Source: Verrucomicrobiia bacterium
GTDB lineage: Bacteria; Verrucomicrobiota; Verrucomicrobiia; Limisphaerales; UBA1319
Direction of reading: 5' to 3'
Assembly: GCA_963664225.1 (NCBI GenBank)
Contig: OY760937.1
Coordinates: forward strand, 5,408,001-5,472,000
Length of the DNA: 64,000 nt
Below the pieces are notes generated by a model. It worked only from the letters and a program-made list of their open reading frames with translations, ran no database searches and was not told the origin of the DNA. Both the position numbers and the translations under genes were made by a program. Positions 1 to 64,000 of the stretch are shown here, in pieces (positions within the stretch are counted from its first letter, which is position 1; every line of letters starts with the position of its first letter).

Positions 1-1
1 G

Positions 2-136
2 CTACCTATGATGAGTGTCTCTATGTGGCCTGCCCATGATGGAACTGTCTGGGCGGAGGTTGCCGGTGCATCCAAATCGGATGACACAATCAACGTTTCT
101 GAACAACGCTTCTACCGGGTCCTTCTTGTGCCATAG
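2..136 (+). CDS. 3' end of an upstream gene, paralog (at least at the C-terminus) of the two following beta-propeller proteins; partial
   Basis: Frame 2 reads ...WPAHDGTVWAEVAGASKSDDTINVSEQRFYRVLLVP* (TAG 134-136), nearly identical to the end of 302..3502 (ASKSDDTINGSEQRFYRVLLVP). Confidence 0.85.
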   Translation, partial: LPMMSVSMWPAHDGTVWAEVAGASKSDDTINVSEQRFYRVLLVP

Positions 137-177
137 TCACGCAAACAGCGTGCTTTTCATCTGATAGGGCCGAGTAC

Positions 178-207
178 AGTGTCAAAATCCCCGTGGATTT
201 TGACACT
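178..207. repeat. Perfect 13-bp inverted repeat (operator or hairpin)
   Basis: AGTGTCAAAATCC-CCGT-GGATTTTGACACT between paralogs; no U-tract follows. Confidence 0.6.
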
Positions 208-301
208 TGCATTATACCGTGAATGCCTTTTGAATAATTGGCATCCAGACGTTGATGGATCAGGGGATCGGTGGTTTTGCTGCGTTCCAGATGGACCTAT
301 C

Positions 302-3300
302 ATGAATATGAAAACTGTTGTCCTGGTGTTTCTCGCTTATTTGGCCGCTTCCAGCCGCGTGTGTCTGGCGGATATTGAGCCGGTATCATTCGTGGATCCA
401 TCCATTGCGAACAGCCTTTCTGCAAACGGATATTCGGCGATGTCAGAAATAAGTCCGGATGGGCGCTATGTCGTGTTTGAGAGCATCGCAAGCAACCTGG
501 CAACGAACGATTACAATTATTGCGCTGACGTTTTTTTGCGCGATCGCCAATCCGGTACAACCATTTTGATCAGTGCCAATCCGGATGGTTTCAGCGGGCA
601 TGGCGGTTCCAGTAGTTCCTCCATGAGCACAAACGGAGCTTGGGTTGCTTTTGAAAGTGATGCCGAAGATCTGGCTGCCGGGGACGACAACGGTGTCACG
701 GATGTCTTTCTAAGAAGTGTCACACTGGGGCAAACCTCCCTGGTCAGTGTGAATACCAATGGAACTTCGGCAAATGGTCCATCGACCTTTCCCATCATCA
801 CTCCAGACGGACGGTTCGTGGCATTTGAAAGCGCGGCGACTGATTTGGTGACCAACGTCAGCGCGATGGTCAACATGCGTGGCAGCGGCATTAACGTTTA
901 TCTGCGCGATCTATCCAGCAATGCCACGTTTCTTGCCAGTGGAAGCTCCAACGGGTTCGCCGGAGGTGACGGGGAATCCAAATTGTCAGCCGTATCTGCG
1001 GACGGGCGGTATGTCCTGTTCTCGAGTTTTGCCAAAAACATTGGCGCGCCATTGAACTCTGGCAGTGATATTTATTTGCGGGATATCCAGGCTCAGAGCA
1101 ACTACTGGGTCAGCACCAATGTGGCGCAGTTGCTTGGAGTGGGGAGGTATATCAAATATAGTGCCAATTGCTTCAATCCTGTGATGAGTGGCGATGGCCG
1201 GAGCATTGCCTTTCGCGTCATAAAGGATTATTCGAGCCTGATCGTGCGCCACGATCTCGCCTCCAACACCACGTTGGTGATCTCCTCGAACCGCTACCCA
1301 ACGTTCGTTTTTCCGTCGGATTACACAGGTCCTGCCATCAGTGAAGATGGCGGGGTTATTGCCTATGCGGAGGTCGATAAAAAATATATTAACACCACGA
1401 CAAATCAGATTTACGTATGGGATTCCATCAGTAAAACAAACACGATGGTTACTTGGGCGCCTGATGGCAAAACATTCGGCAATGCGGGTTCCGATTGCCC
1501 GGTGCTCAGTGCTGACGGGAGCACGCTGGCCTTTTTAAGCGCAGCCACAAACCTGGTTGCCGGCACGTCTGCTGAAGCTCATGTCCGTTTATATCTCCGC
1601 GATCTTGCCGCTGGTGTCACTAAACTCGGCAATCAAGAAACCAACCCATCTAAACCCCTCGGTGATGTCCTGGAATATCCGGTGCTCAGCGCGGACGGCA
1701 GTTTGGCGGCTTTTGGCTGCTCTTCAGATGGATTGGTGGACAGCGACAATAACGGCGTGGATGATGTGTTTATCAACCACACTGAAACCGGCATTACCGA
1801 ACTGGTCTCTTCCCGGTCCCCGGTGCTCGATTTCACGATTGCCTCCAGCGGCAGTTTTATCGCGGAAAACGGATTGAGTCGTGATGGGCGTTTTGCCGTA
1901 TTCTCCACAGCGGCAGATAACATGGTGGCTGGAGATGCAAATGTCGCCTGGGACATCTTTGTTCGAGACCTTCAGACGAAAGACCTCATTCTTGTGAGTG
2001 GGAATATCGACGGCATCGGCACTGGCAATGGATCTTCCATGCTGCCATCCATCAGCGCTGACGGAAATTTGGTGGCTTTTCAAAGCGAGGCATCGGATCT
2101 GGTATCCGGGGATACCAACAAGACAACCGATGTGTTCCTTTATGACCTCGCCACCAGGGAGATCCGGTTGGTCAGTGCAGCCTATGGCGGCACTGGAAGC
2201 GCGTTGGGGGCCTCAGAAAGCCCCGTAATTACTCATGATGGCCGCACCGTGGTCTTTAGGAGCAAGGCAAAAAATCTTACCTCCAAAACTTTCACTGATT
2301 CGCTTCCCAAACTTTACGCACGCGATATCGCGGCCGGATCAAATGTCGTCATTTCCTTTAACAATTTGCCCATTGGAAATCCTTTGCTATTGGATATTGC
2401 GCCTGACAGCCAACGCATCGCCTTTGTTGGAAATGCCAGCCTCGGAGCCATGCCGCTTTACATCCATGATATTTCCGCCCAACTCAGTGAAAATATCGAC
2501 ACCATCACCAGCCAGACTCATCCTCTAGCCACATTCAGTGGTGATGGACGCTGGCTGGCTTACCTCAATGCCGTTACAACCAAAAGCAACAATCTGATCC
2601 TGCGTGATCTGGTGGCAAAAACCAACCTGACCCTGGGTGTGGATGGCGGGGTCTGGAAAATATCCTTCAATGGGGATGGTTCCCGCCTGGCCTACGAAGC
2701 CCTTGGCACTGTGTCCATGCCGACGAATACACACCAGATCTTCGTGTTCGACAGGGCTCAGGGTTCGAACATTCTGGTCAGCGCAACAGTGGGAGGTGAT
2801 AACGGTGGAAATGGCGATTCCCGCAATCCGATCCTCAGCCAGGACGGAAGATATGTTTATTTCAACAGCCACGCCACGGACCTTGCCAATGTGGTCGATC
2901 AACAGATTTGGGCTGACGTGTTCGTTCGGGACTTGAATGACGGCACGACTCGCCTGCTCAGCGTCAACAGGTTTAAGACCGGCGCCGGCAATAGCCAGTC
3001 GGTTCTGCGGGCATTAAGCGCGGATGGAAAGGTCGTGGCCATTGAGAGTGTGGCATCAGACTTGGTCCCCATGGATTTGAACATGTCCAAAGATGTGTTT
3101 GTCCTGCGTCTCAATGCGGCTGTGGAGGATTCGGATAATGATGGCCTCAGCGACAGTTGGGAGATCGAGCATTTTGGCAGCCTGGATCGCAATGGGGCGG
3201 GGGATTACGACGGGGATGGCATGAGCGACAGTGCGGAATATTTGGCGGGAACAAATCCAGCGGATAAACAATCCGCATTGGTTATAACACAAATAGGGAA

Positions 3301-3502
3301 AGTTGGTGAACCAGGTCGGCTTATCAACTGGAAGGCGATCCCCGGAAAAACTTACGCCATTCAATTCAAGTCCAATTTGAATGCCACGGCATGGGAGAAT
3401 CTGGCAGGAACAATCAAGGCCGACTCGATCACAGCATCGAAATCGGATGATACAATCAACGGTTCTGAACAACGATTTTACCGGGTGCTACTTGTGCCAT
3501 AA
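302..3502 (+). CDS. Secreted TolB/PD40-like multi-beta-propeller protein with Asp-rich Ca-binding repeats and C-terminal RFYRV domain
   Basis: ATG 302 gives signal peptide MNMKTVVLVFLAYLAASSRVCLA; many repeats of IS(A/P)DGRxVAFxSxAxxL..DxN..DVF.RDL; DSDNDGLSDSWE/DYDGDGMSDSAE near the C-terminus. ORF track start at 179 is probably too early. Confidence 0.85.
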   Translation: MNMKTVVLVFLAYLAASSRVCLADIEPVSFVDPSIANSLSANGYSAMSEISPDGRYVVFESIASNLATNDYNYCADVFLRDRQSGTTILISANPDGFSGHGGSSSSSMSTNGAWVAFESDAEDLAAGDDNGVTDVFLRSVTLGQTSLVSVNTNGTSANGPSTFPIITPDGRFVAFESAATDLVTNVSAMVNMRGSGINVYLRDLSSNATFLASGSSNGFAGGDGESKLSAVSADGRYVLFSSFAKNIGAPLNSGSDIYLRDIQAQSNYWVSTNVAQLLGVGRYIKYSANCFNPVMSGDGRSIAFRVIKDYSSLIVRHDLASNTTLVISSNRYPTFVFPSDYTGPAISEDGGVIAYAEVDKKYINTTTNQIYVWDSISKTNTMVTWAPDGKTFGNAGSDCPVLSADGSTLAFLSAATNLVAGTSAEAHVRLYLRDLAAGVTKLGNQETNPSKPLGDVLEYPVLSADGSLAAFGCSSDGLVDSDNNGVDDVFINHTETGITELVSSRSPVLDFTIASSGSFIAENGLSRDGRFAVFSTAADNMVAGDANVAWDIFVRDLQTKDLILVSGNIDGIGTGNGSSMLPSISADGNLVAFQSEASDLVSGDTNKTTDVFLYDLATREIRLVSAAYGGTGSALGASESPVITHDGRTVVFRSKAKNLTSKTFTDSLPKLYARDIAAGSNVVISFNNLPIGNPLLLDIAPDSQRIAFVGNASLGAMPLYIHDISAQLSENIDTITSQTHPLATFSGDGRWLAYLNAVTTKSNNLILRDLVAKTNLTLGVDGGVWKISFNGDGSRLAYEALGTVSMPTNTHQIFVFDRAQGSNILVSATVGGDNGGNGDSRNPILSQDGRYVYFNSHATDLANVVDQQIWADVFVRDLNDGTTRLLSVNRFKTGAGNSQSVLRALSADGKVVAIESVASDLVPMDLNMSKDVFVLRLNAAVEDSDNDGLSDSWEIEHFGSLDRNGAGDYDGDGMSDSAEYLAGTNPADKQSALVITQIGKVGEPGRLINWKAIPGKTYAIQFKSNLNATAWENLAGTIKADSITASKSDDTINGSEQRFYRVLLVP

Positions 3503-3583
3503 ATGACGCATTGCCGCGTGTTTTTCATCAGGTTTGATAAGAAGCACGAAATCTGACGTGGGAATATCGAATGAATATTGGCT

Positions 3584-3599
3584 TGGCATGAATTGTGCT
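3584..3599 (+). promoter_or_regulatory. Putative sigma-54 -24/-12 promoter
   Basis: TGGCATGAATTGTGCT versus consensus TGGCACG-N4-TTGCW; correct GG/GC spacing, about 60 nt before ATG 3661. Confidence 0.45.
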
Positions 3600-3660
3600 T
3601 TGAAATAACACAACAATTGGAAGGTGTTACCGCAAGTTAGATTGCCTTGGGAAAATCAAT

Positions 3661-6600
3661 ATGAATGCAAATATAATCGCCTTGGTGTGCTTCGGTCTTT
3701 CGATCACTTTCAGTCGCCTATGTCTGGCGGACATTGAACCTGTTTCAGTTGCGGATCCCAATGTGGCGGCCAGCGTCTCCGGGAACGGGTTTTCATCGGT
3801 GTCAGAAATGAGTTCCGACGGTCGTTTCGTAGTATTTACCAGTCTCGCAGGCAACTTGACAACGAATGACAACAACCATTATTTGGATGTCTTTCTCCGC
3901 GATCGCCAGTTCGGTAACACTGCTTTAATCAGCGTCAACCCGGATGGTTTCAGCGGCAACGGCCCCTCTGGCAGTCCCAGCCTGAGCACAAACGGCGCAT
4001 GGATTGCATTTCAGAGTGAAGCTGAAGATTTGACAGCCAGTGATAACAATGGGGTGAAAGATATATTTGTGAGAAATCTCACGCTGGGCCAGACCACCCT
4101 GGTGAGCGTGAACACCAATGGCACCTCTGGAGACAGCGTGTCAACGTCTCCAATTATCACACCGGATGGACGGTTTGTGGCGTTTCAAAGTCTGGCAGGG
4201 GATTTGGTGACCAACTACGACTTGGGCAAGGGCGTCCGTTTTGCCAATGTGTATCTGCGCGACCTGGTCAACAATACGACCGCTCTGGCCAGCGTGGGCA
4301 CCAATGGACTCTCCGGTTCCAATGGTGACTCCTCTTTATCAGGCGTGTCAGCCGATGGCAGATATGTGCTTTTTGTAAGCTCGGCAAGGAACCTCGGCCC
4401 GAATATCACCACTGGGAGTGAGGTGTTCTTGCGCGATATGCAGATGGGGCAGACTTATTGGATCAGCACCAACGTGGCGAAGGTCACGCAGCAAATGCTT
4501 TCAAGTGCCGCACCCCTGTGTTTCAATCCTGTGATGAGTGGCGATGGTCAGAGCCTGGCCTTCCGGGTCACAAAGGATCCTTGGAGCATCGTGCTGCGGC
4601 ACGATCTGGCCTCCAATACCACTTTGGTGATTTCATCAAACCGGTTTTCCGCATCGGTTTTCAGTTGGGATTACGCCGGGCCTTCGATCAGTGAGGATGG
4701 CACTGTCATTGCCTACATGGAGGCCACGAAAGGATCCACAGTGCTTGCGACGAACCAGGTTTTTGTGTGGGACGCAGTTACCAAGACAAACAAAATGGTG
4801 AGCGTGTCGCCCGACGGCGATCCCGGCAATGCCAGTTCCGACAGCCCGGCTCTCAGCGCCGATGGCCGCCTGTTGGCATTCTTAAGCGTGGCCACAAACC
4901 TGGTTGACAATACCCCGACCGGAGACCATGCCCGGGCCTATGTTCGAGATCTGTCTTCGGGCGTTACGAAACTCCTGAGCGTGGAAACCAACTCGGAGAA
5001 ACCGGCTGGTGATGTTTTTGAATACCCCATTATCAACGCGGACGGCAGCGTTATTGCTTATAGCAGTTCCTCAGACGGTTTGGTGAGTAATGACAATAAT
5101 GGCGAGGAAGATGTGTTTGTAAGCAACACGCAAACCGGCATTACCGAACTGATCTCGTCCAAAGCCCCAACGATTGAGTCCGCGACGCCGGATGACAACA
5201 GTTTCATCCCCGCAAACGGGTTGAGCAGCGATGGGAGATTTGCCGTGTTCTCAACCTTGGCGGACAACATGACGGCAAGGGATACGAATTCGTACTATGA
5301 TATCTTTGTGCGCGACATGGCGACGGGCAAAAGCCTGCTTGTGAGCATGAACACCGATGGGACTGGAACTTGCAACGGAAACTCCACGCAACCATCCGTC
5401 AGCGCGGATGGACGTCTGGTGGCGTTTCAAAGTGATGGATCGGATCTTGTCGCAGGCGATACCAACAATGCAATGGACGTATTCATTCAGGATCTGGACA
5501 CCCGGGAAACACGGCTGGTCAGCGCAAGATATGATGGTGCTGGCAGCGCTTCGGGAGTGTCAGACAGCCCTGCGATTACACCTGATGGCCGGTATGTGAT
5601 TTATCGCAGCAATGCGAAAGATCTCACAACGAACGCATTTAGCGATTCCACCTTCAAAGCATACGCATATGACACTGCGACCGGGATCAATTACGTAATG
5701 TGGTTGAATAACAATCCCATTAAAAATCCGTCGTTTCCATCCATTTCACCCGACAGTCGGTATGCCGCCATATTTGGCTATAGCGGCCCTGGTTCGACGT
5801 CTTTCAGCATCAACGAGCTTGCCGCGCATGTTGGAGAGGGAATGAGTGCCACCAATGGTCAACCCATGGGTCCAGTCGCCTTCAGCGGTGATGGACGGTG
5901 GGTTGCGTTTGTGAATACCTTGTCGTTAGTAAATAGCAGCGTAGTTCTTTGGGATCAGTCTGCCAAAACAAATCTGGTGATTGGCGCCGGCAAGGGTGTG
6001 TGGAATTTATCCCTGAATGGGGACGGTTCGCGCGTGGTGTATGAAAGGATTGGCACATCATCCATGCCCACAAACAAACACCAGATCTTCTTATACGACC
6101 GATTTTTTGGTTCGAATATCCTGGTCAGTGTGAACTCTACCGGAACCAATGGTGGAAATGGCGATTCCCGCAATCCGATCATCAGCCCGGATGGACGTTT
6201 TGTGTATTTCAGCAGTCAGGCCACTGACCTTGTTGTGGATGCCGATCAAAATGGTAGCACCGATGTTTTCGTTCGGGATTTGAACAGCGGCACCACACGG
6301 TTGCTCAGCGTTAACCGATTCAAAACAGGCGCAGGAAATAACCAGTCTGTCCTAAAGGCCTTAAGCGCGGATGGACAGGTCGTGGCCATGGAGAGTTTTG
6401 CTTCGGATCTGACGCCACTGGATATGAACATGGCCAAAGACGTGTTTGTTTTACGCGTGCAAGCGAGTCTGGAGGATGCAGACAACGACGGTTTGCCTGA
6501 TAGTTGGGAGACGAAGTATTTCGGCAACATTGAGCGCGATGGGACAGGGGATTTCGACATCGACGAGATGAGTGACGGGGCGGAATTTCTGGCGGGGACC

Positions 6601-6846
6601 GATCCGACGGACAAACAATCCGTGCTGCGCGTGACCCAGGTTGGAACCACCGTTACGGGCCGTCGTATCACCTGGTCGGCGATACCGGGAAAAACCTACC
6701 TGATTCAATTCAAAACCAACCTGATCGACGTGGCATGGGAGGACCTCGCAGGAACCATCAAGGCGGACGCGACCACCGCATCGAAATCAGATGATACAAC
6801 AAGTGGCGCTGAGCAGCGGTTTTACCGAGTTCTTCTGATGCCATAA
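3661..6846 (+). CDS. Secreted TolB/PD40-like multi-beta-propeller protein, tandem paralog of 302..3502
   Basis: Signal peptide ending CLA-DIEPVS as in the paralog; colinear repeats; DADNDGLPDSWE; ends EQRFYRVLLMP. Confidence 0.88.
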   Translation: MNANIIALVCFGLSITFSRLCLADIEPVSVADPNVAASVSGNGFSSVSEMSSDGRFVVFTSLAGNLTTNDNNHYLDVFLRDRQFGNTALISVNPDGFSGNGPSGSPSLSTNGAWIAFQSEAEDLTASDNNGVKDIFVRNLTLGQTTLVSVNTNGTSGDSVSTSPIITPDGRFVAFQSLAGDLVTNYDLGKGVRFANVYLRDLVNNTTALASVGTNGLSGSNGDSSLSGVSADGRYVLFVSSARNLGPNITTGSEVFLRDMQMGQTYWISTNVAKVTQQMLSSAAPLCFNPVMSGDGQSLAFRVTKDPWSIVLRHDLASNTTLVISSNRFSASVFSWDYAGPSISEDGTVIAYMEATKGSTVLATNQVFVWDAVTKTNKMVSVSPDGDPGNASSDSPALSADGRLLAFLSVATNLVDNTPTGDHARAYVRDLSSGVTKLLSVETNSEKPAGDVFEYPIINADGSVIAYSSSSDGLVSNDNNGEEDVFVSNTQTGITELISSKAPTIESATPDDNSFIPANGLSSDGRFAVFSTLADNMTARDTNSYYDIFVRDMATGKSLLVSMNTDGTGTCNGNSTQPSVSADGRLVAFQSDGSDLVAGDTNNAMDVFIQDLDTRETRLVSARYDGAGSASGVSDSPAITPDGRYVIYRSNAKDLTTNAFSDSTFKAYAYDTATGINYVMWLNNNPIKNPSFPSISPDSRYAAIFGYSGPGSTSFSINELAAHVGEGMSATNGQPMGPVAFSGDGRWVAFVNTLSLVNSSVVLWDQSAKTNLVIGAGKGVWNLSLNGDGSRVVYERIGTSSMPTNKHQIFLYDRFFGSNILVSVNSTGTNGGNGDSRNPIISPDGRFVYFSSQATDLVVDADQNGSTDVFVRDLNSGTTRLLSVNRFKTGAGNNQSVLKALSADGQVVAMESFASDLTPLDMNMAKDVFVLRVQASLEDADNDGLPDSWETKYFGNIERDGTGDFDIDEMSDGAEFLAGTDPTDKQSVLRVTQVGTTVTGRRITWSAIPGKTYLIQFKTNLIDVAWEDLAGTIKADATTASKSDDTTSGAEQRFYRVLLMP

Positions 6847-6922
6847 TGGCGCATTGCATCTGTTTTAGACCTGAATTGTGCGCAAATGCAAATTTCTGCG
6901 GGTTCATTTGCGCAATTCAAGT

Positions 6923-6950
6923 TTGACACTGTTTTGGCCTTTGTTAGATT
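6923..6950 (+). promoter_or_regulatory. Putative sigma-70 promoter of ppdK
   Basis: TTGACA (6923-6928), 16 nt, TAGATT with TGn extension; preceded by an imperfect inverted repeat 6872-6919 (TGCGCAAATG/CATTTGCGCA core). Confidence 0.45.
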
Positions 6951-7009
6951 CGCAACCCGGTTTTCGTACACACAATTTGTTTTCGCTGAAGGGCGAATAA
7001 TCGAGATTT

Positions 7010-9781
7010 ATGGCTAAAAGCACAAAATACGTTTACCTTTTTGGTAATAAAAAGGCCGATGGCAATGGCACGATGAAGGCCTTGCTGGGTGGTAAGGGCG
7101 CCAATCTGGCGGAAATGACCCGCATTGGGTTGCCTGTGCCTCCGGGGTTTACCATCAGCACCGAGGTTTGCACCTACTTCTACGACAACAAGAGGACATA
7201 TCCCAAGGATTTGCAGCCGCAGATCAAGGCGGGCGTTGCTCATTTGGAGAAGATTTTGGGCAAAAAGCTTGGCGATCTCAATAAGCCCTTGCTCGTGTCC
7301 GTTCGTTCCGGCGCCCGGGATTCGATGCCCGGCATGATGGATACGATTTTGAACCTCGGTTTGAACGATCAGACCGTCCAGGCGTTGGCCAAGGCCAGCA
7401 ATAACGAGCGCTTCGCGTGGGATTGTTATCGCCGGTTCGTTCAGATGTATGGGGATGTCGTCATGGGCGTGCAAAAACGGGCGGATGAACACCACGATCC
7501 ATTTGAAGCGGTGATCGAAAAACTGAAGGCTGAACTTTTCAAGGGTGACACACACACGGTTGACACCGCGATGGATGCCGCCGCCCTCAAGGAATTGGTC
7601 AAGCGTTTCAAGGCGTTGATCAAAGAGCGCACGGGCAAGGAATTTCCTTCCGATCCTTGGAAGCAACTCGAAGGTTCCATCGGCGCTGTGTTCGGTTCCT
7701 GGATGAACGACCGCGCGATCGTGTATCGCCGCAAATACGGCATTCCTCACGAGTGGGGAACCGCTGTCAACGTGCAGGCCATGGTGTATGGAAACACGGG
7801 TGAGGAATCGGGTTCGGGCGTGGCCTTCACGCGCGATCCGGCTTCGGGCGAAAAGGTGTTTTACGGTGAATTTCTGTTGAACGCCCAGGGCGAGGATGTG
7901 GTGGCCGGTATTCGCACCCCCATGCCGGTGGCCCGCCTCAACGATTACATGCCCAAGGCCTTCAAGGAATTGGAATCGATCCGCAAGACTCTCGAGAGCC
8001 ACTTCAAGGATGTGCAGGATTTCGAGTTCACCATCGAGAGCGGCGTGGTGTTCATGCTGCAAACTCGCAACGGAAAGCGCACCGGCCTCGCAGCTCTGCG
8101 ATTCGCCGTGGAGATGGAGAAGGAAAAACTGATCGACTGGCAGACCGCTGTTAAACGCGTGCCTGCGGAACAGTTGGACCAGGTGCTCGCGCCGATTTTC
8201 GATCGCACGGCCCTCAAGAACGCCAAGAACATTGCCAAGGGGCTTCCGGCGGGTCCAGGCGCTGCCTGCGGCAAAATTTACTTCAGCGGCGATCGCGCCG
8301 TGGAAGCCGCCCATAAGGGCGAGAAGGTGTTGCTCGTCCGCATGGAAACCTCCCCTGAGGACCTGCGCGGCATGATCGCTGCGGTGGGCATTCTGACCGC
8401 CCGTGGCGGTGTCAGTTCCCACGCGGCCCTCGTCGCCCGTCAGATGGGCAAAGTTTGCGTCTGCGGTGTGAGTTCCATCCAGATCGATTACGAGAAACGC
8501 ACAATGATGGTGGGCGATCTCGCCTTCAAGCAGGGCGACTATCTCTCCATCGACGGTACTTCAGGCGAAGTGTATGCGGGCGAAGTCAAAACCGCCGCTT
8601 CTGAAGTGGTCCAGGTGCTTGTGGAGAAATCCCTTGATCCCGCCAAGAGCGTAACCTACCAGAACTTCAAGAAATTGATGGATTGGTGCAGCAAGGCAAC
8701 CCGCCTGCAGGTGCGTACCAATGCGGATAATCCGGCTCAGACAGCCAATGCAGTCGCGTTTGGCGCCACGGGTATCGGCCTGTGCCGCACAGAGCACATG
8801 TTCTTCGAAGGCAATCGCATCGATGCCATGCGCGAAATGATTCTCGCGGGCAGCACGGAAGATCGCAAGAAAGCACTGGCCAAGGTTCTGCCTTATCAGC
8901 GCGAAGACTTCGTTGGCATGTTCAAGGAACTCAAAGGCCTCCCTGCCACCATCCGGTTCCTCGACCCACCGTTGCACGAGTTCCTGCCCCAATCCAAGGA
9001 GCAGCAGATGGATTTGTCCAAGAAATTGGGAATTCCTGTGGAAACGATCATGGCCCGCGTTGCGGAACTCCATGAATTCAACCCCATGCTCGGTTTCCGT
9101 GGTTGCCGTTTGGGCATCGTCTATTCGGAAATCTCGGAAATGCAGGCCCGTGCCGTGTTCGAAGCGGCTGCGGAAGTCCAGAAGCTGGGCATCAAGGTGA
9201 AACCCGAAATCATGATTCCCCTGGTCGGATTCAAGCGCGAGTTGGATCTCCAGGTGGCCGTGGTCAACACCGTGGCTCAAGAGGTCATGAAGGACAAGAA
9301 GGTCAAGCTGGCCTATATGGTCGGCACGATGATCGAAGTGCCTCGCGGTGCTTTGACCGCCGACGAAATCGCGCAAACCGCGCAATTCTTCAGCTTCGGC
9401 ACCAACGACCTTACCCAGACGACTCTGGGCATGAGCCGTGATGACTCCGGTTCTTTCCTGCCCAAATATCAGGAACTGGACATCATCAAGAGAAATGTCT
9501 TCGCGACCATTGATCAGGCTGGCGTCGGCCAGTTGATCAAGATCGCTGTGGAGAAGGGTCGCTCAACCCGGCCCGACATAAAGTTGGGCATCTGCGGCGA
9601 ACACGGTGGCGATCCCGAGTCGGTCAAGTTCTGCCATCGCGCAGGCCTCACCTACGTCAGTTGCTCGCCCTTCCGCGTTCCTGTGGCCCGTCTGGCCGCC
9701 GCGCAAGCTGCGATTGACGATGTCGCCAAGCCGACAGCCAAGAAGGCTGCCGCGAAGAAGCCCGTCGCCAAGAAGAAGTAA
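7010..9781 (+). CDS. ppdK: Pyruvate, phosphate dikinase
   Basis: [32 protein letters not shown], phospho-His motif [43 protein letters not shown]. Confidence 0.98.
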
Positions 9782-9852
9782 TTGCACGCCGACCCTGGAT
9801 TGAACCTGGGTTGGCGCATTCAGCGGTATTGTAATAAACCCGCAATAGTTAG

Positions 9853-9883
9853 AAAACCGCCCCGAACTCCGGGGCGGTTTTTT
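9853..9883 (+). terminator. Rho-independent terminator of ppdK
   Basis: AAAACCGCCCCG-AACTC-CGGGGCGGTTTTTT. Confidence 0.85.
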
Positions 9884-10080
9884 CATTTGCGAAGGGCAGG
9901 GGAATTGCATGGGCGTTATGAACGAGGGACAATTTCGGTGCGTCCCAATCTCAACGAAGCGGTGGAGTCGTTCACGGGATGTGGGCAGTTTACCCATGAA
10001 TCCCGTTTGTTTGCATCGGGGAGATTGCTTTTTGTCTGGCAACCTTGACTGGGCGGCCGTGGATGTGCCACGGTCGGTCA

Positions 10081-11130
10081 ATGCCTCCAGATTCCGTCAG
10101 CAACGACGCGCAGGAAGTGCGGCAACGTCAGGCGATGAGTGTGTTCTACGCCTGTCTGACTTACACGGTGATACTCACCCTGATCTGGCTGTTTTTGTGC
10201 ATCACAGGAAAGGATGGGGGAATCTTCTTCGGAAAAGGGCAGGTTTCGCTCAAGCAGGTGATGGGACTGGTGGGGGGCATTGTCTTCTTTTGGATGATCT
10301 GGTCATATGCCTTCCATTGGTTGAAATACGGCCTGCTCAAAAGGCTGGGACTCAGTCGGGAGGAACTGAAGATGGTATTTGGCAACCGCCTGCATGCATT
10401 CGATCTTGAAGCCTTGCTCCAACGGCACTCCGAGAGGTCGATACGAATCATTGACATGATTGGCCGCCGCGGGCGCACAATCATATTGGTGATTACCAGC
10501 TTTGGCCTGGTTTATCTTCAGATTCGCCAGAATCCCACGTCAGACTCGCTCCTGCTCGGATTGCAATCCAGCCTCTTCGACGCCATGTTTCTGAACTGGT
10601 GGAACCTGCTGACTTTTCACAACAACGGCGTTCTCGGCCACATGACTTATGGAGCTCAGGCGCGGGTGCTGGATGGTGTCCTGGGCCGCGCCAATGCATT
10701 GTGCATCGCAACTTTGTGGAGCGGTTTTAAATTCGTCATGATTCCTCTGGCAGTGCCCCTGTCCGGGATTTATTCCCCAAAGACGTATGCCGTCGTCTAC
10801 GCTTTCATCTGGCTGTCCTATGCCGCGGCGGATTTCGCCTCCGAAATCTTTGGCTCACTCTGGGGACGGCATCGCATCCAGGTGTGGGGCCTGGGCGAGA
10901 TTAACCGCAAGTCCTGGACGGGCGTGGTTGCGGGATTCATCTGCGTCCTGGTGCTCAATGTGACGCTGGTTTATGTGCATCAACTCTCCGTCGCCTGGTT
11001 GGTTTTGGGTGTGTTGTTGGCGGTCACCAATCCACTGATTGAATTAATTTCTCCCCGGGGGACGGACGATTTCACCATGGCGACCTTTAACGCCGCTCTA
11101 TGCCTGGCCTATGGCTGGCTCGTGTTTTGA
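10081..11130 (+). CDS. Polytopic membrane protein with C-terminal phytol/dolichol kinase-like (CTP-transferase superfamily) domain
   Basis: Many hydrophobic segments; AADFASEIFGSLWGRHRI...RKSWTG and ELISPRGTDDFT resemble the GDxxAxxxGxxxG..KSxxG and ExxS..xDN signatures. Confidence 0.6.
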   Translation: MPPDSVSNDAQEVRQRQAMSVFYACLTYTVILTLIWLFLCITGKDGGIFFGKGQVSLKQVMGLVGGIVFFWMIWSYAFHWLKYGLLKRLGLSREELKMVFGNRLHAFDLEALLQRHSERSIRIIDMIGRRGRTIILVITSFGLVYLQIRQNPTSDSLLLGLQSSLFDAMFLNWWNLLTFHNNGVLGHMTYGAQARVLDGVLGRANALCIATLWSGFKFVMIPLAVPLSGIYSPKTYAVVYAFIWLSYAAADFASEIFGSLWGRHRIQVWGLGEINRKSWTGVVAGFICVLVLNVTLVYVHQLSVAWLVLGVLLAVTNPLIELISPRGTDDFTMATFNAALCLAYGWLVF

Positions 11131-11159
11131 ATCGAACTCGAAGGCGTTCGTTGCTTTCC

Positions 11160-12077
11160 TCATTCGCCAATAGGGACGGATTGCGCCCAGGAACGCTCCG
11201 CAATTTCGGGACACTCCAAAAGACGCGATGAATTGAATGTGGGAACCGCCCATTCACGTATCCGATTTTCCACTTCGTCGATGGTCGCATCCAATGTGGA
11301 GGTGCCGGCGGTGATTCCGACGCAGTCCACGTTCGCAAACCACTCCTGTTTCATCCCAGCGGCATTTTCGACTTGGAAGACTCTGAGGCAATACTTTGCG
11401 CAGGTGGCTGCCAGCTCCCGGGTGTTATTACTGTTTGCGCCGCCGATGACAATGACGACTTCGGCCTGTTGTGCCAGGTCAACGGCTGCTGCCTGACGTT
11501 GTTTTGTCGGCTGGCACACCGTGTCGATGAATCTAATCTCCGAGGAGGGGAATTTGAGACGCAGCCGGTCCACCCAGTGGCGCACGCGTTCAATGGGATG
11601 AGTCGTTTGGGCAATGACTCCGTACTTTGGATGTTCCCGCACCTGTTCCAAATCCTGCTCGCTTTCGATCACATTGAATTGATCGAGATCTTCCGTCATT
11701 CCCCGCACCTCGACATGGGAGGCTTTACCGATAATTACGGGGTGGTATCCGTCCCGAAGGAGCGCGTTAACCGACCGATGGGCCAGTTTAACAAGCGGAC
11801 AGGTGGCATCCATCAACGTGAGGCCAAGATTCAATGCGTGGGTTGCGGCCTTGTTCGATGTGCCATGCGCCGTGATCATGGCATGGGAGGTGGCAACCTC
11901 TTCCGCGCTGTATTTTATGTCAATTCCCAGAGCGCGCAACCGGTTGAGCACTGTGGGATTGTGGACCAATTCGCCGAGGATGGTCAGGGGACGGATGGCG
12001 GCGGCGCGCGAGGCCAGGCGGATGGCATCGCGCACTCCAAAGCACATGCCCATGTGTTCAGCGCGTAAAATCTTCAT
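11160..12077 (-). CDS. ispH: 4-hydroxy-3-methylbut-2-enyl diphosphate reductase
   Basis: GMCFGV, LVHN, TAHG, DATCPLV, HVEV, DTVC, SNNT, GITAGTST. Confidence 0.95.
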   Translation of the reverse strand: MKILRAEHMGMCFGVRDAIRLASRAAAIRPLTILGELVHNPTVLNRLRALGIDIKYSAEEVATSHAMITAHGTSNKAATHALNLGLTLMDATCPLVKLAHRSVNALLRDGYHPVIIGKASHVEVRGMTEDLDQFNVIESEQDLEQVREHPKYGVIAQTTHPIERVRHWVDRLRLKFPSSEIRFIDTVCQPTKQRQAAAVDLAQQAEVVIVIGGANSNNTRELAATCAKYCLRVFQVENAAGMKQEWFANVDCVGITAGTSTLDATIDEVENRIREWAVPTFNSSRLLECPEIAERSWAQSVPIGE

Positions 12078-12118
12078 AAAATCGCGATCAAATGATGTTT
12101 ACGGGATACATTACAAAC

Positions 12119-12137
12119 TACTTTGCAATACAAAGTA
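12119..12137. promoter_or_regulatory. Palindromic operator upstream of ispH
   Basis: TACTTTG-CAATA-CAAAGTA; 14/17 identical to the site at 13137-13153. Confidence 0.65.
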
Positions 12138-12169
12138 TATGACCAGTATCAATCCGCAATGTTCAAAAT

Positions 12170-12481
12170 TTATTTTCGGGGTTTCGTCTGCTGCACGATG
12201 CTCTCCAGCAGATCGATGTACGCGAGGAACGCCTTGCGACCGGCTGGGGTCAGGGCGCATGTGGTCAGGGGCTTTTTGTGATGAAAAGATTTGGTTACGG
12301 CAACGTAGCCCGTTTCCTGAAGGGTTCGAATATGAACGCTCAGGTTGCCGTCGGTCATGCTCAAGGTATCCCGGATTTCGGTAAATGAGAGCTGATCCGA
12401 GGCGGCCAGCAGGGACATGATGGCCAGACGCCCTTTTTCATGGATGACACGATCGAGTTGAAGAAAAGTATCGGGATTCAC
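12170..12481 (-). CDS. Small winged-helix transcriptional regulator (HTH_34/ArsR-MarR-like)
   Basis: LDRVIHEKGRLAIMSLL...SFTEIRDTLSMTDGNLSVHIRTL...GYV...LTPAGRKAF. Confidence 0.9.
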   Translation of the reverse strand: MNPDTFLQLDRVIHEKGRLAIMSLLAASDQLSFTEIRDTLSMTDGNLSVHIRTLQETGYVAVTKSFHHKKPLTTCALTPAGRKAFLAYIDLLESIVQQTKPRK

Positions 12482-12487
12482 ACGAGT

Positions 12488-13129
12488 TCAGGGAACTTCG
12501 AGATGTGATGGCGCCGATTTTTCTCCGGTGGCGTAAAGGTAAAGCCCGTAGGCCAGATGGAGTCCGCCAAAGGTGACGCCCATGACACCATGCGCGTAAT
12601 GAAGCGGGGGAACATTGGATAATCCGCTGACGACCAGGAACAATGTGCCCCCGGCCAGAATGAAAACCCAGGCGAATAGTTTGATCCCGCGCGGCATGAA
12701 GAAACCGGCCGCGTGCAGGGCGCATCCGTAAAATATCATCCACAAGGAGGGCAGCCACCACGCCTGAAGTGGATCGGACCAGCGCGGCAGAAAAAGTGCC
12801 ACTACTGTCAACAGCCCTGCAAAGAATGGCGGCAACACAGCCTGGGTGACGCGGCGTGTGGGAGGGGACCAGAACGCCTCCGCAGCCCTCAAGGCCTGGC
12901 GCCGAACCAATAGAAATGCCGCTGCGATACCCACAATGCAAATGGCGCTCCAGAAGAGCGCAAACATCCCGGGTGTGTCGAAATGAAGAAACCAGCCGAG
13001 GATGCCGCCAGCGATGCCCAGTAGACCCGAGGTCAACATGACTGGCGCCAGGGCGCGTCGATAAATGGTCGCGCGCTCCATGAGCGTGCGAATGACCTGC
13101 AAATGCTCAGTGGCCCAATTCGACTCCAT
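12488..13129 (-). CDS. Multi-pass membrane protein co-transcribed with the wHTH regulator
   Basis: EHLQVIRTLMER N-terminus, about 6 TM segments, C-terminal FGGLHLAYG; ends 6 nt before the regulator start. Confidence 0.8.
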   Translation of the reverse strand: MESNWATEHLQVIRTLMERATIYRRALAPVMLTSGLLGIAGGILGWFLHFDTPGMFALFWSAICIVGIAAAFLLVRRQALRAAEAFWSPPTRRVTQAVLPPFFAGLLTVVALFLPRWSDPLQAWWLPSLWMIFYGCALHAAGFFMPRGIKLFAWVFILAGGTLFLVVSGLSNVPPLHYAHGVMGVTFGGLHLAYGLYLYATGEKSAPSHLEVP

Positions 13130-13136
13130 GTAGCTC

Positions 13137-13164
13137 ACTTTATACTGCAAAGCAATTGTGTCAA
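13137..13164 (-). promoter_or_regulatory. Promoter with overlapping operator for the membrane protein/regulator operon
   Basis: Minus strand TTGACA-N16-TAAAGT-N7-ATG; operator GCTTTGCAGTATAAAGT covers the spacer and -10. Confidence 0.6.
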
Positions 13165-13258
13165 GAAGAGGATTAAGAAATGGAGGTTTTCGATTTCAGA
13201 AACGGCCATTTGGCACAGAATTGAGGCGGCATTTGCCGGAGGGAAGGGGCGAGTAGTG

Positions 13259-14002
13259 TCACGGAATTTGTTTTTTTACCTCGATCCATTTTGGCCCGAA
13301 CAAACGAAGCGTTTCAAACGCTGTTTGCCAGTCGGTCAGGACGGGCATGGAATAGCGGACGAATTGTTTGGTGCGTATTGATGGTACGCGATTCATGACA
13401 CTTTGAACGAACTGATTCGCCGCCAAAAATCGATTCGCGTGAATCCAGGCGGCTTCAGGGGATGCCGGTTTGCTGGTTTGAAAACGCCATGATTCCTGAA
13501 ATGGTTTTCCGCCGATGAGCGTCGCCCAGACCACCAATTGTCGGACAGCGCCTCCTGGGGTTTCAAAAGCGCGACATTCAAAATCCAGATTGGTTGTTCC
13601 AAACTGGATGGCCATCTTCTCCGGCTGCCCAAGGTTCACTGGTTGCCATCCGGCCTTCACCCAGCAAAGGTCTGGCGTGTGTTGTACGACGGAAAGGCTT
13701 TTCCCATCGGAACCGCTCCAGTCGGCAAAAAAAACGCGTATTTCCTCGGAATTGGTTCCCGTAAATGTGCCGCTTATCAAATTCGTCGTTGCCAGCGCTC
13801 CCTGTTCGTTGGGTGAGATGGGTTCGATTCGAAAATCGTAACCTGCGATAGAAGACCGAGTTTCAAAGCGTATGGTGGATTGGCGTGCAATTGCGCTTGA
13901 ACGAAACCACGCGGAAGCTCCGCCGATGCAGACCAGAAAGATCAACACAAACGCCCAAGGCAGCCTTTGAGGCCGGACTGATGGGCGATTTGGAGAAAGC
14001 AT
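13259..14002 (-). CDS. Exosortase-associated EpsI/DUF3485-like periplasmic protein
   Basis: N-terminal TM anchor; HTPDLCWVKAGW matches the EpsI HxPxxCxxxxGW motif. Confidence 0.7.
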   Translation of the reverse strand: MLSPNRPSVRPQRLPWAFVLIFLVCIGGASAWFRSSAIARQSTIRFETRSSIAGYDFRIEPISPNEQGALATTNLISGTFTGTNSEEIRVFFADWSGSDGKSLSVVQHTPDLCWVKAGWQPVNLGQPEKMAIQFGTTNLDFECRAFETPGGAVRQLVVWATLIGGKPFQESWRFQTSKPASPEAAWIHANRFLAANQFVQSVMNRVPSIRTKQFVRYSMPVLTDWQTAFETLRLFGPKWIEVKKQIP

Positions 14003-14136
14003 CTAAAAACAGGGAAATGGTGGAGTTCGATTTGCGAGCCTTCTTTCAAGCTGACGCCATCAAAGCCAATCCATTGAAAACGCCTGGCCATCGTGATTCG
14101 AGGCCAGGCAGAATTCCACATTATTGGGGTCAATCA

Positions 14137-15423
14137 TTAGGCGCGCCAGACTTGATCGGGCTTGACCTTTGCTTTACTCATCGCATTGCGTGTATCGACG
14201 ATGCACGGGGACCAATCGGCCAGTTCCTGGTAATTAATGACATCGTGGCCTGTGGCGATGACGACCGCGTCAAACGAGGAAATGGTTTTCTTATCCCAAG
14301 TCACAGATTTTATTCCCGCCCAATGCGGATGCTCGCGGGTTGGGCGAATGATGGGCACATAGGGATCATAGTACGATACCTCCGCACCGTGCTTTTTGAA
14401 CAGTTCAAGCAGAGTATAGCTTGGAGATTCGCGGTCATCGTCCACGTTGGGTTTGTAGGCCAGGCCAATGATAAGCACCCGGCTGCCATTGGCGGCTTTT
14501 CGGAAGAAATTAAGGGCGTCCGTGGTACGGTGAACCACATATTCAGGCATGCCCGTGTTGATTTCACCCGCCAACTCGATGAACCGGGTCGCCTGCCCGT
14601 ATTCCCGCGCTTTCCATGTCAGATAAAATGGATCGATGGGAATGCAATGGCCGCCCAAACCGGGACCCGGATAGAATGGCATGAAACCAAAAGGCTTGGT
14701 CTTTGCGGCGTTGATGACCTCGTAAATGTCGATGTCCATCGCGCTGTAAACGATTTTCAATTCGTTGACCAGGGCGATGTTGACGCACCTGAAGATATTC
14801 TCCAACAGCTTGGTCGCCTCCGCAGCCCGGCAGGAGGATACGGGAACCACTGTCTTGATGGCCAGGCCGTAAAGAGCCTTGGCTTTTTCCAGGCACGCGG
14901 GAGTGAGTCCGCCGACGACTTTGGGTATATCCGCCACCTGGCTTTTCGGGTTGCCCGGGTCTTCACGCTCCGGCGAAAAGGCGAGATGAAAATCGACGCC
15001 AGCCTTGAGCCCCGAGCCGCTTTCAAGCACCAGGCGCAAATCTTCGTCCGTCGTGCCGGGATAGGTGGTGGATTCCAGCACCACTAGAATCCCCTTATGC
15101 AGATGCGGGGCAATCGCTTTGCCGGTATCAATGATGTAGGAAATATCAGGCTCGCGATTCTTGTTTAGCGGGGTCGGAACACAAATGATGATCGCGTCCA
15201 AATCGCGGATCTTTGAGAAATCCGTGGAGGCGGAAAACTTCTTCGCGGTCAATTGCTCTTTTATCGCCTCGGATGGAATGTGGCGAATATAACTCCGGCC
15301 TTGGTTGAGCGCTTCGACTTTTGATGTATCAATGTCCAAACCAATAACTTGCGTGCCAGAGCGCGCAAATTGGAGAGATAAAGGAAGACCTACATAACCT
15401 AATCCTACAATGGCAATGTGCAT
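14137..15423 (-). CDS. Nucleotide-sugar 6-dehydrogenase (UDP-GlcNAc/UDP-glucose/GDP-mannose dehydrogenase family)
   Basis: IVGLGYVGLP, CVPTP, ESTTYPG, FSPEREDPG, catalytic GGHCIPIDP, GLAYKPNVDDDRESP. Confidence 0.95.
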   Translation of the reverse strand: MHIAIVGLGYVGLPLSLQFARSGTQVIGLDIDTSKVEALNQGRSYIRHIPSEAIKEQLTAKKFSASTDFSKIRDLDAIIICVPTPLNKNREPDISYIIDTGKAIAPHLHKGILVVLESTTYPGTTDEDLRLVLESGSGLKAGVDFHLAFSPEREDPGNPKSQVADIPKVVGGLTPACLEKAKALYGLAIKTVVPVSSCRAAEATKLLENIFRCVNIALVNELKIVYSAMDIDIYEVINAAKTKPFGFMPFYPGPGLGGHCIPIDPFYLTWKAREYGQATRFIELAGEINTGMPEYVVHRTTDALNFFRKAANGSRVLIIGLAYKPNVDDDRESPSYTLLELFKKHGAEVSYYDPYVPIIRPTREHPHWAGIKSVTWDKKTISSFDAVVIATGHDVINYQELADWSPCIVDTRNAMSKAKVKPDQVWRA

Positions 15424-15613
15424 AGTATTATACCAAAATGATCGCAGTTTCCCAAGATTACGTCTGGACAACGTTAAACCAGTTACGGGCTAAAAATAAC
15501 CGGTAAAAGTTTAAACACAAACACAAATTGGATGTTGAATGAGTTGGCGGATTGTGGATTGGCTCGGCTGTTTTCGCGCCGAAGGTTCAACTCCCAATGG
15601 ATCAAGTTCGGGC

Positions 15614-18241
15614 CTACACTTTGCGCCGGGCCTGATCCACTTTTTTCTCCAGGATTGCCCGCAAGTTGGGCAGGGCCTTTTGGAGGCGTTGATAAAGGTT
15701 GGCGGCTTCAGTCCACTGATTTTGAGATTCGAGTATGCGGGCGGCCTCGAGTCCGGCGCGTCCGAGCCAGAATGGATCCGGTTTTTCACCGGGACGGAGA
15801 TTGCTTTCGAGCGCGATGTTCAGGTAATGGTCGAGGGCTAGTTTGAGCAGGGGGAGTTGTTCGGGCGGGGCCATGCTTCGGGCCTGGGCTTCGAGAACGC
15901 CTGCAATTCCGCATTCCGCGTCGCTGCGATCCGGCAAAGGGGAGGCTGGGCTGTCCATGACCTTCTGGTAAAATTGGAGGGCGTTTGTGTAACGGGAGGC
16001 GTCCTGGGAGGCGAGTTGAAAATGGCAGTCGGCAATGCGCCCCCAGGCCATGGGAGCCAGTGAGTTGGTTTCAGGTATTCGACTGAAAACGACAATGGCT
16101 TCGCCGAATTTCTTGAGAGAATTGGTGTTTTCAAGGTTCGGCATGGCGATGAAGGTGTCTCCAAGGGCAAAGTAGGTTGAGCATAACAGATTCAGCGACA
16201 GGGCGGGGTCGCTATTGAGGAGGTTGATCAAGGTGACGAAGTAATTGGTGGCGTCGGTGAAACCCTGGCGATTGAAGGCGGAGCGTCCAGCGCAGAGCCG
16301 AGCCCTTAAGGCCAGACCCGAGCCAGCCCAATTGGTGTTTTGGAAGAGTAATTGATAATTTTTTTCGGCGTCTTCGTAATTGCCGTTATTGAAATAATGG
16401 TCGGCAGCGGCGTTTTGGGCCAGGGGGGCCAGTGCGGAGAGCGGATTACGGGAGACGAAATTGGTGTAGAGTTGGAGGGCTTTGGCGTCCTGACCGGCCT
16501 GTTCATAGACCCATGCGCGATCGAATTCCGCTTGGGCACGGGAGGGGTGATTGGTATAGGCGGAGACCCAGGCGTCGAGTCTGGCCTGGGCTTCGGCCCA
16601 GTTGGATTCCTGGGACCATGAGCGGGCAATGGCAAGCTGAGCCTGGGGTATGAGCGGAGAATTGGGCAGGCGCTGGACAAGATCGGAGAGCCGCTTGCGG
16701 GCCTGGGTGGGATTGTTCTGTGAGAGGAGGGCCTGGCCTGCCAGGAGCATGGCGCGATCAAGCAATGCCCCTTGAGGGAAGAGTTCTATCATTTTATCCA
16801 GGGCGGTGGTTGCGGCGGGCAAATCGCCGAGTTCGAGGCTGGCGCGAATGATTTGGTAATGATTGTTCTCAAACCAGTTTTGAGCGAGGCCCGGGTATTG
16901 AGCGGCCTGGTCGGCGGCAAGGCGGTAATTCTCGCGCGCCCCCGCATAATCTTTTAGAGCGAACTGGGTGTCGGCCCATTTGGTGCGGGCCACGAGCTGG
17001 TTGGTGGAAGGAGGAATGCGCTCGGTTGCGATTTTGAAGGCGAGGGCGCTTTCGCCCGGGTTGCCCGCCTCCAAAAGGGACCAGCCCCGATCGAGTTGCG
17101 CGAGGCCGAAGGAGGGGCTTTGGGGCGAATTTTGAACAATATAATCGAATTGGGCCTGGGCGCGTTGCAGTGCATTGGTGATGGGGCCAGGGGCCGGTTT
17201 TTGGGTTGTCCAGGCTTTCAGATAGAGCTCGCCCAGCGCGAGTCGCATCTGGTCCTCTTCGGGATCTTTTGGAAAACGAGCCAGAAAGGTTTCCAAGGTT
17301 CTGGCCGCCAGGTCAAGGTTGCCAGAGGCGAGATAAATTTCTGCGAGTTTATGGAGCACCTGGCGTTTTTGGGGCGCCGGCAGGGATTCGAACTTTTGTT
17401 CGTAAACCCTCACTGCTTCATCCCGCTGTCCAGCGGCGTCCAGAACGCGACCCTGGAGAACGATGGAATCGGCCTGGCTGGCGGGGGAACCGGTGGCAGT
17501 GGCCAGGGCGAGAAGATTCGTCAGGCTGGCGAGCGCTTCCGCAGGCCGGTTGCCATCGAGGCGCGCGCGGACCAGCAAGAATTCGCGCTGCCAGTTGAGT
17601 TGGGGGGGCAGGGGACGATTTTGGAGCAAATTAAGGGTGTCCTCGGCGGATTTGTATTCCTGGCGTGTCAGATAGGCATCGGCCAGAAGGAGATGACCAC
17701 GGAGGATGTATTCGTCGTTGGGCTGGGCCTGAGCGGTTTTTTGAAAGGCGGCTCCGGGTTGGCGCAGCAGTTCGATGGCGTTGGTGGTGTTGCCCAATTT
17801 GAACCAGGCATACGCTTCGCCAAAGCTGGCCTGGGAACGGGAAGGGGAATCGGGGAAGTCCTTGAGTAACTGGGCGTAAGCGGCAGCGGCCGAAGCATTG
17901 TCACCGCGTTGGAGCTGGGCTTCGGCAATCCATAGCCGGAACTTGTCGGCTTGTTTGCCTGCCTGGGCATAACCCGCGTTGAGCAGGCTGATCGCTGCGT
18001 CGTACTGGCTTAGTTTGCATCGGGCCTGGGCCTGCAGGAGGATTACCTCGGGCCATTTTTCCGATTTGGGAAAACGTTTTGACCAGTCGCCAAATTCCTT
18101 TTCGGCGCGGTCAAAGAGGCCATCCTGAAATGCCCGCGCGGCCGCTTTGTAGGCGATGTCTTCCGGGGTGTCCTGTGCCAGACAGGCGAAGGCCATGGTC
18201 AAAATGCAAAGGACCAAGCCGAGGAGACGCGAGGTTTCCAT
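15614..18241 (-). CDS. Large periplasmic TPR protein (BamD/CpoB-like repeats)
   Basis: Signal peptide METSRLLGLVLCILTMAFACLA; repeated helical units with FPxS/LPNS turns; directly downstream of uvrA. Confidence 0.8.
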   Translation of the reverse strand: METSRLLGLVLCILTMAFACLAQDTPEDIAYKAAARAFQDGLFDRAEKEFGDWSKRFPKSEKWPEVILLQAQARCKLSQYDAAISLLNAGYAQAGKQADKFRLWIAEAQLQRGDNASAAAAYAQLLKDFPDSPSRSQASFGEAYAWFKLGNTTNAIELLRQPGAAFQKTAQAQPNDEYILRGHLLLADAYLTRQEYKSAEDTLNLLQNRPLPPQLNWQREFLLVRARLDGNRPAEALASLTNLLALATATGSPASQADSIVLQGRVLDAAGQRDEAVRVYEQKFESLPAPQKRQVLHKLAEIYLASGNLDLAARTLETFLARFPKDPEEDQMRLALGELYLKAWTTQKPAPGPITNALQRAQAQFDYIVQNSPQSPSFGLAQLDRGWSLLEAGNPGESALAFKIATERIPPSTNQLVARTKWADTQFALKDYAGARENYRLAADQAAQYPGLAQNWFENNHYQIIRASLELGDLPAATTALDKMIELFPQGALLDRAMLLAGQALLSQNNPTQARKRLSDLVQRLPNSPLIPQAQLAIARSWSQESNWAEAQARLDAWVSAYTNHPSRAQAEFDRAWVYEQAGQDAKALQLYTNFVSRNPLSALAPLAQNAAADHYFNNGNYEDAEKNYQLLFQNTNWAGSGLALRARLCAGRSAFNRQGFTDATNYFVTLINLLNSDPALSLNLLCSTYFALGDTFIAMPNLENTNSLKKFGEAIVVFSRIPETNSLAPMAWGRIADCHFQLASQDASRYTNALQFYQKVMDSPASPLPDRSDAECGIAGVLEAQARSMAPPEQLPLLKLALDHYLNIALESNLRPGEKPDPFWLGRAGLEAARILESQNQWTEAANLYQRLQKALPNLRAILEKKVDQARRKV

Positions 18242-18272
18242 TCGTCCGCGAACGACGGTCTGGTTTGGGAGG

Positions 18273-21203
18273 TTAAGGTTCATTGGGCAACAAAATGCGT
18301 TTTAAGAATCGACCTGTGTGGCTTTCCGGTGTCCTGGCCACGGTTTCCGGAGTGCCCGCCACCAGGATTCGTCCGCCACCGCTGCCGCCTTCGGGACCCA
18401 AATCGATGAGCCAATCGGCGCTCTTGATCACGTCCAGATTATGTTCGATCACCAGTAGAGTATTGCCTGCCGCGCGCAATTTGAAAAGCACTTCCAGCAG
18501 TTTGGCGACGTCGTGGAAATGCAGGCCGGTGGTCGGTTCGTCGAGAATGTAGAGGGTTCGCCCCGTGGATCTGCGGCTGAGTTCGGAGGCCAGTTTGATG
18601 CGTTGGGCTTCGCCACCGCTGAGGGTGGTGGCAGACTGCCCAAGGCCAATGTAACCCAACCCCACTTCGGCCAGGGTCATGCAGATATCGTGAAGTGCCG
18701 GGACGGCGCGGAAAAAATCGACCGCTTCATCCACAGTCAGCGCGAGGACATCGGCGATATTTTTCCCTTTGTAAGAAATTTCGAGCGTCTCGCGGTTGTA
18801 ACGCTGACCGCCGCAGTTTTCGCAGATGACATAGACCGGGGGCAGAAAGTGCATTTCAATTTTGAGCAGGCCATCGCCCTGGCATTTTTCACAACGGCCC
18901 CCTTTGACGTTAAAACTAAACCGGCTTGCCCCGAAACCCCGGATTTTCGCGGAGGGCAATTTTGCGAAGAGGTCGCGAATGTGGTTGAACATTCCCGTGT
19001 AGGTGGCGGGATTGCTGCGCGGGGTGCGGCCGATGGGGGCCTGGTCGATGACGATGACTTTGTCCAGGAGGTCCGCGCCACGGATTTCGCGATGCGCCCC
19101 GGGTTTTTCCTTCGACCCATGCAACAGCCGGAACAAGGCCCGGCGCAGGATGTCATCGACCAGGGTGCTTTTGCCCGAACCGCTGACGCCGGTGACGCAG
19201 GTGAACGCTCCCAGCGGAATCCGCGCATCGATGTTGCGCAGGTTATTCTCGGTTGCGCCCAGGATTTCCAGCCAGCCTCGTTCCGGCATGGGTTTGATTC
19301 GTTTTTTTGGAACGGGGATTGATAGTTCGTTGCGCAAATACCGGGCGGTCAGGGAACGGGGGTTGGCCATGACTTCGGTCAGAGTGCCCGATGCCACGAG
19401 TTCGCCGCCGCGCACACCGGCACCGGGGCCCAGGTCGATGACATAATCGGCGTTGCGAATGGTGTCCTCGTCGTGCTCCACCACCAGGACGGAGTTGCCC
19501 AGGTCGCGCAGGGATTTGAGCACTGCGAGAAGCCGGTCGTTGTCCCGCTGATGCAAACCGATGCTGGGTTCGTCCAGAATATAGAGCACGCCGACAAGGC
19601 CCGCACCGATCTGGGTGGCCAGGCGGATGCGCTGGGCCTCGCCGCCGCTCAAGGTGCCGCTTTCGCGGTTCAAGGTCAGGTAGCCCAAACCGACATTGGT
19701 GAGGAATTTGAGTCTGGAGCGAATTTCCGCAATGATTTCCCCGGCGACTTTTTGCTCGAAATCGGTCAGCTTGAGCCCCCCGAAGAATTGAACGGCCTGC
19801 TCCACAGATAGGGCGCAGGCGTCCATGATGGATAACCCCGGGGCCTTGCGCATCGTGCGGATGTTTTCGGGAATATAATCACCGGCTTCATTGCCGCCGA
19901 GAGTCACGGCGAGCACTTCGGGCTTGAGACGTGTGCCGCCGCAACTGTCGCACGGGGTGGGACTCATGAAATTCTTGAGCCGGTTCCGTGTGAATTCGCT
20001 GTCCGTCTCCTCGTAGAGCCGTTGCAGGTTTGGCAACACGCCTTCGAAAGGCCGGGTGGTTTTACTCATTTTACCCGCCCGCCAGAAATGAAAGTCGATT
20101 TCCGTTTCCCCGGTGCCGTGCATCAGGATTTGTTTGAAATCGGATGGAAGATCCCTGTAAGGGACCTCGAGGCTTTGATTGAAATGCTGGGCGACTCCGC
20201 GCAGGAGGCTTTTGTAATAGACGATCATGCGCTTGCCGCCCCGGCGCCAGGGCAGAATGGCGCCGCCGTCCAGGGATTTGGCGGGGTCGGGCACCACCAT
20301 CGATTCATCGAATACCAGCTTTTGGCCCAGCCCATGACAAACGGAACAGGCGCCGTGGGGTGAATTGAAGGAGAAATGTTTGGGAGTCAGTGGCTCATAA
20401 CTCAGGCCCGTGCCAGGGCTGTAATAGCGGTTGGAGAAGAAATCCTCCGTCCAGGGCGTTTCTGAAGTTGCTCCCGTCGGCTGGCTCAAAACCAGAAGCC
20501 TGCCTTCCCCCCATTTAAGGGCGGTCTCCACCGAATCGCTCAGGCGCACTCGGATTTTATCATCGACGACCAGTCGATCGACAATGGCCTGAATATTGTG
20601 GGTCTGCCTGGGGTCGATCTTGATCCGCAGGTTGGTGCCCAATTCGTGAAAAGCGTCGTCCACGCGAACGCGGACGAAGCCTTCGCGCGCAAGGCGCTCC
20701 AAGACGTCTCGGAATTCGCCTTTTTGGTCGCGAATGACCGGCGCCAGAACCATAACCCTTGTTTTTTGGGGAAGGGTCAGAATTTTATCGACGATTTCGC
20801 TGGTGGACTGGCGGCTGATCGGCAAGCCGGTCACCGGGCAATGGCGGTGACCCACATGGGCATAGAGGAGACGCAGGTAATCGAAAATTTCAGTTGTGGT
20901 GGCAATGATCGAACGGGGATTGGCACCGGCGCTTCGTTGTTCAATGGCGATGGTGGGGGAGAGGCCTTCGATGTAGTCAACATCCGGCTTTTCGAGCTGG
21001 TCCAGGAATTGCCGGGCATAGGCAGAGAGCGATTCGACATACTTGCGCTGGCCCTCTGCGAACAAAGTGTCGAAGGCCAATGAGGACTTGCCCGAACCGC
21101 TCAAGCCCGTGACGACCACCAGCTTATCGCGGGGGATGGTCAGGGTCAGGTTCTTTAGATTGTGCTGACGCGCGCCAACGATCCGAATAAATTCCTTAGC
21201 CAT
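18273..21203 (-). CDS. uvrA: Excinuclease ABC subunit A
   Basis: GARQHNLKN, two Walker A motifs ([18 protein letters not shown]), two [26 protein letters not shown]. Confidence 0.98.
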
Positions 21204-21371
21204 AGATGCGAATTTTCATTCGCCTTCAAAAGGATGATTGAATCACAAACCGGAGCGGATGCAAAGATTCTTCGCAAACCCGGTTGACGAGCGCCCGCGA
21301 TCCGCATCGGTTTATTTTGACAACCACGGGTTCTTTTGTTTATTATATACCCCGTAAACGAACAACGATTG

Positions 21372-22310
21372 ATGAAAACTATATTGCGCGGTTTCGTCAC
21401 GGCCTTGTCGATGCTGACAATGGGATTTGGATTTAATGCGTTTGCAGTCCAGCGAGGCGCTCAGAATAATGTTTCCGAAGCTGGCAACTATTCCCTGGTG
21501 TATTCGTTGGACATTCCAAACACACCCAACTACGAAAACGGGGTCACTTACGATATCGACAACCGAACCCACCTGCCTGCCTTCAGCCGGATCGCATACT
21601 ATCTGGAATTGCAGGAAGGAACCAACGCACTTAATTTTATCTGGGTCTCGATGGACGCCTTTACGACGAATATTAACAAGATCGGCGTTCCAACGGTCAC
21701 CAGCGGCGCATACTTCCGGCAGTCCGTAGCCAGAATGAATGTTCAGTCGAGTGTCTCCGGGATTGTAAACGGGACCAATCTATCCGGTGGCAACATTGAG
21801 TTTTGGCCTCAAAACTATTCCAGGCCAAATACTGGCAATGTGCCTAATGCCAGTGACGCCGCTTATGACTGGGGCGATAGTCCGTATGCAGGCAATTATG
21901 GTTCCATGCAGGTGCATAATCATGATGCAAAGCAGGTGCTCTTTGCATTCAATCGATGGGGTGGATATGGTGGAATAGCCGATCTGGGGATTGGAAACAG
22001 GGCCGCGTTCGATGTGGACTGGACTTTCGCGACAAACGCCTCCAATTACGTGATCAAATCACTTCAAGTCTATGTGCTTTCCAATGTGAAACCATTTAAA
22101 ATAATCGCACAGGGCTTCCAGCCTGCCGGGAACTTCAGTGTGACTTGCGAGGCGCAATCCGGCACGGCCTATTCACTGTGGCGCAAGCTCGACATTGGGG
22201 TTCCGACATGGACCGAGGTCGCTGCAACAACAGCCTTATCGAATACGGTGACGCTTGTGGATGCTCACGCCACCAATGTTTCAAGCCTTTATCAAGTCAG
22301 AACCCCCTGA
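21372..22310 (+). CDS. Secreted protein: signal peptide, uncharacterised domain of about 200 aa, C-terminal module
   Basis: Signal MKTILRGFVTALSMLTMGFGFNAFA; domain YSLVYSLDIP...NIEFWP...YGSMQVHNHDAKQ recurs in the next gene; TTGACA at 21317 upstream. Confidence 0.8.
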   Translation: MKTILRGFVTALSMLTMGFGFNAFAVQRGAQNNVSEAGNYSLVYSLDIPNTPNYENGVTYDIDNRTHLPAFSRIAYYLELQEGTNALNFIWVSMDAFTTNINKIGVPTVTSGAYFRQSVARMNVQSSVSGIVNGTNLSGGNIEFWPQNYSRPNTGNVPNASDAAYDWGDSPYAGNYGSMQVHNHDAKQVLFAFNRWGGYGGIADLGIGNRAAFDVDWTFATNASNYVIKSLQVYVLSNVKPFKIIAQGFQPAGNFSVTCEAQSGTAYSLWRKLDIGVPTWTEVAATTALSNTVTLVDAHATNVSSLYQVRTP

Positions 22311-22482
22311 TCACAGGCCGACCGACAATAACAACTCTAACACGCCGATTTTCGTTCGGCGTTTTATATTGATCGCAACACCAAAAGAAATGTAACTCCG
22401 TTCGTGAAAGCCCTCTGACTATTCCATTTTCATCTGGTTAAGTAATTGCAGATTGTCTCATTCAAACCGGCGACTCTATTCT

Positions 22483-24318
22483 ATGCGGAAGTTTCTATTT
22501 CTTTTTCCTGTCATTTGTTTAGTGCTGGCTGCACTCCAAGCGGACTTGTCCGCATCAGCCCCCCCGATTCGAATCATGCCCTTGGGCGATTCGATTACTG
22601 AAGGATGGCCAGTGCCCGGCGGTTACAGGGCGCCTCTTTATCGTTTTCTAACCAATGCGGGGTATAATGTCGATTTCGTTGGAACCCTTAAGAATAATAA
22701 TTCATCGGATCTTCCGGATCCCGATCATGAAGGCCACTATGGATGGCGCATGGATATTCTTGATGGAATCATCGATGCCTCCCTGGCGCAGGTGGACGAT
22801 CCGGATGTCATCCTTCTTCTCATTGGCACCAACGATTACTCGCAGAACAGCCAGCTTGCGAACATCGTTCAACGAATGGAAAACCTGGTTGTAAAAATCG
22901 CCACCAACCGTCCTTACGCGAAGATTATCCTCGCCAACCTTCTGGTTCGCGGCGAGCCCTACAACACCAAAATCGAAACCACCTTTAATCCTTATCTTCC
23001 CGCCATCGCACAGCGACAACAAGCCCTGGGCCGCGAAGTCTATTTCGACGACATCAGGAGCGCTGTGCCGCTGGAGGATTTTCCAGATCAGTTGCATCCT
23101 GACGCGACGGGTTATGCCAAAATGGCCACGAACTGGTTTGGCGTCATCACCAATCTCTTCGAACCCGAAGGCAGCAAATCTTTGCCAGGGATTGCCCGCG
23201 TCCTGGGGGCCGGATACGCCAACGTCAAAGTGGTGTTTAGCAAACCCATTGCGGATGAATCGGCAATTCCAGAGCATTTCAGTTTCAGCGGCGGTTTATC
23301 GATTACCCGTGCCGTGCTGGACCCGACCAAGCGGGAGGTCACCCTTACCACATCGCTGCAACAACCATTCACCACTTACTCTGTCACGGTAAATGGCGTC
23401 CACGACCGGACTGCCGCCCAATTGGGAATCATTTCCAACTCCACCGCTTCCTTCATATCTGTTCCTGACCCTGGCGCGAGCAGCAAGGTTGCAGAGGCTT
23501 CCGATTATAAATTGGTTTACTCTTTGGACATTCCGGATATGCCGAATTATGAGCATGGCCTGGTTTATACGCTCGATTACCGCGCCAAGGTTTCCGGATT
23601 CAGCCGCATCGCCTATTATTTGGAACTGCAACCAACCAGCGGACCATTGAACTTCGTTTGGGTGTCGATGGACGCCTTTACGACAAACGTTGACAAGATC
23701 GGCGTGCCGACGGTCGGCAGCGGGGCTTATTTCCGGCAGTCGATCACCAACATGAATGTTCAGTCCAGTGTCACAGGCGTCGTTGGTGGAACAAACCTTT
23801 CCGGCGGCAACATTGAGTTCTGGCCTGACGATTATTCCATGCTCAATTCAGCCAATGTGCCTAATGCCAGTGACGGTCTCGATGACTGGGGTGACAGCCC
23901 GTATCCAGGCAATTACGGCTCAATGCAGGTGCATAACCATGATGCAAAGCAGGTGATCTTCGCTTTCAACGGCTGGGGCGGGTGGGGTGGAGTGGCCGAT
24001 CTTGGCATTGGCAACATGCCGTATGGCGAGCCGGACTGGACCTTCGCCGCAAACGCAACCAATTACGTGATTAAAACCCTCCAGATATTTGTAATGCCCA
24101 TTCCTCACATCACGCGTGGTTACTTTGAAGCGCCTTCCCAATTTTCGCTCAACTGGGACGCGCAACCCGGCGCAAGGTACTCCGTTTTCAAGAATCTGAC
24201 GCTCGATTCATCAAACTGGACCAGGATAGGGGGGCTAACCGCGACCTCAAACGTGGCGGTTTTCATCGATTCGGATGTGACCAATTCAGAGAGTTATTAT
24301 CACATCTCAAGTCCGTAA
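22483..24318 (+). CDS. Secreted SGNH/GDSL hydrolase (probable carbohydrate esterase) with Ig-like, uncharacterised and C-terminal domains
   Basis: IRIMPLGDSIT, GGYR, HEGHYG, IGTND, DQLHP catalytic blocks; signal peptide. Confidence 0.88.
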   Translation: MRKFLFLFPVICLVLAALQADLSASAPPIRIMPLGDSITEGWPVPGGYRAPLYRFLTNAGYNVDFVGTLKNNNSSDLPDPDHEGHYGWRMDILDGIIDASLAQVDDPDVILLLIGTNDYSQNSQLANIVQRMENLVVKIATNRPYAKIILANLLVRGEPYNTKIETTFNPYLPAIAQRQQALGREVYFDDIRSAVPLEDFPDQLHPDATGYAKMATNWFGVITNLFEPEGSKSLPGIARVLGAGYANVKVVFSKPIADESAIPEHFSFSGGLSITRAVLDPTKREVTLTTSLQQPFTTYSVTVNGVHDRTAAQLGIISNSTASFISVPDPGASSKVAEASDYKLVYSLDIPDMPNYEHGLVYTLDYRAKVSGFSRIAYYLELQPTSGPLNFVWVSMDAFTTNVDKIGVPTVGSGAYFRQSITNMNVQSSVTGVVGGTNLSGGNIEFWPDDYSMLNSANVPNASDGLDDWGDSPYPGNYGSMQVHNHDAKQVIFAFNGWGGWGGVADLGIGNMPYGEPDWTFAANATNYVIKTLQIFVMPIPHITRGYFEAPSQFSLNWDAQPGARYSVFKNLTLDSSNWTRIGGLTATSNVAVFIDSDVTNSESYYHISSP

Positions 24319-24486
24319 AATCATAACGGCGTCGGGGTATTTTGCAGGTTTCTCCCATGCAGCCTCTGAGCCTTCCCTGATTTTGCTTTTTGCAGACGTT
24401 TGCGTGGTTCAACTGAAGGTAAAGAAAAAGGTCGATCCGGTTGCAGTCAGCCAAATCGACCATGATTTACCGAGAAGCCTGATTTG

Positions 24487-25752
24487 CTATTTGGAGGCAG
24501 AGATGGTGATGGGATCCGAAACGGTTCGTGATCCATAGCGATCGACGGCCACGGCTTTGAGTTCATGGATCCCCTTGGGAATGTGCTTCCAAACAATGGT
24601 GTAGGGGTTTTGTGTGGCCAGGCCCAGGAAACGGCTTCCCGTGTAAAAACCGACGTATCGTATGTCACCGTCCGCATCGCTCGCGTCAGCCTTGATGGTG
24701 ACGGATGACTGCGCCGGGAAATCAGCGCCATTTTTCGGCGAGGTTATGCTGACCTGCGGTGCGAGGTTGGTGACTGAAAACATGGCTATGGCTGTGGAGC
24801 TTGTTCCGGCAACATCGAAAGCACGGGCAACGATCCAATGTTTGCCGGGGGGCACATTGTTCCAGGTGAGGGTAAAAGGACTATTGGTGAAAACACCAAG
24901 ACGGCGTCCATCTCCATGCACTTCGATTCTGGTGATCGCATCATCCGGATCGGATGCGGTTCCTTTGATTTCCACATTCGCCGGGAGCGAAAAGACCGAA
25001 TGATTTACAGGGCTGAGCAAGGTCACCACGGGCGGTTCGTTCGTTACCGTTATTTCGATTGGCGCGGAAAGGGCGGATTTTCCGAAGGAATCCGTGGCTC
25101 GCGCAAAAAGTGTGTGTTTTCCTGCAGGCGCATTGGTCCAGGTGATGGTGAATGGACTGTTTGTGGATTTGCCGATCCAATCGTCGCCAGCATAAAAGCT
25201 CACCTTCTGCACTGTGTCATCGGCATCCGATGTCCCGGCGATGAGCTGGATATTGGCTGGCATGGTGAACATCGCCCCGTTGGTGGGACTGGTCAGTGAG
25301 ACGGTTGGCGGCAGGTCATTGAAGATGTCGTCCACGAGTGTCACTTTAGCGGTTTTATGAGTGGCCAACGTGTATAAAGCATTGGTCTTCAATGTTAATA
25401 TCACTGTTTTGTTACCCCGCTTTTTCAGATCAACCAGAGGCTGAATGACAACATCCGACGCAAGAAAACCATCTGGGATCGTGACTGAATCCGTGATCTT
25501 CACATAGTCGCCGCCGTTCGAGGCGGATCCACTTATGTCGTAGCTGACCACAAGGTCGCCGTTGGTGGCACTGGCACGGATTATGGTAAAGGCGGCCGAG
25601 CTGGACCCCACCAGCGCGATGGGATCAGTAGCGCGGATTTCCAGTCCGGGGCCGCTGGTTGAAACAGGAAAATCGGCAAAGAGGGCTTGTGCATTGAGAA
25701 AGACCGAAGCCAGCATCAAACTGACCTTGATATTAAAGTGCTTAATGTGCAT
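24487..25752 (-). CDS. Secreted Calx-beta-like plus three bacterial Ig-like repeat protein
   Basis: Signal peptide; VSYDISGSASNGGDY; three PPxVxLxSPxNxxxF...ASDxD...V.FY...PFTxxW.N.P.G.H.L.A.A.D repeats. Confidence 0.8.
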   Translation of the reverse strand: MHIKHFNIKVSLMLASVFLNAQALFADFPVSTSGPGLEIRATDPIALVGSSSAAFTIIRASATNGDLVVSYDISGSASNGGDYVKITDSVTIPDGFLASDVVIQPLVDLKKRGNKTVILTLKTNALYTLATHKTAKVTLVDDIFNDLPPTVSLTSPTNGAMFTMPANIQLIAGTSDADDTVQKVSFYAGDDWIGKSTNSPFTITWTNAPAGKHTLFARATDSFGKSALSAPIEITVTNEPPVVTLLSPVNHSVFSLPANVEIKGTASDPDDAITRIEVHGDGRRLGVFTNSPFTLTWNNVPPGKHWIVARAFDVAGTSSTAIAMFSVTNLAPQVSITSPKNGADFPAQSSVTIKADASDADGDIRYVGFYTGSRFLGLATQNPYTIVWKHIPKGIHELKAVAVDRYGSRTVSDPITISASK

Positions 25753-25953
25753 AGCGTTATAAGATTAAATATTTCGTTCCTTAAATTGTAAAAACTGTCG
25801 GTTCTTCACGCAGTTGCTAATGGTAAGCATAAGCTCCAACCGGGATTCTGCAAATGTGCGGCATTCGCATTGGGGATGGCAGAACTGTGGTTGGCTGTCA
25901 AAATCAGCCCGCGAAGGTCATTTCGCCGGTTGTTTCCCGTACGGGAGGGGATT

Positions 25954-26937
25954 ATGATGGGTGACGTGAATAGTTTGATCATCGGTCTTTTATGCGCAGT
26001 GTTTGTGACCCAATCGTTTGGGGAAACAAATCAAATTGAAGTTAAAGGCACGAAAGTGTCTGAAAGTGCGCCTGATTCCAACGATGGGGTGGAGAAGGAA
26101 TATCGGCAGTTGCTTGAGCGCGATGATGCGGCGCAAGAGGAGGCGGATCGATGGATCAAGGACAATCAGGCATTTCAGGCCAAGGGCGCCGGGATTGAAA
26201 ATGCGTTACTCACTTTGAAAATTGAACAGCGCTTCGAACCTGTGCAAAAGGCGTATGAAAACTTTTTGCAGCGGCATCCAAATCATGTACGATGTCGGCT
26301 GGCGTATGGCAGTTTTCTAAATGACATCGGCAAGGAAGCGGAGGCGGTGGTCCAGTGGGATAAGGCCCGCGAGATCGATCCTAAAAATCCGGCGGTCTGG
26401 AACAACCTGGCCAACCATTACGGCCACCGTGGCCCCGTCACCAATGCCTTTGCTTACTATGAAAAGGCCATCGAACTCAATTCGAAGGAGGCGGTCTATT
26501 ACCAAAACTTCGCAACCACCGTTTTCCTGTATCGCAAGGACGCGATGGAATTTTACAAGATCGATGAGCAGCAGGTGTTCGATAAGGCTTTAGAGTTGTA
26601 CCGCAAGGCGTTACAGATGGACCCTCAAAATTTTGTACTGGCGAACGATTTGGCTCAAAGTTATTATGGGGTTCGACCGGCACGGCCCCTGGACGCCATC
26701 GAGGCCTGGCGACAAGCCTTGAAACTGGCCAAGGATGATTTGCAGCGGGAAGGCGTTTATATCCACCTGGCCCGGCATGAAATCTCGTTGAATCAGTTTG
26801 TCGAAGCCCGGCAGCACATCGATTCGGTCACTAATCAGAACTATACGGATATCAAACAGCGCCTGCTCAAGAACCTGGAGACGCGCATGGCCAAGGCTGG
26901 AACAAACGCGGCACCTGCGACACTCAAAGCGCCGTAA
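25954..26937 (+). CDS. Exported TPR protein
   Basis: GGAGGGG RBS before ATG 25954; signal-like N-terminus; TPR units (DPKNPAVWNNLA, YEKAIELN, YRKALQMDPQN). Confidence 0.8.
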   Translation: MMGDVNSLIIGLLCAVFVTQSFGETNQIEVKGTKVSESAPDSNDGVEKEYRQLLERDDAAQEEADRWIKDNQAFQAKGAGIENALLTLKIEQRFEPVQKAYENFLQRHPNHVRCRLAYGSFLNDIGKEAEAVVQWDKAREIDPKNPAVWNNLANHYGHRGPVTNAFAYYEKAIELNSKEAVYYQNFATTVFLYRKDAMEFYKIDEQQVFDKALELYRKALQMDPQNFVLANDLAQSYYGVRPARPLDAIEAWRQALKLAKDDLQREGVYIHLARHEISLNQFVEARQHIDSVTNQNYTDIKQRLLKNLETRMAKAGTNAAPATLKAP

Positions 26938-26946
26938 AACCGCTTC

Positions 26947-27330
26947 TTATTCAGTCGGAATGCGCGGTGGGACGTCTTTTTTATCGGATGAATAGACGCG
27001 CATGATGATGCCCAGGCTTGTGGCCAGCGCCCATGTCCATGAAAGCATGAAAATCCCCACACCGACACAGCCCACCCAGAGGCGAACCTGAAGGGCCTCC
27101 TCCAACTCGCGCGTTCTATAATATTCTGTGAAGAACCATGCGAACCATGCAAGAGTGATTCCCATACCCGCAAGCGACATTATGATCTGAAGAACGCCTC
27201 TGATTCTAAATCCCGCTGTGATCGTACCCAATCCCGGTAATACCAAAACGTTGCTGAGCAGGCAGGCCCAGGCCGCCGGCCGCTCAAGGTTCTTTGATGG
27301 TTCCGGGGTTGAAAATCTCTTCATATCCAT
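26947..27330 (-). CDS. Small membrane protein (about 3 TM)
   Basis: NVLVLPGLGT motif and hydrophobic helices; overlaps the upstream gene end. Confidence 0.65.
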   Translation of the reverse strand: MDMKRFSTPEPSKNLERPAAWACLLSNVLVLPGLGTITAGFRIRGVLQIIMSLAGMGITLAWFAWFFTEYYRTRELEEALQVRLWVGCVGVGIFMLSWTWALATSLGIIMRVYSSDKKDVPPRIPTE

Positions 27331-28216
27331 ACATCAGGGCTGCGATGCAAATTGGGAACGTGGCCAGCATGCCGACTCCGCAGAGCAAGACCCCGGCAAT
27401 AGAAACGAGTCCGCTGAGGATGAGCAAGATGAAGACTTGACCCCAATGGCGGGAGACGGTTTTGCGACTTAATTCCATTGCGGACCAAAAGTCCAGGCCC
27501 TTGTCGATGATCAAGGGAATACTGAACAGCCAGCAAGTGGCCAGATAAACGGCGGGAATGATCCCGATCACGGCCAGCAAAATGCCAAAAGGCAGGAACA
27601 TGGGGCGATGGAGAATCATTATTGCCCCCACGGCGATGACAAAAAGAAAGGCGCTAAGAAAGGTCAGAACTCCGATCACGATCTGGCCGAGCATCAGAGG
27701 CAGAAATGCCTTGCTAAAACCATCGAAAAGGTCCGAGATTGTGGATTCCTGACCGCGAACGCGTTTAAGCATCAGCATATAAAGACCGCCGTAGAGCGGC
27801 CCGGAAATGGCCATGTTGATCAGCGCGCCCAAAAACGGTATCAAGCCGCATCCAAAACTGACGAGAAAGAGGAGCAGGGTGGCTCCAACGAACAGTCCCA
27901 CGTTGGCCTGGAAGAGTCTCCACCCGCGTCCGATGCACACCGGGGCGTCGATGGAGTAATCGTTATCCAATGGGGCGTTTGGGGTAAAGGTGCTCTCTGG
28001 AGTTGGCCCGGGGGGGACCAAGGGCGGAAAGGTGGGTGCGGGACCGCCAAAGTCAGTGGCGAATTCGGGAAGCTCGCCCAAGGGAAGCCATGCATCGGTT
28101 CCTTCGAATTTGGCAATGGTCTGAGCATTGGCGCGGCCCTCTTTGATCCATTGACGAATGAGATCCGCCGAAACCGGTCCATACTCCTTCTGATCCGCCC
28201 CAATGATCTTGTACAT
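27284..28216 (-). CDS. GYF_2 (DUF4339) domain membrane protein
   Basis: MYKIIGADQKEYGPVS...WIKEGRANAQT...W..LPEF, Pro-rich linker, DUF975-like membrane region (DFWSAMELSRK). Confidence 0.82.
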   Translation of the reverse strand: MYKIIGADQKEYGPVSADLIRQWIKEGRANAQTIAKFEGTDAWLPLGELPEFATDFGGPAPTFPPLVPPGPTPESTFTPNAPLDNDYSIDAPVCIGRGWRLFQANVGLFVGATLLLFLVSFGCGLIPFLGALINMAISGPLYGGLYMLMLKRVRGQESTISDLFDGFSKAFLPLMLGQIVIGVLTFLSAFLFVIAVGAIMILHRPMFLPFGILLAVIGIIPAVYLATCWLFSIPLIIDKGLDFWSAMELSRKTVSRHWGQVFILLILSGLVSIAGVLLCGVGMLATFPICIAALMYGYEEIFNPGTIKEP

Positions 28217-28536
28217 AAGACCACTATGCGACAATTCAGGCCGTTTGAAAAGCCCTATGTAGGATATGCCAACAGGTTTGTTGTCCGACTTGGAAAACGG
28301 GGTGTTTTCGTGCATGAACCAGCCGCAACCAAGTCGAATGCCGTTCGCCATTAACCCGGATGAAAGGGCCGCGTGACAAAACTCCATTTCCATTCCAAAA
28401 TACTGGCGTAACCGTTCAGGATATGCTATATGTTAGGAGTGCCGTGCCTGGGAACACAATGCGATTTTGGATTGGGTGCCTGTTTGGGCTTTTCCATTGA
28501 ATTGCATGATTCCCCTCCCACCGTGTCTTCATTTTT

Positions 28537-29445
28537 ATGGACTCTTCAATAAACCCCTCAAAAGTTTCCGCTTCCTCGCCGGAAATTGAGATCCAATCCC
28601 CTTCAAACACCTTGTGGCGTTCTTTCCGAACTTACTTTGCCAGCGAAATCGCCTGGATGGGAGCCGCAAAGGCCGCGGTGGTTTGCTTGATGGTTGGAGC
28701 GTTGGTGCTGCTCTTTGGCAGTTCCTGCGGAACCGTCCAGCGAACCGTGATCGTCCCCGCTGAAATAGAAGGAGCCACGTATGCCGGCAACAAGGCGTGC
28801 ATGGAATGCCACACCAATATCTGCCGGGTTTTTCCCATGAACGCCCATGCGCGTGTTGACTCGGACAAAACCCAGATGCCCGGCCAGACTGGTTGCGAAT
28901 CCTGTCACGGTCCAGCCAGTAAACATATTGCCGTCGGCGGAGGGCGCGGCAAATTCATCATCAATCCGCGGAAGGATCCCGAAGCCTGTTTTCAGTGCCA
29001 TCTGGATGTCCAGGGCCAGTTTCACCTGCCTCAGCGTCATCCTGTGCTGGAGGGGCGGATGAACTGCGCGCAGTGCCACGATCCGCATGGAAAGGATGTA
29101 TTCAAGCCTTCCAATGGTCTCGCGATGGGGCGCCTTAATGAATCCTGCGCACAATGTCATCGGGACCAGACGCGTCCCTTTGTCTATGAGCATCCCGCAC
29201 TGCGTGAGGGTTGTGTGACCTGTCATTCGCCGCACGGATCGATAAACTCGAAAATGTTGGTCGAGCGGGATGTGAATTTATGCCTTAAGTGCCATGTGCA
29301 GATGGCGGGGGGCGGTGTGGGGCCGGGGCAGGTATATATTGGGAAGATTGAGCATTCGGCCTATGTCCGTCAGGGCACATGCTGGAGTGCGGGCTGTCAC
29401 ACAGCCGTTCACGGGTCCAACATGAGCCGCCTGCTTGTCTATTAA
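28537..29445 (+). CDS. MtrA/DmsE-like periplasmic multiheme cytochrome c (7 CxxCH plus one CX4CH)
   Basis: CMECH, CESCH, CFQCH, CAQCH, CAQCH, CVTCH, CLKCH, CWSAGCH; CHDPHG and terminal VHGSN; possible lipobox FGSSC; start may be ATG 28657. Confidence 0.9.
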   Translation: MDSSINPSKVSASSPEIEIQSPSNTLWRSFRTYFASEIAWMGAAKAAVVCLMVGALVLLFGSSCGTVQRTVIVPAEIEGATYAGNKACMECHTNICRVFPMNAHARVDSDKTQMPGQTGCESCHGPASKHIAVGGGRGKFIINPRKDPEACFQCHLDVQGQFHLPQRHPVLEGRMNCAQCHDPHGKDVFKPSNGLAMGRLNESCAQCHRDQTRPFVYEHPALREGCVTCHSPHGSINSKMLVERDVNLCLKCHVQMAGGGVGPGQVYIGKIEHSAYVRQGTCWSAGCHTAVHGSNMSRLLVY

Positions 29446-29454
29446 GGAGCCACC

Positions 29455-31908
29455 ATGAAATCATACTGGATAAACCATCCTTTGGCGCGGATTGCCCTCG
29501 TGGAACTGGCTCTGGCAACAACTGGATTCGCGGCCGACACGCCCGCAGTGGATGTTTCAAAGCTCCCTCCGGCAGCGACACGCAAGGTCGATTATGAAAA
29601 GGACATTAAACCGATCCTGGAGACCGCTTGTTTCCTGTGCCATGGCCCTGAAAGTCCCAAGAGTCGCTTCAATCTGACCACGCAGGAAACAGCCTTGAAG
29701 GGTGGACGGCGCGGGGTGGATATTGTGCCAAAACAAAGCGCGCAAAGCCCCCTCGTCCACTATATATCCGGCGTCATTGAGGATTTGCACATGCCCCCGG
29801 GCAATGCCAAAGCCCTGACGCCTGGCGAGATCGGGCTCCTGCGTGCGTGGATCGATCAGGGACCAGAGTGGTCAAAAGCAGAACCCCCGGGACCGCCCAT
29901 GACATTTTCGGCCTCTCCACAGCTCCGGTGGATTGCTGTCAGCGGTGACGAGGCGAAGTTTCGGGAGCATTACTGGGTCAATGACGGCTGGGGCGGCGGG
30001 CTCAGGGAATTTGAACTGGTCGGGAAGAAATCCCCACACGACACCGTCCGGGTCGAGGGCCGCATCCTGCCTGCGGAACACGATTACAAAACCTCCGTAT
30101 CGTATGCCCGCCAGGACCTGGGTTATGCGCGATTTGACTGGGAGCAGTATCGCAAATATTACGATGATTCGGGCGATTATTATCCGGGCCTGCACATCAT
30201 TCCCTACCGGCTGGACCAGGATCTCCATCTCGACATGGGTAAGGCAAAGTTTGAACTCGGATTAAACAAGCCCGACTGGCCCAGGATTAAACTGGGTTAC
30301 GATTATCAATATAAAGAAGGGAACAAAACAAGCCTGGCCTGGGGATCTGTTGGCGCGCGGCCTCCCGAATACAATGCCCTCGATAGTCGCAAAATCTATC
30401 CCTCCTTTAAGTACGTGGACGAACACGCCCACTTGATTCATTTGGATATCGATCATGATTCCCCTGTCGTCCGCCTCACGGACAATTTTCAGGCCGAATT
30501 TTACACACAGGATGACCAGCTTCACGAGGTCACCTATGCCAGCGCGGTTTCCGGGAATGCGGAACGGTTTGCCGTCGTCAAGGAACGCTATGAGCATTTC
30601 CAGGCGGCCAATGCCTTTCGACTCGAAAAACAGGTCAACTCCTGGCTGTATCTCTCCGCGGGTTATCTCTTCAGCACATTGGACGGGGATAGCATGTTCA
30701 ACGCATCGACATTGCTCTCACCGGTCTCCACGGCAGGCTATTCAGGCGATGACAAATTCTGGCTGAGCCACCAGATCCTGGTCGATCAGCAAACCCACAC
30801 TTTCAATGTCAACACACTCCTTGGTCCCTGGGACGGACTGAATATTTCAGCGGGCATTCAAAACGAATGGATGTCGCAGCATGGATTTGGCGATGTCAGC
30901 CTTAACGAGGGTGATCCAACTAATCCATTGACCTTTATTGAGCAACCTGCAATACTGCGTTCTGACATGGACCGTGTCACCACCGACGAACAGGTCGGCA
31001 TGCGTTACACTAAAATTCCATACACGGTAATCTATGCGGAAGGCCGCTTCCAGCAGGAGGCCATGGGACAGGCGGATGAAATGCATGAAACGCCCTCTTT
31101 GCTGGGACATGACTTCCTCCAAAACACTGATGTGTCCGGGGACTTGAAGGAATACCGGACGGGCTTCGATCTTTCGCCCTGGCGGAAGATCAGCCTCAAC
31201 GCCAGTATTCGTCACCGCGATAAACAGACGGATTACGACCATTTGACGCGCCTGCAGCGCACAGATGCCGGGGCATTTCCCTATGATGGATATCCGGCGT
31301 TTATCAAATCGCGTAATGTTAATACAGACGAATTTCAAACCAAGCTCGCGTACCGGCCTTTCCCCTGGTGGAAGGCGACCCTGACATATCAATTGGTCTC
31401 CACGGATTACAGGACAGAAACGGCCAGTGTATCCGGCGATATAACACCCGGCGGCCCGGCGACCGCCGCAACTTTTGATTCCGGCATCTATTCCATCAAC
31501 AACACGTTCACGCCGTGGCGGCGTCTGAGTATTTCGGGAACCTTTTCCTACCGGGACGGACGCACGAAGACCGCGTACAACGGAATTGCCGGCGTAGTTC
31601 CTTACGAGGGGGACGTTTTCAGTGTGATCGCGAGCTCCACTTATGTCCTCACCGAAAAAACAGATTTGGACGCCAGCTATTCCTTTTCCCGCGCCGATTA
31701 CCGTCAGAATAACGCCGCAAGTGGATTGCCTCTGGGCATCAATTATGACTGGCACAGCGTGATGGCGGGAGTGCGTCGTGAGATCAGCAAGAACATGACT
31801 GCGCGCCTGCAATACGGTTTCTTTCGATATGCAGAACCGACAAGTGGTAACGCGGCCAATTACGATGCTCACGCGATCTTTGCGACATTGCTCGTGCGTT
31901 TGCCGTGA
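29455..31908 (+). CDS. MtrB/PioB-like outer-membrane beta-barrel with N-terminal planctomycete-type monoheme cytochrome c domain
   Basis: AAGGAG RBS; signal peptide; VDYEKDIKPIL..CFLCHG...MPP...LLRAWIDQG; then about 670 aa of alternating Tyr-rich beta-strands; 9 nt after the multiheme gene. Confidence 0.8.
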   Translation: MKSYWINHPLARIALVELALATTGFAADTPAVDVSKLPPAATRKVDYEKDIKPILETACFLCHGPESPKSRFNLTTQETALKGGRRGVDIVPKQSAQSPLVHYISGVIEDLHMPPGNAKALTPGEIGLLRAWIDQGPEWSKAEPPGPPMTFSASPQLRWIAVSGDEAKFREHYWVNDGWGGGLREFELVGKKSPHDTVRVEGRILPAEHDYKTSVSYARQDLGYARFDWEQYRKYYDDSGDYYPGLHIIPYRLDQDLHLDMGKAKFELGLNKPDWPRIKLGYDYQYKEGNKTSLAWGSVGARPPEYNALDSRKIYPSFKYVDEHAHLIHLDIDHDSPVVRLTDNFQAEFYTQDDQLHEVTYASAVSGNAERFAVVKERYEHFQAANAFRLEKQVNSWLYLSAGYLFSTLDGDSMFNASTLLSPVSTAGYSGDDKFWLSHQILVDQQTHTFNVNTLLGPWDGLNISAGIQNEWMSQHGFGDVSLNEGDPTNPLTFIEQPAILRSDMDRVTTDEQVGMRYTKIPYTVIYAEGRFQQEAMGQADEMHETPSLLGHDFLQNTDVSGDLKEYRTGFDLSPWRKISLNASIRHRDKQTDYDHLTRLQRTDAGAFPYDGYPAFIKSRNVNTDEFQTKLAYRPFPWWKATLTYQLVSTDYRTETASVSGDITPGGPATAATFDSGIYSINNTFTPWRRLSISGTFSYRDGRTKTAYNGIAGVVPYEGDVFSVIASSTYVLTEKTDLDASYSFSRADYRQNNAASGLPLGINYDWHSVMAGVRREISKNMTARLQYGFFRYAEPTSGNAANYDAHAIFATLLVRLP

Positions 31909-31955
31909 AACGCTTTTGCACAACCCGTTTGACCCTTCGGACGGGAAGGTCTGTT

Positions 31956-33308
31956 TTATTCTTTTGTGATGCTCAGTTTATCCATCATCTCGTAAAGCGT
32001 GGGACGGCTGATTCCCAATTCCGTGGCCGCCTTGCTGATGTTGCCATTGTTCCGGCGCAGGGCTTGTTGGATCATGGTTAATTCCAATCCTTCCCGCGCT
32101 TCCTTGAGGCTGCGGGCCATGCTGTTTTCCACAGAATCGGTTAATTCAAGATTGGCGGCTGTGACCCATTTTCCATCGGACATGATGACGGCGCGTTTGA
32201 CGCGATTCTCAAGCTCCCTGACGTTTCCCGGCCAGTGGTAACATTGAAGAGCGCGCAGGGCGTCCTGGCTGAATTTTTGGTTTTCCTTCTTACTTTGCGC
32301 GGCAAAGGCTTGCAGGAAGGTCTGCGCCAGAATGAGCACATCGTTCTTGCGTTCCCGCAACGGAGGTAATTTCAGGACGACGACCGCGAGCCTGTAATAG
32401 AGATCCTCCCTGAATCTGGCTTCCTGCATGGCGCGTTTGAGGTCGGTATTGGTGGCGGCGATGACACGGGCATCCACGGGGATTTTTTCACGGCCACCGA
32501 CGCGTTCGATGTATAGTTCCTGAAGGTAGCGCAGGATTTTGACCTGGAGATGGGAGGGCAGTTCGCCGATTTCATCCAGGAAGAGTGTGCCGCCCGAGGC
32601 GGTTTCAATGCGTCCGCGACGTTGCACATGCGCGCCCGTGAAGGAGCCTTTTTCGTGTCCAAACAACTCGCTTTCCAGAAGGTTTTCCGGAATGGCCCCG
32701 CAATTGATGGCTACAAACGGGCCGTCTTTGCGCGGGCTGGAACGGTGAATGGCCTGGGCCGCCATTTCCTTTCCGGTGCCGCTCTCTCCCAGGATCAGGA
32801 CCGGCGCGTCTGTCGTGGCGACTTTGCGAATCTGGGCGAAAACCTCCTGCATCAGGGGGCCGGCGCCAAGCATCCCTTCAAAGGAGTCCGGTCCGAGCCG
32901 CTGCTCCATTTCGTGGAAATCCTTTTCGAGACGGGCGACATGGATGGCCCGTTTAAGAATGACGGCCAGTTCGGTCATATCCACCGGTTTGCAAAGAAAA
33001 TCATAGGCCCCATGCCCGATGGCCTGGAGGGCGTTATCTTTTTCGGACTGGCCGGTGATCATGATGATTTTGGCGCGAGAATCCCGGGCGAGCAGATCGG
33101 CGAGGGTGTTGAATCCCTCCTTGCCGTCGGCGGGATTGGGAGGCAGGCCCAGGTCCAGCAGAACGACGATGGGGTGATGTTCCTGATATCTGGCCAGGGC
33201 GGAGGCGCGGTCTTCAGCGAGCGAAACATCGTAATTCTCAGCGAGGGCCCACTTCATTTGCGAGCGTATGTCTTCATCATCATCCACGATGAGCAGGTGC
33301 GGTTTCAT
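31956..33308 (-). CDS. prsR: PEP-CTERM-box sigma-54 response regulator (NtrC family)
   Basis: Receiver LLDLGLPP, GESGTGKE, GSFTGA, FLDEIG, WPGNVREL, Fis-type HTH LGISRPTLY; adjacent to prsK. Confidence 0.88.
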   Translation of the reverse strand: MKPHLLIVDDDEDIRSQMKWALAENYDVSLAEDRASALARYQEHHPIVVLLDLGLPPNPADGKEGFNTLADLLARDSRAKIIMITGQSEKDNALQAIGHGAYDFLCKPVDMTELAVILKRAIHVARLEKDFHEMEQRLGPDSFEGMLGAGPLMQEVFAQIRKVATTDAPVLILGESGTGKEMAAQAIHRSSPRKDGPFVAINCGAIPENLLESELFGHEKGSFTGAHVQRRGRIETASGGTLFLDEIGELPSHLQVKILRYLQELYIERVGGREKIPVDARVIAATNTDLKRAMQEARFREDLYYRLAVVVLKLPPLRERKNDVLILAQTFLQAFAAQSKKENQKFSQDALRALQCYHWPGNVRELENRVKRAVIMSDGKWVTAANLELTDSVENSMARSLKEAREGLELTMIQQALRRNNGNISKAATELGISRPTLYEMMDKLSITKE

Positions 33309-33309
33309 G

Positions 33310-35421
33310 TTAGTTGTGATGGAGTGGAAGCATTATTTTAAACGTGGTTCCCCGGTCTGGTTCGCTTTGCACCTCAATTTTTCCCTGATGCGCGTCGAGG
33401 ATCATTTTGCTATGGAACATGCCGATTCCAATTCCTTTTTTCTTGGTGGTTTGAAAAGGGCGAAAGAGCGAATTGCGCATGAACTCCGCGCTCATGCCGC
33501 AGCCGTTGTCGCTGACGGATACAATGGCCCATCCGTTCTGGCGCCCGGTTTCGACATGGATCTCTCCTCCTTTTCCCAAGGCGTCGCGGGCGTTAAGAAT
33601 CAGATTGGTAATCACGCTTTGAATCTGGCCGGGATCGATCATGACAGGCGGCGTTGGAGACAGGTTTTTAACGAGAGTGATTCCAGGCATTTCATGCAAA
33701 CCAGCCAGGGCGGCGTTTGCGATCAGGCCAAGGTCGGTTTCCACGGGGTGAAGCTTTAGTTCCTTGCGCAACAAACTCAGGCGCTCAATCAGCTCATTGA
33801 TATGGTTGACACTGCGACCGACCGCCCTTAGCGCGTCCGCCCGGAATTCGGGATCGTCAAAATGCAGCGGAAGGTTTTGGAGCATCAAGGAAAGAGTGGC
33901 GGCGGTGTTCTTGAGGTCATGGACAAAGAAAGCCGACATGGTCTGAAAGGCCTCCATCTCCCGGGCCTGCAGGAGACGGTGCGAAAGATGGATGTTTAAT
34001 AAATTACTGGCGATCTGGTCTCCCAGGCATTTGAGGAGATCGAGGTCTTCCGTCGAATAGGCAAGCCCGCCAACCCGGTCCCAGACGGTCATGATTCCAA
34101 GCAGTTGTCCCCCCGCCGAAAGGGCCGCGCACAGATGTCCACCGCCTTTGCCGTAAATATCCGGATTAATTTTATTCAACAGGGCATAACGCGCGTCATT
34201 TCCCTGGGCAATGTCGATTGGATGGGACTGCCTGGAAGCAGCCTGGAGAAGGGTGGCGACCTTCTCCAGAGGCAGGTGAAATTCCAGCGCGGCGGCTTCG
34301 GTGATCGAGGTTGACGCGCCGAAAACAAGGCGCTGATTCTGCGAATCGACGAGCCAAATTGTCACTGAGAGGGCATGGAATGTTTCGGAAACCAACTGCG
34401 TGGTGGTTCGACAGAGGGACGGGCTGTCCATGATGGTGGCGGTTCGTCCGGTGAAGGCGCGCCAAATCTGCCTGTAATCATAAATTGAGCGTTTAAAATG
34501 GCGGCTGACGAAGCGTTTGGTTTGTTGTTGGAAACGGTCGGAAAGGAGAAGCAGGCCGCAAAGAACGACCGCCAATAACATGATGAATGCCTCGATCGGG
34601 AATGATGCGCTGCCGCCCCAATGGGCGACTACTTTGGCGAAGACTCCAACGATCAGCAAATAAAGACCGGCAAAAATGACCGTCAACGACCGGTGCAGAA
34701 CGCTTAATGAGGGATACAGATCGAGCGTGATGGCTTGGGTGCGCAGGAGCGCCACGGTGATCAATCCCGAGGCGAGGACCACGGAGACGGCCTGCGCCGA
34801 TTTGATTGAGAGGCCATAGGAAGAAAACAAGACGACCTGACTGCTGACATAAAACCTAAAAATAAACAGCACTCCCAAGCCCAGCATCATGAATTTGATG
34901 CGCCAGCGCATGGTGCCGACAGCGGCCTGAAACGTGCGCTCCAGGTTCATGAGAATCAGGACCGAGGCGACCAGAAAAATGAAATGGAGGGCGACTCCCG
35001 TGGAACTTAGATTCAAATTCAATTCCCCCGAAGGCATTGTCCGCAGATCGCGAAACAAGGGGTGGAACGGCAGGGATAGAACGATGGCCAGGGGCAACGC
35101 GAAGGCCAGGATCAGCGGCAGTCTCCATTTTTTGATGAAATCAAGGTGGTTTCCCCGGGAATAACTCAAGCTGAACAGCAGCCACAATCCCGGTTGGAGG
35201 GCCATTGCGGTCAGATTTAACTTTTGCCACGAAAGGACTGTATCAGGAGAAAGGGCCATCAGGCTCATGGCATCGAAACACGATTCGGAAGCCAGCAGAA
35301 ACATGCCGCCGGCGAAAGTCAAATTGGCCAGGGAACGCATGCCAGGCCGGAGAGCTGCAACGGCCAGGGCAAGCGCGCAACAGGCTGCCGCCACGACAAG
35401 TATAACGGAAATGGCTGTCAT
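33310..35421 (-). CDS. prsK: PEP-CTERM system histidine kinase
   Basis: N-terminal multi-TM region, FVSRHF...YDYRQIW, GAF, MSAFFVHDLKN, DNGCGM, FRPFQTTK..GIGIGM. Confidence 0.88.
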   Translation of the reverse strand: MTAISVILVVAAACCALALAVAALRPGMRSLANLTFAGGMFLLASESCFDAMSLMALSPDTVLSWQKLNLTAMALQPGLWLLFSLSYSRGNHLDFIKKWRLPLILAFALPLAIVLSLPFHPLFRDLRTMPSGELNLNLSSTGVALHFIFLVASVLILMNLERTFQAAVGTMRWRIKFMMLGLGVLFIFRFYVSSQVVLFSSYGLSIKSAQAVSVVLASGLITVALLRTQAITLDLYPSLSVLHRSLTVIFAGLYLLIVGVFAKVVAHWGGSASFPIEAFIMLLAVVLCGLLLLSDRFQQQTKRFVSRHFKRSIYDYRQIWRAFTGRTATIMDSPSLCRTTTQLVSETFHALSVTIWLVDSQNQRLVFGASTSITEAAALEFHLPLEKVATLLQAASRQSHPIDIAQGNDARYALLNKINPDIYGKGGGHLCAALSAGGQLLGIMTVWDRVGGLAYSTEDLDLLKCLGDQIASNLLNIHLSHRLLQAREMEAFQTMSAFFVHDLKNTAATLSLMLQNLPLHFDDPEFRADALRAVGRSVNHINELIERLSLLRKELKLHPVETDLGLIANAALAGLHEMPGITLVKNLSPTPPVMIDPGQIQSVITNLILNARDALGKGGEIHVETGRQNGWAIVSVSDNGCGMSAEFMRNSLFRPFQTTKKKGIGIGMFHSKMILDAHQGKIEVQSEPDRGTTFKIMLPLHHN

Positions 35422-35503
35422 TATCTGGACAAAACTCCCACCGGGCCGCTCCGGTTCCTGATTGACTTTCCTGGTTGGCGAATAGCGCGCCTGAGTGCGG
35501 TTT

Positions 35504-36634
35504 TTATCGCGTCGGCGGGGTGAAACTCACGCTGGTGCCCACAGGGGCCGCCCCTTTAATAACCGCATTGCGGCCTTCATTGACGGCGATCGTGCTGACA
35601 AATTGGTTCAGGATCTGATCGCCAAAGATACCCAGTTTGCGATATGGCGCGAAGGGCACATAGACGATGTCGCCGGGTTCCAGACGGACATCCCTGGCCT
35701 GGCCCCGGAAAACGCGTCCAAAATCAACAATGGCGATTCGTGGATTGGCCAGAGAGCCGCGAAGAACCGCGACATGGCTCACATAAGCGTAGGGAATGGT
35801 ACCGCCGACGCTGCTGATGGCGCCCACCAGCGAGGTTGGCTCGGTATAGGGGATCGCATTGGGCATGGCCACCGCGCCCATGACATAAACGGTGCGCGCC
35901 ACCGCCGAGCGCAGATAGACAAAGTCGTCCGGCTGCAAATAAATATTCTGGGAGAGGTCGCCCATGCGCAGTAAACGATGGAAATTGACTTTCAACATCT
36001 GGCCGCCCCGCATGACGAAACTGTTCTGCAGGTCTGCGGTTTCCTCGGAGGAACCCGGTATGCCGGAAATGCCGCCGGCCAGGGCGATGGCTTCGAGGAC
36101 GGTTGTTGGAGTGGCCAGGGAATAGACTCCTGGAGTTTGAACATTGCCCAGAATCCAAAGTCGGCGGCTGCCCACCGCTTTGAGGGTCAAGACGACTTCT
36201 GGCTGCATCCGGACGTATTTGGTCATCTCCTTCTCGAGCATTTGCTTGGTTTCGGCAAGGGTGAGTCCCCATGCGAACATTCCCGGAAGAAGGTTGAAAT
36301 AAATTTTACCATCAGGCCCCACGGTTGTGGTGGTGCGCGACAGCGGATCGCCCAGAAGTTCAATTTCGACGATGTCGCTGGGACCAAGCCGGAATAGATC
36401 GGAGGGTGGCTTGAGCCATTCCGCATGCACCATGTTGGTGGAATCGACGGTGGTGAATGCCTGCTCGTCCAGGGTGGTCATTTTGGGTGGCCGACCAGGA
36501 TCAGCGAGGGCCGCAACCGGTTTGCCATCGGGCGGAGTGGATTGATGAGGGTCAAACCGGGGTCCGTAACTTTGGCATCCAGCAAACAGAGCGAGACCCA
36601 GAAATCCGATGGCCAGGTGTGTGAAGTTTTTCAT
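35504..36634 (-). CDS. Wza-like polysaccharide export lipoprotein (Poly_export plus SLBB domains)
   Basis: Lipobox LFAGC; FRLGPSD..V.PDGKI, GNVQTPGVY, LQPDDFVY, LEPGDIVYVP. Confidence 0.88.
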   Translation of the reverse strand: MKNFTHLAIGFLGLALFAGCQSYGPRFDPHQSTPPDGKPVAALADPGRPPKMTTLDEQAFTTVDSTNMVHAEWLKPPSDLFRLGPSDIVEIELLGDPLSRTTTTVGPDGKIYFNLLPGMFAWGLTLAETKQMLEKEMTKYVRMQPEVVLTLKAVGSRRLWILGNVQTPGVYSLATPTTVLEAIALAGGISGIPGSSEETADLQNSFVMRGGQMLKVNFHRLLRMGDLSQNIYLQPDDFVYLRSAVARTVYVMGAVAMPNAIPYTEPTSLVGAISSVGGTIPYAYVSHVAVLRGSLANPRIAIVDFGRVFRGQARDVRLEPGDIVYVPFAPYRKLGIFGDQILNQFVSTIAVNEGRNAVIKGAAPVGTSVSFTPPTR

Positions 36635-36637
36635 GGG

Positions 36638-39637
36638 CTATTTGAGAAAAGGATCCGCAATCAAAGGCCCGATATTCGCGCCAGTCCAGGTGATGACAGC
36701 GCTCCGGGTAAAGTCTGAGATAACCGATTCGAGTAATTCCGAGGCCTTGGACCACGGCTGCCGATACACATATACGATGTCGCGGGGTTTGAGTTGGAAA
36801 TCGGGTTGTCTGGCATTGTAAATCTTGGAGGCGCTGACCACGAAGGTTTCCGGGTTCTTGAGCGAACCGCGGACAATCAATAGATTGCTCTTGTAGGCCC
36901 TTTCCGTAAAGCCACCGCGGGTAATGATCGCTTTCAGGGCGGTCATATCCGAGGAGTAGGGCGCCACACCGGGGGTTCGCACTTCTCCAAGGACATAGAC
37001 CTCCTGCAAATCCGCAGGAGGGAAGAACAGGTAATCGTCGGGGGCGATGGTTTGATTTTGATTCAAATCGCCCCTCAAAAACAAGGCTTCAAAGTCGATG
37101 TTGACCCTTTGAAACGCGCCATCCGGATTGCGGCGGATCATGAAGCTGCGGGAAAGGTCGGCCAATTGGACCGAGGTGCGTTGTTGGAGAACGCTAGTGA
37201 AGCCGCGGGCGCGGGCGATGGCTTCGACAATCGTTGTGGGGCGGTCGAGCGGAAACACGCCTTTCTGATTCACGTTGCCGAGGATGAAATATTTTTTGCT
37301 GTTGTAGGCGGTGGGTATGATGATGACCCGCACGGAACGATAGAATTTGGACAGGACTTTCTCGAGTTCCACACGCAATTCGTCCACGGTGAGACCCGCT
37401 GCCTGAACATCCTGCGCTTGTAGATAGGTCAGCCGCCCGTCGGGCCCGATAAAAACGCCCAGCTTGGCTGAGTCAGGTTGCTCATAGAGGGAAATGTTCA
37501 AGACATCCCCGGGACCGAGAGTGAGGTGTTTTTGCCAATCCGCCAATTTGTCGGGTCCGGCGGCTGAAAAAGAAATGGTGTTGGTGGGAGCTGTTTCGAC
37601 CGCTGCAACCGGTGCGTTATCCTGGGCGTGAATCCGCATTGGCGTCACCAGACACGCAAGGAGCATTGCGGCCATGCTGGCGGTCGCGCTGAAGCCTTTA
37701 CGCCAGGCAGGCGTTTTTGCATGGTTCAAAACACTACCCACCACGTTGCTGCGCGAAAGACGCAGGGTCTCCAGTTGGGCGCGGGTTTCATCGATGTTGG
37801 CCATATCTTGTCCACATAACCAGATCACCTGGGGCACTTTTTCGGCCAGGAGAACCGATTCGGCTCTGGACGCTGGCGGCAGCTCCACAAAGACGATCAG
37901 GTTTTCCGTTGCGTTCCATTGTTGAAGGGTCGTCCGCCATTGTTCACGACGCTCCAGATTCCATGCCCAGGCAGGCACAGGAATGCGAACCACGGATTTT
38001 TGAGTGGGAGTCATAAGAGCATTGTTGGCTTCAGAGGTGTTTTCCAGTGTGGCAATGGGGCTGTTTTCAACCGGCGCGGCCGGATCGGCATCGAAATCGG
38101 CGCCGTCGGATTGGGGGGCGGCGTCAACGGTGAGCACGCGGTAGCCTTGTTTTCGGGCCGCTTCGGCAAGGAGTTTGATCCAGGTGGAGCGGCCCTCTCC
38201 ATGCGATGAGGAAGTGAATCCGCATACGAGCGCTTCTTCAGTGGTTTTTTTCAAGGTCCCTTTCAGCATCGCAAGGGTTCTGAAGGCCCATTGTTCCCGG
38301 GCATCCTTATTCATTTCCCGCAAATCTCCCAAGGCCGCCAGCACGGGCAAAGGAATGGCCCGCATTAAATCGACTTTGGATCGTATCCGGCGGTCTTTCG
38401 TTTCGACCCAGAGGATCGACAGGATCGCCAAAAGCAGGCCAATCGCCGCCGCCAGCACACTTCCTATTATGGCAGGATTCAGTTTCTGAGACCAGTTTAA
38501 ATCTTCGATTTTGGCCGGTTCAAACAGCCTGTAATAACCCGAGATGGCGGTCTCGAGGAGCTGGATTTCCTGCTGGCGCGTGGAGAGTAAATCCCGATTG
38601 GCTATGAGGGATTGGTAGCGGGATTTTATTTTGGTGTATTCGAGACGCTTTTCGGGCAATCCAGCCAGTTCCTCGCGCAGTTGTTTGATTTCCGCGGTTG
38701 CTTTCTCAAGTTCCCGATTCAATCCGATTTTCTGGCTTCGAAGTTCCACCACGCGCATGTAAAGCGTCCCTGCCATGGTGTTGCTCCAATTCATGCTTCC
38801 AGAAGTGAATTGCGGACCCCGCTCGGCAATCTGACGCTGGATGGCTGTCACGGACGCCCGGAGTTCCTTGATCCTGGGGTGTTCCTCGGTGAACCGTAAA
38901 AGCGCGCTATCCAACGCCTCCTGCGCCGCGAGCAGGGCGGGGGATTGCCGCGTGATTTCCTGCATCAGGTTCGTGATTTGCAGGTCGGTGGTATCGATTT
39001 GAGAGCGGAGTTTATCTGTCTGCATCTCCAAATCGGCCCGATGTTGCAGTCGCGCGGGAGTCTCTTTTTCCAGGTCCACAAAACCAGTTTCTTTTTGATA
39101 CTGGGTCAGTTCCCGATCCGTTGCCGCGAGTTTGGAGTCCATGGCTGAAAGCCTTTGTTTGAGGGCAACGTTGAGGGACTGGACTTCGTTGGATTGAAGA
39201 TTCTGGGCGAGCCTGATCGCCTCGTTCGCGTAGGTGTTGGCCAGTTGGACGGTTTGATCGGGATTCTTTCCCTTCAGACTCAGGGCGATCAGCTCGGTAT
39301 TGGGGACTGCGGTGACCCGGGAGCACGCCTCGATTTCTTCGGGCGTGATCCGCATTCCCGCCTTCGCGGACACATCGCGCAGCAGTCCGGGCGACCTCAT
39401 CAGGTCAATGAGCGTGGGAACTGAGAACTCGCGTAATTTAAAGACTTCACCCTCGTAATTGTAGGTGGTAAAAGCCGGGGGAGCGTTGCGAACCAGTTTG
39501 ACGGTCGCAGTGTGATTGGCCAGGTCAAAACCAGCCACGAATCCGGCAAACGCGGCGAAGCCGGCGACAATAAGAAGCACATGCCATCGTTGCAGGAGGG
39601 CATCGACAAAACGTGCCAAATCCATGCGGTGTTTCAT
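36638..39637 (-). CDS. Wzc-like chain-length/pseudokinase protein fused to a Wza-like Poly_export/SLBB module
   Basis: TM, coiled coil (FTEEHPRIKEL), TM, Walker-A-like TSSSHGEGRST, GSVLN, then hydrophobic MAAMLLACLVTPMRIHA-QD, LGPGDVL..IGPDG, GNVNQKG, GEVRTPG, LKPRDIVYV; one uninterrupted 999-aa ORF. Confidence 0.82.
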   Translation of the reverse strand: MKHRMDLARFVDALLQRWHVLLIVAGFAAFAGFVAGFDLANHTATVKLVRNAPPAFTTYNYEGEVFKLREFSVPTLIDLMRSPGLLRDVSAKAGMRITPEEIEACSRVTAVPNTELIALSLKGKNPDQTVQLANTYANEAIRLAQNLQSNEVQSLNVALKQRLSAMDSKLAATDRELTQYQKETGFVDLEKETPARLQHRADLEMQTDKLRSQIDTTDLQITNLMQEITRQSPALLAAQEALDSALLRFTEEHPRIKELRASVTAIQRQIAERGPQFTSGSMNWSNTMAGTLYMRVVELRSQKIGLNRELEKATAEIKQLREELAGLPEKRLEYTKIKSRYQSLIANRDLLSTRQQEIQLLETAISGYYRLFEPAKIEDLNWSQKLNPAIIGSVLAAAIGLLLAILSILWVETKDRRIRSKVDLMRAIPLPVLAALGDLREMNKDAREQWAFRTLAMLKGTLKKTTEEALVCGFTSSSHGEGRSTWIKLLAEAARKQGYRVLTVDAAPQSDGADFDADPAAPVENSPIATLENTSEANNALMTPTQKSVVRIPVPAWAWNLERREQWRTTLQQWNATENLIVFVELPPASRAESVLLAEKVPQVIWLCGQDMANIDETRAQLETLRLSRSNVVGSVLNHAKTPAWRKGFSATASMAAMLLACLVTPMRIHAQDNAPVAAVETAPTNTISFSAAGPDKLADWQKHLTLGPGDVLNISLYEQPDSAKLGVFIGPDGRLTYLQAQDVQAAGLTVDELRVELEKVLSKFYRSVRVIIIPTAYNSKKYFILGNVNQKGVFPLDRPTTIVEAIARARGFTSVLQQRTSVQLADLSRSFMIRRNPDGAFQRVNIDFEALFLRGDLNQNQTIAPDDYLFFPPADLQEVYVLGEVRTPGVAPYSSDMTALKAIITRGGFTERAYKSNLLIVRGSLKNPETFVVSASKIYNARQPDFQLKPRDIVYVYRQPWSKASELLESVISDFTRSAVITWTGANIGPLIADPFLK

Positions 39638-39860
39638 CCGGTTGATGGAGTGCTTACGAGGTCATTCCCATGGTAATGCATTGAAACAGGCCCCTTCTGG
39701 TCGAGTTCCTTCTAATGGGATTTCTCGAATCCGATAACTCATTGCGATCGTTGGTGATGCAAATTATATTATATATCAATGCCACATCATTTCAATCTGT
39801 CAATTTTGAAATCAAATATTATTGCGAATACATGCTATTTCGAGATACGCACCAGATGGT

Positions 39861-39953
39861 TGGGGAACGGCAAAGCCAAACAAAGGTTGATCACGGGCGC
39901 CTTTCCGTTGGAAACCGAGAGGCCGATAGAAATCGGCCCTTCGGTACATCCCC
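39861..39953 (-). ncRNA. Candidate structured cis-regulatory RNA in the long leader of the wzc-wza-prsKR operon
   Basis: Hairpin ACCGA-GA-GGCCGAT-AGAA-ATCGGCC-CT-TCGGT (39914-39945), small TTTCC/GGAAA stem, closing GGGGA/TCCCC; GC-rich island in an AT-rich spacer. Confidence 0.35.
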
Positions 39954-40036
39954 GCAGGCAGGTTAGAAAAAACAACTTCAACTGGAATAGCAAGTCAAGT
40001 AATATATCAAAGACCCAGTTGGCCGTAATCAACATT

Positions 40037-40052
40037 AGCAATATGTGTGCCA
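40037..40052 (-). promoter_or_regulatory. Sigma-54 -24/-12 promoter of the wzc-wza-prsKR operon
   Basis: Minus strand TGGCACACATATTGCT is an exact TGGCAC-N5-TTGCW match. Confidence 0.85.
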
Positions 40053-40151
40053 TTACCAAAAAAAACGGTTAATAATAACGCAACATGTTAATGATTAGGC
40101 ACAAGAAACACAACCATAACGGTGTTAAGAATGCTCATGACAATATTATAA

Positions 40152-40168
40152 TGTAAAAAAAACTTACA
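40152..40168. promoter_or_regulatory. Putative PrsR enhancer box 1
   Basis: TGTAA-AAAAAAC-TTACA, 100 nt upstream of the sigma-54 site. Confidence 0.7.
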
Positions 40169-40265
40169 TCAATAGATTGGCAGGATTTCCGAAATCGGCT
40201 AAAAATATTACGTAAATAACTGGTTATGAATAGGATGTGACTAATTGATTCAGGAGTGGGTAGTT

Positions 40266-40282
40266 TGTAAAACATCCTTACA
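40266..40282. promoter_or_regulatory. Putative PrsR enhancer box 2
   Basis: TGTAA-AACATCC-TTACA, same 17-bp geometry as box 1. Confidence 0.7.
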
Positions 40283-40460
40283 CATTTACATTAACTGAAG
40301 TGCCCGTTTCATAATTGCGCGACCCCATTCTCATTGGAGTATTGCAACCATGATTTCTTCAAGGGATTCGTTCAAAATAACCAGTATTTACGGATTCCGT
40401 TTTCGATGGTAGTCTGAGTGCCGAATCCCAATATCAGCAAACACGCAATCGGCCAAACAT

Positions 40461-41429
40461 ATGAAGAGTCTTACGATGAATCGGCGTTCCTTTGTCTCGG
40501 CTGTGGCTGGACTGGGTGGCATGCTCGGACTGAGCGCCACCGATCTACCTGCCATTCAACAGCCTCAGGTGAAACGACGCATCAAGCTGGGAATCGCCAC
40601 CTATTCCTACTGGCATTTTCGAACGGACCGGGTTCCAATCGAGACTGTGATCGAGAAATCGGCCGATCTGGGAGTGGAGGGGGTGGATATTTTGCATCGG
40701 CAGATGGACATCCCGGAGAAAGCGCCGCTGGACGAAGCCGGACGGAGTTATTTGCGCAAGCTCAAGCGGCACGCTTTTCGGAACGGGGTTTCATTGGTTA
40801 ATTTTTCAATTCACCAGAACTTTGTTTCACCGGATGCATCAGTGCGCCAGGAGCACATCGATCACACCATCAAGTGCATTGAGATCGCGTATGAACTGGG
40901 GATACCGTGCATCCGTCTGAATTCAGGGCGGTGGAATACGATCAAGGATTTTGATGAATTGATGAAGAATCGGGGCGAGGAACCAATCATGGAAGGATAC
41001 AAGGAGGACGATGGTTTCAAGTGGTGCATTGAATGTACTGAGAAATGCCTGGCCAAGGCCGAACAATGCGGTGTGGTGCTTGCCTTGGAGAATCACTGGG
41101 GATTGTCGCGCACGCCTGCCGGGCAATTGCGCATTATCAACTCAATCAATTCGCCCTGGCTGGGGGCATTGATGGATACGGGTAATTTCCTGGAAAGCCC
41201 CTATGACAAGCTCGCGACTATCGCCCCCAAAACGGTCTATGTGCAGGCCAAAACCTATTACGGCGGCGGCGAATGGTACACGCTGGATCTGGATTACAAA
41301 CGCATTGCGCGCATTCTCGCCGATGCCAATTATACCGGTTTTGTCTCGCTTGAGTATGAGGGAAAAGAGGATCCGGACAAAGCAGTTCCCAAGAGTATCG
41401 CCCTATTGCGCAAGGCGTTTGGCGTGTGA
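40461..41429 (+). CDS. Tat-exported sugar phosphate isomerase/epimerase (xylose-isomerase-like TIM barrel)
   Basis: Twin-arginine NRRSFV signal; LALENH, LMDTGNF, VQAK, SLEYEG. Confidence 0.9.
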   Translation: MKSLTMNRRSFVSAVAGLGGMLGLSATDLPAIQQPQVKRRIKLGIATYSYWHFRTDRVPIETVIEKSADLGVEGVDILHRQMDIPEKAPLDEAGRSYLRKLKRHAFRNGVSLVNFSIHQNFVSPDASVRQEHIDHTIKCIEIAYELGIPCIRLNSGRWNTIKDFDELMKNRGEEPIMEGYKEDDGFKWCIECTEKCLAKAEQCGVVLALENHWGLSRTPAGQLRIINSINSPWLGALMDTGNFLESPYDKLATIAPKTVYVQAKTYYGGGEWYTLDLDYKRIARILADANYTGFVSLEYEGKEDPDKAVPKSIALLRKAFGV

Positions 41430-41456
41430 TTTGCGTGTGGAACGGGCTGACGATTT

Positions 41457-42425
41457 TCAAAGCCCGATCCAATACGTGCCCAGGCGGATCCAAAGGGGTG
41501 TGGTCACCAGGCTTGCGGCTGACGAGGTGATGACGATGCGCAAGGCGGTGGCGGTGTCGCCACCGTAATGTCGCGCCATGACGATTGGGAAGACTGCTGA
41601 TGGCATGGCTGCCTGAAGGAGGATCACACGCTTTAATTCAACCGATACGGGCAGGTAACGGGCCAGGGCGACAAATCCCGCGGGTAATACCACCAATCGA
41701 AGGAGGTTGGCGGTGCTGATCAGCCGCCAGGCGGATTTGGAATGAAATTCATGGAATTTATCGGCGATGGTGGCGCCGATGAGCAGGATTCCCAATGGGA
41801 TGGCGCATTGGCCGAGCATCTTAATTGCGGAGAAAGCGAAGCCAGGGACCCATTTTGCTCCACCCAACAGGTTGACGATCAGTCCAAGAATGATGGCCAC
41901 CAGGGGCGGATTGATGGCTTTGCGCCATTCTTTGCCCAAGGGCGCGCCTGTCAGGAGAAATAATCCAACGGTCCAAAGTGCGATTTCCACTCCGACGTTG
42001 TGGACGAAAAGCACGCCAAGAGTGTTGTCACCGTATAAGAGAATCGCCAGGGGTATTGGAACGTAACCATAGTTATAGATGCCGGTGCTGACGGCAAAGG
42101 TTCTTTGCTCGTGAACGGTGCGCAATCCGGTGAATCTGCGGCAAGTCCACGACAAAAGAAGACCTCCCGCAACCGTGCCAAAGCCGACCAGGGGCGCCGC
42201 CAATAGGTTGCCCATATCGTGCAGGGCGGTGTTGCCGAGAATGGTGGTCAGGATCAGGCACGGGGAAAACACGTTGATGACCAGCCGCAGCAGGCTGGCG
42301 TCGGCCTCTTCCGTAAGCCAATCCAGGCGGCGCAATGCGGCACCGGCTCCCACGACGCAAAAGACGGGAAGCACGGCACCAAGAACTACCCAGAATTCAT
42401 TCACAACCAATTCAATCCACTCCAT
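41457..42425 (-). CDS. AEC family transporter
   Basis: About 10 TM; PCLI, NYGYVPIPL, NPPLVA, AIPLGILLIGA, AAMPSAVFP, TTPLW. Confidence 0.9.
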   Translation of the reverse strand: MEWIELVVNEFWVVLGAVLPVFCVVGAGAALRRLDWLTEEADASLLRLVINVFSPCLILTTILGNTALHDMGNLLAAPLVGFGTVAGGLLLSWTCRRFTGLRTVHEQRTFAVSTGIYNYGYVPIPLAILLYGDNTLGVLFVHNVGVEIALWTVGLFLLTGAPLGKEWRKAINPPLVAIILGLIVNLLGGAKWVPGFAFSAIKMLGQCAIPLGILLIGATIADKFHEFHSKSAWRLISTANLLRLVVLPAGFVALARYLPVSVELKRVILLQAAMPSAVFPIVMARHYGGDTATALRIVITSSAASLVTTPLWIRLGTYWIGL

Positions 42426-42516
42426 GACATGGAATTTCCATGTCAGCGAGGGCAAAGTGGATGGAGGGCGCGATCCAGGCAAGATTATTCCCGACTGTTT
42501 TTGCTTTTAGAGTGGG

Positions 42517-43347
42517 ATGGGGATGATCAAGATGCAGCCCATGAAGCTATTCGATCTCACGGGAGAAGTGGCTGTGGTAATCGGCGCCACCGGGGTTTTG
42601 GGGGGCGCGATGGCCCAGGGGTTGGCCGAGGCGGGCGCGGCTGTTGCAGTTCTGGGGCGCAATGAGGTGCGAGGCCTGGAACGTGTCACCCATATCCAAA
42701 AACAGGGAGGCATCGCCGCTTTTTTTGTGGCGGACGCCATGCAGCGATCCAGTTTGAGCCAGGCCCATGACGCGCTCGAAAAAGCCCTGGGCGCGCCGAC
42801 GATTTTGGTTAATGCCGCAGGCGGCAATGATCCCAAGGTTACCGTAACCGTGGAGCGTTCCTTTGAGAGTATCGATCTTGAGGATTGGCGCGCCAATTTC
42901 GACTTGAACCTCGCAGGTGGAGTATTACTGCCATGCCAGGAATTTGGTCCGGGAATGCTCAAGCGGGCGCGGGGCAGTGTCATCAATATCGCAAGTGTCT
43001 CGGCGCACATTCCACTGTCGCGCGTGGTGGCCTATTCGGCGTCCAAGGCGGCGGTGTTGAGTCTGACGCGGTTTCTTGCGCGGGAATGGGCTCCCAAGGG
43101 AGTGCGGGTCAATTCGGTCACGCCCGGCTTTTTCCCGGCGGAGCAGAATCGCAAATTGTTGTTCAACGCGGATGGCTCGCCGACGGAGCGTTCGAAATCC
43201 ATCCTCGGGCATACGCCGATGGGGCGGTTCGGCTCCGCTGAGGAATTGATTGGGGCGGTGTTGTTTCTGGCAAGCCAGCGCGCCAGCAGCTTTGTCACAG
43301 GCACGGATATTTGTGTGGATGGCGGATTTCTGGCACAAACCATATAG
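42517..43347 (+). CDS. SDR oxidoreductase, D-mannonate oxidoreductase/gluconate 5-dehydrogenase-like
   Basis: GATGVLGG, LVNAAGGN, YSASK, VRVNSVTPGFFPAEQNRKLL, HTPMGRFG. Confidence 0.88.
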   Translation: MGMIKMQPMKLFDLTGEVAVVIGATGVLGGAMAQGLAEAGAAVAVLGRNEVRGLERVTHIQKQGGIAAFFVADAMQRSSLSQAHDALEKALGAPTILVNAAGGNDPKVTVTVERSFESIDLEDWRANFDLNLAGGVLLPCQEFGPGMLKRARGSVINIASVSAHIPLSRVVAYSASKAAVLSLTRFLAREWAPKGVRVNSVTPGFFPAEQNRKLLFNADGSPTERSKSILGHTPMGRFGSAEELIGAVLFLASQRASSFVTGTDICVDGGFLAQTI

Positions 43348-43354
43348 TAATCCC

Positions 43355-44647
43355 ATGAGTGGTGAATTAGACAAGCGACCGGTTATTGGCAGAGCGGCTC
43401 CTTCGGGCGAGGGTTTGACGGCGATGGATGTGGCGGAAGTTGTCGGCCAGGCCTGTCCGGCAAACCGTTATAGAGGTCAGAAAGTTCTGGTTATTATTCC
43501 AGATGGCACGCGGACCGCGCCCGTCGGCCTGATGTTTAAAACACTGCATCAGCAGATCGGTTTTGTTTCCAAGGCGTTCGATATCATGGTGGCGTTGGGA
43601 ACTCACCAGGCGATGACCGAGGAGGCGATTTGTCGGCGTTTGGAAATATCGAAGGAGGAAAGGCAATCGGTTTTCGGAAGGGTGCAATTTTTCAATCACC
43701 AGTGGGATCATCCGGAGGCACTGCGCCGCGTGGGAACCATTCCCGTCAGCGATATCCAGGAGTTGTCGGGCGGGTTGTTCTCGATGGAAGTGCCGGTGGA
43801 AATCAATACGCTACTCTTCGCGTATGACGAGGTGATTATTGTCGGGCCGGTATTTCCACACGAAGTCGTCGGGTTTTCCGGGGGCAACAAGTATCTCTTT
43901 CCCGGAGTGGCGGGACCAGGCATTTTGAATTTTTTTCATTGGCTCGGCGCTGTCGTCATGAACGTCAACATCATCGGGTACAAATGGACGCCGGTGCGCA
44001 AGGTGGTGGATCTAGCGGGCGCGATGGTTCCCATCCCGAAGCTCTGCTTTTGTCTTGTTGTGGAAGGGGAGACGTTGGCTGGATTGTATGCGGGAACGCC
44101 GGAACAGGCGTGGGACAAGGCCAGTGATTTGTCCAACGAGCGCCATATCATTTACAAAGATCGACCTTACCACACCATTTTGTCATGCGCTCCGGCCATG
44201 TATGACGAATTATGGACCGGCGGCAAGTGCATGTACAAGCTTGAACCGGTTCTGGCGGAGGGCGGGGAATTGATAATTTACGCGCCTCATATTTCTGAAA
44301 TCAGCGTGACGCACGGCAAATTGATCGAGGAAGTGGGATATCATTGCCGGGATTATTTTCTGAAGCAATGGGACCGTTTCAAAGATTATCCGTGGGGCGT
44401 TCTCGCGCACTCCACGCATGTGCGGGGCCAGGGCCGGTTTGAGGGTGGCGTGGAAATTCCGCGCGCCCGCGTGACGCTGGCAACAAAAATCAGCACGGAA
44501 ACCTGTCGGAAGATAAACCTGGGGTATCGCGATCCGGCGAGCATTCGTGTGGAGGAATATGCCAACCGGGAGTCGGAAGGGATTCTTCTGGTGCCAAAAG
44601 CGGGCGAAATGCTGTATCGGTTGCGCGGGCCTCAGAAGAACGGATAA
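43355..44647 (+). CDS. LarA-family nickel-pincer racemase/epimerase
   Basis: IIPDGTR, ALGTH, FPHEVVGFSGGNK, FFHW retain the LarA Asp/Arg/His/Lys/His positions; starts 7 nt after the SDR stop. Confidence 0.88.
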   Translation: MSGELDKRPVIGRAAPSGEGLTAMDVAEVVGQACPANRYRGQKVLVIIPDGTRTAPVGLMFKTLHQQIGFVSKAFDIMVALGTHQAMTEEAICRRLEISKEERQSVFGRVQFFNHQWDHPEALRRVGTIPVSDIQELSGGLFSMEVPVEINTLLFAYDEVIIVGPVFPHEVVGFSGGNKYLFPGVAGPGILNFFHWLGAVVMNVNIIGYKWTPVRKVVDLAGAMVPIPKLCFCLVVEGETLAGLYAGTPEQAWDKASDLSNERHIIYKDRPYHTILSCAPAMYDELWTGGKCMYKLEPVLAEGGELIIYAPHISEISVTHGKLIEEVGYHCRDYFLKQWDRFKDYPWGVLAHSTHVRGQGRFEGGVEIPRARVTLATKISTETCRKINLGYRDPASIRVEEYANRESEGILLVPKAGEMLYRLRGPQKNG

Positions 44648-44720
44648 GCCTGCGCAGTGATCAGCCGCGTCAATGGAGCAGATTGTAGAGACTCAAACGG
44701 AGTCGCCCACTGAATGTCCT

Positions 44721-45272
44721 CTATTTAACCAGGTTGAGTATTTGTTTGAATGCAGGCGAGTCGGCCCGTTGCAGGAGTTCAAACAAGACCATTTCAGTGG
44801 AGACAGGGACAGCTCCAGCCTGGCGCATTCTGTTGATTCCAATGAGGCAATTCTCAGAGGTGCGGGAGGATACGGCATCGGCCACCACAAAGAGGTTAAA
44901 ACCTTGCGCGATCAAATCCAGACAAGTCATGCAGATGCAGACATGACATTCGATGCCGCAGAGGATTACGTTTTCAATTCCATCGGTTCGCAGCGCTTCC
45001 AATAAACCCTGAGCCTGACAGGCGCTAAAGGCCATTTTTTCAATCGGCTTGAAATTGGGTATTGCGGAGGCGAGTTCGGGAATCGTTCCGCCGAGTCCCT
45101 TGCGATATTGCTCGGTAACCCATGCGGGCAGGCCAAGAACGTTTGCGCCTTTGACCAGGCGAATGGCGTTTAGGGCCACGCGCTCTTTTTCGTGGATCGT
45201 GGGAAGGAGACGTTCCTGGATATCGACGACGAGCAGACCCGTTTTTTCGATTGTCAGGCGGGGAGTATTCAT
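44721..45272 (-). CDS. Isochorismatase-family hydrolase
   Basis: LLVVDIQERL, TEQY, KMAFS, GIECHVC, VADAVSSR. Confidence 0.9.
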   Translation of the reverse strand: MNTPRLTIEKTGLLVVDIQERLLPTIHEKERVALNAIRLVKGANVLGLPAWVTEQYRKGLGGTIPELASAIPNFKPIEKMAFSACQAQGLLEALRTDGIENVILCGIECHVCICMTCLDLIAQGFNLFVVADAVSSRTSENCLIGINRMRQAGAVPVSTEMVLFELLQRADSPAFKQILNLVK

Positions 45273-45326
45273 GATGAAGGCTGGGGTGTTTGAGTGGGAT
45301 TTGGAATGCGTTGCGAAAAATTAGTT

Positions 45327-45367
45327 TAATAAAAACCCGTCCCCTCCGGATTGGTGGGGACGGGTTT
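45327..45367 (-). terminator. Rho-independent terminator after the GH78 gene
   Basis: Minus strand AAACCCGTCCCC-11 nt-GGGGACGGGTTTTTATTA. Confidence 0.75.
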
Positions 45368-45382
45368 GAATCTCATCGGACT

Positions 45383-48214
45383 TTACTCCAGAATTGGCGA
45401 AGTGAACTTATAGATTCCGGAGCCGATGCCATAGACGCAACAGCCATCTTCAAGGCGCAGGTATTTGACGCCTTTTGAATTATCCGCGGGATCGAAGCCT
45501 TCTCGAACCTGATCGCGCATGGTTGTGGGAATATAGACCTGGGCGGTGGTGTTCGCGGGGATGGTCAGGTCCAGCATGAAGACGCCATTGGCCACCTTCC
45601 AATCGCTGGTGATCAGACCGTGCATGGATGTGTAATCGCCATGTGCAGAAGTAATGCCGCCGCCGGGCTGTGGACGGATGATGATCCGTTTGTAGCCGGG
45701 CAAGGTCGGATCGACGCCGATGCCTGCGATGGTGGAATACATCCAATCACCGACCGAACCGAGCGAATAATGATTGAAGGAATTCATGCCAGGGTCCTGG
45801 AAACCTTTTTCCCTGGTCCAGCCGTCCCAGCGTTCCCAAATCGTGGTTGCGCCCTGACGGACGGAATAGAGCCATGAGGGGAAGGTGTCGTTGTTAAGAA
45901 GTTTGTAGGCCACACCGAGATAGCCGGCCTGGGTGAGTGTGGGCATGAGGTGGCCCACACCGACAAAGCCCGTGGAGAGATGGCCTTTTTTGGTCCCGAT
46001 ATCTTCGACCAGGTATTTGGCCGCAGCAGCTCGTTTGTCTTGTGGCAATAAGTCGAAGTCCAACGCCAGCACGTAGCAGGTTTGGGTGTTGCCTTTGATG
46101 CGACCGTCAGGCGAGACATAGGCTTTGTTGAAGGCGTCTTTGATTTCTCCAAACAGGGCTTGGTATTTTTTGGCGTCTTCTGTTTTTCCAAGAACAACGG
46201 CCATTTTTCCCATAATACTCGTGCTCAGCGCAAAATAAGCGGTGGCCAGGACATCCTTGGGTGTATCGGCTTGTATGGAGAGCCAATCGCCATAACCATC
46301 GGCAGGTCTCAGCAAATCCTTGCTGTGGGATTTTAAATATTCGATCCATTTGGCTCCGGACGCATAGCTGTGTTCGAGAATGCGGGTGTCACCATAGCGT
46401 TGGTAAATGACCCACGGGCAAATGACACCGGCATCGCCCCAGGCGGCGACTCCTGCGCCCACGGCAACGTAGGGAGAGACATCCGTGAACGCGCCATCCG
46501 GTTTCTGCGCGTCATCCACGTCCACCATCCATTTGGTGAAAAAGCTGGCCACATCCATGTTGCAGGTGGCTGTGCCGACAAAGATCTGCGCGTCGCCCAT
46601 CCATCCGAGGCGTTCGTCACGCTGCGGGCAGTCGGTGGGGATGCTTACGAAATTGCCGCGCTGACCCCAATTGATGTTGCTTTGCAGGCGGTTGATCATG
46701 GGATCCGAGCAGGCGAAGTGGCCGGAGGGTGGGGTATCGGAGTGAATGACCACGCCCGTGATGGCGTCAGCGGTCGGAACGCCAGGAAAGCCGGTCAACT
46801 CCACATATCGAAAACCATGGAACGTGAAGCGTGGCTCGTAGGTCTCGGGACCGCCGCCTTTGAGGAAGTAATGGTCCGTGGCTTTGGCACCGCGCAGGTT
46901 CGTGGTATAAAGCGTGCCGTCCGGATTCAATATTTCAGCAAAACGAAGCGTGACCTGGGAGCCGCGCAGTCCCTGGGTGTTGAGACGCACCCAGCCCACC
47001 ATGTTCTGGCCCAGATCGAAAACAAAATGGCCCACTCTTGGTTCGGCGACGCTGATGGGTTTGAGTTCCTGTGTGGCGCGCACCGGCGCATCGCAGGATG
47101 CAACGAGCGCAACCGTGGGGGTGGTCACCAACACCGATTTCCAGGAGGAATCCATACAGGTCACCGTATCCCAGCCGGGGATTTCAAGCCGGGCATCATA
47201 GGTTTCTCCCATCAGCAGGTCACCTTGAAGCAGGGGACCAGTCGAGGCTTTCCAGGAGGCATCGGAGACAATGGTTTCGACGGTTCCATCGGTGTAATGG
47301 ATTTCGATCTGACAAAGTCCCTGGGGCTGTTTGCCATAGACGTTGCGGCCCGTCAGACCGACGTAGCCGGAGTACCAGCCGTCCGCGAGGATCATCCCAA
47401 AAGCATTGGCGCCGTACTGTAAAAGGGATGTAATGTCGTAGGTCTGATATTGAACGCGTTTTTTGTAATCAGTCCATCCGGGCGTGAAAATGTCACGTCC
47501 GACGCGTTGACCGTTTACATGAAATTCATAAAGTCCCAGTGCGCTGGAGTAGAGGCGGGCCTGTTTGATGGGCTTCGAAAGGGTTGCTGTTTTGCGCAAA
47601 TAAGCCGGTGGCACATTGGTTTGATTGGTGGCTTCAGGGGGGTAGGCGATCCATTGCGCTTTCCAATCAGTAGATTGGTTCAAACCCATTTCCCAGGAGG
47701 CGGGCGCGCTGAAAGCGGTTTCGGCTCCGTCCTGATCCCAAACACGGACTTTCCAGAAGCATTGCTGGCGCGAGACGAGGGGGTGACCGGTATAAACCAC
47801 TTGTATGGATTGGTCGGAAACGACTTTGCCGCTGTTCCAGAGGTCAGCGCGATTCGCATTCAGGCTCTCCAGGCTGCTGGAGACGACCACCTGGTAGGCT
47901 GTCTGGCGGGCTCCACGAACAGGCGAATTCAAAACCCAACTCAAGCGGGGCTGGAGAACGTCAATGCCCAGAGGATTGACGGCGTATTCGCTGCGTAGAT
48001 TGGCGATCGCCATTTTGGAGGCGACCTTTGCGGTGGTGGCGGCGGTCATTGCAAAGGCCCAGGTCAGGAGGATGGCGGCGTATGCGATGATCCAGAAAGT
48101 GCGGCCCAATCGGACCGAATGCAGGAAACGGGATGGGTTTGAATAATCAGGCGCAGTGATCGGATCGCACTTCCAGCTTTTATGGATTTGCGTTTGCTCT
48201 TTCATATGGTTCAT
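45383..48214 (-). CDS. Alpha-L-rhamnosidase (GH78)
   Basis: PRLSW..QTAYQ, FDLGQN, FTFHGFRY, PTDCPQRDERLGWMGDA, GATTIWERW, NSFNHY; start uncertain. Confidence 0.93.
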   Translation of the reverse strand: MNHMKEQTQIHKSWKCDPITAPDYSNPSRFLHSVRLGRTFWIIAYAAILLTWAFAMTAATTAKVASKMAIANLRSEYAVNPLGIDVLQPRLSWVLNSPVRGARQTAYQVVVSSSLESLNANRADLWNSGKVVSDQSIQVVYTGHPLVSRQQCFWKVRVWDQDGAETAFSAPASWEMGLNQSTDWKAQWIAYPPEATNQTNVPPAYLRKTATLSKPIKQARLYSSALGLYEFHVNGQRVGRDIFTPGWTDYKKRVQYQTYDITSLLQYGANAFGMILADGWYSGYVGLTGRNVYGKQPQGLCQIEIHYTDGTVETIVSDASWKASTGPLLQGDLLMGETYDARLEIPGWDTVTCMDSSWKSVLVTTPTVALVASCDAPVRATQELKPISVAEPRVGHFVFDLGQNMVGWVRLNTQGLRGSQVTLRFAEILNPDGTLYTTNLRGAKATDHYFLKGGGPETYEPRFTFHGFRYVELTGFPGVPTADAITGVVIHSDTPPSGHFACSDPMINRLQSNINWGQRGNFVSIPTDCPQRDERLGWMGDAQIFVGTATCNMDVASFFTKWMVDVDDAQKPDGAFTDVSPYVAVGAGVAAWGDAGVICPWVIYQRYGDTRILEHSYASGAKWIEYLKSHSKDLLRPADGYGDWLSIQADTPKDVLATAYFALSTSIMGKMAVVLGKTEDAKKYQALFGEIKDAFNKAYVSPDGRIKGNTQTCYVLALDFDLLPQDKRAAAAKYLVEDIGTKKGHLSTGFVGVGHLMPTLTQAGYLGVAYKLLNNDTFPSWLYSVRQGATTIWERWDGWTREKGFQDPGMNSFNHYSLGSVGDWMYSTIAGIGVDPTLPGYKRIIIRPQPGGGITSAHGDYTSMHGLITSDWKVANGVFMLDLTIPANTTAQVYIPTTMRDQVREGFDPADNSKGVKYLRLEDGCCVYGIGSGIYKFTSPILE

Positions 48215-48374
48215 AGGCAGCAATAATTCTCGTTCAGGTTTTTTAGCGTAATGCGAACAGGTTAGTAGCAACACTTTCCAAGCGCAATCCTTTAGATGCG
48301 CAAAGAGCCTCTCCGGAAACTTTTTCGAAGTCTCCGTGATGGCTTAAAGGAAACGAGTGGGATTGGCGGTGTCG

Positions 48375-48998
48375 CTATTTGTCAGCGAGGCTGGCTAAAT
48401 TGCGTTCGAGACTGTGCAGCTTGCGCCTGTTTTCAAGCAGGTGGATGACATGCCTTCCAAGAATGCGCAGGGCCTCGGCCTGCTCCGGGGTCAAGTCGCG
48501 CGGCACCTGATCGACGACACACAAGGTGCCCAAAGCGAAATCATCGGATGCGATGAGGGGCGCCCCGGCATAAAAACGTATTTTGGGATCGGCGGTTACA
48601 AGAGGGTTCTGGGCGAAACGGGCATCCTTGGAAGCATCGCGAATGATGAACAGTTCGCGCTCCATGATGGCATGAGCGCAAAAGGCGATTCCACGGGCGG
48701 TCTCGGTGGCGGAAACGCCAATTTTCGATTTGAACCATTGGCGGTCTGAATCGACGAGGGAGATCATGGCGATGGGCGTTCCGCAGATACACGCGGCCAG
48801 AGCGGTGATGTCGTCGAATTCCTTTTCCGGAGGGGTGTCTAGTATTCGAAAAGCTTTTAATGCCGCGAGCCGTTCTTTTTCATTCTTTGGGATCGGCATG
48901 CGAAAACTGGTTGAGGAGGCCCAGCCAATGGGAATGTTTTTGGGTTTGTCGGCATCCGCTCCGGCCCGCGTTGTTTGGGTATTATTGGCTTTGTCCAT
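48375..48998 (-). CDS. Stand-alone GAF domain protein
   Basis: [59 protein letters not shown]; no output domain. Confidence 0.88.
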
Positions 48999-49002
48999 AC
49001 AG

Positions 49003-50754
49003 TTATTTAATCTCAGATTTCAGCAGCAGCAACCAATCTCCAGGACCCGGTGTTGTAAATTGAACATTTTCTCCGTTGAGCACCGCAATGACCGGCCGCC
49101 TCAAGCCGTTTCGCGGGTCTGTCCAGCTCGTTTCAACAGAGGGCGGAAGATCCTTAAACCGTATTTCAAGGGACCGATCTTCCGGGACATAAACCACCGC
49201 CAAATCCCCTTCCTGCGTTCGCGCCGCGGCAATGTGACGCCGGGGTTCCGTCAAGCCCGGGTCCTTTGCCAACATATCTTGCGCCGGGCGCAAATGCGAG
49301 TATTGAATGTTCGTAAAGAATTTGACCAGATGGGCCATCTGTTCAGCAGCGGGAGCGCTCAGGTTCGTTGTCCATTTTTGTGGAATGGAATGACCACTTT
49401 GATTTGTTTCGGACGAAGCACTGGCAAACCAGTCCAGCAGGGCGTGATTTCCATAGGTCACACCGGCGGTGAGACCGCTCAGGAGGCTCCAATACATGGC
49501 CCTGCGAATGACAAAAGCTGCGTCCTGGTTGTCGGGCGCATCAAATGGAGCGCTTTCGAGCACCGGGCCAAGATTGATGACAGGCCGGGTGGGTTGATTG
49601 GTCCAGAAACGCGTCTGCGGCCCAGAGAAGTACCCGATTAATGAGGCGTCATTTGTTCCCGCCTGGATTTCGCAGCCAATAATATCCATCCACTTTTCGC
49701 TAAGGAGTGCCTGCGATGTTCCAATCAGCACGGCAATCGGCGCATGCGCGCGGTCACCGAAAGTTGCCCGGCCGATGTTTTGGAAGAAGGATGCGCTGGA
49801 AATCGGATCGGCGCCGTTGCCGTCGAGAATCCAAACCACCGAGTTTGCCCCCCAACGCGCAACCATGTAACGGGTCAGGAGGACAGCCTGGTCTTCCGGG
49901 AGGTTTAGGCCGGAATGTGTGTCAGGGGCATTTGGCTCCTTGTTTGAATAACTGATCCCTAACAGCGCAGGGGCAGCCAACAGTCCTGCGGCGTTTATCT
50001 CATCCATCCTGCCGTCCAATTGCTTAAAATACTCTGGGTTGATGGATTTTTTGTCTCGACCGGAAAACCCGGTAAAATCGGTGTGGTCGGGTGACGGTGA
50101 ATTGGACCATGGCGCTGCGGACCATTGAATCGCGGTAAAACTTTGGCGGGCGCGTTCTTTCAAGTAGGCCTTCCAGTCGGCGGCCTTGGATGTGGTAGGG
50201 GCGTCCCATACCGCATCCGCCATCCAAAAGAAAGGGGCGCCATCTTCATGAGCCAATGCCCGGCCATGATCGGCCACTCTGACAGGACCATGAATTGCAA
50301 AACGATTCTGATTGGTGTTTGGAATGCAGCGGAAGGAACCGCCGTGTTTGTCCAGTTCCGGAGCGACCGGGCATTGTGTGGCAAACTGCCATTCGCCGAT
50401 TTCGCCGGGGGAGAAACGAATGCGCCAGACCAGGCCTCCATCCCAGAAACCATCGACCATGGAAGTTTTGCCGGATGGGGATTTAAACTCGGCGCACAAT
50501 TGAACCTCCTGCGCGGGACGGTCCAACGCGGTGCTATTCGTAAGAGCGATTTCGATGCGGCTCCATTTAGGAATACTTTCCGATGCTTTGGTGGAGGAAA
50601 CCATGCACAGAAACAAGCAAACGACGCACACGAATCCAAACGAAACAGCCCGGATGAGGCGATAGAGAATCATTGCGTGAAATTGCAGGCGCTTCAGCTT
50701 CATGAGGCATGTGGCTCGTCCGGCCTTCGTTTCCATTTGATAACCATAGTACAA
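49003..50754 (-). CDS. DUF5060/DUF4038 (GH140 apiosidase-like) secreted protein
   Basis: [49 protein letters not shown]-terminal W.DPRNG...PGDWLLLL; start uncertain. Confidence 0.8.
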
Positions 50755-50783
50755 ACAGCCAAGGTTCTCAGTGCCGCGGACAT

Positions 50784-51491
50784 TTAATCTTCAGTGATGG
50801 ATTGCATTTGCTGTTCCAACCGCTGGCGCAAGAGTTCGCGCCCGGCTTCATCGGCTTCCCGCGGCACGCGAATCGGCTCACCCAAAGTGACCTTGCAGCG
50901 TGTAAAAGGCACGGGAATTTGAAAACGATCCCAACTTTTCAGGTGGATTTTCCAGTTCAAATGATAGACTATGGGATAGACAGACAGTCCGGTGATTTGA
51001 GCCAGGGCAATAGCCCCATCCTGGACATGGTAGCAGGGTCCTCGAGGGCCGTCAGGCGTGATCGCCACATTCAGCCCCTGTTCAGCCCAGGACGTTAATT
51101 CACGCAAGGCTTGCGGTCCGCGCCGACTGCTGCTGCCGCGCACAGGTTGAACGTCAAACAATTCGAGGATTCTGGCCAGCAAACCACCGTCGCGGCTTGC
51201 GCTGACGATGGCAGCCATCCGACGTTTTTTTGCGCTATTTCTGCTTTGCTGGCGGTCAATGTGCCGTTGAACGGCAAAACACAGTGCAAGTCGATTATGC
51301 CAGGTGCAGTAAATGACCGGCTCTGGAGAAGTGGACGAAAAAAGACCGGCCCGGTCGTTCCACGAGAAACGAATCGTGCATGTCACAAGCCTGATGAGGC
51401 TGTAAATGAGAAAAGCGAGCAATCGGCCATGCCAGGAGACGCCGTGAACTTTTACGACTTTGGATGATTTTAAAACGGTTGCGGACATCAA
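50784..51491 (-). CDS. DUF374 lysophospholipid acyltransferase-family protein
   Basis: WHNRL, SASRDG, VRGSSSR, ITPDGPRGP, SWDRFQIPVPF; overlaps ruvA by 4 nt. Confidence 0.88.
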   Translation of the reverse strand: MMSATVLKSSKVVKVHGVSWHGRLLAFLIYSLIRLVTCTIRFSWNDRAGLFSSTSPEPVIYCTWHNRLALCFAVQRHIDRQQSRNSAKKRRMAAIVSASRDGGLLARILELFDVQPVRGSSSRRGPQALRELTSWAEQGLNVAITPDGPRGPCYHVQDGAIALAQITGLSVYPIVYHLNWKIHLKSWDRFQIPVPFTRCKVTLGEPIRVPREADEAGRELLRQRLEQQMQSITED

Positions 51492-52093
51492 GCTCCTTTG
51501 CGCAAACCTGCCCGGACCAGGGCATCGACACCGGCCTGCGGTCCAAGAACGGCAGCGGCTCCACGCACGGCGTCGTGCGCTTCGGCGGGTTTGAAACCCA
51601 AGGCGACCAGGGCGAGTGTGGCGTCATTGATCTTCTGGTCTTCCGGCGATAAATCCTTCAGCGCGCTGGCCGCTTCCCATGCGCCCGAAGCGCCGACCTT
51701 TTCCCTGAGTTCAACGACGATGCGTTCGGCGGTTTTTTTGCCAACACCGGATATTTGCGATAGTGATTTCACGTCGCTTTGAGAGACAGCACCGCGAAAG
51801 GCGGTGACGGACATGCCACTCAGGACATTGAGGGCGATTTTAGGGCCGACTCCGCTGACGGTGTTGATGAGGAGGCGAAACATTGCCCGTTCGGCTGCGG
51901 TTAAGAAACCGTAAAGGACATGGGCATCCTCACGAATGACCAGATGGGTCAAAAGCTTTACCTCGTTGCCCGGAGCCGGCAGTTTGTCGAAAGAGGACAG
52001 GGGAATGAGCAGTTCGTAGCCCACCCCGTGAACATCCACTGTGACCTGGGTCGGCAGGGCTTCAACAATCTTTCCGTGGAGAAAAGCGATCAT
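51488..52093 (-). CDS. ruvA: Holliday junction branch migration protein RuvA
   Basis: GVGYE, REDAHVLYGF, SGVGPKIAL, GVGKKTAERIVVEL, ALVALGF. Confidence 0.97.
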   Translation of the reverse strand: MIAFLHGKIVEALPTQVTVDVHGVGYELLIPLSSFDKLPAPGNEVKLLTHLVIREDAHVLYGFLTAAERAMFRLLINTVSGVGPKIALNVLSGMSVTAFRGAVSQSDVKSLSQISGVGKKTAERIVVELREKVGASGAWEAASALKDLSPEDQKINDATLALVALGFKPAEAHDAVRGAAAVLGPQAGVDALVRAGLRKGA

Positions 52094-52097
52094 GGCG

Positions 52098-52706
52098 TCA
52101 GATTTGTTTGGGTCCGATCAACGAATACCCCCGTGATTCCTGGATCAAAGTCAGGGCCAATGCCAGCGCGTCGGCATCGTCAGGGGCGGGCAGTTCGGTC
52201 ATGTGCAGCATGCGTTGAATCATTTTTGCGACAGCCAGCTTTTGAGCAGCGCCATAGCCGACGATGGCTTGTTTGACCTTCCGGGGCGCAATTTCAAAAA
52301 TATCTATGCCGGTTTCGGCAACGGCCGTCAGGCAGGCGCCCCTGGCTTCACCCATGATCAAGGCAGTCTGGAGATTTTGGGCGTAAAAAAGTCCTTCGAT
52401 GGCGCAAACAGTGGGTTTGTGCTCCTTGAGAACATCCCGCAAGGTTTGGAGGATTTGAACAAGACACCTTGAGCGTTGCCAACTTGCAGGGCAGGAGATT
52501 GTTCCGTGGGCCAGTGCCATTGGCCCACTGGAACCCTGGCGGATGACGCCGTAGCCTGTTCCGCGCAAGGAAGGATCAATTCCGAGAATGGTTTTGTGCG
52601 AAAACGAACGTGCGACCACGGTCTGGGCGATCAGCGGACCGGCAGCCGGCTTTCTCGCGCCCAAACGGGCCTTCATTTCAGAAAATTGTTTTGGGGTAAC
52701 ACCCAC
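52098..52706 (-). CDS. ruvC: Holliday junction resolvase RuvC
   Basis: ILGIDPSLRGTGYG, AIEGLF, EARG, VKQAIVGYGAAQK, DDADALA; N-terminal extension of about 38 aa. Confidence 0.95.
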   Translation of the reverse strand: MGVTPKQFSEMKARLGARKPAAGPLIAQTVVARSFSHKTILGIDPSLRGTGYGVIRQGSSGPMALAHGTISCPASWQRSRCLVQILQTLRDVLKEHKPTVCAIEGLFYAQNLQTALIMGEARGACLTAVAETGIDIFEIAPRKVKQAIVGYGAAQKLAVAKMIQRMLHMTELPAPDDADALALALTLIQESRGYSLIGPKQI

Positions 52707-52774
52707 GGCGCTTACTGTGCCAAAGCAATTGCCAATTCAAAAGCGCAAAATCCCGCGCCGCGATGGGCGCCTGA

Positions 52775-53938
52775 TCAGGTTGAAGGCGTTTTTTGGACGC
52801 AGACTTGGAACGAGCGCCCCAAGTGGTCTGGGTGGATCAGCGTCTTGAACTGGCTTGTCAAGGGGGGAGTCTTACGGAATTCGGCCTCAAATTCTGCTGA
52901 ATGGTTCGCCAGGATGGAGGTCAGGAACCTGGATTGCGATTGATATGCCACGGTTTCAAGCCCTGCTTTTTCACCGGCATGTCTTATCGCGGTAAAATTC
53001 ACCATGGCGGTGATGTCTTGTGCGCCTGGATTGGCCAAAACGTCTAACTGAAGCTCGTGGTTGCGGTAGCCACGCAAGGTGCCATGAGCGCGTTGTGGTT
53101 CGAATAATTGCTCCATTTCCATGCCATAATCGACAGTCATCAGGTATCCAAGACGCAGTTTGTTTGCCGCCTTGCTCCACCATTGACGCGCGTCAGGGCA
53201 GAGATCGAGTGAAAAACCGTCGGGCAACACCCCGAGAAGCTCTTGTGGGAGCGCAAAACCGCACGCCCGAGTCTCTGCTTCGATGATCGCTGCTGCAGAA
53301 TTGCGCGAGTGCGTCATTTTGGCCCATGTAAATTTTTCATCCACTATGGCTACTCCCCATTCAAACCAGGTCTTTTCAAAGGCGTCCCAACGAATTCTGT
53401 GGGCGGGAAAAGCATCGAGTAATTCATTTGAAAAAATAATACCATCGACGCTGTTTTCTTCGAATTGATTCCAATCCTCAAACCAGGTCACGGCATGGCC
53501 GGCAGGACCGATGTTTTTTCGCTGCCATGCGCGGCGTTGCGGGGAGGGTTCCAGAATGCAATATTCAATTATCTTATTTGCAAGATGTTTGTATTTAGAT
53601 AAATACGTTAGTATATCCAGCGCCAATCGTCCGTCGTGAGCGCCGGTTTCGATACATCGAACGGAGGCGGCGGGAAGTGAACCGAGCCAGTCACAAAACT
53701 GTCTGGCAAGAAGCGTTCCAAACAGATTTCCAACGCTAACACTGGTAAAGAAATCTCCGGATTTGCCGATGGATAAATTGTGCGCCTCATAATAACCCTG
53801 TTTTGGGTGGTACAGCGCTAGCTCCATGAAGCGATGAAATGACAGAATGCCGTGGCTGGCGATTTCTTGCTTGATGGTATTAATTAAATTATTCAAATGC
53901 TTGCTCGCGATGGAAGTTTGATGGAAAAGTAAGGGCAC
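52775..53938 (-). CDS. SAM-dependent methyltransferase, MidA/NDUFAF7 family
   Basis: FMELALYHPKQGYY, GDFFTS, ETGAHDG, SNELLDAFP, DYG, QDITAMVNF; true start may be TTG near 53896. Confidence 0.9.
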   Translation of the reverse strand: MPLLFHQTSIASKHLNNLINTIKQEIASHGILSFHRFMELALYHPKQGYYEAHNLSIGKSGDFFTSVSVGNLFGTLLARQFCDWLGSLPAASVRCIETGAHDGRLALDILTYLSKYKHLANKIIEYCILEPSPQRRAWQRKNIGPAGHAVTWFEDWNQFEENSVDGIIFSNELLDAFPAHRIRWDAFEKTWFEWGVAIVDEKFTWAKMTHSRNSAAAIIEAETRACGFALPQELLGVLPDGFSLDLCPDARQWWSKAANKLRLGYLMTVDYGMEMEQLFEPQRAHGTLRGYRNHELQLDVLANPGAQDITAMVNFTAIRHAGEKAGLETVAYQSQSRFLTSILANHSAEFEAEFRKTPPLTSQFKTLIHPDHLGRSFQVCVQKTPST

Positions 53939-53960
53939 ATCATAGGATTATCGCTAAATT

Positions 53961-55055
53961 ATGGCCAAAATCGACGCATTTTTTAACTTAATGTTCGAAC
54001 AAAAAGCTTCGGACTTGCATTTGGCGGCGGGCAATCCGCCCATGCTGCGCATCAACGGCGAACTTCACCGCGTGGAGTATCCCGTATTGGAAAACGATGC
54101 CTTGAAGGGGATGCTCTATGAAATCACTCCTGAATTCAAAATCAAAGTGTATGAGGAAACGGGCGATGTCGATTTTGGTTATGAGATTGAGGGCTTATCC
54201 CGTTTTCGCGTAAATTTTTTCAATCAAAAGAACGGGGTGGGGGCGGTATTCCGGCAAATTCCGTCCACAGTGCTCTCATTTGAGGATTTCGAAAAATTCG
54301 ATGCGCCATTGCCTGCGGTTTTTAAGAAATTTGCGATGTTGAACAAGGGGTTGGTGGTGGTGACCGGTCCGACCGGAAGCGGCAAATCCACCACGCTGGC
54401 TGCGATTGTCGATTACGCGAATAGAAACAGGCGTGACCACATCATCACGGTGGAGGACCCCATCGAGTTTGTTCATGCAAGCAAGGGGTGTCTCGTGAAC
54501 CATCGCGAAGTCGGGGTGCATACAAGAAGTTTTGCCGCGGCATTGCGCGGTTCGCTGCGAGAAGACCCGGACATCATTCTGGTGGGCGAAATGCGCGATT
54601 TGGAGACGATCGAACTGGCGTTGACGGCGGCCAGCACGGGGCATCTGGTTTTCGGCACGTTGCATACCCAGAGCGCGGCTAAAACGGTGGATCGTATCAT
54701 CGACGTCTTCCCCGCCGATCAGCAAAACAAAATCAGGGCGACGCTTTCGGAGTCTCTGAGAGGGATTGTGGCGCAATCCCTGTTCCGGCGAATCGACAAG
54801 AAAGGGCGTGTTGCCGCGTTCGAGATTCTGGTGTTTACGACGGCCATTGCCAACCTTGTGCGGGAGGGCAAAGTGCATCAAATTCCAGGCATGATTCAAG
54901 TGGGCAAAAAACTGGGAAACATGCCATTGGATGACAGCATCATGGAGCATCTGAAAATGCGGCGGATATCACCGGAAGAGGCGTATGACAAATGTTTGGA
55001 TAAAAAGAAATTCCGGCCCTTCCTGGCCAATCCGCCGATTGACGATGAGGTTTGA
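53961..55055 (+). CDS. pilT: Type IV pilus retraction ATPase
   Basis: ASDLHL, RFRVN, GPTGSGKSTTL, TVEDPIE, LREDPD..GEMRD, TGHLVFGTLHT, AIANLVRE. Confidence 0.93.
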   Translation: MAKIDAFFNLMFEQKASDLHLAAGNPPMLRINGELHRVEYPVLENDALKGMLYEITPEFKIKVYEETGDVDFGYEIEGLSRFRVNFFNQKNGVGAVFRQIPSTVLSFEDFEKFDAPLPAVFKKFAMLNKGLVVVTGPTGSGKSTTLAAIVDYANRNRRDHIITVEDPIEFVHASKGCLVNHREVGVHTRSFAAALRGSLREDPDIILVGEMRDLETIELALTAASTGHLVFGTLHTQSAAKTVDRIIDVFPADQQNKIRATLSESLRGIVAQSLFRRIDKKGRVAAFEILVFTTAIANLVREGKVHQIPGMIQVGKKLGNMPLDDSIMEHLKMRRISPEEAYDKCLDKKKFRPFLANPPIDDEV

Positions 55056-55095
55056 GGTGTCACTGCGGATGCGTTCTTAAACCACGGAGATTTTA

Positions 55096-56304
55096 ATGCG
55101 GAGAAACGAACTGGATCATTTGCTGGCGGCGATGTTGGACTCTCATCCCGATGTTTCTGACATAAACTTTACGGTCGATAAACCGCCTCAAGTGGAGTCG
55201 GGCGGCCAATTGGTGCCCATCACGCTGGATGGCGCCCTGCCCAAGCTTACCGCCTACCAAACCGAGATGCTGGCGCTGAATTTGATCGGCGGAAACCGGC
55301 GGTTGACTGAAACATTGATCCGCACCGGTTCCTGCGATGCTTCGTACGCATTGATGGATCAGGTGCGATTCCGCGTGAATATTTTTTCCCAACGGGGCCA
55401 GTTTTCCATCGTCATGCGGAAATTAAACACCCGCATTCCGACGATTGTGGAGTTAAAGCTGCCGGAGATATTCCATCAGGTGGCCCGCGAGAAAACCGGT
55501 TTGGTGCTGATTACCGGGGCCACCGGTTCGGGCAAATCGACCACGCTTGCTGCGTTGCTTGACCAGGTCAATGAGACACGGCCGGTGCATGTGATCACGC
55601 TCGAAGATCCGGTGGAATTCGTGCATTCGCAAAAAACTGCGACATTCAATCACCGGGAATTGGGGACGGATTTCGATGTTTTCGCCAACGGACTGCGAGC
55701 GGCGTTGCGCCAGGCGCCCAAGATCATTCTGGTGGGTGAAATGCGTGACCGCGAAACGGTGGAAATAGGCTTGTCGGCGGCGGAAACCGGACATTTGGTG
55801 TTGAGCACCCTGCATACGATCGATGCGGGACAGACCATCAACCGCATTCTGGGCATGTTCGACCAGGAGGAGCAAAAGCAGGTGCGGCTTCGGCTTGCGG
55901 ATACGCTGCGATGGGTCATCAGCCAGCGGCTGGCTCCGGCGATTCAAGGCGGAAGGGCGGCGTTATTCGAAATTATGGGAGCGAACCTGCGCACGCAGGA
56001 AAGCATCGTGTTGGGGGAGAGCGAGGGAAAGACATTTTACGAAATCATTGAGGCAAGTCATACTTTTGGCTGGAAGACCTTCGATCACTCTGTGATGGAA
56101 TTTTACGAGCAGGGAGCGATTTCAGAGGAGACGGCCCTACTGTACTGCACCAAGCGCGGACCGGTGACCCGCGCCATCGATCAGCTTAAGAAAGTGCGCG
56201 GGGAATTTGCCAGTTCCGTCAATCGCCTGCAGATGAAACCCGACGCCGCAGGCAAAGGCGGCGGCGCCCAGACGGCCGTGCCGCCCACATTAAAACTAAA
56301 GTAA
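55096..56304 (+). CDS. Second PilT/PilU-family ATPase
   Basis: GATGSGKSTTL, TLEDPVE, LRQAPK..GEMRD, ETGHLVLSTLHT; lacks the AIRNLIRE motif. Confidence 0.92.
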   Translation: MRRNELDHLLAAMLDSHPDVSDINFTVDKPPQVESGGQLVPITLDGALPKLTAYQTEMLALNLIGGNRRLTETLIRTGSCDASYALMDQVRFRVNIFSQRGQFSIVMRKLNTRIPTIVELKLPEIFHQVAREKTGLVLITGATGSGKSTTLAALLDQVNETRPVHVITLEDPVEFVHSQKTATFNHRELGTDFDVFANGLRAALRQAPKIILVGEMRDRETVEIGLSAAETGHLVLSTLHTIDAGQTINRILGMFDQEEQKQVRLRLADTLRWVISQRLAPAIQGGRAALFEIMGANLRTQESIVLGESEGKTFYEIIEASHTFGWKTFDHSVMEFYEQGAISEETALLYCTKRGPVTRAIDQLKKVRGEFASSVNRLQMKPDAAGKGGGAQTAVPPTLKLK

Positions 56305-56308
56305 AGTC

Positions 56309-56776
56309 ATGACCGATTCCTTCGAATTCATCAGCCCCAGCGACAAACCCGCATTGCTTGGCTTAAGCACGATGGAGTGGCTGGTCAAGTGCAGGACCGA
56401 TCTGACGGATCTGGGTTACAAGGTGCATGTCGCGGTGGACCATGAGGATTTCCTGAGCCGGTTTAACCGCGCCCAATATCAGGTGGTGGTTCTCGAACGA
56501 CTGTTCGCATCCCCGACCCAGGAGGATAACCAATCACTGGGATCGCTTCAGCGATTAAGCGCAGCCCAGCGGCGGCATTCGGTCATCGTCCTGCTGGGCG
56601 ACGGGCTGCAAAGTCTGAATCCTTTTCAAGCTTTCCAATTCAGCGTTCATGCCGTGATCAACCGTTCGGAGCTGGATAGTTTCAAGCCGATCGTCCAGCA
56701 GATCGTTGCGGAAAACGATTTGTTTTTGCAGGTGTTCCGCGATGCCATGCAACAAATCAGCGCCTGGGGTAAATAG
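56309..56776 (+). CDS. Hypothetical receiver-like alpha/beta protein in the pilT operon
   Basis: Starts 4 nt after the previous stop; LGYKVHVA...QYQVVVL pattern resembles a degenerate receiver. Confidence 0.6.
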   Translation: MTDSFEFISPSDKPALLGLSTMEWLVKCRTDLTDLGYKVHVAVDHEDFLSRFNRAQYQVVVLERLFASPTQEDNQSLGSLQRLSAAQRRHSVIVLLGDGLQSLNPFQAFQFSVHAVINRSELDSFKPIVQQIVAENDLFLQVFRDAMQQISAWGK

Positions 56777-56917
56777 CCGCGGCGCGCGCGATTTTCAGCC
56801 AGGCGGAAATATTGGCCTCCTTCAAATGTTCGCAGTTGCGCCGTTATTCTCGAGCGCAATTGTGTGGTTGCGGTTGATGCAGCCGTTGGATGATGGAAAG
56901 AGTTCCACCAGCCTGCA

Positions 56918-59900
56918 CTACAGTTTGGAACCGCCCAGGATTTGCCGCGCTTCCGTGGCGAAGGAGGCGTTTGGATCGATGGCCAGGGCTTTCCGCAAGG
57001 ATTCAGCGCTTTCCTTTTTCTGCTTGAGCTGGTTCTGAGCCAGCCCGAGGTTGAAAAAGACTTCGGCATCGTTGGTGCGCTTGCGGGCGCTATCCTGGAG
57101 CAGCCTTGCGGCATAACCATAGTCACCGTGGCGATAAGCGATGATTCCAATGGCCTTGGCCACCTCGGGATCGTCTGGATAGGCATCGCGAATGCGACCG
57201 GCCAGTTCAAAACCTTTTCCTGTATCGGCCGGGTTTTGAGCATAAATGAGAATGAGGCTGCGGGCCGCAGGGGTGAAGAGGGGGAATTTTGACGTTATGC
57301 GCTCGTAAATGGACCGAGCGACTGCGGCTTGTCCCTGGGCATCGGCGATGACGGCCGACGCCATGAGGGCAGGAAGATCGTCGGGACTGGCTTTGAGAAC
57401 ATCCTGCACCCAGGCTGAATATTGGGCAGCCTCGGCGGGATGAGCGACCACATTCAACGCGGAGAGGAATTGTTTGGCCCCGTCGAGATGGCCGGAAGCG
57501 GCGCCGGATTGGGCCACGGCCTGCATGAGAGCCAGCGCATCGGCTACGCGTCCCAGATGGTAAGTGGCCAGCGCCAGATAGTAGTTGATCCCGGGATTAT
57601 TGGGACGCTGACGGGCGCTTTCAGAAAGCAGGCTGAAGGCCCATTTGGCATCGCCGGTTTCATAAGCCAAAATGCCAAGGGCGAGTGTGATCTCCTGATT
57701 ATTGGGATCGATATTGCGGGCATTTTTGGCCAGTTCCATCGCCCTGGCCGGATTATTCAAATGATCGGCGTAAAGGTGGGCCAGACGAATCATCGGCGCA
57801 GCGTCTTTGGGGTTTTCCTGAATTGCGGCTTCGTACGTCGATTGGGCGCTGGAATTGTTGGTGTTCCGTTCGTAAAGTTGACCCAATTGAAGAGAGGCGG
57901 CGACCGCCTTTGGGTTTAGTTTAATAATGCGTCGATATGCGTCCTCAGCCTTGTCCATGGCCCCTTTTCTCTCGTAGGCCAGGCCGATCTGGATGAGGTT
58001 GGTCACGGCATTTGGTTTCGTGGCCAGCATCTTTTCATAAGCGGCTTGCGATTTGTCCAAGGCTCCGGAACGTTCGTAGAGGTCGGCAAGCCTGGTCAGA
58101 ACGATGGGATCGGAGCGTTGCCCGGCGTATCGTTTCTCGAGTTCCGCAATGGCTTGATCCACGTTTTGCGCAGGATCGAATGTCAGCAATGCCAGGCGTT
58201 GGCGGGTCTCTTCCCGACCGGGAAACTCCCGATTTTCCTTGAGGGCACGCTCGAAAGCGGTGCGGGCGGGGATTTCTTCTCCCATCATATAATGAGCCAT
58301 TCCGTTGTGGTATTGGACTTCCGGCTCGTTGACCAGCCTGGGCGCGCTTTCGTCCAGCAGTGCAGCGGCCTGCACATAGTCGCCTTTCTTAAACAGAATC
58401 CATCCCAAAGTATCCGCTGTGTAAGGGTCCGTGGGAAGCAATGCGCGGGCCCTGGCGGCCAGCGAGAGTGCTTTTTCGGGTTGAGTGAATTTTTCGGAAT
58501 ACAAATAGGCAAGGTTGTTAAGGGCAGGGGTGAAACCGGGATTGATGTTCAGGATGGTTTCATACATGTCCCGTGCCTGGTCGGGGTGTGCCATGGTTTC
58601 GTGAATCATGGCGATTTGCAGCATGGCCGAGAGATCGTTGGTCCTGCGGGCCAGGATGATTTGAAGCTTTTCGAGGGCCAGTTGCGGTTTGTGCTGCGAA
58701 ATGAACAACTGCGAGAGGGCCATGTAAGCCGGGCGATAATTGGGCTGGTTGTCGATGATCTTCAGCAACAGGGCTTCGGCTTGTGCGTTCGCGCCCTGGG
58801 CCAACTGGATTTGCGCCAGCAGGAACTGAGGCTCCGGCGCGGCGGGATTGGCGGCGATTTCCTTTTGCACCCTTTGGCTGGCTGCGGCATGTTGCTTATC
58901 CTGGATGTCCAATTCCACCAGTTTTTCGAGCGTGCGAATGTAGTGGGGATCGCGCGCGAGGCTCGATTCATATTGCTGGCGCGCTTCGGCGAATTTGCCC
59001 GATTTTTGCAGGGCGATTCCCGCCAGAAATCCCGGTTCAGGATTTTTTGGGAACGCGGCAGCCATTTGACGGAAGAGAGCTAAAACGTCATCGCTTGCGC
59101 CGCGCATGTTATAGGCGTCTGCGAGCAAGAGGTAGGCGCGAGGGATCTGATCGTTTTTCTTGAGCAGGGCGCGCAATGAGGCAATGGCGGATGCGGAATC
59201 CCCTCGTTCCATGGCAATTTGAGCCATTAGGATGGTTACATCGGCGTAGTTTGGATCCAGGTTCAAGGCCTGGGTCAGGCTGGTTTGGGCCCTTGCGCGG
59301 TCATTGTTTCGGCGGTATGCCGCCGCGAGTTCAAACCGCACTTGGGGAGTTTGCGGATAAAGGGCGGCCATTTTTTCAAATTCCTCGATGGCTCTGGCCG
59401 GTTCGTTTTGGGCGGTTTTCAGGCGTCCCTTCAACAGCATGGCATCATAATTCATTCCGTCGCGAGTGAGGATCTTTTGCAGCAACGCGGCGCAGGAATC
59501 ATAATGGCGCTCCACAAACGAAATTTCCGCCAGGAAATTCATGGCGGGAAGATAATCCGGGGCTTTGTCGGTGATTTCCCGTAGAATTCTTTTGGCCTCG
59601 TCAATATACCCGGTGCGCAATTTAAATTCAGCGTATTTGAGGCGTCTGGCGGATTTGAGGGGTGAGAGGTCCGCCGCGGTTTTGAATGAACGGTCCGCGT
59701 TGGTGAGATCCTCGCGCATCCAGTATAAGTTGCCCAAGGCCGCATGCACGGCTGCGTTTTTTGGCTCCATTGCCAGAGCCTGGTTAAATGACGCCTCGGC
59801 GGATTTTACGTCCTGCTGCCGGAGGCTCAGGTTGCCCATGGCCAGGAGGAAGGCGGCCTGTTTGCCAGCCTGCGGAGCCAGCTTAAGCAGGCTTTGGCGT

Positions 59901-60343
59901 GTCTCTTCCAATTCTTTTGGAGTGACTGCGGCATCGACCAGCATGAGGATGGCTTCCTGATTGGCGGGCTCTTTGGATAATACAAAGGATGCATCCTCCC
60001 GGGCTTCCTTGAATTTGCGCGCGGCAAAATAGACAAGCCCCCGGCGGAGACGGGCTTCGACGTTATTTGTGTTTTGCCTGAGCAGTTCGCCGTAGAAGGC
60101 GAAGGCACGGGGCATGTCGCCGCGTTCGAAGTAAATCCGGCCCAGTTGTCGAACCGCCAATGGATCCGCTCCCGCAAGCTGGATCACGGATAAATACTCG
60201 ATTTCCGCCTTGTCCAATTCATTGACTTGAAAATATTTGTCTGCGTTTCGAAGATGGCGCTCCTTTTTGGCTGATTTGGAACAGCCCATCCCTGATGACA
60301 ACAAGCCAACGATTAATAGGAAGGTGAACAGTCGGGATCCCAT
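56918..60343 (-). CDS. Large TPR lipoprotein, PrsT-like
   Basis: Lipobox-like SGMGC; about 1100 aa of TPR; ALNNLAYLY...TADTLGWIL...VQYHNG typical of this class. Confidence 0.8.
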   Translation of the reverse strand: MGSRLFTFLLIVGLLSSGMGCSKSAKKERHLRNADKYFQVNELDKAEIEYLSVIQLAGADPLAVRQLGRIYFERGDMPRAFAFYGELLRQNTNNVEARLRRGLVYFAARKFKEAREDASFVLSKEPANQEAILMLVDAAVTPKELEETRQSLLKLAPQAGKQAAFLLAMGNLSLRQQDVKSAEASFNQALAMEPKNAAVHAALGNLYWMREDLTNADRSFKTAADLSPLKSARRLKYAEFKLRTGYIDEAKRILREITDKAPDYLPAMNFLAEISFVERHYDSCAALLQKILTRDGMNYDAMLLKGRLKTAQNEPARAIEEFEKMAALYPQTPQVRFELAAAYRRNNDRARAQTSLTQALNLDPNYADVTILMAQIAMERGDSASAIASLRALLKKNDQIPRAYLLLADAYNMRGASDDVLALFRQMAAAFPKNPEPGFLAGIALQKSGKFAEARQQYESSLARDPHYIRTLEKLVELDIQDKQHAAASQRVQKEIAANPAAPEPQFLLAQIQLAQGANAQAEALLLKIIDNQPNYRPAYMALSQLFISQHKPQLALEKLQIILARRTNDLSAMLQIAMIHETMAHPDQARDMYETILNINPGFTPALNNLAYLYSEKFTQPEKALSLAARARALLPTDPYTADTLGWILFKKGDYVQAAALLDESAPRLVNEPEVQYHNGMAHYMMGEEIPARTAFERALKENREFPGREETRQRLALLTFDPAQNVDQAIAELEKRYAGQRSDPIVLTRLADLYERSGALDKSQAAYEKMLATKPNAVTNLIQIGLAYERKGAMDKAEDAYRRIIKLNPKAVAASLQLGQLYERNTNNSSAQSTYEAAIQENPKDAAPMIRLAHLYADHLNNPARAMELAKNARNIDPNNQEITLALGILAYETGDAKWAFSLLSESARQRPNNPGINYYLALATYHLGRVADALALMQAVAQSGAASGHLDGAKQFLSALNVVAHPAEAAQYSAWVQDVLKASPDDLPALMASAVIADAQGQAAVARSIYERITSKFPLFTPAARSLILIYAQNPADTGKGFELAGRIRDAYPDDPEVAKAIGIIAYRHGDYGYAARLLQDSARKRTNDAEVFFNLGLAQNQLKQKKESAESLRKALAIDPNASFATEARQILGGSKL

Positions 60344-60492
60344 GCCTGGATTCTATCGGAAATCGTGGATCGGGTCAAAAAAAATGCGAGTTACCGCACC
60401 GAACGAGCGCCGCAGTTTTTCCGGGGGTTCTGATTTTTTTGACTTGCGCCGAAAATAGGGGGCTGTCAGATTATGCGCGTTGGCAGCGAAGT

Positions 60493-60567
60493 GCGCGCTT
60501 AGCTCAGTGGTAGAGCATTACCTTCACACGGTAGGGGTCGCAGGTTCAAGCCCTGCAGTGCGCACCA
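60493..60567 (+). tRNA. tRNA-Val (anticodon CAC)
   Basis: Acceptor GCGCGCT/AGTGCGC, D arm GCTC/GAGC, anticodon arm TTACC-TTCACAC-GGTAG, T arm GCAGG-TTCAAGC-CCTGC, encoded CCA. Confidence 0.97.
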
Positions 60568-60578
60568 TTTCTCCCGGA

Positions 60579-62276
60579 TCAGCGTTTTTCTTTTCCAATC
60601 AGATCCCCGAAGTCCGGCAGCAAATCGTATTTTTTCAACCAGGGCGTGTACATGAATCCGCGCACTCCGGGAATGTCTTTGGACTGTTCCAGCCAACCCT
60701 TTACGTCGTTCAGGTTGTCCGCGTCGTAGTAGCAGGCGGCCAGCGTGGAGAAGCCCTGTTCGGCAAAGAATTTGAGGCTCTTGGGACGCGGTTCACCGCT
60801 CCATACCGCCATCACCAGGTCTTTTGGGATATGGTTCCATGAACCGGTGAAATCGCCGGACACCAGGTAGTAATTTCGGTGGGCGTTATGGCCGGGATCG
60901 AACATGTCCGACCAGACATAAATTTGAGCGCCCGGGAAATGGCGCTTGAGGATTTCGCACTGTCGAGTCAAACATTGCCCCAAGAGTTCTCCCATATTTT
61001 TGCCCGCGCAGACCTGACAGGTTCCGCCCATGCGGATTTCGTCCATATTCAGTAGGAAACGGTGTGGCTTGAGATGTTTTGCCATGAGCGCGGCCTCGTG
61101 GTCGAATATTTCAAAAAGCTCAGGTTCGGCCATGCATACGGTGATCTGGCCGTCGTAAATAATTTCTGGATGATACCAGCTTATTTTCAGGTTTTGATTG
61201 TTGGTAATGCGGCTTCCCGACGGTATCTGGAGCGAGGCAGGTTCGTGGTTGGGGCGATAGAGGCTGAAATTCCGATCTTTCAATGGCGCATAATCCTTAC
61301 CCACGGTGTAAGTGACCGTGCCGTCTTCATTGCGCACGGTAACGGGCGTGCCCGGGCGGTTGAGGACATTGACAGGTCCAACCTCTTCAAGAGACCAATC
61401 GTCCAGCCAGAGTCGGCCAGATTTCGCGCCCCAGACGCCCGCATAGAGATTGGCCCGGTCAAATTCGAGGGTGTTAAAAACGGTCGTTATCTCGCGCCAT
61501 GCGGTCGTGGCGGGAAGATTGAAGCTGCGCGGCGCGATTTCCCGGTCCTTTGCCAGGAGGGTCATCTGGAAGGCGTTGGCAGGGGTCAACCCGTCCGTTT
61601 TCACCCAAAGGCGCAATCGATAACAACGATGCGGGATTAATTTGATTTCCTGCATCACCCGGCCGTGGCCGTGGGGGTTGGCGGTGAAATTTTCGAGCCG
61701 CAACGAGGCGCTGCCGCCATGGACGGTTTGGGTGTCGATAAAGCTCACCGTGCCGGGTTGATCGTGAAAATTGAAGCTTTTGAGACTTTGTGCTGTGTAA
61801 GATTCAAAGCCGCCATTGGCGATTTTAATCGATTCAGCAGGTTGAAAGAGCGCCACGCCATTGGAGACGACGAATGGGGCGTTCTCGACGGCCAACCCTT
61901 CTGCCAGGTGTGGATTATGGGCCAGGGCCCCACCGCCATAACCGACGGAGAACAGGCTGGGAATAAGTTCCAAGTGGTTCTGATCGCATGCTTTTTGAAG
62001 GGCCTCCAACCGTGTGAAATATTCCGGCGACTTTTTGCACAATGTGTCCATGTCCGCCGAAAGCACCGCGCCATTAAGGCCATGGGCTGCAGCAGTTTTG
62101 ATAAGGTTGGTCATGGATGCGAGATCGGCATCGCCATCCAGACTCCAGCCAAACACCCAGACAAAGCGGTCGGCGTAGGGTCGGCTTGTATTCAGTGTTT
62201 GGGCTTCCAGCGTGAATCCGGCCAATAAAAGAAAAGCAAGAGGAGACGCAAGCCGGGTCAGGAATGGTGTCTTCAT
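60579..62276 (-). CDS. Secreted glycoside hydrolase-like protein with CBM4/9-like insert and GH20-like DE motif
   Basis: Signal peptide; LELIP, IANGGFE CBM start, LNMDEIR, VWSDM, GFMYTPW. Confidence 0.65.
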   Translation of the reverse strand: MKTPFLTRLASPLAFLLLAGFTLEAQTLNTSRPYADRFVWVFGWSLDGDADLASMTNLIKTAAAHGLNGAVLSADMDTLCKKSPEYFTRLEALQKACDQNHLELIPSLFSVGYGGGALAHNPHLAEGLAVENAPFVVSNGVALFQPAESIKIANGGFESYTAQSLKSFNFHDQPGTVSFIDTQTVHGGSASLRLENFTANPHGHGRVMQEIKLIPHRCYRLRLWVKTDGLTPANAFQMTLLAKDREIAPRSFNLPATTAWREITTVFNTLEFDRANLYAGVWGAKSGRLWLDDWSLEEVGPVNVLNRPGTPVTVRNEDGTVTYTVGKDYAPLKDRNFSLYRPNHEPASLQIPSGSRITNNQNLKISWYHPEIIYDGQITVCMAEPELFEIFDHEAALMAKHLKPHRFLLNMDEIRMGGTCQVCAGKNMGELLGQCLTRQCEILKRHFPGAQIYVWSDMFDPGHNAHRNYYLVSGDFTGSWNHIPKDLVMAVWSGEPRPKSLKFFAEQGFSTLAACYYDADNLNDVKGWLEQSKDIPGVRGFMYTPWLKKYDLLPDFGDLIGKEKR

Positions 62277-62314
62277 GTTCCGAACATAGCTGAATGGCCG
62301 ACTGTAATGGAAAT

Positions 62315-62342
62315 AAAAAAAAGGCCCACTCGAAAGTGGGCC
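62315..62342 (-). terminator. Rho-independent terminator after the prepilin-like gene
   Basis: Minus strand GGCCCACT-TTCG-AGTGGGCC-TTTTTTTT. Confidence 0.88.
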
Positions 62343-62368
62343 GCTGTTGTTAAAAATTAATCAAACGA

Positions 62369-63232
62369 TTATTGCCGTTCGCTCGTGCGATCCACCACCC
62401 ACCTCCAATCCCGCTGAATGCCTTGGGTGATTCTGGCCGGGGAGTAGTCTGCATATTTAACCGGTTCTGCGGTTCCCGGGTCCAACCACTTGTGAATTTC
62501 CGCATGACCGTCTGCAAAGACAAAGAATCCAGCCCGATTGTGGAATGATCCGGGCAAGTCAACAAACTGAGTGGTTGTAACATTCACAAAGAAACAACCA
62601 TCATTAATGCTATCGCTTTGCTCATCAAGGAAAACCCACGCTTTGACGGGAGCCAGTTTCTTCATGTCTGTCATTTTCTTATATATGGTGTGGGAGGTTC
62701 CATACCAATTTTTGTCGTTGCCGTCTCCCATGCAGGAATTCATGGAAATACTACGCACACGTTGCGACCAACCCAAAGTGCGCTGAGCCTGTGATACAAA
62801 TTTGTCAGCGGGGCATTTGTAAATCTGTTTGGATTTAGCAGAGTATTTGGAGAGCTTGCCCCATCTTTCATTGATGAGAAAATTGTAATTCGTGTTGTCC
62901 TGACGCGCTGTCCAATCCATCCATCCAGAGCACCAGCTAGTGTTGTTGACACCACCTTGGGCATCGCCGCCGTGATGGTTTTCAACCAGCATGCCGTTAT
63001 AATCGTCGGAATACATCATCCACGCCAGTCCGAGCTGCTTGCCGTTGTTCATGCAGAACACGCCCTGAGTCTTGGATTTGGCTTTGGAGAGCGCTGGCAA
63101 AAGCATGCCCGCCAGAATGGCGATGATGGCAATGACCACCAGTAGTTCGATTAGGGTGAATCCTTTCACCGCCATCCTCCGGGCGGCTCTGGGACTCCAC
63201 TGTTTGACTTCAGATACTTTCATACTCAGCAA
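62369..63232 (-). CDS. Prepilin-type N-terminal cleavage/methylation protein with H-X9-DG motif
   Basis: [49 protein letters not shown]. Confidence 0.92.
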
Positions 63233-63649
63233 TGGTTAATCTGTTGGTTGTTATGGCTTCGACCCCAAATTAAGAAAATTCAGCCAAGTCGTCAATACCC
63301 TTAACGGCTGCGCTTCTCAGCTTGGTGGCCTCATTCCTACATAATCTCGACAAATCGCGGCATTTGAGAAGTGTGTGTCTGATGGCACACCCAGCGAGGT
63401 TTTTGGGTATTTATAAGGCGGGTCCAGTGGGGGATCAAAACAGCGAGTCCCCGGCTTTCTGAGATATTGCGAACGCGCGGATTCAGATGGGGGCGGTTCT
63501 GTGGGGCGAAAAGGGGCCGTCCGGCGATGTGCTTGGGGGCCTGCAATGGATTGCGGGGCCATTTTATGTTTGTTTTTTGTTCCGCCAATCGACATAAAAC
63601 CCCCGCCCACAGCACCAATCGGCTGGGGGAGACAACTTTTCGAGGTGGA

Positions 63650-64000
63650 ATGCGGTTTTTAATGCTCAATTGGCGGGATCCGGTGAATCCACGCTCCGGC
63701 GGGGCGGAGCGGGTGACGCACGCGTATTTATCCGATCTGGCGCGACGCGGGCATGAAGTCTATTGGTTTGCGCCGATGTTTCCCGATGGACAGGCGGAAG
63801 AGGATCTGGATGGGATTCGGATCGTGCGTGAGGGCCAGATTGGGTGGTCGATTGCCGCTGCCCGGCGTTGGTGCCAGGCGCAGGCGCCTTTCGATCTGGT
63901 GATGGATCAGCATCATGGCATCCCGTGGTATGCCCCATGGTGGTGCAAGACCCGCTGCGTGGCGTATATCCACGAGGTGCTTGGGCCGATCTGGAACGCC
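63650..64000 (+). CDS. Glycosyltransferase family 4, N-terminal part (runs off the window; absent from the ORF track)
   Basis: GAGGTGG RBS; MRFLMLNWRDPVNPRSGGAERVTH...GHEVYW...DGIRIVR...HGIPW...YIHEV. Confidence 0.88.
   Translation, partial: MRFLMLNWRDPVNPRSGGAERVTHAYLSDLARRGHEVYWFAPMFPDGQAEEDLDGIRIVREGQIGWSIAAARRWCQAQAPFDLVMDQHHGIPWYAPWWCKTRCVAYIHEVLGPIWNA

What the first reader, a model, noticed from the sequence alone, without database searches (positions are those of the whole stretch)
29455..31908. MtrB-like porin carrying its own monoheme cytochrome c domain
Seen: after the signal peptide, residues about 45-139 form a planctomycete-type cytochrome c domain (CFLCH, distal MPP, WIDQG), followed by a large beta-barrel, in an operon with a multiheme cytochrome. 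Established: characterised MtrB/PioB/MtoB porins are heme-free, and periplasmic monoheme shuttles such as MtoD are separate proteins. Inference: an electron conduit with a tethered His/Met heme, with no MtrC or CymA homolog nearby. The barrel also ends in RLP rather than the usual aromatic residue.
Basis: partly seen in the sequence, partly recalled or inferred. Interest (0 to 1): 0.76.

Follow-up and report, generated by a model that had tools for sequence, protein, structure and literature searches.

The report
Outer-membrane electron conduit with built-in heme
A soil and freshwater bacterium of the Verrucomicrobia encodes a large outer-membrane barrel with its own one-heme cytochrome attached, next to an eight-heme partner predicted to thread through it, which would make a new design of electrical wire across the cell envelope.

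Summary
ORF 29455-31908 (817 aa) has a signal peptide, a PSCyt1 cytochrome c domain (Pfam E 7e-12) and a confidently modelled 26-strand barrel whose best solved match is MtrB. Nine bases upstream lies an octaheme gene with an invariant lipobox cysteine.

The fusion is not an accident. In 82 of 82 fused homologues the Cys-Cys-His heme site is kept, and the distal Met in 81 of 82. In 53 of 53 related genomic loci with upstream DNA, the octaheme gene sits directly in front.

A complex model puts the octaheme inside the barrel lumen (ipSAE 0.90, best control 0.00). No confident contact between it and the monoheme domain was obtained.

The heme domain is related to the Fe(II) oxidase FoxE, to PccH and to a heme domain of hydrazine synthase. 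About half of related loci add an ECF sigma factor, a cupredoxin and a CusF-Sco1 copper chaperone. The window has none of these, and no MtrC or CymA.

Best reading: an MtoAB/PioAB-like porin-cytochrome conduit with a tethered periplasmic relay heme, probably carrying electrons inward. The direction is inferred. Heme-free sister barrels exist, and Cyc2 is an earlier heme-bearing porin. I judge this a new variant of a known kind, and found no description of it in the papers searched.

The parts
28537..29445 (+). Octaheme c-type cytochrome, probable lipoprotein, and the predicted lumen-filling partner. Lipobox Cys64 is at nt 28726-28728. The eight heme motifs span nt 28798-29400.
   Evidence: It has 7 CXXCH motifs plus CWSAGCH. 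Pfam Paired_CXXCH_1 matches at E 3.2e-22. NCBIfam GSU2203-family decaheme scores 168.7 bits (cutoff 325) and the DmsE/MtrA-family TIGR03508 scores 153.8 bits (cutoff 192.2). In the 53-row alignment A3, C64, all eight heme motifs and eight further His residues are invariant.
29443..29454 (+). Stop codon of the octaheme gene overlapping a Shine-Dalgarno sequence (TAAGGAG), then a 6-nt spacer to the ATG. This is the operon junction.
   Evidence: Sequence read.
29455..31908 (+). Fused monoheme-cytochrome/26-strand barrel gene (817 aa plus stop codon).
29455..29532 (+). Signal peptide (residues 1-26, ...TGFA|AD).
   Evidence: Hydrophobic N-terminus; pLDDT below 50 for residues 1-26. The cleavage site is inferred.
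29587..29871 (+). PSCyt1 cytochrome c domain (residues about 45-139). CFLCH is at nt 29629-29643 and the distal M113-P-P at nt 29791-29799.
   Evidence: Pfam PF07635, E 7.2e-12. Helices at 47-134. Ligands are conserved in 81-82 of 82 homologues. The domain profile hits hydrazine synthase alpha (E 8.4e-7), FoxE (E 4.3e-5) and PccH (E 1.3e-4).
29899..31902 (+). 26-strand outer-membrane beta-barrel (residues 149-816), followed by a terminal Pro817.
   Evidence: DSSP strands on the AlphaFold2 model. The top Foldseek PDB hit is MtrB, 6r2q_B. Lumen-facing residues on nearly all strands touch the octaheme in the complex model.
31934..31953 (+). Terminator-like hairpin 26 nt after the stop codon.
   Evidence: Consensus scan only; 11 such sites were found in the region against 4.3 expected, so this is weak evidence.

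Best explanation

The octaheme is lipid-anchored and all eight hemes are probably bis-His. It threads through the 26-strand barrel with its N-terminal hemes at the periplasmic mouth and its C-terminal heme 8 at the cell surface.

The barrel's N-terminal PSCyt1 domain is a His/Met c-type heme held at the periplasmic rim by a short linker. It most likely serves as a ninth, built-in relay heme between heme 1 of the wire and soluble periplasmic carriers. That is the job done by separate proteins such as MtoD in other systems.

I think net electron flow is more likely inward than outward, meaning oxidation of extracellular Fe(II), reduced humics or similar donors. The reasons are that no surface MtrC-like reductase accompanies the pair, that the tethered heme is of a type related to FoxE and PccH, and that sister loci add a blue-copper protein with its copper chaperone.

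Shown here: the domain architecture, ligand conservation, obligate gene pairing, the MtrB-like fold and the predicted lumen insertion. Inferred: heme occupancy, lipidation, the contact between the monoheme and heme 1, and the direction of flow.
For: Architecture. PSCyt1 matches at E 7.2e-12. The AlphaFold2 model has pLDDT 92.2 and 26 strands. The best solved match is MtrB 6r2q_B (E 4.4e-15, TM 0.68 by target length), while the next hits are 22-strand TonB-dependent receptors at TM about 0.35-0.45.

Conservation. C59, C62 and H63 are kept in 82 of 82 fused homologues, M113 in 81 of 82 and P114/P115 in 82 of 82. PSCyt1 is above its cutoff in 30 of 30 fused relatives scanned.

Pairing. Of 56 full-length loci, 52 have a same-strand upstream ORF of 262-374 aa with 7 CXXCH plus one CX3-4CH (two of them have 8 CXXCH). 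The other 4 have no upstream DNA. L052 is a further, truncated pair. No other ORF with 3 or more CXXCH lies within the up to 8 kb of flanking DNA held on each side.

Octaheme. The lipobox Cys, the eight heme motifs and eight extra His residues are invariant in 53 sequences. It matches the DmsE/MtrA family at E 5.6e-45.

Complex. ipSAE was 0.91, 0.90 and 0.90, and the best of 3 controls was 0.00. The mark was reached by 116 of 157 solved complexes and 2 of 215 mismatched pairs; these counts hold only roughly because my own alignments were used. The runs share at least 88% of contacts and the partner's pLDDT is at least 78. Alternate residues on nearly all strands, from 171 to 792, form the interface. 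Octaheme residues 279-284 (heme 8) touch barrel residues 294-313, which the strand topology places at the extracellular end.

Direction. The domain profile matches FoxE over profile positions 17-109, with the MPP and AWIxQGA motifs aligned (E 4.3e-5), and matches PccH at E 1.3e-4. Foldseek finds hydrazine synthase alpha at E 2.8e-4 and FoxE at E 3e-3. Both FoxE hemes are His/Met (passages of PMC10654088). Of the 56 loci, 27 have a Big_7/cupredoxin gene, 11 a CusF+SCO1/SenC gene, 25 an ECF sigma factor and 23 a 255-aa partner. None of these four appears in the 24 control loci. The type-1 copper Cys-His-Met loop is present in 14 of the 26 Big_7 ORFs.
Against: P0001 gives no hit to Pfam MtrB_PioB or to any NCBIfam model. 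A profile of the family does not find MtrB among PDB sequences at E up to 10.

The complex pass may reflect likeness to the solved MtrAB complex (6R2Q) rather than independent evidence.

The window itself lacks the cupredoxin, CusF-Sco1 and ECF sigma genes, as do 9 of 26 loci with ample flanks. The argument for direction is therefore borrowed from relatives.

A clade of 28 heme-free barrels (support 0.999) shows that this barrel type occurs without the tethered heme.

He et al. 2017 proposed outward transfer to humics for Verrucomicrobia porin/8-heme pairs (passages of PMC5615132).

Heme incorporation, lipidation and redox potentials are all unmeasured.
Confidence: 0.6

Rival explanations
1. 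The same porin-cytochrome conduit, but working outward. It would be a respiratory exit for electrons to extracellular Fe(III) or humic quinones, with the tethered heme as the periplasmic entry point.
For: The fold and the partner family are those of MtrAB, the best-studied outward conduit. He et al. 2017 hypothesised extracellular electron transfer to humics for Verrucomicrobia porin plus 8-heme clusters (passages). A 2026 preprint reports expressed porin-multiheme clusters in Limisphaerales from anoxic peat (passages and section 9 of 10.64898/2026.05.27.727921). MtrAB-type wires are reversible in principle (established knowledge).
Against: No MtrC- or OmcB-like surface multiheme gene occurs in the window or within the up to 8 kb of flanking DNA held for the 52 pairs; PioAB and MtoAB, which are oxidisers, likewise lack one (passage of PMC6344600). 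A His/Met heme and a cupredoxin are usually high-potential and would be poor entry points for an outward low-potential chain; this is inference from general knowledge. The relatives of the heme domain, FoxE and PccH, are tied to electron uptake (the roles are partly recalled).
Confidence: 0.25
2. The module is a metal-handling or signalling device under ECF sigma control rather than a bioenergetic conduit. It might perform surface reduction or oxidation of copper or iron for uptake or detoxification, or sense redox state for the sigma/anti-sigma pair.
For: An ECF sigma factor (25 of 56 loci) and an adjacent 255-aa protein with no Pfam family (23 of 56) are usually divergently transcribed next to the pair. 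A CusF+SCO1/SenC gene (11 of 56) lies between the cupredoxin gene and the octaheme gene.
Against: The window and 9 of 26 well-flanked loci have none of these genes, whereas the octaheme-barrel pair is universal. A Sco1/CusF chaperone is most simply explained as the loader of the neighbouring cupredoxin (inference). Nine hemes across a membrane is a heavy investment for a sensor.
Confidence: 0.1
3. The heme domain is vestigial, or the fusion is an assembly or gene-calling artefact, and the barrel is an ordinary porin.
For: Heme-free sister barrels exist.
Against: There is one uninterrupted ORF here and in the 82 fused homologues aligned. The heme-binding Cys, Cys and His are kept in 82 of 82 at only 26-82% overall identity. 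The lumen is predicted to be filled by the octaheme.
Confidence: 0.02

Closest known systems
MtrAB (Shewanella), and its oxidising relatives MtoAB (Sideroxydans) and PioAB (Rhodopseudomonas)
   Same: A 26-strand barrel that is the best structural match (6r2q_B). The adjacent multiheme belongs to the DmsE/MtrA family by sequence (E 5.6e-45) and is predicted to lie in the lumen with its C-terminal heme outward. As in MtoAB and PioAB, no surface MtrC-like gene is present.
   Different: The barrel carries its own c-type heme domain. The wire has 8 hemes rather than 10 and has an invariant lipobox Cys. P0001 does not reach the MtrB_PioB models. No CymA, MtoD or PioC gene is nearby. The host phylum is Verrucomicrobiota.
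Cyc2, the fused monoheme cytochrome-porin of Fe(II) oxidisers
   Same: An N-terminal single CXXCH followed by an outer-membrane barrel in one polypeptide (passages of PMC6344600 and PMC10654088). The probable role is electron uptake.
   Different: Cyc2 has about 16-17 strands and works without a multiheme partner (passage). Here there are 26 strands, the lumen is taken by an octaheme, and the heme domain is a folded PSCyt1 domain of about 95 residues.
The Verrucomicrobia porin plus 8-heme cluster of He et al. 2017 (mSphere, PMC5615132), and clusters EET3/EET4 of the 2026 peat preprint
   Same: The same phylum, and a porin with 20 or more strands next to a cytochrome with eight conserved heme sites (passages).
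   Different: The passages read do not mention a heme domain on the porin. He et al. state that PSCyt proteins were predicted to be periplasmic or cytoplasmic, not outer-membrane. Their clusters sometimes include an extracellular multiheme cytochrome, and the preprint's clusters were found by anchoring on extracellular multihemes. Whether their porins belong to this family, or to its heme-free clade, could not be shown.
FoxE (Rhodobacter ferrooxidans SW2), PccH (Geobacter) and the C-terminal heme domain of hydrazine synthase alpha
   Same: These are the nearest solved relatives of the tethered heme domain (profile E 4.3e-5, 1.3e-4 and 8.4e-7; Foldseek). The FoxE hemes are His/Met.
   Different: All three are soluble or enzyme-bound domains, and none is fused to a membrane barrel. 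FoxE is diheme with swapped Met ligands (passage).
Geobacter Pcc (OmaB-OmbB-OmcB)
   Same: An octaheme partnered with a porin in one operon (passage of PMC6344600).
   Different: Pcc includes an outer dodecaheme lipoprotein, OmcB, which has no counterpart here. In this system the lipobox is on the octaheme itself. Homology of the barrel to OmbB was not tested.

Membership tests
MtrB/PioB outer-membrane porin (Pfam PF11854, NCBIfam TIGR03509) | Sequence match to the family HMM above its curated cutoff | tested here: not met
   P0001 gives no PF11854 hit at E up to 0.01 and no NCBIfam hit at all. Among 60 relatives, 11 hit PF11854 at E up to 0.1 and only 3 exceed the 23-bit cutoff: P0099 at 35.5 bits, P0106 at 41.7 and P0184 at 25.3. 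The family profile does not find MtrB among PDB sequences at E up to 10.
MtrB/PioB outer-membrane porin | 26-strand beta-barrel fold | tested here: met
   The AlphaFold2 model has 26 strands at pLDDT 92.2. MtrB 6r2q_B is the top Foldseek hit (E 4.4e-15, TM 0.68 by target length, 744 aligned columns, 12% identity). The figure of 26 strands for MtrB, MtoB and PioB comes from a passage of PMC10654088.
MtrB/PioB outer-membrane porin | Adjacent gene for an MtrA/DmsE-family periplasmic multiheme cytochrome | tested here: inconclusive
   Adjacency is met: there is a 9-nt gap here and the pairing holds in 52 of 52 loci with upstream DNA. The cytochrome matches TIGR03508 at E 5.6e-45, but at 153.8 bits it is below the 192.2-bit cutoff, and it has 8 hemes rather than 10.
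MtrB/PioB outer-membrane porin | The multiheme cytochrome is sheathed inside the barrel | tested here: met
   This is a prediction only. ipSAE was 0.90 against a best control of 0.00 (3 controls). The mark was reached by 116 of 157 solved complexes and 2 of 215 mismatched pairs. The runs agree on at least 88% of contacts and the partner's pLDDT is at least 78. A similar complex (6R2Q) is solved, so the pass may come from that likeness.
MtrB/PioB outer-membrane porin | The porin subunit itself has no cofactor | tested here: not met
   CFLCH at residues 59-63 lies in a PSCyt1 domain and is conserved in 82 of 82 fused homologues.
PSCyt1, Planctomycete cytochrome c domain (PF07635) | HMM match above cutoff, with CXXCH and the downstream Met-Pro-Pro | tested here: met
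   46.2 bits against a cutoff of 22. The motifs are invariant or nearly so.
Cyc2-type fused cytochrome-porin | A single N-terminal CXXCH and an outer-membrane barrel in one polypeptide | tested here: met
Cyc2-type fused cytochrome-porin | A small barrel of about 16-17 strands acting alone, with no multiheme partner | tested here: not met
   There are 26 strands and an obligate octaheme neighbour. The Cyc2 strand number comes from a passage of PMC10654088.
Cyc2-type fused cytochrome-porin | Sequence homology to Cyc2 | not tested
Geobacter Pcc (OmaB/OmbB/OmcB) | A third gene for an outer-surface multiheme lipoprotein | tested here: not met
   There is no further multiheme ORF in the 64-kb window or within the up to 8 kb of flanking DNA held on each side of the 52 pairs.

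The most novel reading that the evidence does not exclude
Limisphaerales/Pedosphaera-type Verrucomicrobia are abundant soil and freshwater bacteria thought of as heterotrophs. In this reading they carry a nine-heme electron-uptake wire whose last heme is supplied by the porin itself. It hands electrons from extracellular Fe(II) or reduced humic matter to a periplasmic blue-copper protein and on to an oxidase. This would be a previously unrecognised lithotrophic or mixotrophic trait and a third architecture of outer-membrane electron conduit, midway between Cyc2 and MtoAB.
Probability: 0.3. Interest if true: 0.8.

Novelty: new variant of a known kind. Interest (0 to 1): 0.64.

Why it matters
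Porin-cytochrome conduits are how Gram-negative cells exchange electrons with minerals, humics and electrodes. All structurally characterised large ones use a cofactor-free barrel plus separate periplasmic shuttles.

A conserved family in which the barrel carries the shuttle heme would show a different solution to the periplasmic hand-off. The family has more than 100 full-length members in the searches here, and the heme ligands are invariant.

It would also provide a natural fusion that marks which face of the complex docks carriers. Finally, it points to extracellular redox metabolism in Verrucomicrobiota, a phylum that is very common in soils and lakes and for which such metabolism is only hypothesised.

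The recurrent linkage to a cupredoxin, a copper chaperone and an ECF sigma factor gives concrete handles for experiments.

Tried and rejected
1. Monoheme to octaheme contact. In the complex job, no residue of the PSCyt1 domain (46-145) appeared among the confident interface residues. The tool states that unnamed residues are uncertain, so this gives no verdict on the contact.

2. Sequence route to MtrB. phmmer of P0001 against PDB sequences and the family profile against the same set found no MtrB. The weak haemoglobin alpha matches to residues 292-340 (E about 0.002) are taken as chance.

3. NCBIfam gave nothing for P0001.

4. Conserved synteny with the window's other neighbours. PrsK, PrsR, Wza/Wzc-like exporters, the TPR protein, the GYF membrane protein, the GDSL lipase and others had no hit covering at least half their length in any of the 56 loci. 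UvrA recurs once, in L038. They are not part of the system.

5. The window's own Big_7 protein (24487-25752, minus strand) shares only Ig domains with the cupredoxin-Big_7 neighbours of other loci. It has no cupredoxin.

6. Link to the He et al. 2017 porin. A search with a heme-free relative (P0188) returned unnamed Verrucomicrobia MAG proteins and no Opitutus entry, so identity of the families was not shown.

7. Literature searches for the fusion found no description. The paper (PMC7914226, passages) was irrelevant.

8. A Pfam scan of all 112 rows of A2 was too large, so a 60-protein subset was scanned instead.

9. A fusion artefact was rejected (see rivals).

Full report
**Observation.**
The ORF at 29455..31908 (+) is intact and encodes 817 residues. 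The translation shows CFLCH at residues 59-63, MPP at 113-115, WIDQG at 132-136 and the C-terminus ...VRLP. Pfam places a PSCyt1 domain (PF07635) at residues 59-115, with E 7.2e-12 and 46.2 bits against a cutoff of 22. There is a sub-threshold match to PccH and no barrel family. NCBIfam gives nothing.

The gene directly upstream (28537..29445, +) stops 9 nt before the ATG, and a TAAGGAG Shine-Dalgarno sequence overlaps its stop codon. It has seven CXXCH motifs and one CX4CH. It matches Paired_CXXCH_1 (E 3.2e-22), the GSU2203 decaheme family and the DmsE/MtrA decaheme family TIGR03508 (E 5.6e-45). Both decaheme matches are below their curated cutoffs.

A scan of every ORF of 80 aa or more in the 64-kb window finds no other c-type cytochrome. 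The single CXXCH in UvrA does not count as one.

**Fold.**
I built a 112-row alignment (A2). With it, AlphaFold2 gives mean pLDDT 92.2 and pTM 0.83. The model has a disordered signal peptide (1-26), a four-helix domain (47-134), a short linker, and 26 strands from 149 to 816. Turns on one side are short and loops on the other are longer. By the usual topology of outer-membrane barrels (established knowledge) this places both termini, and so the heme domain, in the periplasm.

Foldseek against the PDB ranks MtrB of the Mtr complex first (6r2q_B: E 4.4e-15, TM 0.55 by query length and 0.68 by target length, 744 columns, 12% identity). All following hits are 22-strand TonB-dependent receptors with TM about 0.35-0.45.

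By sequence the link to MtrB is thin. P0001 has no PF11854 hit. Of 60 relatives scanned, 11 hit it at E up to 0.1 and 3 exceed the cutoff. A family profile does not retrieve MtrB from PDB sequences. I therefore call it MtrB-like in fold and, at most, a remote relative in sequence.

**The family.**
The word-indexed search found 1153 proteins at E up to 1e-3 among 7997 scored candidates. The best 120 were all about 760-920 aa, covered 95-100% of the query and carried PF07635. Where a source gave a name, it was mostly Verrucomicrobia, Pedosphaera or 'c-type cytochrome domain-containing protein'. The exhaustive search of 50%-identity representatives gave 323 hits at E up to 1e-30.

In the 82 fused sequences of A2, C59, C62 and H63 are present in 82 of 82. 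M113 is present in 81 of 82, and P114 and P115 in 82 of 82. PSCyt1 is above its cutoff in 30 of 30 fused relatives scanned.

Thirty relatives of about 660-730 aa lack any CXXCH and begin the barrel right after their own signal peptide. On a FastTree of 652 barrel columns, 28 of them form one clade with support 0.999. One further sequence (P0184) is an N-terminally truncated fragment. Another (P0169) is a genuine heme-free form nested among fused ones. Gain or loss of the heme domain was thus essentially a single event. It also shows that this type of barrel occurs without the heme domain.

**The C-terminus.**
The heme-free barrels end at the alignment column of L816 with Phe (25 of 30), Tyr (2) or Leu (2). 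The fused forms carry one extra residue: Pro in 40 of 82, otherwise Gln, Asn, Arg, Lys or Glu. That residue follows a penultimate Leu (29), Trp (17) or Phe (16).

The RLP ending is therefore a trait of the fused subfamily, a +1 extension beyond the usual terminal position. It is not a sign that the barrel is defective. Why it tracks the fusion is unexplained. Strands 1 and 26 close the barrel next to the linker, so the tail may pack against the heme domain, but this is speculation.

**Gene pairing.**
A scan of species-representative genomes returned 80 loci, of which 56 hold a full-length or nearly full-length homologue. Most titles are Verrucomicrobiota, Limisphaerales or Pedosphaera MAGs, and a few carry odd labels.

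In 52 of the 56 loci, a same-strand ORF of 262-374 aa with 7 CXXCH plus one CX3-4CH lies immediately upstream. Two of these have 8 CXXCH instead. The other four loci start at a contig edge. L052 is one more pair, cut off by a contig end.

No other ORF with three or more CXXCH lies within the flanking DNA held for these loci, which is up to 8 kb on each side.

In the 53-sequence octaheme alignment, three sets of residues are invariant. The first is a Cys at the end of the hydrophobic leader (C64, a lipobox-like ..SSC[ST]). The second is all eight heme motifs. The third is eight further His residues. I read this as a lipoprotein with eight bis-His hemes; that is inference.

**Complex prediction.**
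I folded barrel residues 46-817 (from A2) with octaheme residues 78-302 (from A3). ipSAE was 0.91, 0.90 and 0.90, and the best of three controls scored 0.00. The mark was reached by 116 of 157 solved complexes and 2 of 215 mismatched pairs. These counts hold only roughly, because my own alignments were used. The runs agree on at least 88% of contacts, and the partner's pLDDT is at least 78.

The interface is made of alternate residues on almost every strand from 171 to 792, which is the lumen lining. Octaheme residues 279-284, around heme 8, touch barrel residues 294-313. The strand order places those at the extracellular end of strands 7 and 8. Hemes 1-2 sit towards the periplasmic rim. This is the polarity I recall for MtrA in MtrB (recalled, not checked against 6R2Q here).

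Because MtrAB is solved, the pass shows likeness and may come from memory of that structure. No residue of the PSCyt1 domain was among the confident contacts. That gives no verdict on whether the two cytochromes touch.

**The heme domain.**
A profile of the domain alone (A4, 53 rows) was searched against PDB sequences.
- It hits the C-terminal heme domain of hydrazine synthase alpha (5c2v_A, E 8.4e-7).
- It hits FoxE, the putative Fe(II) oxidase of Rhodobacter ferrooxidans (5mab_A, E 4.3e-5). The alignment runs from profile position 17 to 109 and superposes the MPP and AWIxQGA motifs.
- It hits PccH of Geobacter (4rlr_A, E 1.3e-4).

A separate AlphaFold2 model of the domain (pLDDT 88.6) finds the same entries by Foldseek. 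Hydrazine synthase alpha scores E 2.8e-4 and FoxE E 3e-3, followed by weak class I cytochromes c.

Passages of PMC10654088 state that both FoxE hemes have Met as the distal ligand. Together with the near-invariance of M113, this supports His/Met ligation here. That PccH is needed for electron uptake from electrodes, and that hydrazine synthase heme alpha-II is bis-His, are recalled and were not checked.

**Extended context in relatives.**
I clustered all non-overlapping ORFs of the 56 loci, scanned cluster representatives with Pfam and re-searched the loci with tblastn. This shows a recurrent larger cluster.
- An ECF sigma factor occurs in 25 of 56 loci.
- A 255-aa protein with no Pfam family occurs in 23 of 56. 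In most of these loci both genes lie upstream and are divergently transcribed; in 4 they lie downstream on the pair's strand.
- A Big_7 Ig-domain protein occurs in 27 of 56. Of 24 of these ORFs scanned, 14 have an N-terminal plastocyanin/azurin-type copper domain. Of 26, 14 have a Cys-His-Met copper loop.
- A CusF+SCO1/SenC fusion occurs in 11 of 56, directly before the octaheme gene.

None of these four appears in the 24 control loci that share only a PSCyt1 domain.

Among the 26 loci with at least 6 kb before and 4 kb after the barrel gene, 17 have at least one accessory gene and 9 have none. The window belongs to the bare class.

The window's actual neighbours are the PEP-CTERM regulators PrsR and PrsK, polysaccharide exporters, a TPR protein and a GYF-domain membrane protein. 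These are not conserved next to the pair.

**Mechanism.**
The shown facts fit a porin-cytochrome conduit. A lipid-anchored octaheme wire is insulated by a 26-strand barrel, and the barrel brings its own His/Met heme to the periplasmic mouth.

I infer that this heme is the relay between heme 1 and soluble carriers, the role played by separate small cytochromes such as MtoD in other systems.

For direction I lean inward, meaning oxidation of extracellular donors, for three reasons:
- There is no surface multiheme reductase, as in PioAB and MtoAB (passage of PMC6344600).
- The tethered heme is of a type related to FoxE and PccH.
- Half of the sister loci add a cupredoxin plus a copper chaperone, which recalls the Cyc2-rusticyanin arrangement of acidophilic iron oxidisers (recalled).

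His/Met hemes and cupredoxins generally have higher potentials than bis-His multihemes (general knowledge). They would therefore act as a sink for electrons coming in and a barrier for electrons going out.

This direction argument is indirect and partly borrowed from relatives. The outward reading proposed for Verrucomicrobia clusters by He et al. 2017 remains a serious rival.

**Comparison and novelty.**
The closest systems are MtrAB, MtoAB and PioAB, which share the fold, the partner family and the predicted insertion. Next comes Cyc2, which is the precedent for a heme on an outer-membrane barrel but has about 16-17 strands and no partner (passage).

He et al. 2017 described a Verrucomicrobia porin plus an eight-heme cytochrome as a novel putative conduit. 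In the passages I read, no heme is mentioned on the porin, and PSCyt proteins are said to be predicted periplasmic or cytoplasmic.

A May 2026 preprint describes expressed porin-multiheme clusters in Limisphaerales that were found by anchoring on extracellular multihemes. Its section 9, read whole, and the passages retrieved from other sections do not mention a heme-bearing porin, and its supplements were closed.

Five full-text searches found no description of a PSCyt1-barrel fusion. I rate it a new variant of a known kind. It is widespread and conserved, not a one-off.

**Limits.**
Everything is computational. Heme loading, lipidation, complex formation, redox potentials and physiology are untested. 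The genomic context of the heme-free clade could not be fetched.

Noticed in passing
window 31956-39637 (minus strand): Directly downstream and convergent with the pair lie a PEP-CTERM/XrtA regulatory pair and two polysaccharide-export proteins. PrsR matches TIGR02915 at 615 bits and PrsK matches TIGR02916 at 384 bits, both above their cutoffs. The exporters are Wza-like, and one is fused to a chain-length determinant. None of this is conserved next to the pair in other genomes.
   Followed up: partly
related loci, e.g. L039:5230-6126, L055:5171-6163, L012:5294-6169; window 21336-22310 and 22453-24318: Many cupredoxin-Big_7 neighbours end in a nearly identical C-terminal tail..[FY]YRVGRLPNP. 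Two unrelated window ORFs end in similar tails (..LYQVRTP and ..YYHISSP). This might be a lineage-specific C-terminal sorting or anchoring signal. The barrel itself ends in ..RLP.
   Followed up: no
window 21336-22310 and 22453-24318 (+): The 324-aa ORF, which has no Pfam family, and the C-terminal half of the 621-aa GDSL-lipase ORF are clearly paralogous (both contain ..YSLVYSLDIP..NYE.G..Y..D.R..). This is an unnamed repeated domain.
   Followed up: no
protein P0123 (914 aa): A relative with two CXXCH motifs (positions 41 and 178) ahead of the barrel. This may be a variant with two tethered heme domains.
   Followed up: no
L063:15651-18209 (+): A second ORF of 853 aa lies about 5 kb downstream of the pair in this locus. 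It has two CXXCH motifs and a PSCyt1-like motif pattern. Its nature was not examined.
   Followed up: no
L020:3010-4800 (+): One neighbour fuses a cupredoxin, two Big_7 domains and a glucose/sorbosone dehydrogenase (PQQ-type, PF07995) domain. It is reminiscent of the PQQ protein FoxY encoded next to FoxE (passage).
   Followed up: no
window 18273-21203 (minus strand) and L038:4770-7739: UvrA lies about 7 kb upstream of the pair in the window. In a Pedosphaera sp. MAG, a UvrA with 68.6% identity lies about 1 kb downstream of the pair. This is a hint of the window's affiliation.
   Followed up: partly
window 30847-31923 (minus strand): A 358-aa antisense ORF lies wholly inside the barrel gene. 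No evidence suggests it is a gene, and it is taken as a shadow ORF.
   Followed up: no
window 62381-63223 (minus strand): This is a homologue (38% identity) of a protein with a prepilin-type N-terminal methylation motif that recurs in 20 of the 56 related loci. That family is probably just abundant in the phylum, so no link to the pair is assumed.
   Followed up: no

Follow-up and report, generated by a model that had tools for sequence, protein, structure and literature searches.

The open reading frame at 36638..39637 (-) of the window, i.e. of the whole stretch of 64,000 nucleotides that was analysed, starts with ATG and encodes a protein of 999 amino acids, in which a PCP part, a pseudo-BY-kinase, an internal signal peptide and an OPX module (OPX1) follow each other in one chain. 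Residues 1-643 form a PCP-2a (Wzc/PslE-like) co-polymerase and the last ~300 residues a Wza-like OPX; the fusion of both is real, represents a conserved family and is no artefact. We consider it fairly probable that the fused product is a polyprotein, which signal peptidase I would convert into a phosphorylation-independent PCP and a periplasmic OPX working with a lipoprotein OPX.

Domain architecture of the fused protein

The fused gene is supported by domain matches (Pfam, profile and Foldseek) together with the homologue set, and all of its parts described in the following are given for the (-) strand. Hydropathy analysis unveiled three hydrophobic segments, comprising residues 19-37, 390-408 and 649-669. 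The first one (39527..39583, hydropathy peak 2.13) is TM1, the N-in signal anchor of the PCP part, and the second one belongs to TM2 (residues 390-412, 38402..38470, peak 2.66); between them lies the periplasmic helical PCP domain (residues 38-389, 38471..39526), assigned by the family profile match to PslE/Wzc and by long helices in the model. Downstream of TM2 the chain continues with a cytoplasmic domain of BY-kinase fold without the catalytic signature (residues 415-643, 37709..38395; profile, Foldseek and motif statistics), an internal Sec-type signal peptide (residues 644-671, 37625..37708; hydropathy, family statistics and split relatives) and a disordered, poorly conserved linker rich in Ala, Pro and Thr (residues 672-697, 37547..37624; pLDDT and family alignment). 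OPX1 (residues 698-960, 36758..37546) consists of Poly_export (D1) and two SLBB domains (D2 and D3), as derived from Pfam and the match to the Wza profile, and is followed in the model by a C-terminal helix (residues 963-988, 36674..36751) at the position of Wza domain 4.

A profile built from 101 homologues and compared with solved structures matched Wza (E 4.2e-33), PslE (5.8e-27) and Wzc (1.9e-17) as well as the BY-kinase CapA/CapB (E 1.7e-7, profile positions 446-686), each match covering the expected part of the fused protein. In analogy, a Foldseek search with the AlphaFold model of the fused protein returned full-length Wzc (4.4e-21), Wza (7.6e-19) and CapA1B1 (6.8e-9). Hydropathy, profile and Foldseek agree on two TM helices around a large helical periplasmic domain, and profile and Foldseek on the C-terminal cytoplasmic P-loop domain of BY-kinase fold, both of which define a PCP-2a. 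The Wzc architecture of a single 999-residue frame, as proposed by the sequence-only reading, is therefore borne out by the ORF, hydropathy, profile and Foldseek. For the N-terminal half, no Pfam match exceeded its cut-off (best CbiA, 18.3 bits versus 25.4) and the chain-length determinant model TIGR03007 scored 46 bits, below its cut-off of 278.85.

For OPX1, Pfam placed Poly_export (PF02563) at residues 704-772 with 50.9 bits (cut-off 28), and SLBB_2/SLBB in two stretches reaching to residue 957 (PF22461, 66.6 versus 27; PF10531, 61.8 versus 27), which is the order of Poly_export (PES) and SLBB domains expected of an OPX; the export protein model TIGR03027 reached 111.6 bits, below its cut-off of 180. 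Superposition of the OPX1 model on 2j58_A by VIA-align aligned 251 residues (Z 17.9, rmsd 8.3, model 1..270 on chain 73..344). This rigid alignment ends at residue 344-346 of Wza, before the C-terminal helix, and is thus silent on the role of the helix. The latter was predicted at residues 963-988 in the full model and at 965-985 in the model of OPX1 alone (pLDDT 56-74), and its residues E967, L968, A972, F976 and G986 are at least 90% conserved. Consequently, Poly_export, the SLBB domains and, as a prediction of the model, the C-terminal helix named in the sequence-only reading were all recovered. According to the consulted sections of PMC9603273, the Wza_C helix of OPX Class 1 spans the outer membrane, the class being defined by homology to at least 10 of the 34 residues 326-359 of 2J58, and ~78% of its members carry a lipoprotein signal. 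Here, a helix of 21-26 residues stands right after D3, and the profile alignment enters this region by 12 residues for one Wza chain and by 5 for 2j58_A. OPX1 has no Cys after the signal segment and hence no lipoprotein signal by the Class 1 criterion.

Conservation of the fusion and its gene neighbourhood

The homologue search yielded 1052 sequences with E<=1e-3 among 8000 scored, and 113 of the 120 homologues listed are at least 940 amino acids long; these 113 form the alignment used below. Among candidate stretches from species-representative genomes 247 of 255 encode a relative, and the best 80 of those relatives belong almost all to the Verrucomicrobiota. At all of these 80 best loci the junction is one open frame without a stop codon, so that full-length homologues with the same domain order do exist. 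The family occurs frequently among Verrucomicrobiota of soil and freshwater, where its annotation reads merely "polysaccharide biosynthesis/export family protein". In a phylum sample, 68 of 301 genomes gave a match at E<=1e-20; most of these matches cover the OPX part only, and the number is therefore not a count of the fusion.

The sequence-only reading had named homologues that are always split, or a stop codon or frameshift at the junction, as observations that would speak against the fusion. Neither was found, although split forms occur in some lineages. In four split relatives the third helix is missing from the end of the PCP gene; OPX1 has its own gene there, whose product bears a signal peptide at the N-terminus with an end such as ASA|E or SAA|Q, and OPX2 comes next. 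This signal peptide sits at the same spot as the internal segment of the fused protein, stop and start codons overlap at the junction position, and a GT4 glycosyltransferase and a Wzx-type flippase are encoded on the flanks of the four loci. Furthermore, 19 unfused relatives carry the motif GEG[RKC][ST]T (GEGR in 15 of them), and eight of these 19 stop at one spot, just before the n-region of the signal peptide. A quick tree of the OPX1 domain, calculated from 77 rows (every second fused homologue, five split forms and two additional fused forms, with every fifth OPX2 as outgroup), grouped the five split rows together (support 90), within a basal fork whose lack of resolution leaves room for both directions, fusion and fission. 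Since stop and start codons overlap in the split relatives, a small change there could fuse the two genes, and an assembly error, or a recent fusion of pseudogene-like character that joined two adjacent genes in this genome alone, would be conceivable in principle. We regard the probability of this explanation as negligible and rejected it: fused homologues with 35-83% identity occur in hundreds of genomes, both halves of the fused protein are strongly conserved, the junction is open in the 80 best loci, and in contigs of three runs, which belong to two studies and may include the source, positions 37300-38100 are covered with 0 differences and 0 gaps.

The gene directly downstream had been missed in the first reading of the locus. 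It encodes OPX2 (35504..36634 (-), assigned by Pfam), a paralogous Wza-like lipoprotein of 376 amino acids with its lipoprotein Cys at residue 20, which starts 3 nt after the stop codon of the fused gene and shares 34% identity with OPX1 (E 2e-50). OPX2 lies directly downstream of the fused gene in all 73 related loci with room for it, and its Cys20 is invariant (65/65); a second, lipoprotein OPX beside the fused gene is obligatory. The complex model of OPX1 and OPX2 reached a score of 0.64 (best control 0.00), with at least 97% of the contacts shared between runs and a partner pLDDT of at least 75. A score of 0.64 is reached by 116 of 157 solved complexes and by 2 of 215 mismatched pairs, a calibration that holds only roughly because our own alignments were used for the model. 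The score may simply arise from the resemblance that both chains bear to the solved homo-octamer of Wza.

On the same strand and in the same run of genes as the fused gene and OPX2 we found PrsK, the PEP-CTERM system histidine kinase (33310..35421 (-); TIGR02916, 384.2 bits versus a cut-off of 300), and PrsR, the sigma-54-dependent PEP-CTERM-box response regulator (31956..33308 (-); TIGR02915, 615.4 bits versus 502.6). A sigma-54-type element, TGGCAC-N5-TTGCT (40037..40052 (-)), lies ~400 nt upstream of the fused gene within an AT-rich spacer (GC 0.37); it follows the -24/-12 consensus and is the sole mismatch-free match among 41 with at most two mismatches in the window. The shared run with PrsK and PrsR behind a sigma-54-type promoter indicates that, in this genome, the fused gene and OPX2 probably belong to a PEP-CTERM/exosortase exopolysaccharide regulon; three exosortase genes are located elsewhere in the genome. 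The linkage to PrsK and PrsR recurs in 2 of 80 related loci, and the sigma-54 element in none of the 54 related loci with enough upstream DNA, where background matches were absent as well. The regulatory part is thus specific to this genome and not to the family. The neighbours of fused loci vary: in eight of them, no glycosyltransferase, flippase or polymerase was present within 2-3 ORFs on each side, and response regulators or histidine kinases stand next to three of these eight and next to one further locus.

Pseudokinase domain and internal signal peptide

In the parts of PMC9800525 consulted, a competent BY-kinase is defined by Walker A, Walker A' (four hydrophobic residues before DxDxR), Walker B (four hydrophobic residues before DxxP) and a C-terminal Tyr cluster, the second Asp of Walker A' is proposed to drive the chemistry, and an oligomerisation motif is defined. 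The cytoplasmic domain of the fused protein retains the fold, with CapA1B1 (4jlv, 6.8e-9), the Wzc kinase domain (3la6_E, 3.4e-8) and Etk (3cio_D, 1e-7) as Foldseek matches, but the catalytic Lys (now Arg), DxDxR and the Tyr cluster are lost. Instead of GX5GK[ST] with the catalytic Lys, the Walker A-like motif reads G480-E-G-R-S-T (38183..38200 (-)), and in the alignment of the 113 listed homologues the Lys position is occupied by R in 98, K in 8, C in 4, V in 2 and T in 1. The Walker B-like motif IVFVELPP (residues 581-588, 37874..37897 (-)) deviates from the canonical DxxP by a conservative exchange of Asp for Glu (E 103, D 9, Q 1 of 113 in the same alignment), while P587 is invariant. The sequence in place of Walker A' is VLTVDAAPQ. 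Of the 113 listed homologues, 23 carry the first Asp; where the second one would be expected, the five most frequent residues are R, K, Q, G and S, with no Asp among them, and make up 83 of 113. Residues 636-660 are free of Tyr in 105 of the 113 and contain a single Tyr in the other 8, and rather than ending after the kinase-like domain the chain runs on into the signal peptide. Three canonical Wzc paralogues of the same genome have kept GK[ST], DxDxR, DxxP and the Tyr clusters. The sequence-only reading was consequently right about a pseudokinase with GEGRST and without a Tyr cluster; its reading of FVELPP was correct too, while the term "degenerate" overstated a D-to-E change that is kept in 103 of the 113.

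Kinase-dead precedents are PslE (PMC13434223) and EcpK (PMC12004946), as far as the consulted sections of these papers describe them. Here, the exchanges of Lys for Arg and Asp for Glu are mild and strongly conserved, so that the domain may still bind nucleotides and the word "dead" may go too far. It is accordingly conceivable, although we consider it rather unlikely, that the domain is no inert scaffold and acts as a working nucleotide switch, which would bind ATP, perhaps hydrolyse it slowly, and control oligomerisation by its nucleotide state instead of by Tyr phosphorylation. Both exchanges are the mildest possible ones, hardly any positions of the entire chain are better conserved than G480, E481, G482, S/T484, T485, W486 and E585-L-P-P, and the helix of the oligomerisation motif is retained as W450-A-F-R-T-L. 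Against a switch speak C, V or T at the Lys position in 7 of the 113 listed homologues, the loss of DxDxR with the Asp that PMC9800525, in the part consulted, proposes for the chemistry, and the missing Tyr substrates. Such a switch would be compatible with a polyprotein and would refine one step of its action.

A Sec signal peptide comprises a basic n-region, a hydrophobic core of ~7-15 residues and small residues at -3 and -1. By this rule, the internal segment has all of these elements: an n-region PAWRKGF with the basic WRK at residues 646-648, an h-region MAAMLLACLVTPM and a c-region RIHA, with a predicted cut at A671|Q672 (nt 37625|37624), i.e. at I-H-A|Q after MAAMLLACLVTPM. The third hydrophobic segment is short (KD 1.63), and its uncharged run has a family median of 16 residues versus 21 for TM1 and 23 for TM2. 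A strict cleavage site (-3 small or aliphatic, -1 A/G, +1 Q/A/E/D, no Pro) was found in 103 of the 113 listed homologues, compared to 61.8 for shuffled tails and 34 of 113 for TM1 as a control of the same orientation; a loose (-3,-1) rule is nearly uninformative (112 of 113 versus 101.5 shuffled). In those 103, the residue at -1 is mostly Ala (90) and otherwise Gly (13). The net charge is at least +1 before the core in 108 and at most 0 after it in 109 of the 113. Evidently, the signal-like third helix and the SPase-I-like site before QD that had been noticed from the sequence hold up across the family, and cleavage after A671 is predicted from these rule-based site counts. These features could also be relics of an ancestral separate gene, without present-day cleavage.

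In the mechanism that we propose, the gene product would be a precursor that gives rise to two components of a polysaccharide export machine of the Wzx/Wzy type. TM2 would place the kinase-like domain in the cytoplasm, and the internal signal would then insert N-in/C-out and export the OPX part, followed by a cut after A671 by signal peptidase I. The remaining inner-membrane PCP with its three helices would assemble independently of phosphotyrosine cycling, in the way suggested for PslE and EcpK/EpsV, whereas the released OPX1 would be non-lipidated, periplasmic and present in a 1:1 ratio to the PCP. According to the complex model, it would join OPX2 side by side in a Wza-like ring, which would receive the polymer from the PCP and convey it to the outer membrane.

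The sequence-only reading had left the choice between a single trans-envelope exporter and a self-processing polyprotein. The polyprotein gains from the preserved signal features and the matching OPX1 of the split relatives, but "self-processing" does not stand, since the site resembles that of signal peptidase I and the host enzyme, not the protein itself, would cut; the single exporter is the less likely of the two. If the third segment were a permanent anchor, OPX1 would remain attached to its own PCP through the flexible linker, and an octameric PCP would carry its own OPX ring, docking to an OPX2 ring in the outer membrane. The preservation of the fusion in the 80 best loci and in at least 247 species-level genomes suggests a benefit of the covalent link as such, the topology fits, as D1 (the PCP-facing end of Wza) comes directly after the linker, the linker is disordered (pLDDT <50 over residues 665-686 of the AlphaFold model), and 10 of the 113 listed homologues have no strict cleavage site. 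We nevertheless judge an uncleaved protein to be rather unlikely: the core is shorter than that of true TM helices, small residues at -1 are kept much more often than in shuffled tails and more often than in the TM1 control, and the split relatives possess a free OPX1 with signal peptide. In addition, the PCP may rise up to ~165 Å (Saidi et al., PMC9603273, sections consulted); the linker has a median length of 31 residues in the family (range 16-159), and while 31 residues could just reach the apex of a compact PCP, linkers of 16 residues would hardly reach a top at 100 Å or more, as inferred from the same sections. Improbable, in our estimate, is a covalently continuous trans-envelope polysaccharide conduit with OPX2, formed by the uncut protein with its C-terminal helix entering the outer membrane. 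Such an uncut polypeptide would cross the inner membrane three times and then run through the periplasm into the outer membrane.

An only apparent fusion, with OPX1 made alone from an internal start at M655 (ATG at 37675) or nearby, appears very improbable to us. The in-frame ATG does stand at the beginning of the hydrophobic core, at the place where stop and start codons overlap in the split relatives, but the 12 nt before it show by eye no purine-rich Shine-Dalgarno-like run, and a product starting at M655 would miss the basic WRK, which is encoded upstream. Moreover, a Met near the core occurs in just 33 of the 113 listed homologues, and none of the 80 best loci has a stop codon between the two parts.

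Comparison with known export systems

The E. coli Wzc-Wza pair of group 1 capsule and colanic acid (PDB 7nhr, 2j58, 9r64/9r68) contains the same set of domains and folds, namely a PCP-2a with two TM helices, a helical periplasmic and a P-loop domain, and an OPX with Poly_export, two SLBB-type domains and a helix after D3. In E. coli, however, two genes encode Wzc and Wza as distinct proteins, of which Wzc, an active autokinase, possesses GK[ST], DxDxR, DxxP and a Tyr cluster and Wza is a single lipoprotein OPX, whereas here one ORF with an internal signal peptide encodes a PCP without the kinase signature and an OPX without lipobox, accompanied by the obligatory lipoprotein OPX. Among solved structures, PslE of the Pseudomonas aeruginosa PslE-PslD system (PDB 9v75, 9v6l) comes closest in sequence to the N-terminal part (E 5.8e-27). 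As described in the consulted sections of PMC13434223, PslE is devoid of the catalytic Lys and the Tyr-rich tail and is thus a phosphorylation-independent PCP working with an OPX, and PslD has no obvious C-terminal helix, while one is predicted for both OPX1 and OPX2. PslE and PslD are separate proteins with one OPX, in contrast to the fused protein and its two. The same concept is realised in Myxococcus xanthus by EpsV and EcpK; the latter is, according to the part of PMC12004946 consulted, a stand-alone protein of BY-kinase fold which has lost all motifs, including the Walker motifs and the Tyr tail, and serves as a scaffold for PCP-2. Here, the domain resides inside the PCP and has a near-canonical P-loop with Arg. 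The OPX of Myxococcus belong to the short Class 3 and act together with beta-barrel porins as pairs, as stated in the consulted sections of PMC9603273.

Full-text literature searches found no description of a fused PCP-OPX protein; supplements such as the OPX tables of PMC9603273 might list such proteins, and "fused" or "fusion" in the consulted parts of PMC9603273 and PMC12819527 refer to other matters. XrtA/PEP-CTERM exopolysaccharide loci resemble the locus in PrsK and PrsR, which pass the equivalog cut-offs, and the best NCBIfam matches of both fused halves are the export (TIGR03027) and chain-length (TIGR03007) models of such loci. Both halves score far below these equivalog cut-offs, and only 2 of 80 loci show the linkage to PrsK and PrsR. 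The cytochrome b/c1 precursor FbcH of Bradyrhizobium is a membrane polyprotein that is split by signal peptidase at an internal signal peptide. It shares the proposed logic of a polytopic part, an internal signal peptide and cleavage into two subunits in a 1:1 ratio; FbcH serves respiration, while the present case concerns polysaccharide export and its cleavage is predicted from the sequence.

For Wzx/Wzy-dependent export, the consulted sections of PMC9603273 present competing models of how PCP and OPX pair, in which ratio they do so and how the polymer passes the periplasm. The pairing, the ratio and the crossing of a wide periplasm are questions on which this family bears, since it represents a natural experiment in which the partners come from one gene in a 1:1 ratio and the kinase cycle is gone. 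As two paralogous long OPX, one secreted and one lipidated, always occur together, hetero-oligomeric or stacked OPX assemblies become testable. If the fused product is cleaved, it would also give a clear example from bacteria of a membrane polyprotein that signal peptidase resolves.

Domain architecture and conservation of the fused protein

A single open frame of 999 codons with an ATG start occupies 36638-39637 on the minus strand, and hydropathy analysis of its product revealed three hydrophobic segments (residues 19-37, 390-408 and 649-669), the last of which is shorter and weaker. Pfam matches were confined to the C-terminal third, with Poly_export at residues 704-772 and SLBB in two stretches to residue 957, and a CbiA/ParA P-loop match in the middle of the protein stayed below threshold. 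The best NCBIfam matches were TIGR03027 (PEP-CTERM export protein) for the C-terminal part and TIGR03007 (PEP-CTERM chain-length determinant) for residues 114-455, both scoring far under the equivalog cut-offs. The domain identities were settled by comparing a family profile of 101 homologues (A1) with solved structures: the last third matched Wza (E 4.2e-33), the periplasmic part together with the second membrane helix (TM2) matched PslE (E 5.8e-27) and Wzc (E 1.9e-17), and the cytoplasmic domain matched the CapA/CapB BY-kinase chimera (E 1.7e-7). An AlphaFold2 model of the whole protein, built on the A1 alignment, reached a mean pLDDT of 79.4 and a pTM of 0.42, indicating that the domains are modelled well and their mutual placement is not. 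Foldseek searches with this model returned full-length Wzc (4.4e-21), Wza (7.6e-19), CapA1B1 (6.8e-9), the Wzc kinase domain (3.4e-8) and Etk (1e-7). The Wza-like C-terminal module (OPX1), modelled separately with a pLDDT of 81.5, was superimposed on Wza (2j58_A) with Z 17.9 and rmsd 8.3 over 251 aligned residues, residues 1..270 of the model lying on 73..344 of the chain, which correspond to Wza domains 1-3 (D1-D3). Both models predict a helix directly after D3 (full model, residues 963-988; OPX1-only model, residues 965-985), which may correspond to the Wza_C outer-membrane helix. The protein falls within both the PCP-2a architecture of polysaccharide co-polymerases (PCP) and the OPX family of export proteins. 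It resembles the Wzc-Wza-type export pair in function and fold, its nearest solved relative being PslE with PslD, in which PslE is kinase-dead.

In a clustered protein collection, 1052 of the 8000 candidates scored had E<=1e-3. A length of at least 940 aa applies to 113 of the 120 homologues listed of these 1052, and nearly all of those listed showed 93-100% query coverage and 34-83% identity; where named, they were annotated as 'polysaccharide biosynthesis/export family protein' and assigned to Verrucomicrobiota. Full-length homologues with the same domain order, for which the sequence-only reading had proposed a search in support of a Wzc-Wza fusion, were found. With one genome taken per species, 247 of 255 candidate stretches encoded a relative, and the best 80 of these 247 came nearly all from Verrucomicrobiota (Opitutaceae, Limisphaerales, Pedosphaera, Verrucomicrobiia), three being labelled otherwise. 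In all 80 of these loci the end of the kinase-like domain is linked to the OPX part by one stop-free open frame. Furthermore, three runs belonging to two studies, the source possibly being among them, yielded Logan contigs that span the stretch 37300-38100 in one piece and with 0 differences, and a fourth run covers it partially. Neither a stop codon nor a frameshift, which the same reading had named among the observations that would speak against a fusion, was present at the junction in these loci and contigs, and the PCP-OPX fusion is a family and not an error. Frame breaks away from the junction were observed in the PCP part of locus L001 and the OPX part of locus L061; these two MAG loci, with the break inside the fused gene (L001:8968-12152 and L061:10711-11623), are either misassembled or copies in decay.

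Loss of the kinase signature

As set out in PMC9800525, BY-kinases are defined by a Walker A motif GX5GK[ST], a Walker A' motif of four hydrophobic residues and DxDxR, a Walker B motif of four hydrophobic residues and DxxP, a C-terminal Tyr cluster and an ExxRxxR oligomerisation motif. In the fused protein the motif positions read HGEGRST, VLTVDAAPQ and FVELPP, and the protein lacks the Lys, DxDxR and Tyr cluster of an active BY-kinase. Among the 113 full-length homologues the position of the Walker A Lys is occupied by R (98), K (8), C (4), V (2) or T (1), and the Walker B acid is Glu in 103 and Asp in 9. The first Asp of Walker A' is kept in 23 of the 113, Asp is absent from the five commonest residues at the second Walker A' Asp position, and the tail after the kinase-like domain contains no Tyr in 105 proteins and one Tyr in 8. 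Some of the strongest conservation in the entire protein falls on the P-loop glycines, S/T484, T485, W486, the ELPP motif and the helix W450-A-F-R-T-L. Since the replacements by Arg and Glu are the mildest available and are strongly kept, it is possible that the P-loop domain acts as a nucleotide-binding, non-phosphorylating switch. There are precedents for PCP systems with a dead kinase: PslE is described in PMC13434223 as being without the catalytic Lys and without a Tyr tail, and EcpK is introduced in PMC12004946 as a BY pseudokinase scaffold for EpsV.

Elsewhere the same genome encodes three ordinary OPX-Wzc pairs, and two of their three Wzc proteins, examined over the whole length, carry GK[ST], DxDxR, DxxP and long Tyr runs; consequently, the loss of the kinase signature is specific to the fused protein. 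The pairs, each with a short OPX of 222-252 aa followed by the PCP, are located on contig C1 of the source genome (G000:C1) at 961500-966017 (L083), 1901311-1905516 (L084) and 1700834-1704181 (L085), and the two PCPs with intact kinase motifs and Tyr clusters measure 748 and 732 aa. An ORF of 341 and 436 aa adjoins L084 and L085, respectively; both end in an aromatic residue and may be beta-barrel porins such as those that pair with Class 3 OPX proteins.

The junction and its split counterparts

Sequence identity is low in the stretch that separates the last strand of the kinase-like domain (VLN, 636-638) from the first conserved OPX motif (WQK, 701-703), yet every homologue shares one pattern of basic residues, a short hydrophobic run, small residues, Q/A and then an acidic or Pro/Ala/Thr-rich stretch. 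The longest uncharged run at the junction had a median of 16 residues, compared with 21 for the first membrane helix (TM1) and 23 for TM2 of the same proteins. A strict cleavage site, defined by -3 in AVLISTGC, A or G at -1, Q/A/E/D at +1, no Pro and a distance of at most 12 residues from the core, was found in 103 of the 113 homologues against a mean of 61.8 after shuffling of the local residues, whereas TM1, a control with the same N-in/C-out orientation, gave 34 of 113 against 31.8 expected by shuffling. The chosen strict sites carry Ala (90) or Gly (13) at -1 and mostly Ala (52) or Gln (49) at +1; a loose (-3,-1) rule did not discriminate (112/113 versus 101.5 shuffled). The 15 residues before the core have a net charge of at least +1 in 108 of the 113 proteins, and the 20 residues after it a net charge of at most 0 in 109. 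In the window protein the putative cleavage site lies at I669-H-A671/Q672-D-N (nt 37625/37624), and the structure model shows a helix at 644-663 and disorder at 665-686. Judged from these sequence features, the junction segment looks like a signal peptide.

In a phylum sample of 301 genomes, fused forms were detected in G237 (open frame of 971 aa) and G045 (1136 aa), while three separate overlapping or abutting genes were found in G165, G096, G294 and G005; G288, where the contig ends, is probably a further three-gene split locus. The alternative that homologues are always split at the junction thus does not hold for the best 80 loci, all of which are fused, but split forms do exist in these genomes. 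The gene order of the split loci is PCP, OPX1 (~330 aa) and a second OPX gene (OPX2). Their PCP (660 aa) ends after the cytoplasmic domain without a third hydrophobic segment, and their OPX1 begins with a classic signal peptide (e.g. ...VFAMVATASA/EDE, ...FVVGQSAA/QEE and ...LLACGNAALG/QEE). The module is tied to Wzx/Wzy-type synthesis by its flanking genes in G165 and G294, where a GT4 glycosyltransferase is encoded upstream and a Wzx-type flippase downstream.

The G165 PCP was used as a query against 1.84 billion representatives and gave 426 matches at E<=1e-3. The best 150 of these comprised 77 proteins of 590-780 aa without an OPX motif, 39 of at least 900 aa (of which 35 show an OPX motif when a crude pattern is applied), 33 shorter fragments and one of 781-899 aa. 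Nineteen unfused relatives among the best 150 displayed the motif GEG[RKC][ST]T, as GEGR (15), GEGK (3) or GEGC (1), so that an Arg-type P-loop also occurs without the fusion. By eye, 8 of these 19 end at one position, ...LN(H/R)xPxxxxxL, immediately N-terminal to the n-region of the fused form, placing the gene boundary of the split form at the start of the signal segment; others extend as far as the signal or linker and may be truncated ORFs. In a quick tree of the OPX1 domain rooted with OPX2, the five split rows formed one group (support 90) inside an unresolved basal fork.

The second exporter, genomic setting and proposed fate of the fused chain

The OPX2 gene (35504-36634) starts 3 nt past the stop of the fused gene and encodes a Wza-like protein of 376 aa with Poly_export and SLBB domains, which shares 34% identity with the OPX1 module over 289 residues (E 2e-50). 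All 73 related loci with room for it have an OPX2 homologue immediately downstream, seven loci ending too early, and OPX2 is in this respect an obligatory companion. Its Cys20 after the signal segment is invariant in 65 aligned homologues, marking OPX2 as a lipoprotein, and OPX1 has no corresponding Cys. Complex prediction for OPX1 (690-999) and mature OPX2 scored 0.64 (median of three runs; best control 0.00), and 116 of 157 solved complexes attained this value, as did 2 of 215 mismatched pairs; with self-made alignments as input, the calibration is only approximate. The runs agreed in at least 97% of contacts with a partner pLDDT of at least 75; the contacts of least error connect D1 to D1 of the opposite chain, in a side-by-side pose as of neighbours in the Wza ring. 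This predicted score may reflect no more than the likeness of both chains to the solved Wza octamer. At one related locus (L050:11658-15437) the OPX2 homologue extends as one open frame of 1260 aa whose C-terminal end resembles a response-regulator receiver, and either an additional fusion or an overlooked stop could account for this.

The fused gene and OPX2 form one co-directional run with the genes for the PEP-CTERM system histidine kinase PrsK (TIGR02916, 384 bits versus a cut-off of 300) and the sigma-54-dependent response regulator PrsR (TIGR02915, 615 bits versus 503). The spacer upstream of the fused gene (39640-40460) comprises ~800 nt, is AT-rich (GC 0.37) and contains, ~400 nt upstream of the gene on the minus strand, the sigma-54-type -24/-12 element TGGCAC-N5-TTGCT (40037-40052), the sole mismatch-free match in the window to the sigma-54 consensus. 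The element fits control by the activator PrsR, and its distance would imply a long leader or further regulatory sites. Linkage to PrsK/PrsR occurred in just 2 of 80 related loci, and a sigma-54 element was found upstream of the fused gene in 0 of the 54 related loci with enough upstream DNA. The immediate neighbours at eight other fused loci were variable, with response regulators or histidine kinases in three. Within the window no glycosyltransferase, flippase or polymerase genes lie beside the module, and the 5.78-Mb genome contains three exosortase genes and five Poly_export modules. At two related loci (L034:13060-19074 and L075:13760-18685) a giant protein of 2005 and 1642 aa, respectively, with CelD_N and glycoside hydrolase family 9 domains is encoded directly downstream of OPX2, which may hint at the type of polymer exported or trimmed. 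Elsewhere in the window, two tandem ~1100-aa proteins with PD40 beta-propeller repeats, the first also with bacterial TSP3 repeats, are encoded at 179-6846 (+), a multihaem cytochrome (Paired_CXXCH_1) adjoins a protein of 817 aa that carries a Planctomycete cytochrome c domain at 28537-31908 (+), two adjacent T2SSE-family ATPase genes lie at 53961-56301 (+), and a protein with a prepilin-type N-terminal methylation motif is encoded at 62369-63232 (-).

The architecture, the absence of the kinase signature, the split counterparts, the signal-like features of the junction and the constant presence of OPX2 are established; beyond them we infer, as more likely than not, a polyprotein that is cut by signal peptidase I into a phosphorylation-independent PCP and a free OPX1 working with OPX2. 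During co-translational insertion TM1 and TM2 would leave the helical domain on the periplasmic side and the P-loop domain in the cytoplasm, the internal signal would re-engage the Sec machinery and export the OPX1 part, and signal peptidase I would cut after A671. The chain could alternatively persist as an uncleaved tether that keeps OPX1 joined to its own PCP. Between the predicted +1 residue and the first OPX motif there are 31 residues in the median and 16 at minimum, so that a fully stretched tether is estimated to reach no further than ~110 A (median) or ~60 A (minimum), and a PCP height of up to ~165 A is possible according to PMC9603273. This short reach also favours cutting; overall, the uncleaved chain is a rather unlikely outcome. 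Far less probable still is internal translation initiation at ATG 37675, as this ATG is preceded by no Shine-Dalgarno-like run, initiation there would drop the basic n-region, and Met stands at this position in just 33 of the 113 homologues.

Cleavage of the polyprotein would yield a PCP with three helices, able to oligomerise in the absence of phosphotyrosine cycling, and a non-lipidated OPX1 in exact 1:1 ratio with the adjacent PCP, and OPX1 would assemble with the lipoprotein OPX2 into a conduit of the periplasm and outer membrane. With respect to the searchable literature, the covalent PCP-OPX fusion via a putative internal signal peptide, the breadth of this fusion in Verrucomicrobiota and the fixed pairing of long OPX paralogues, one predicted to be secreted and the other lipidated, are new.
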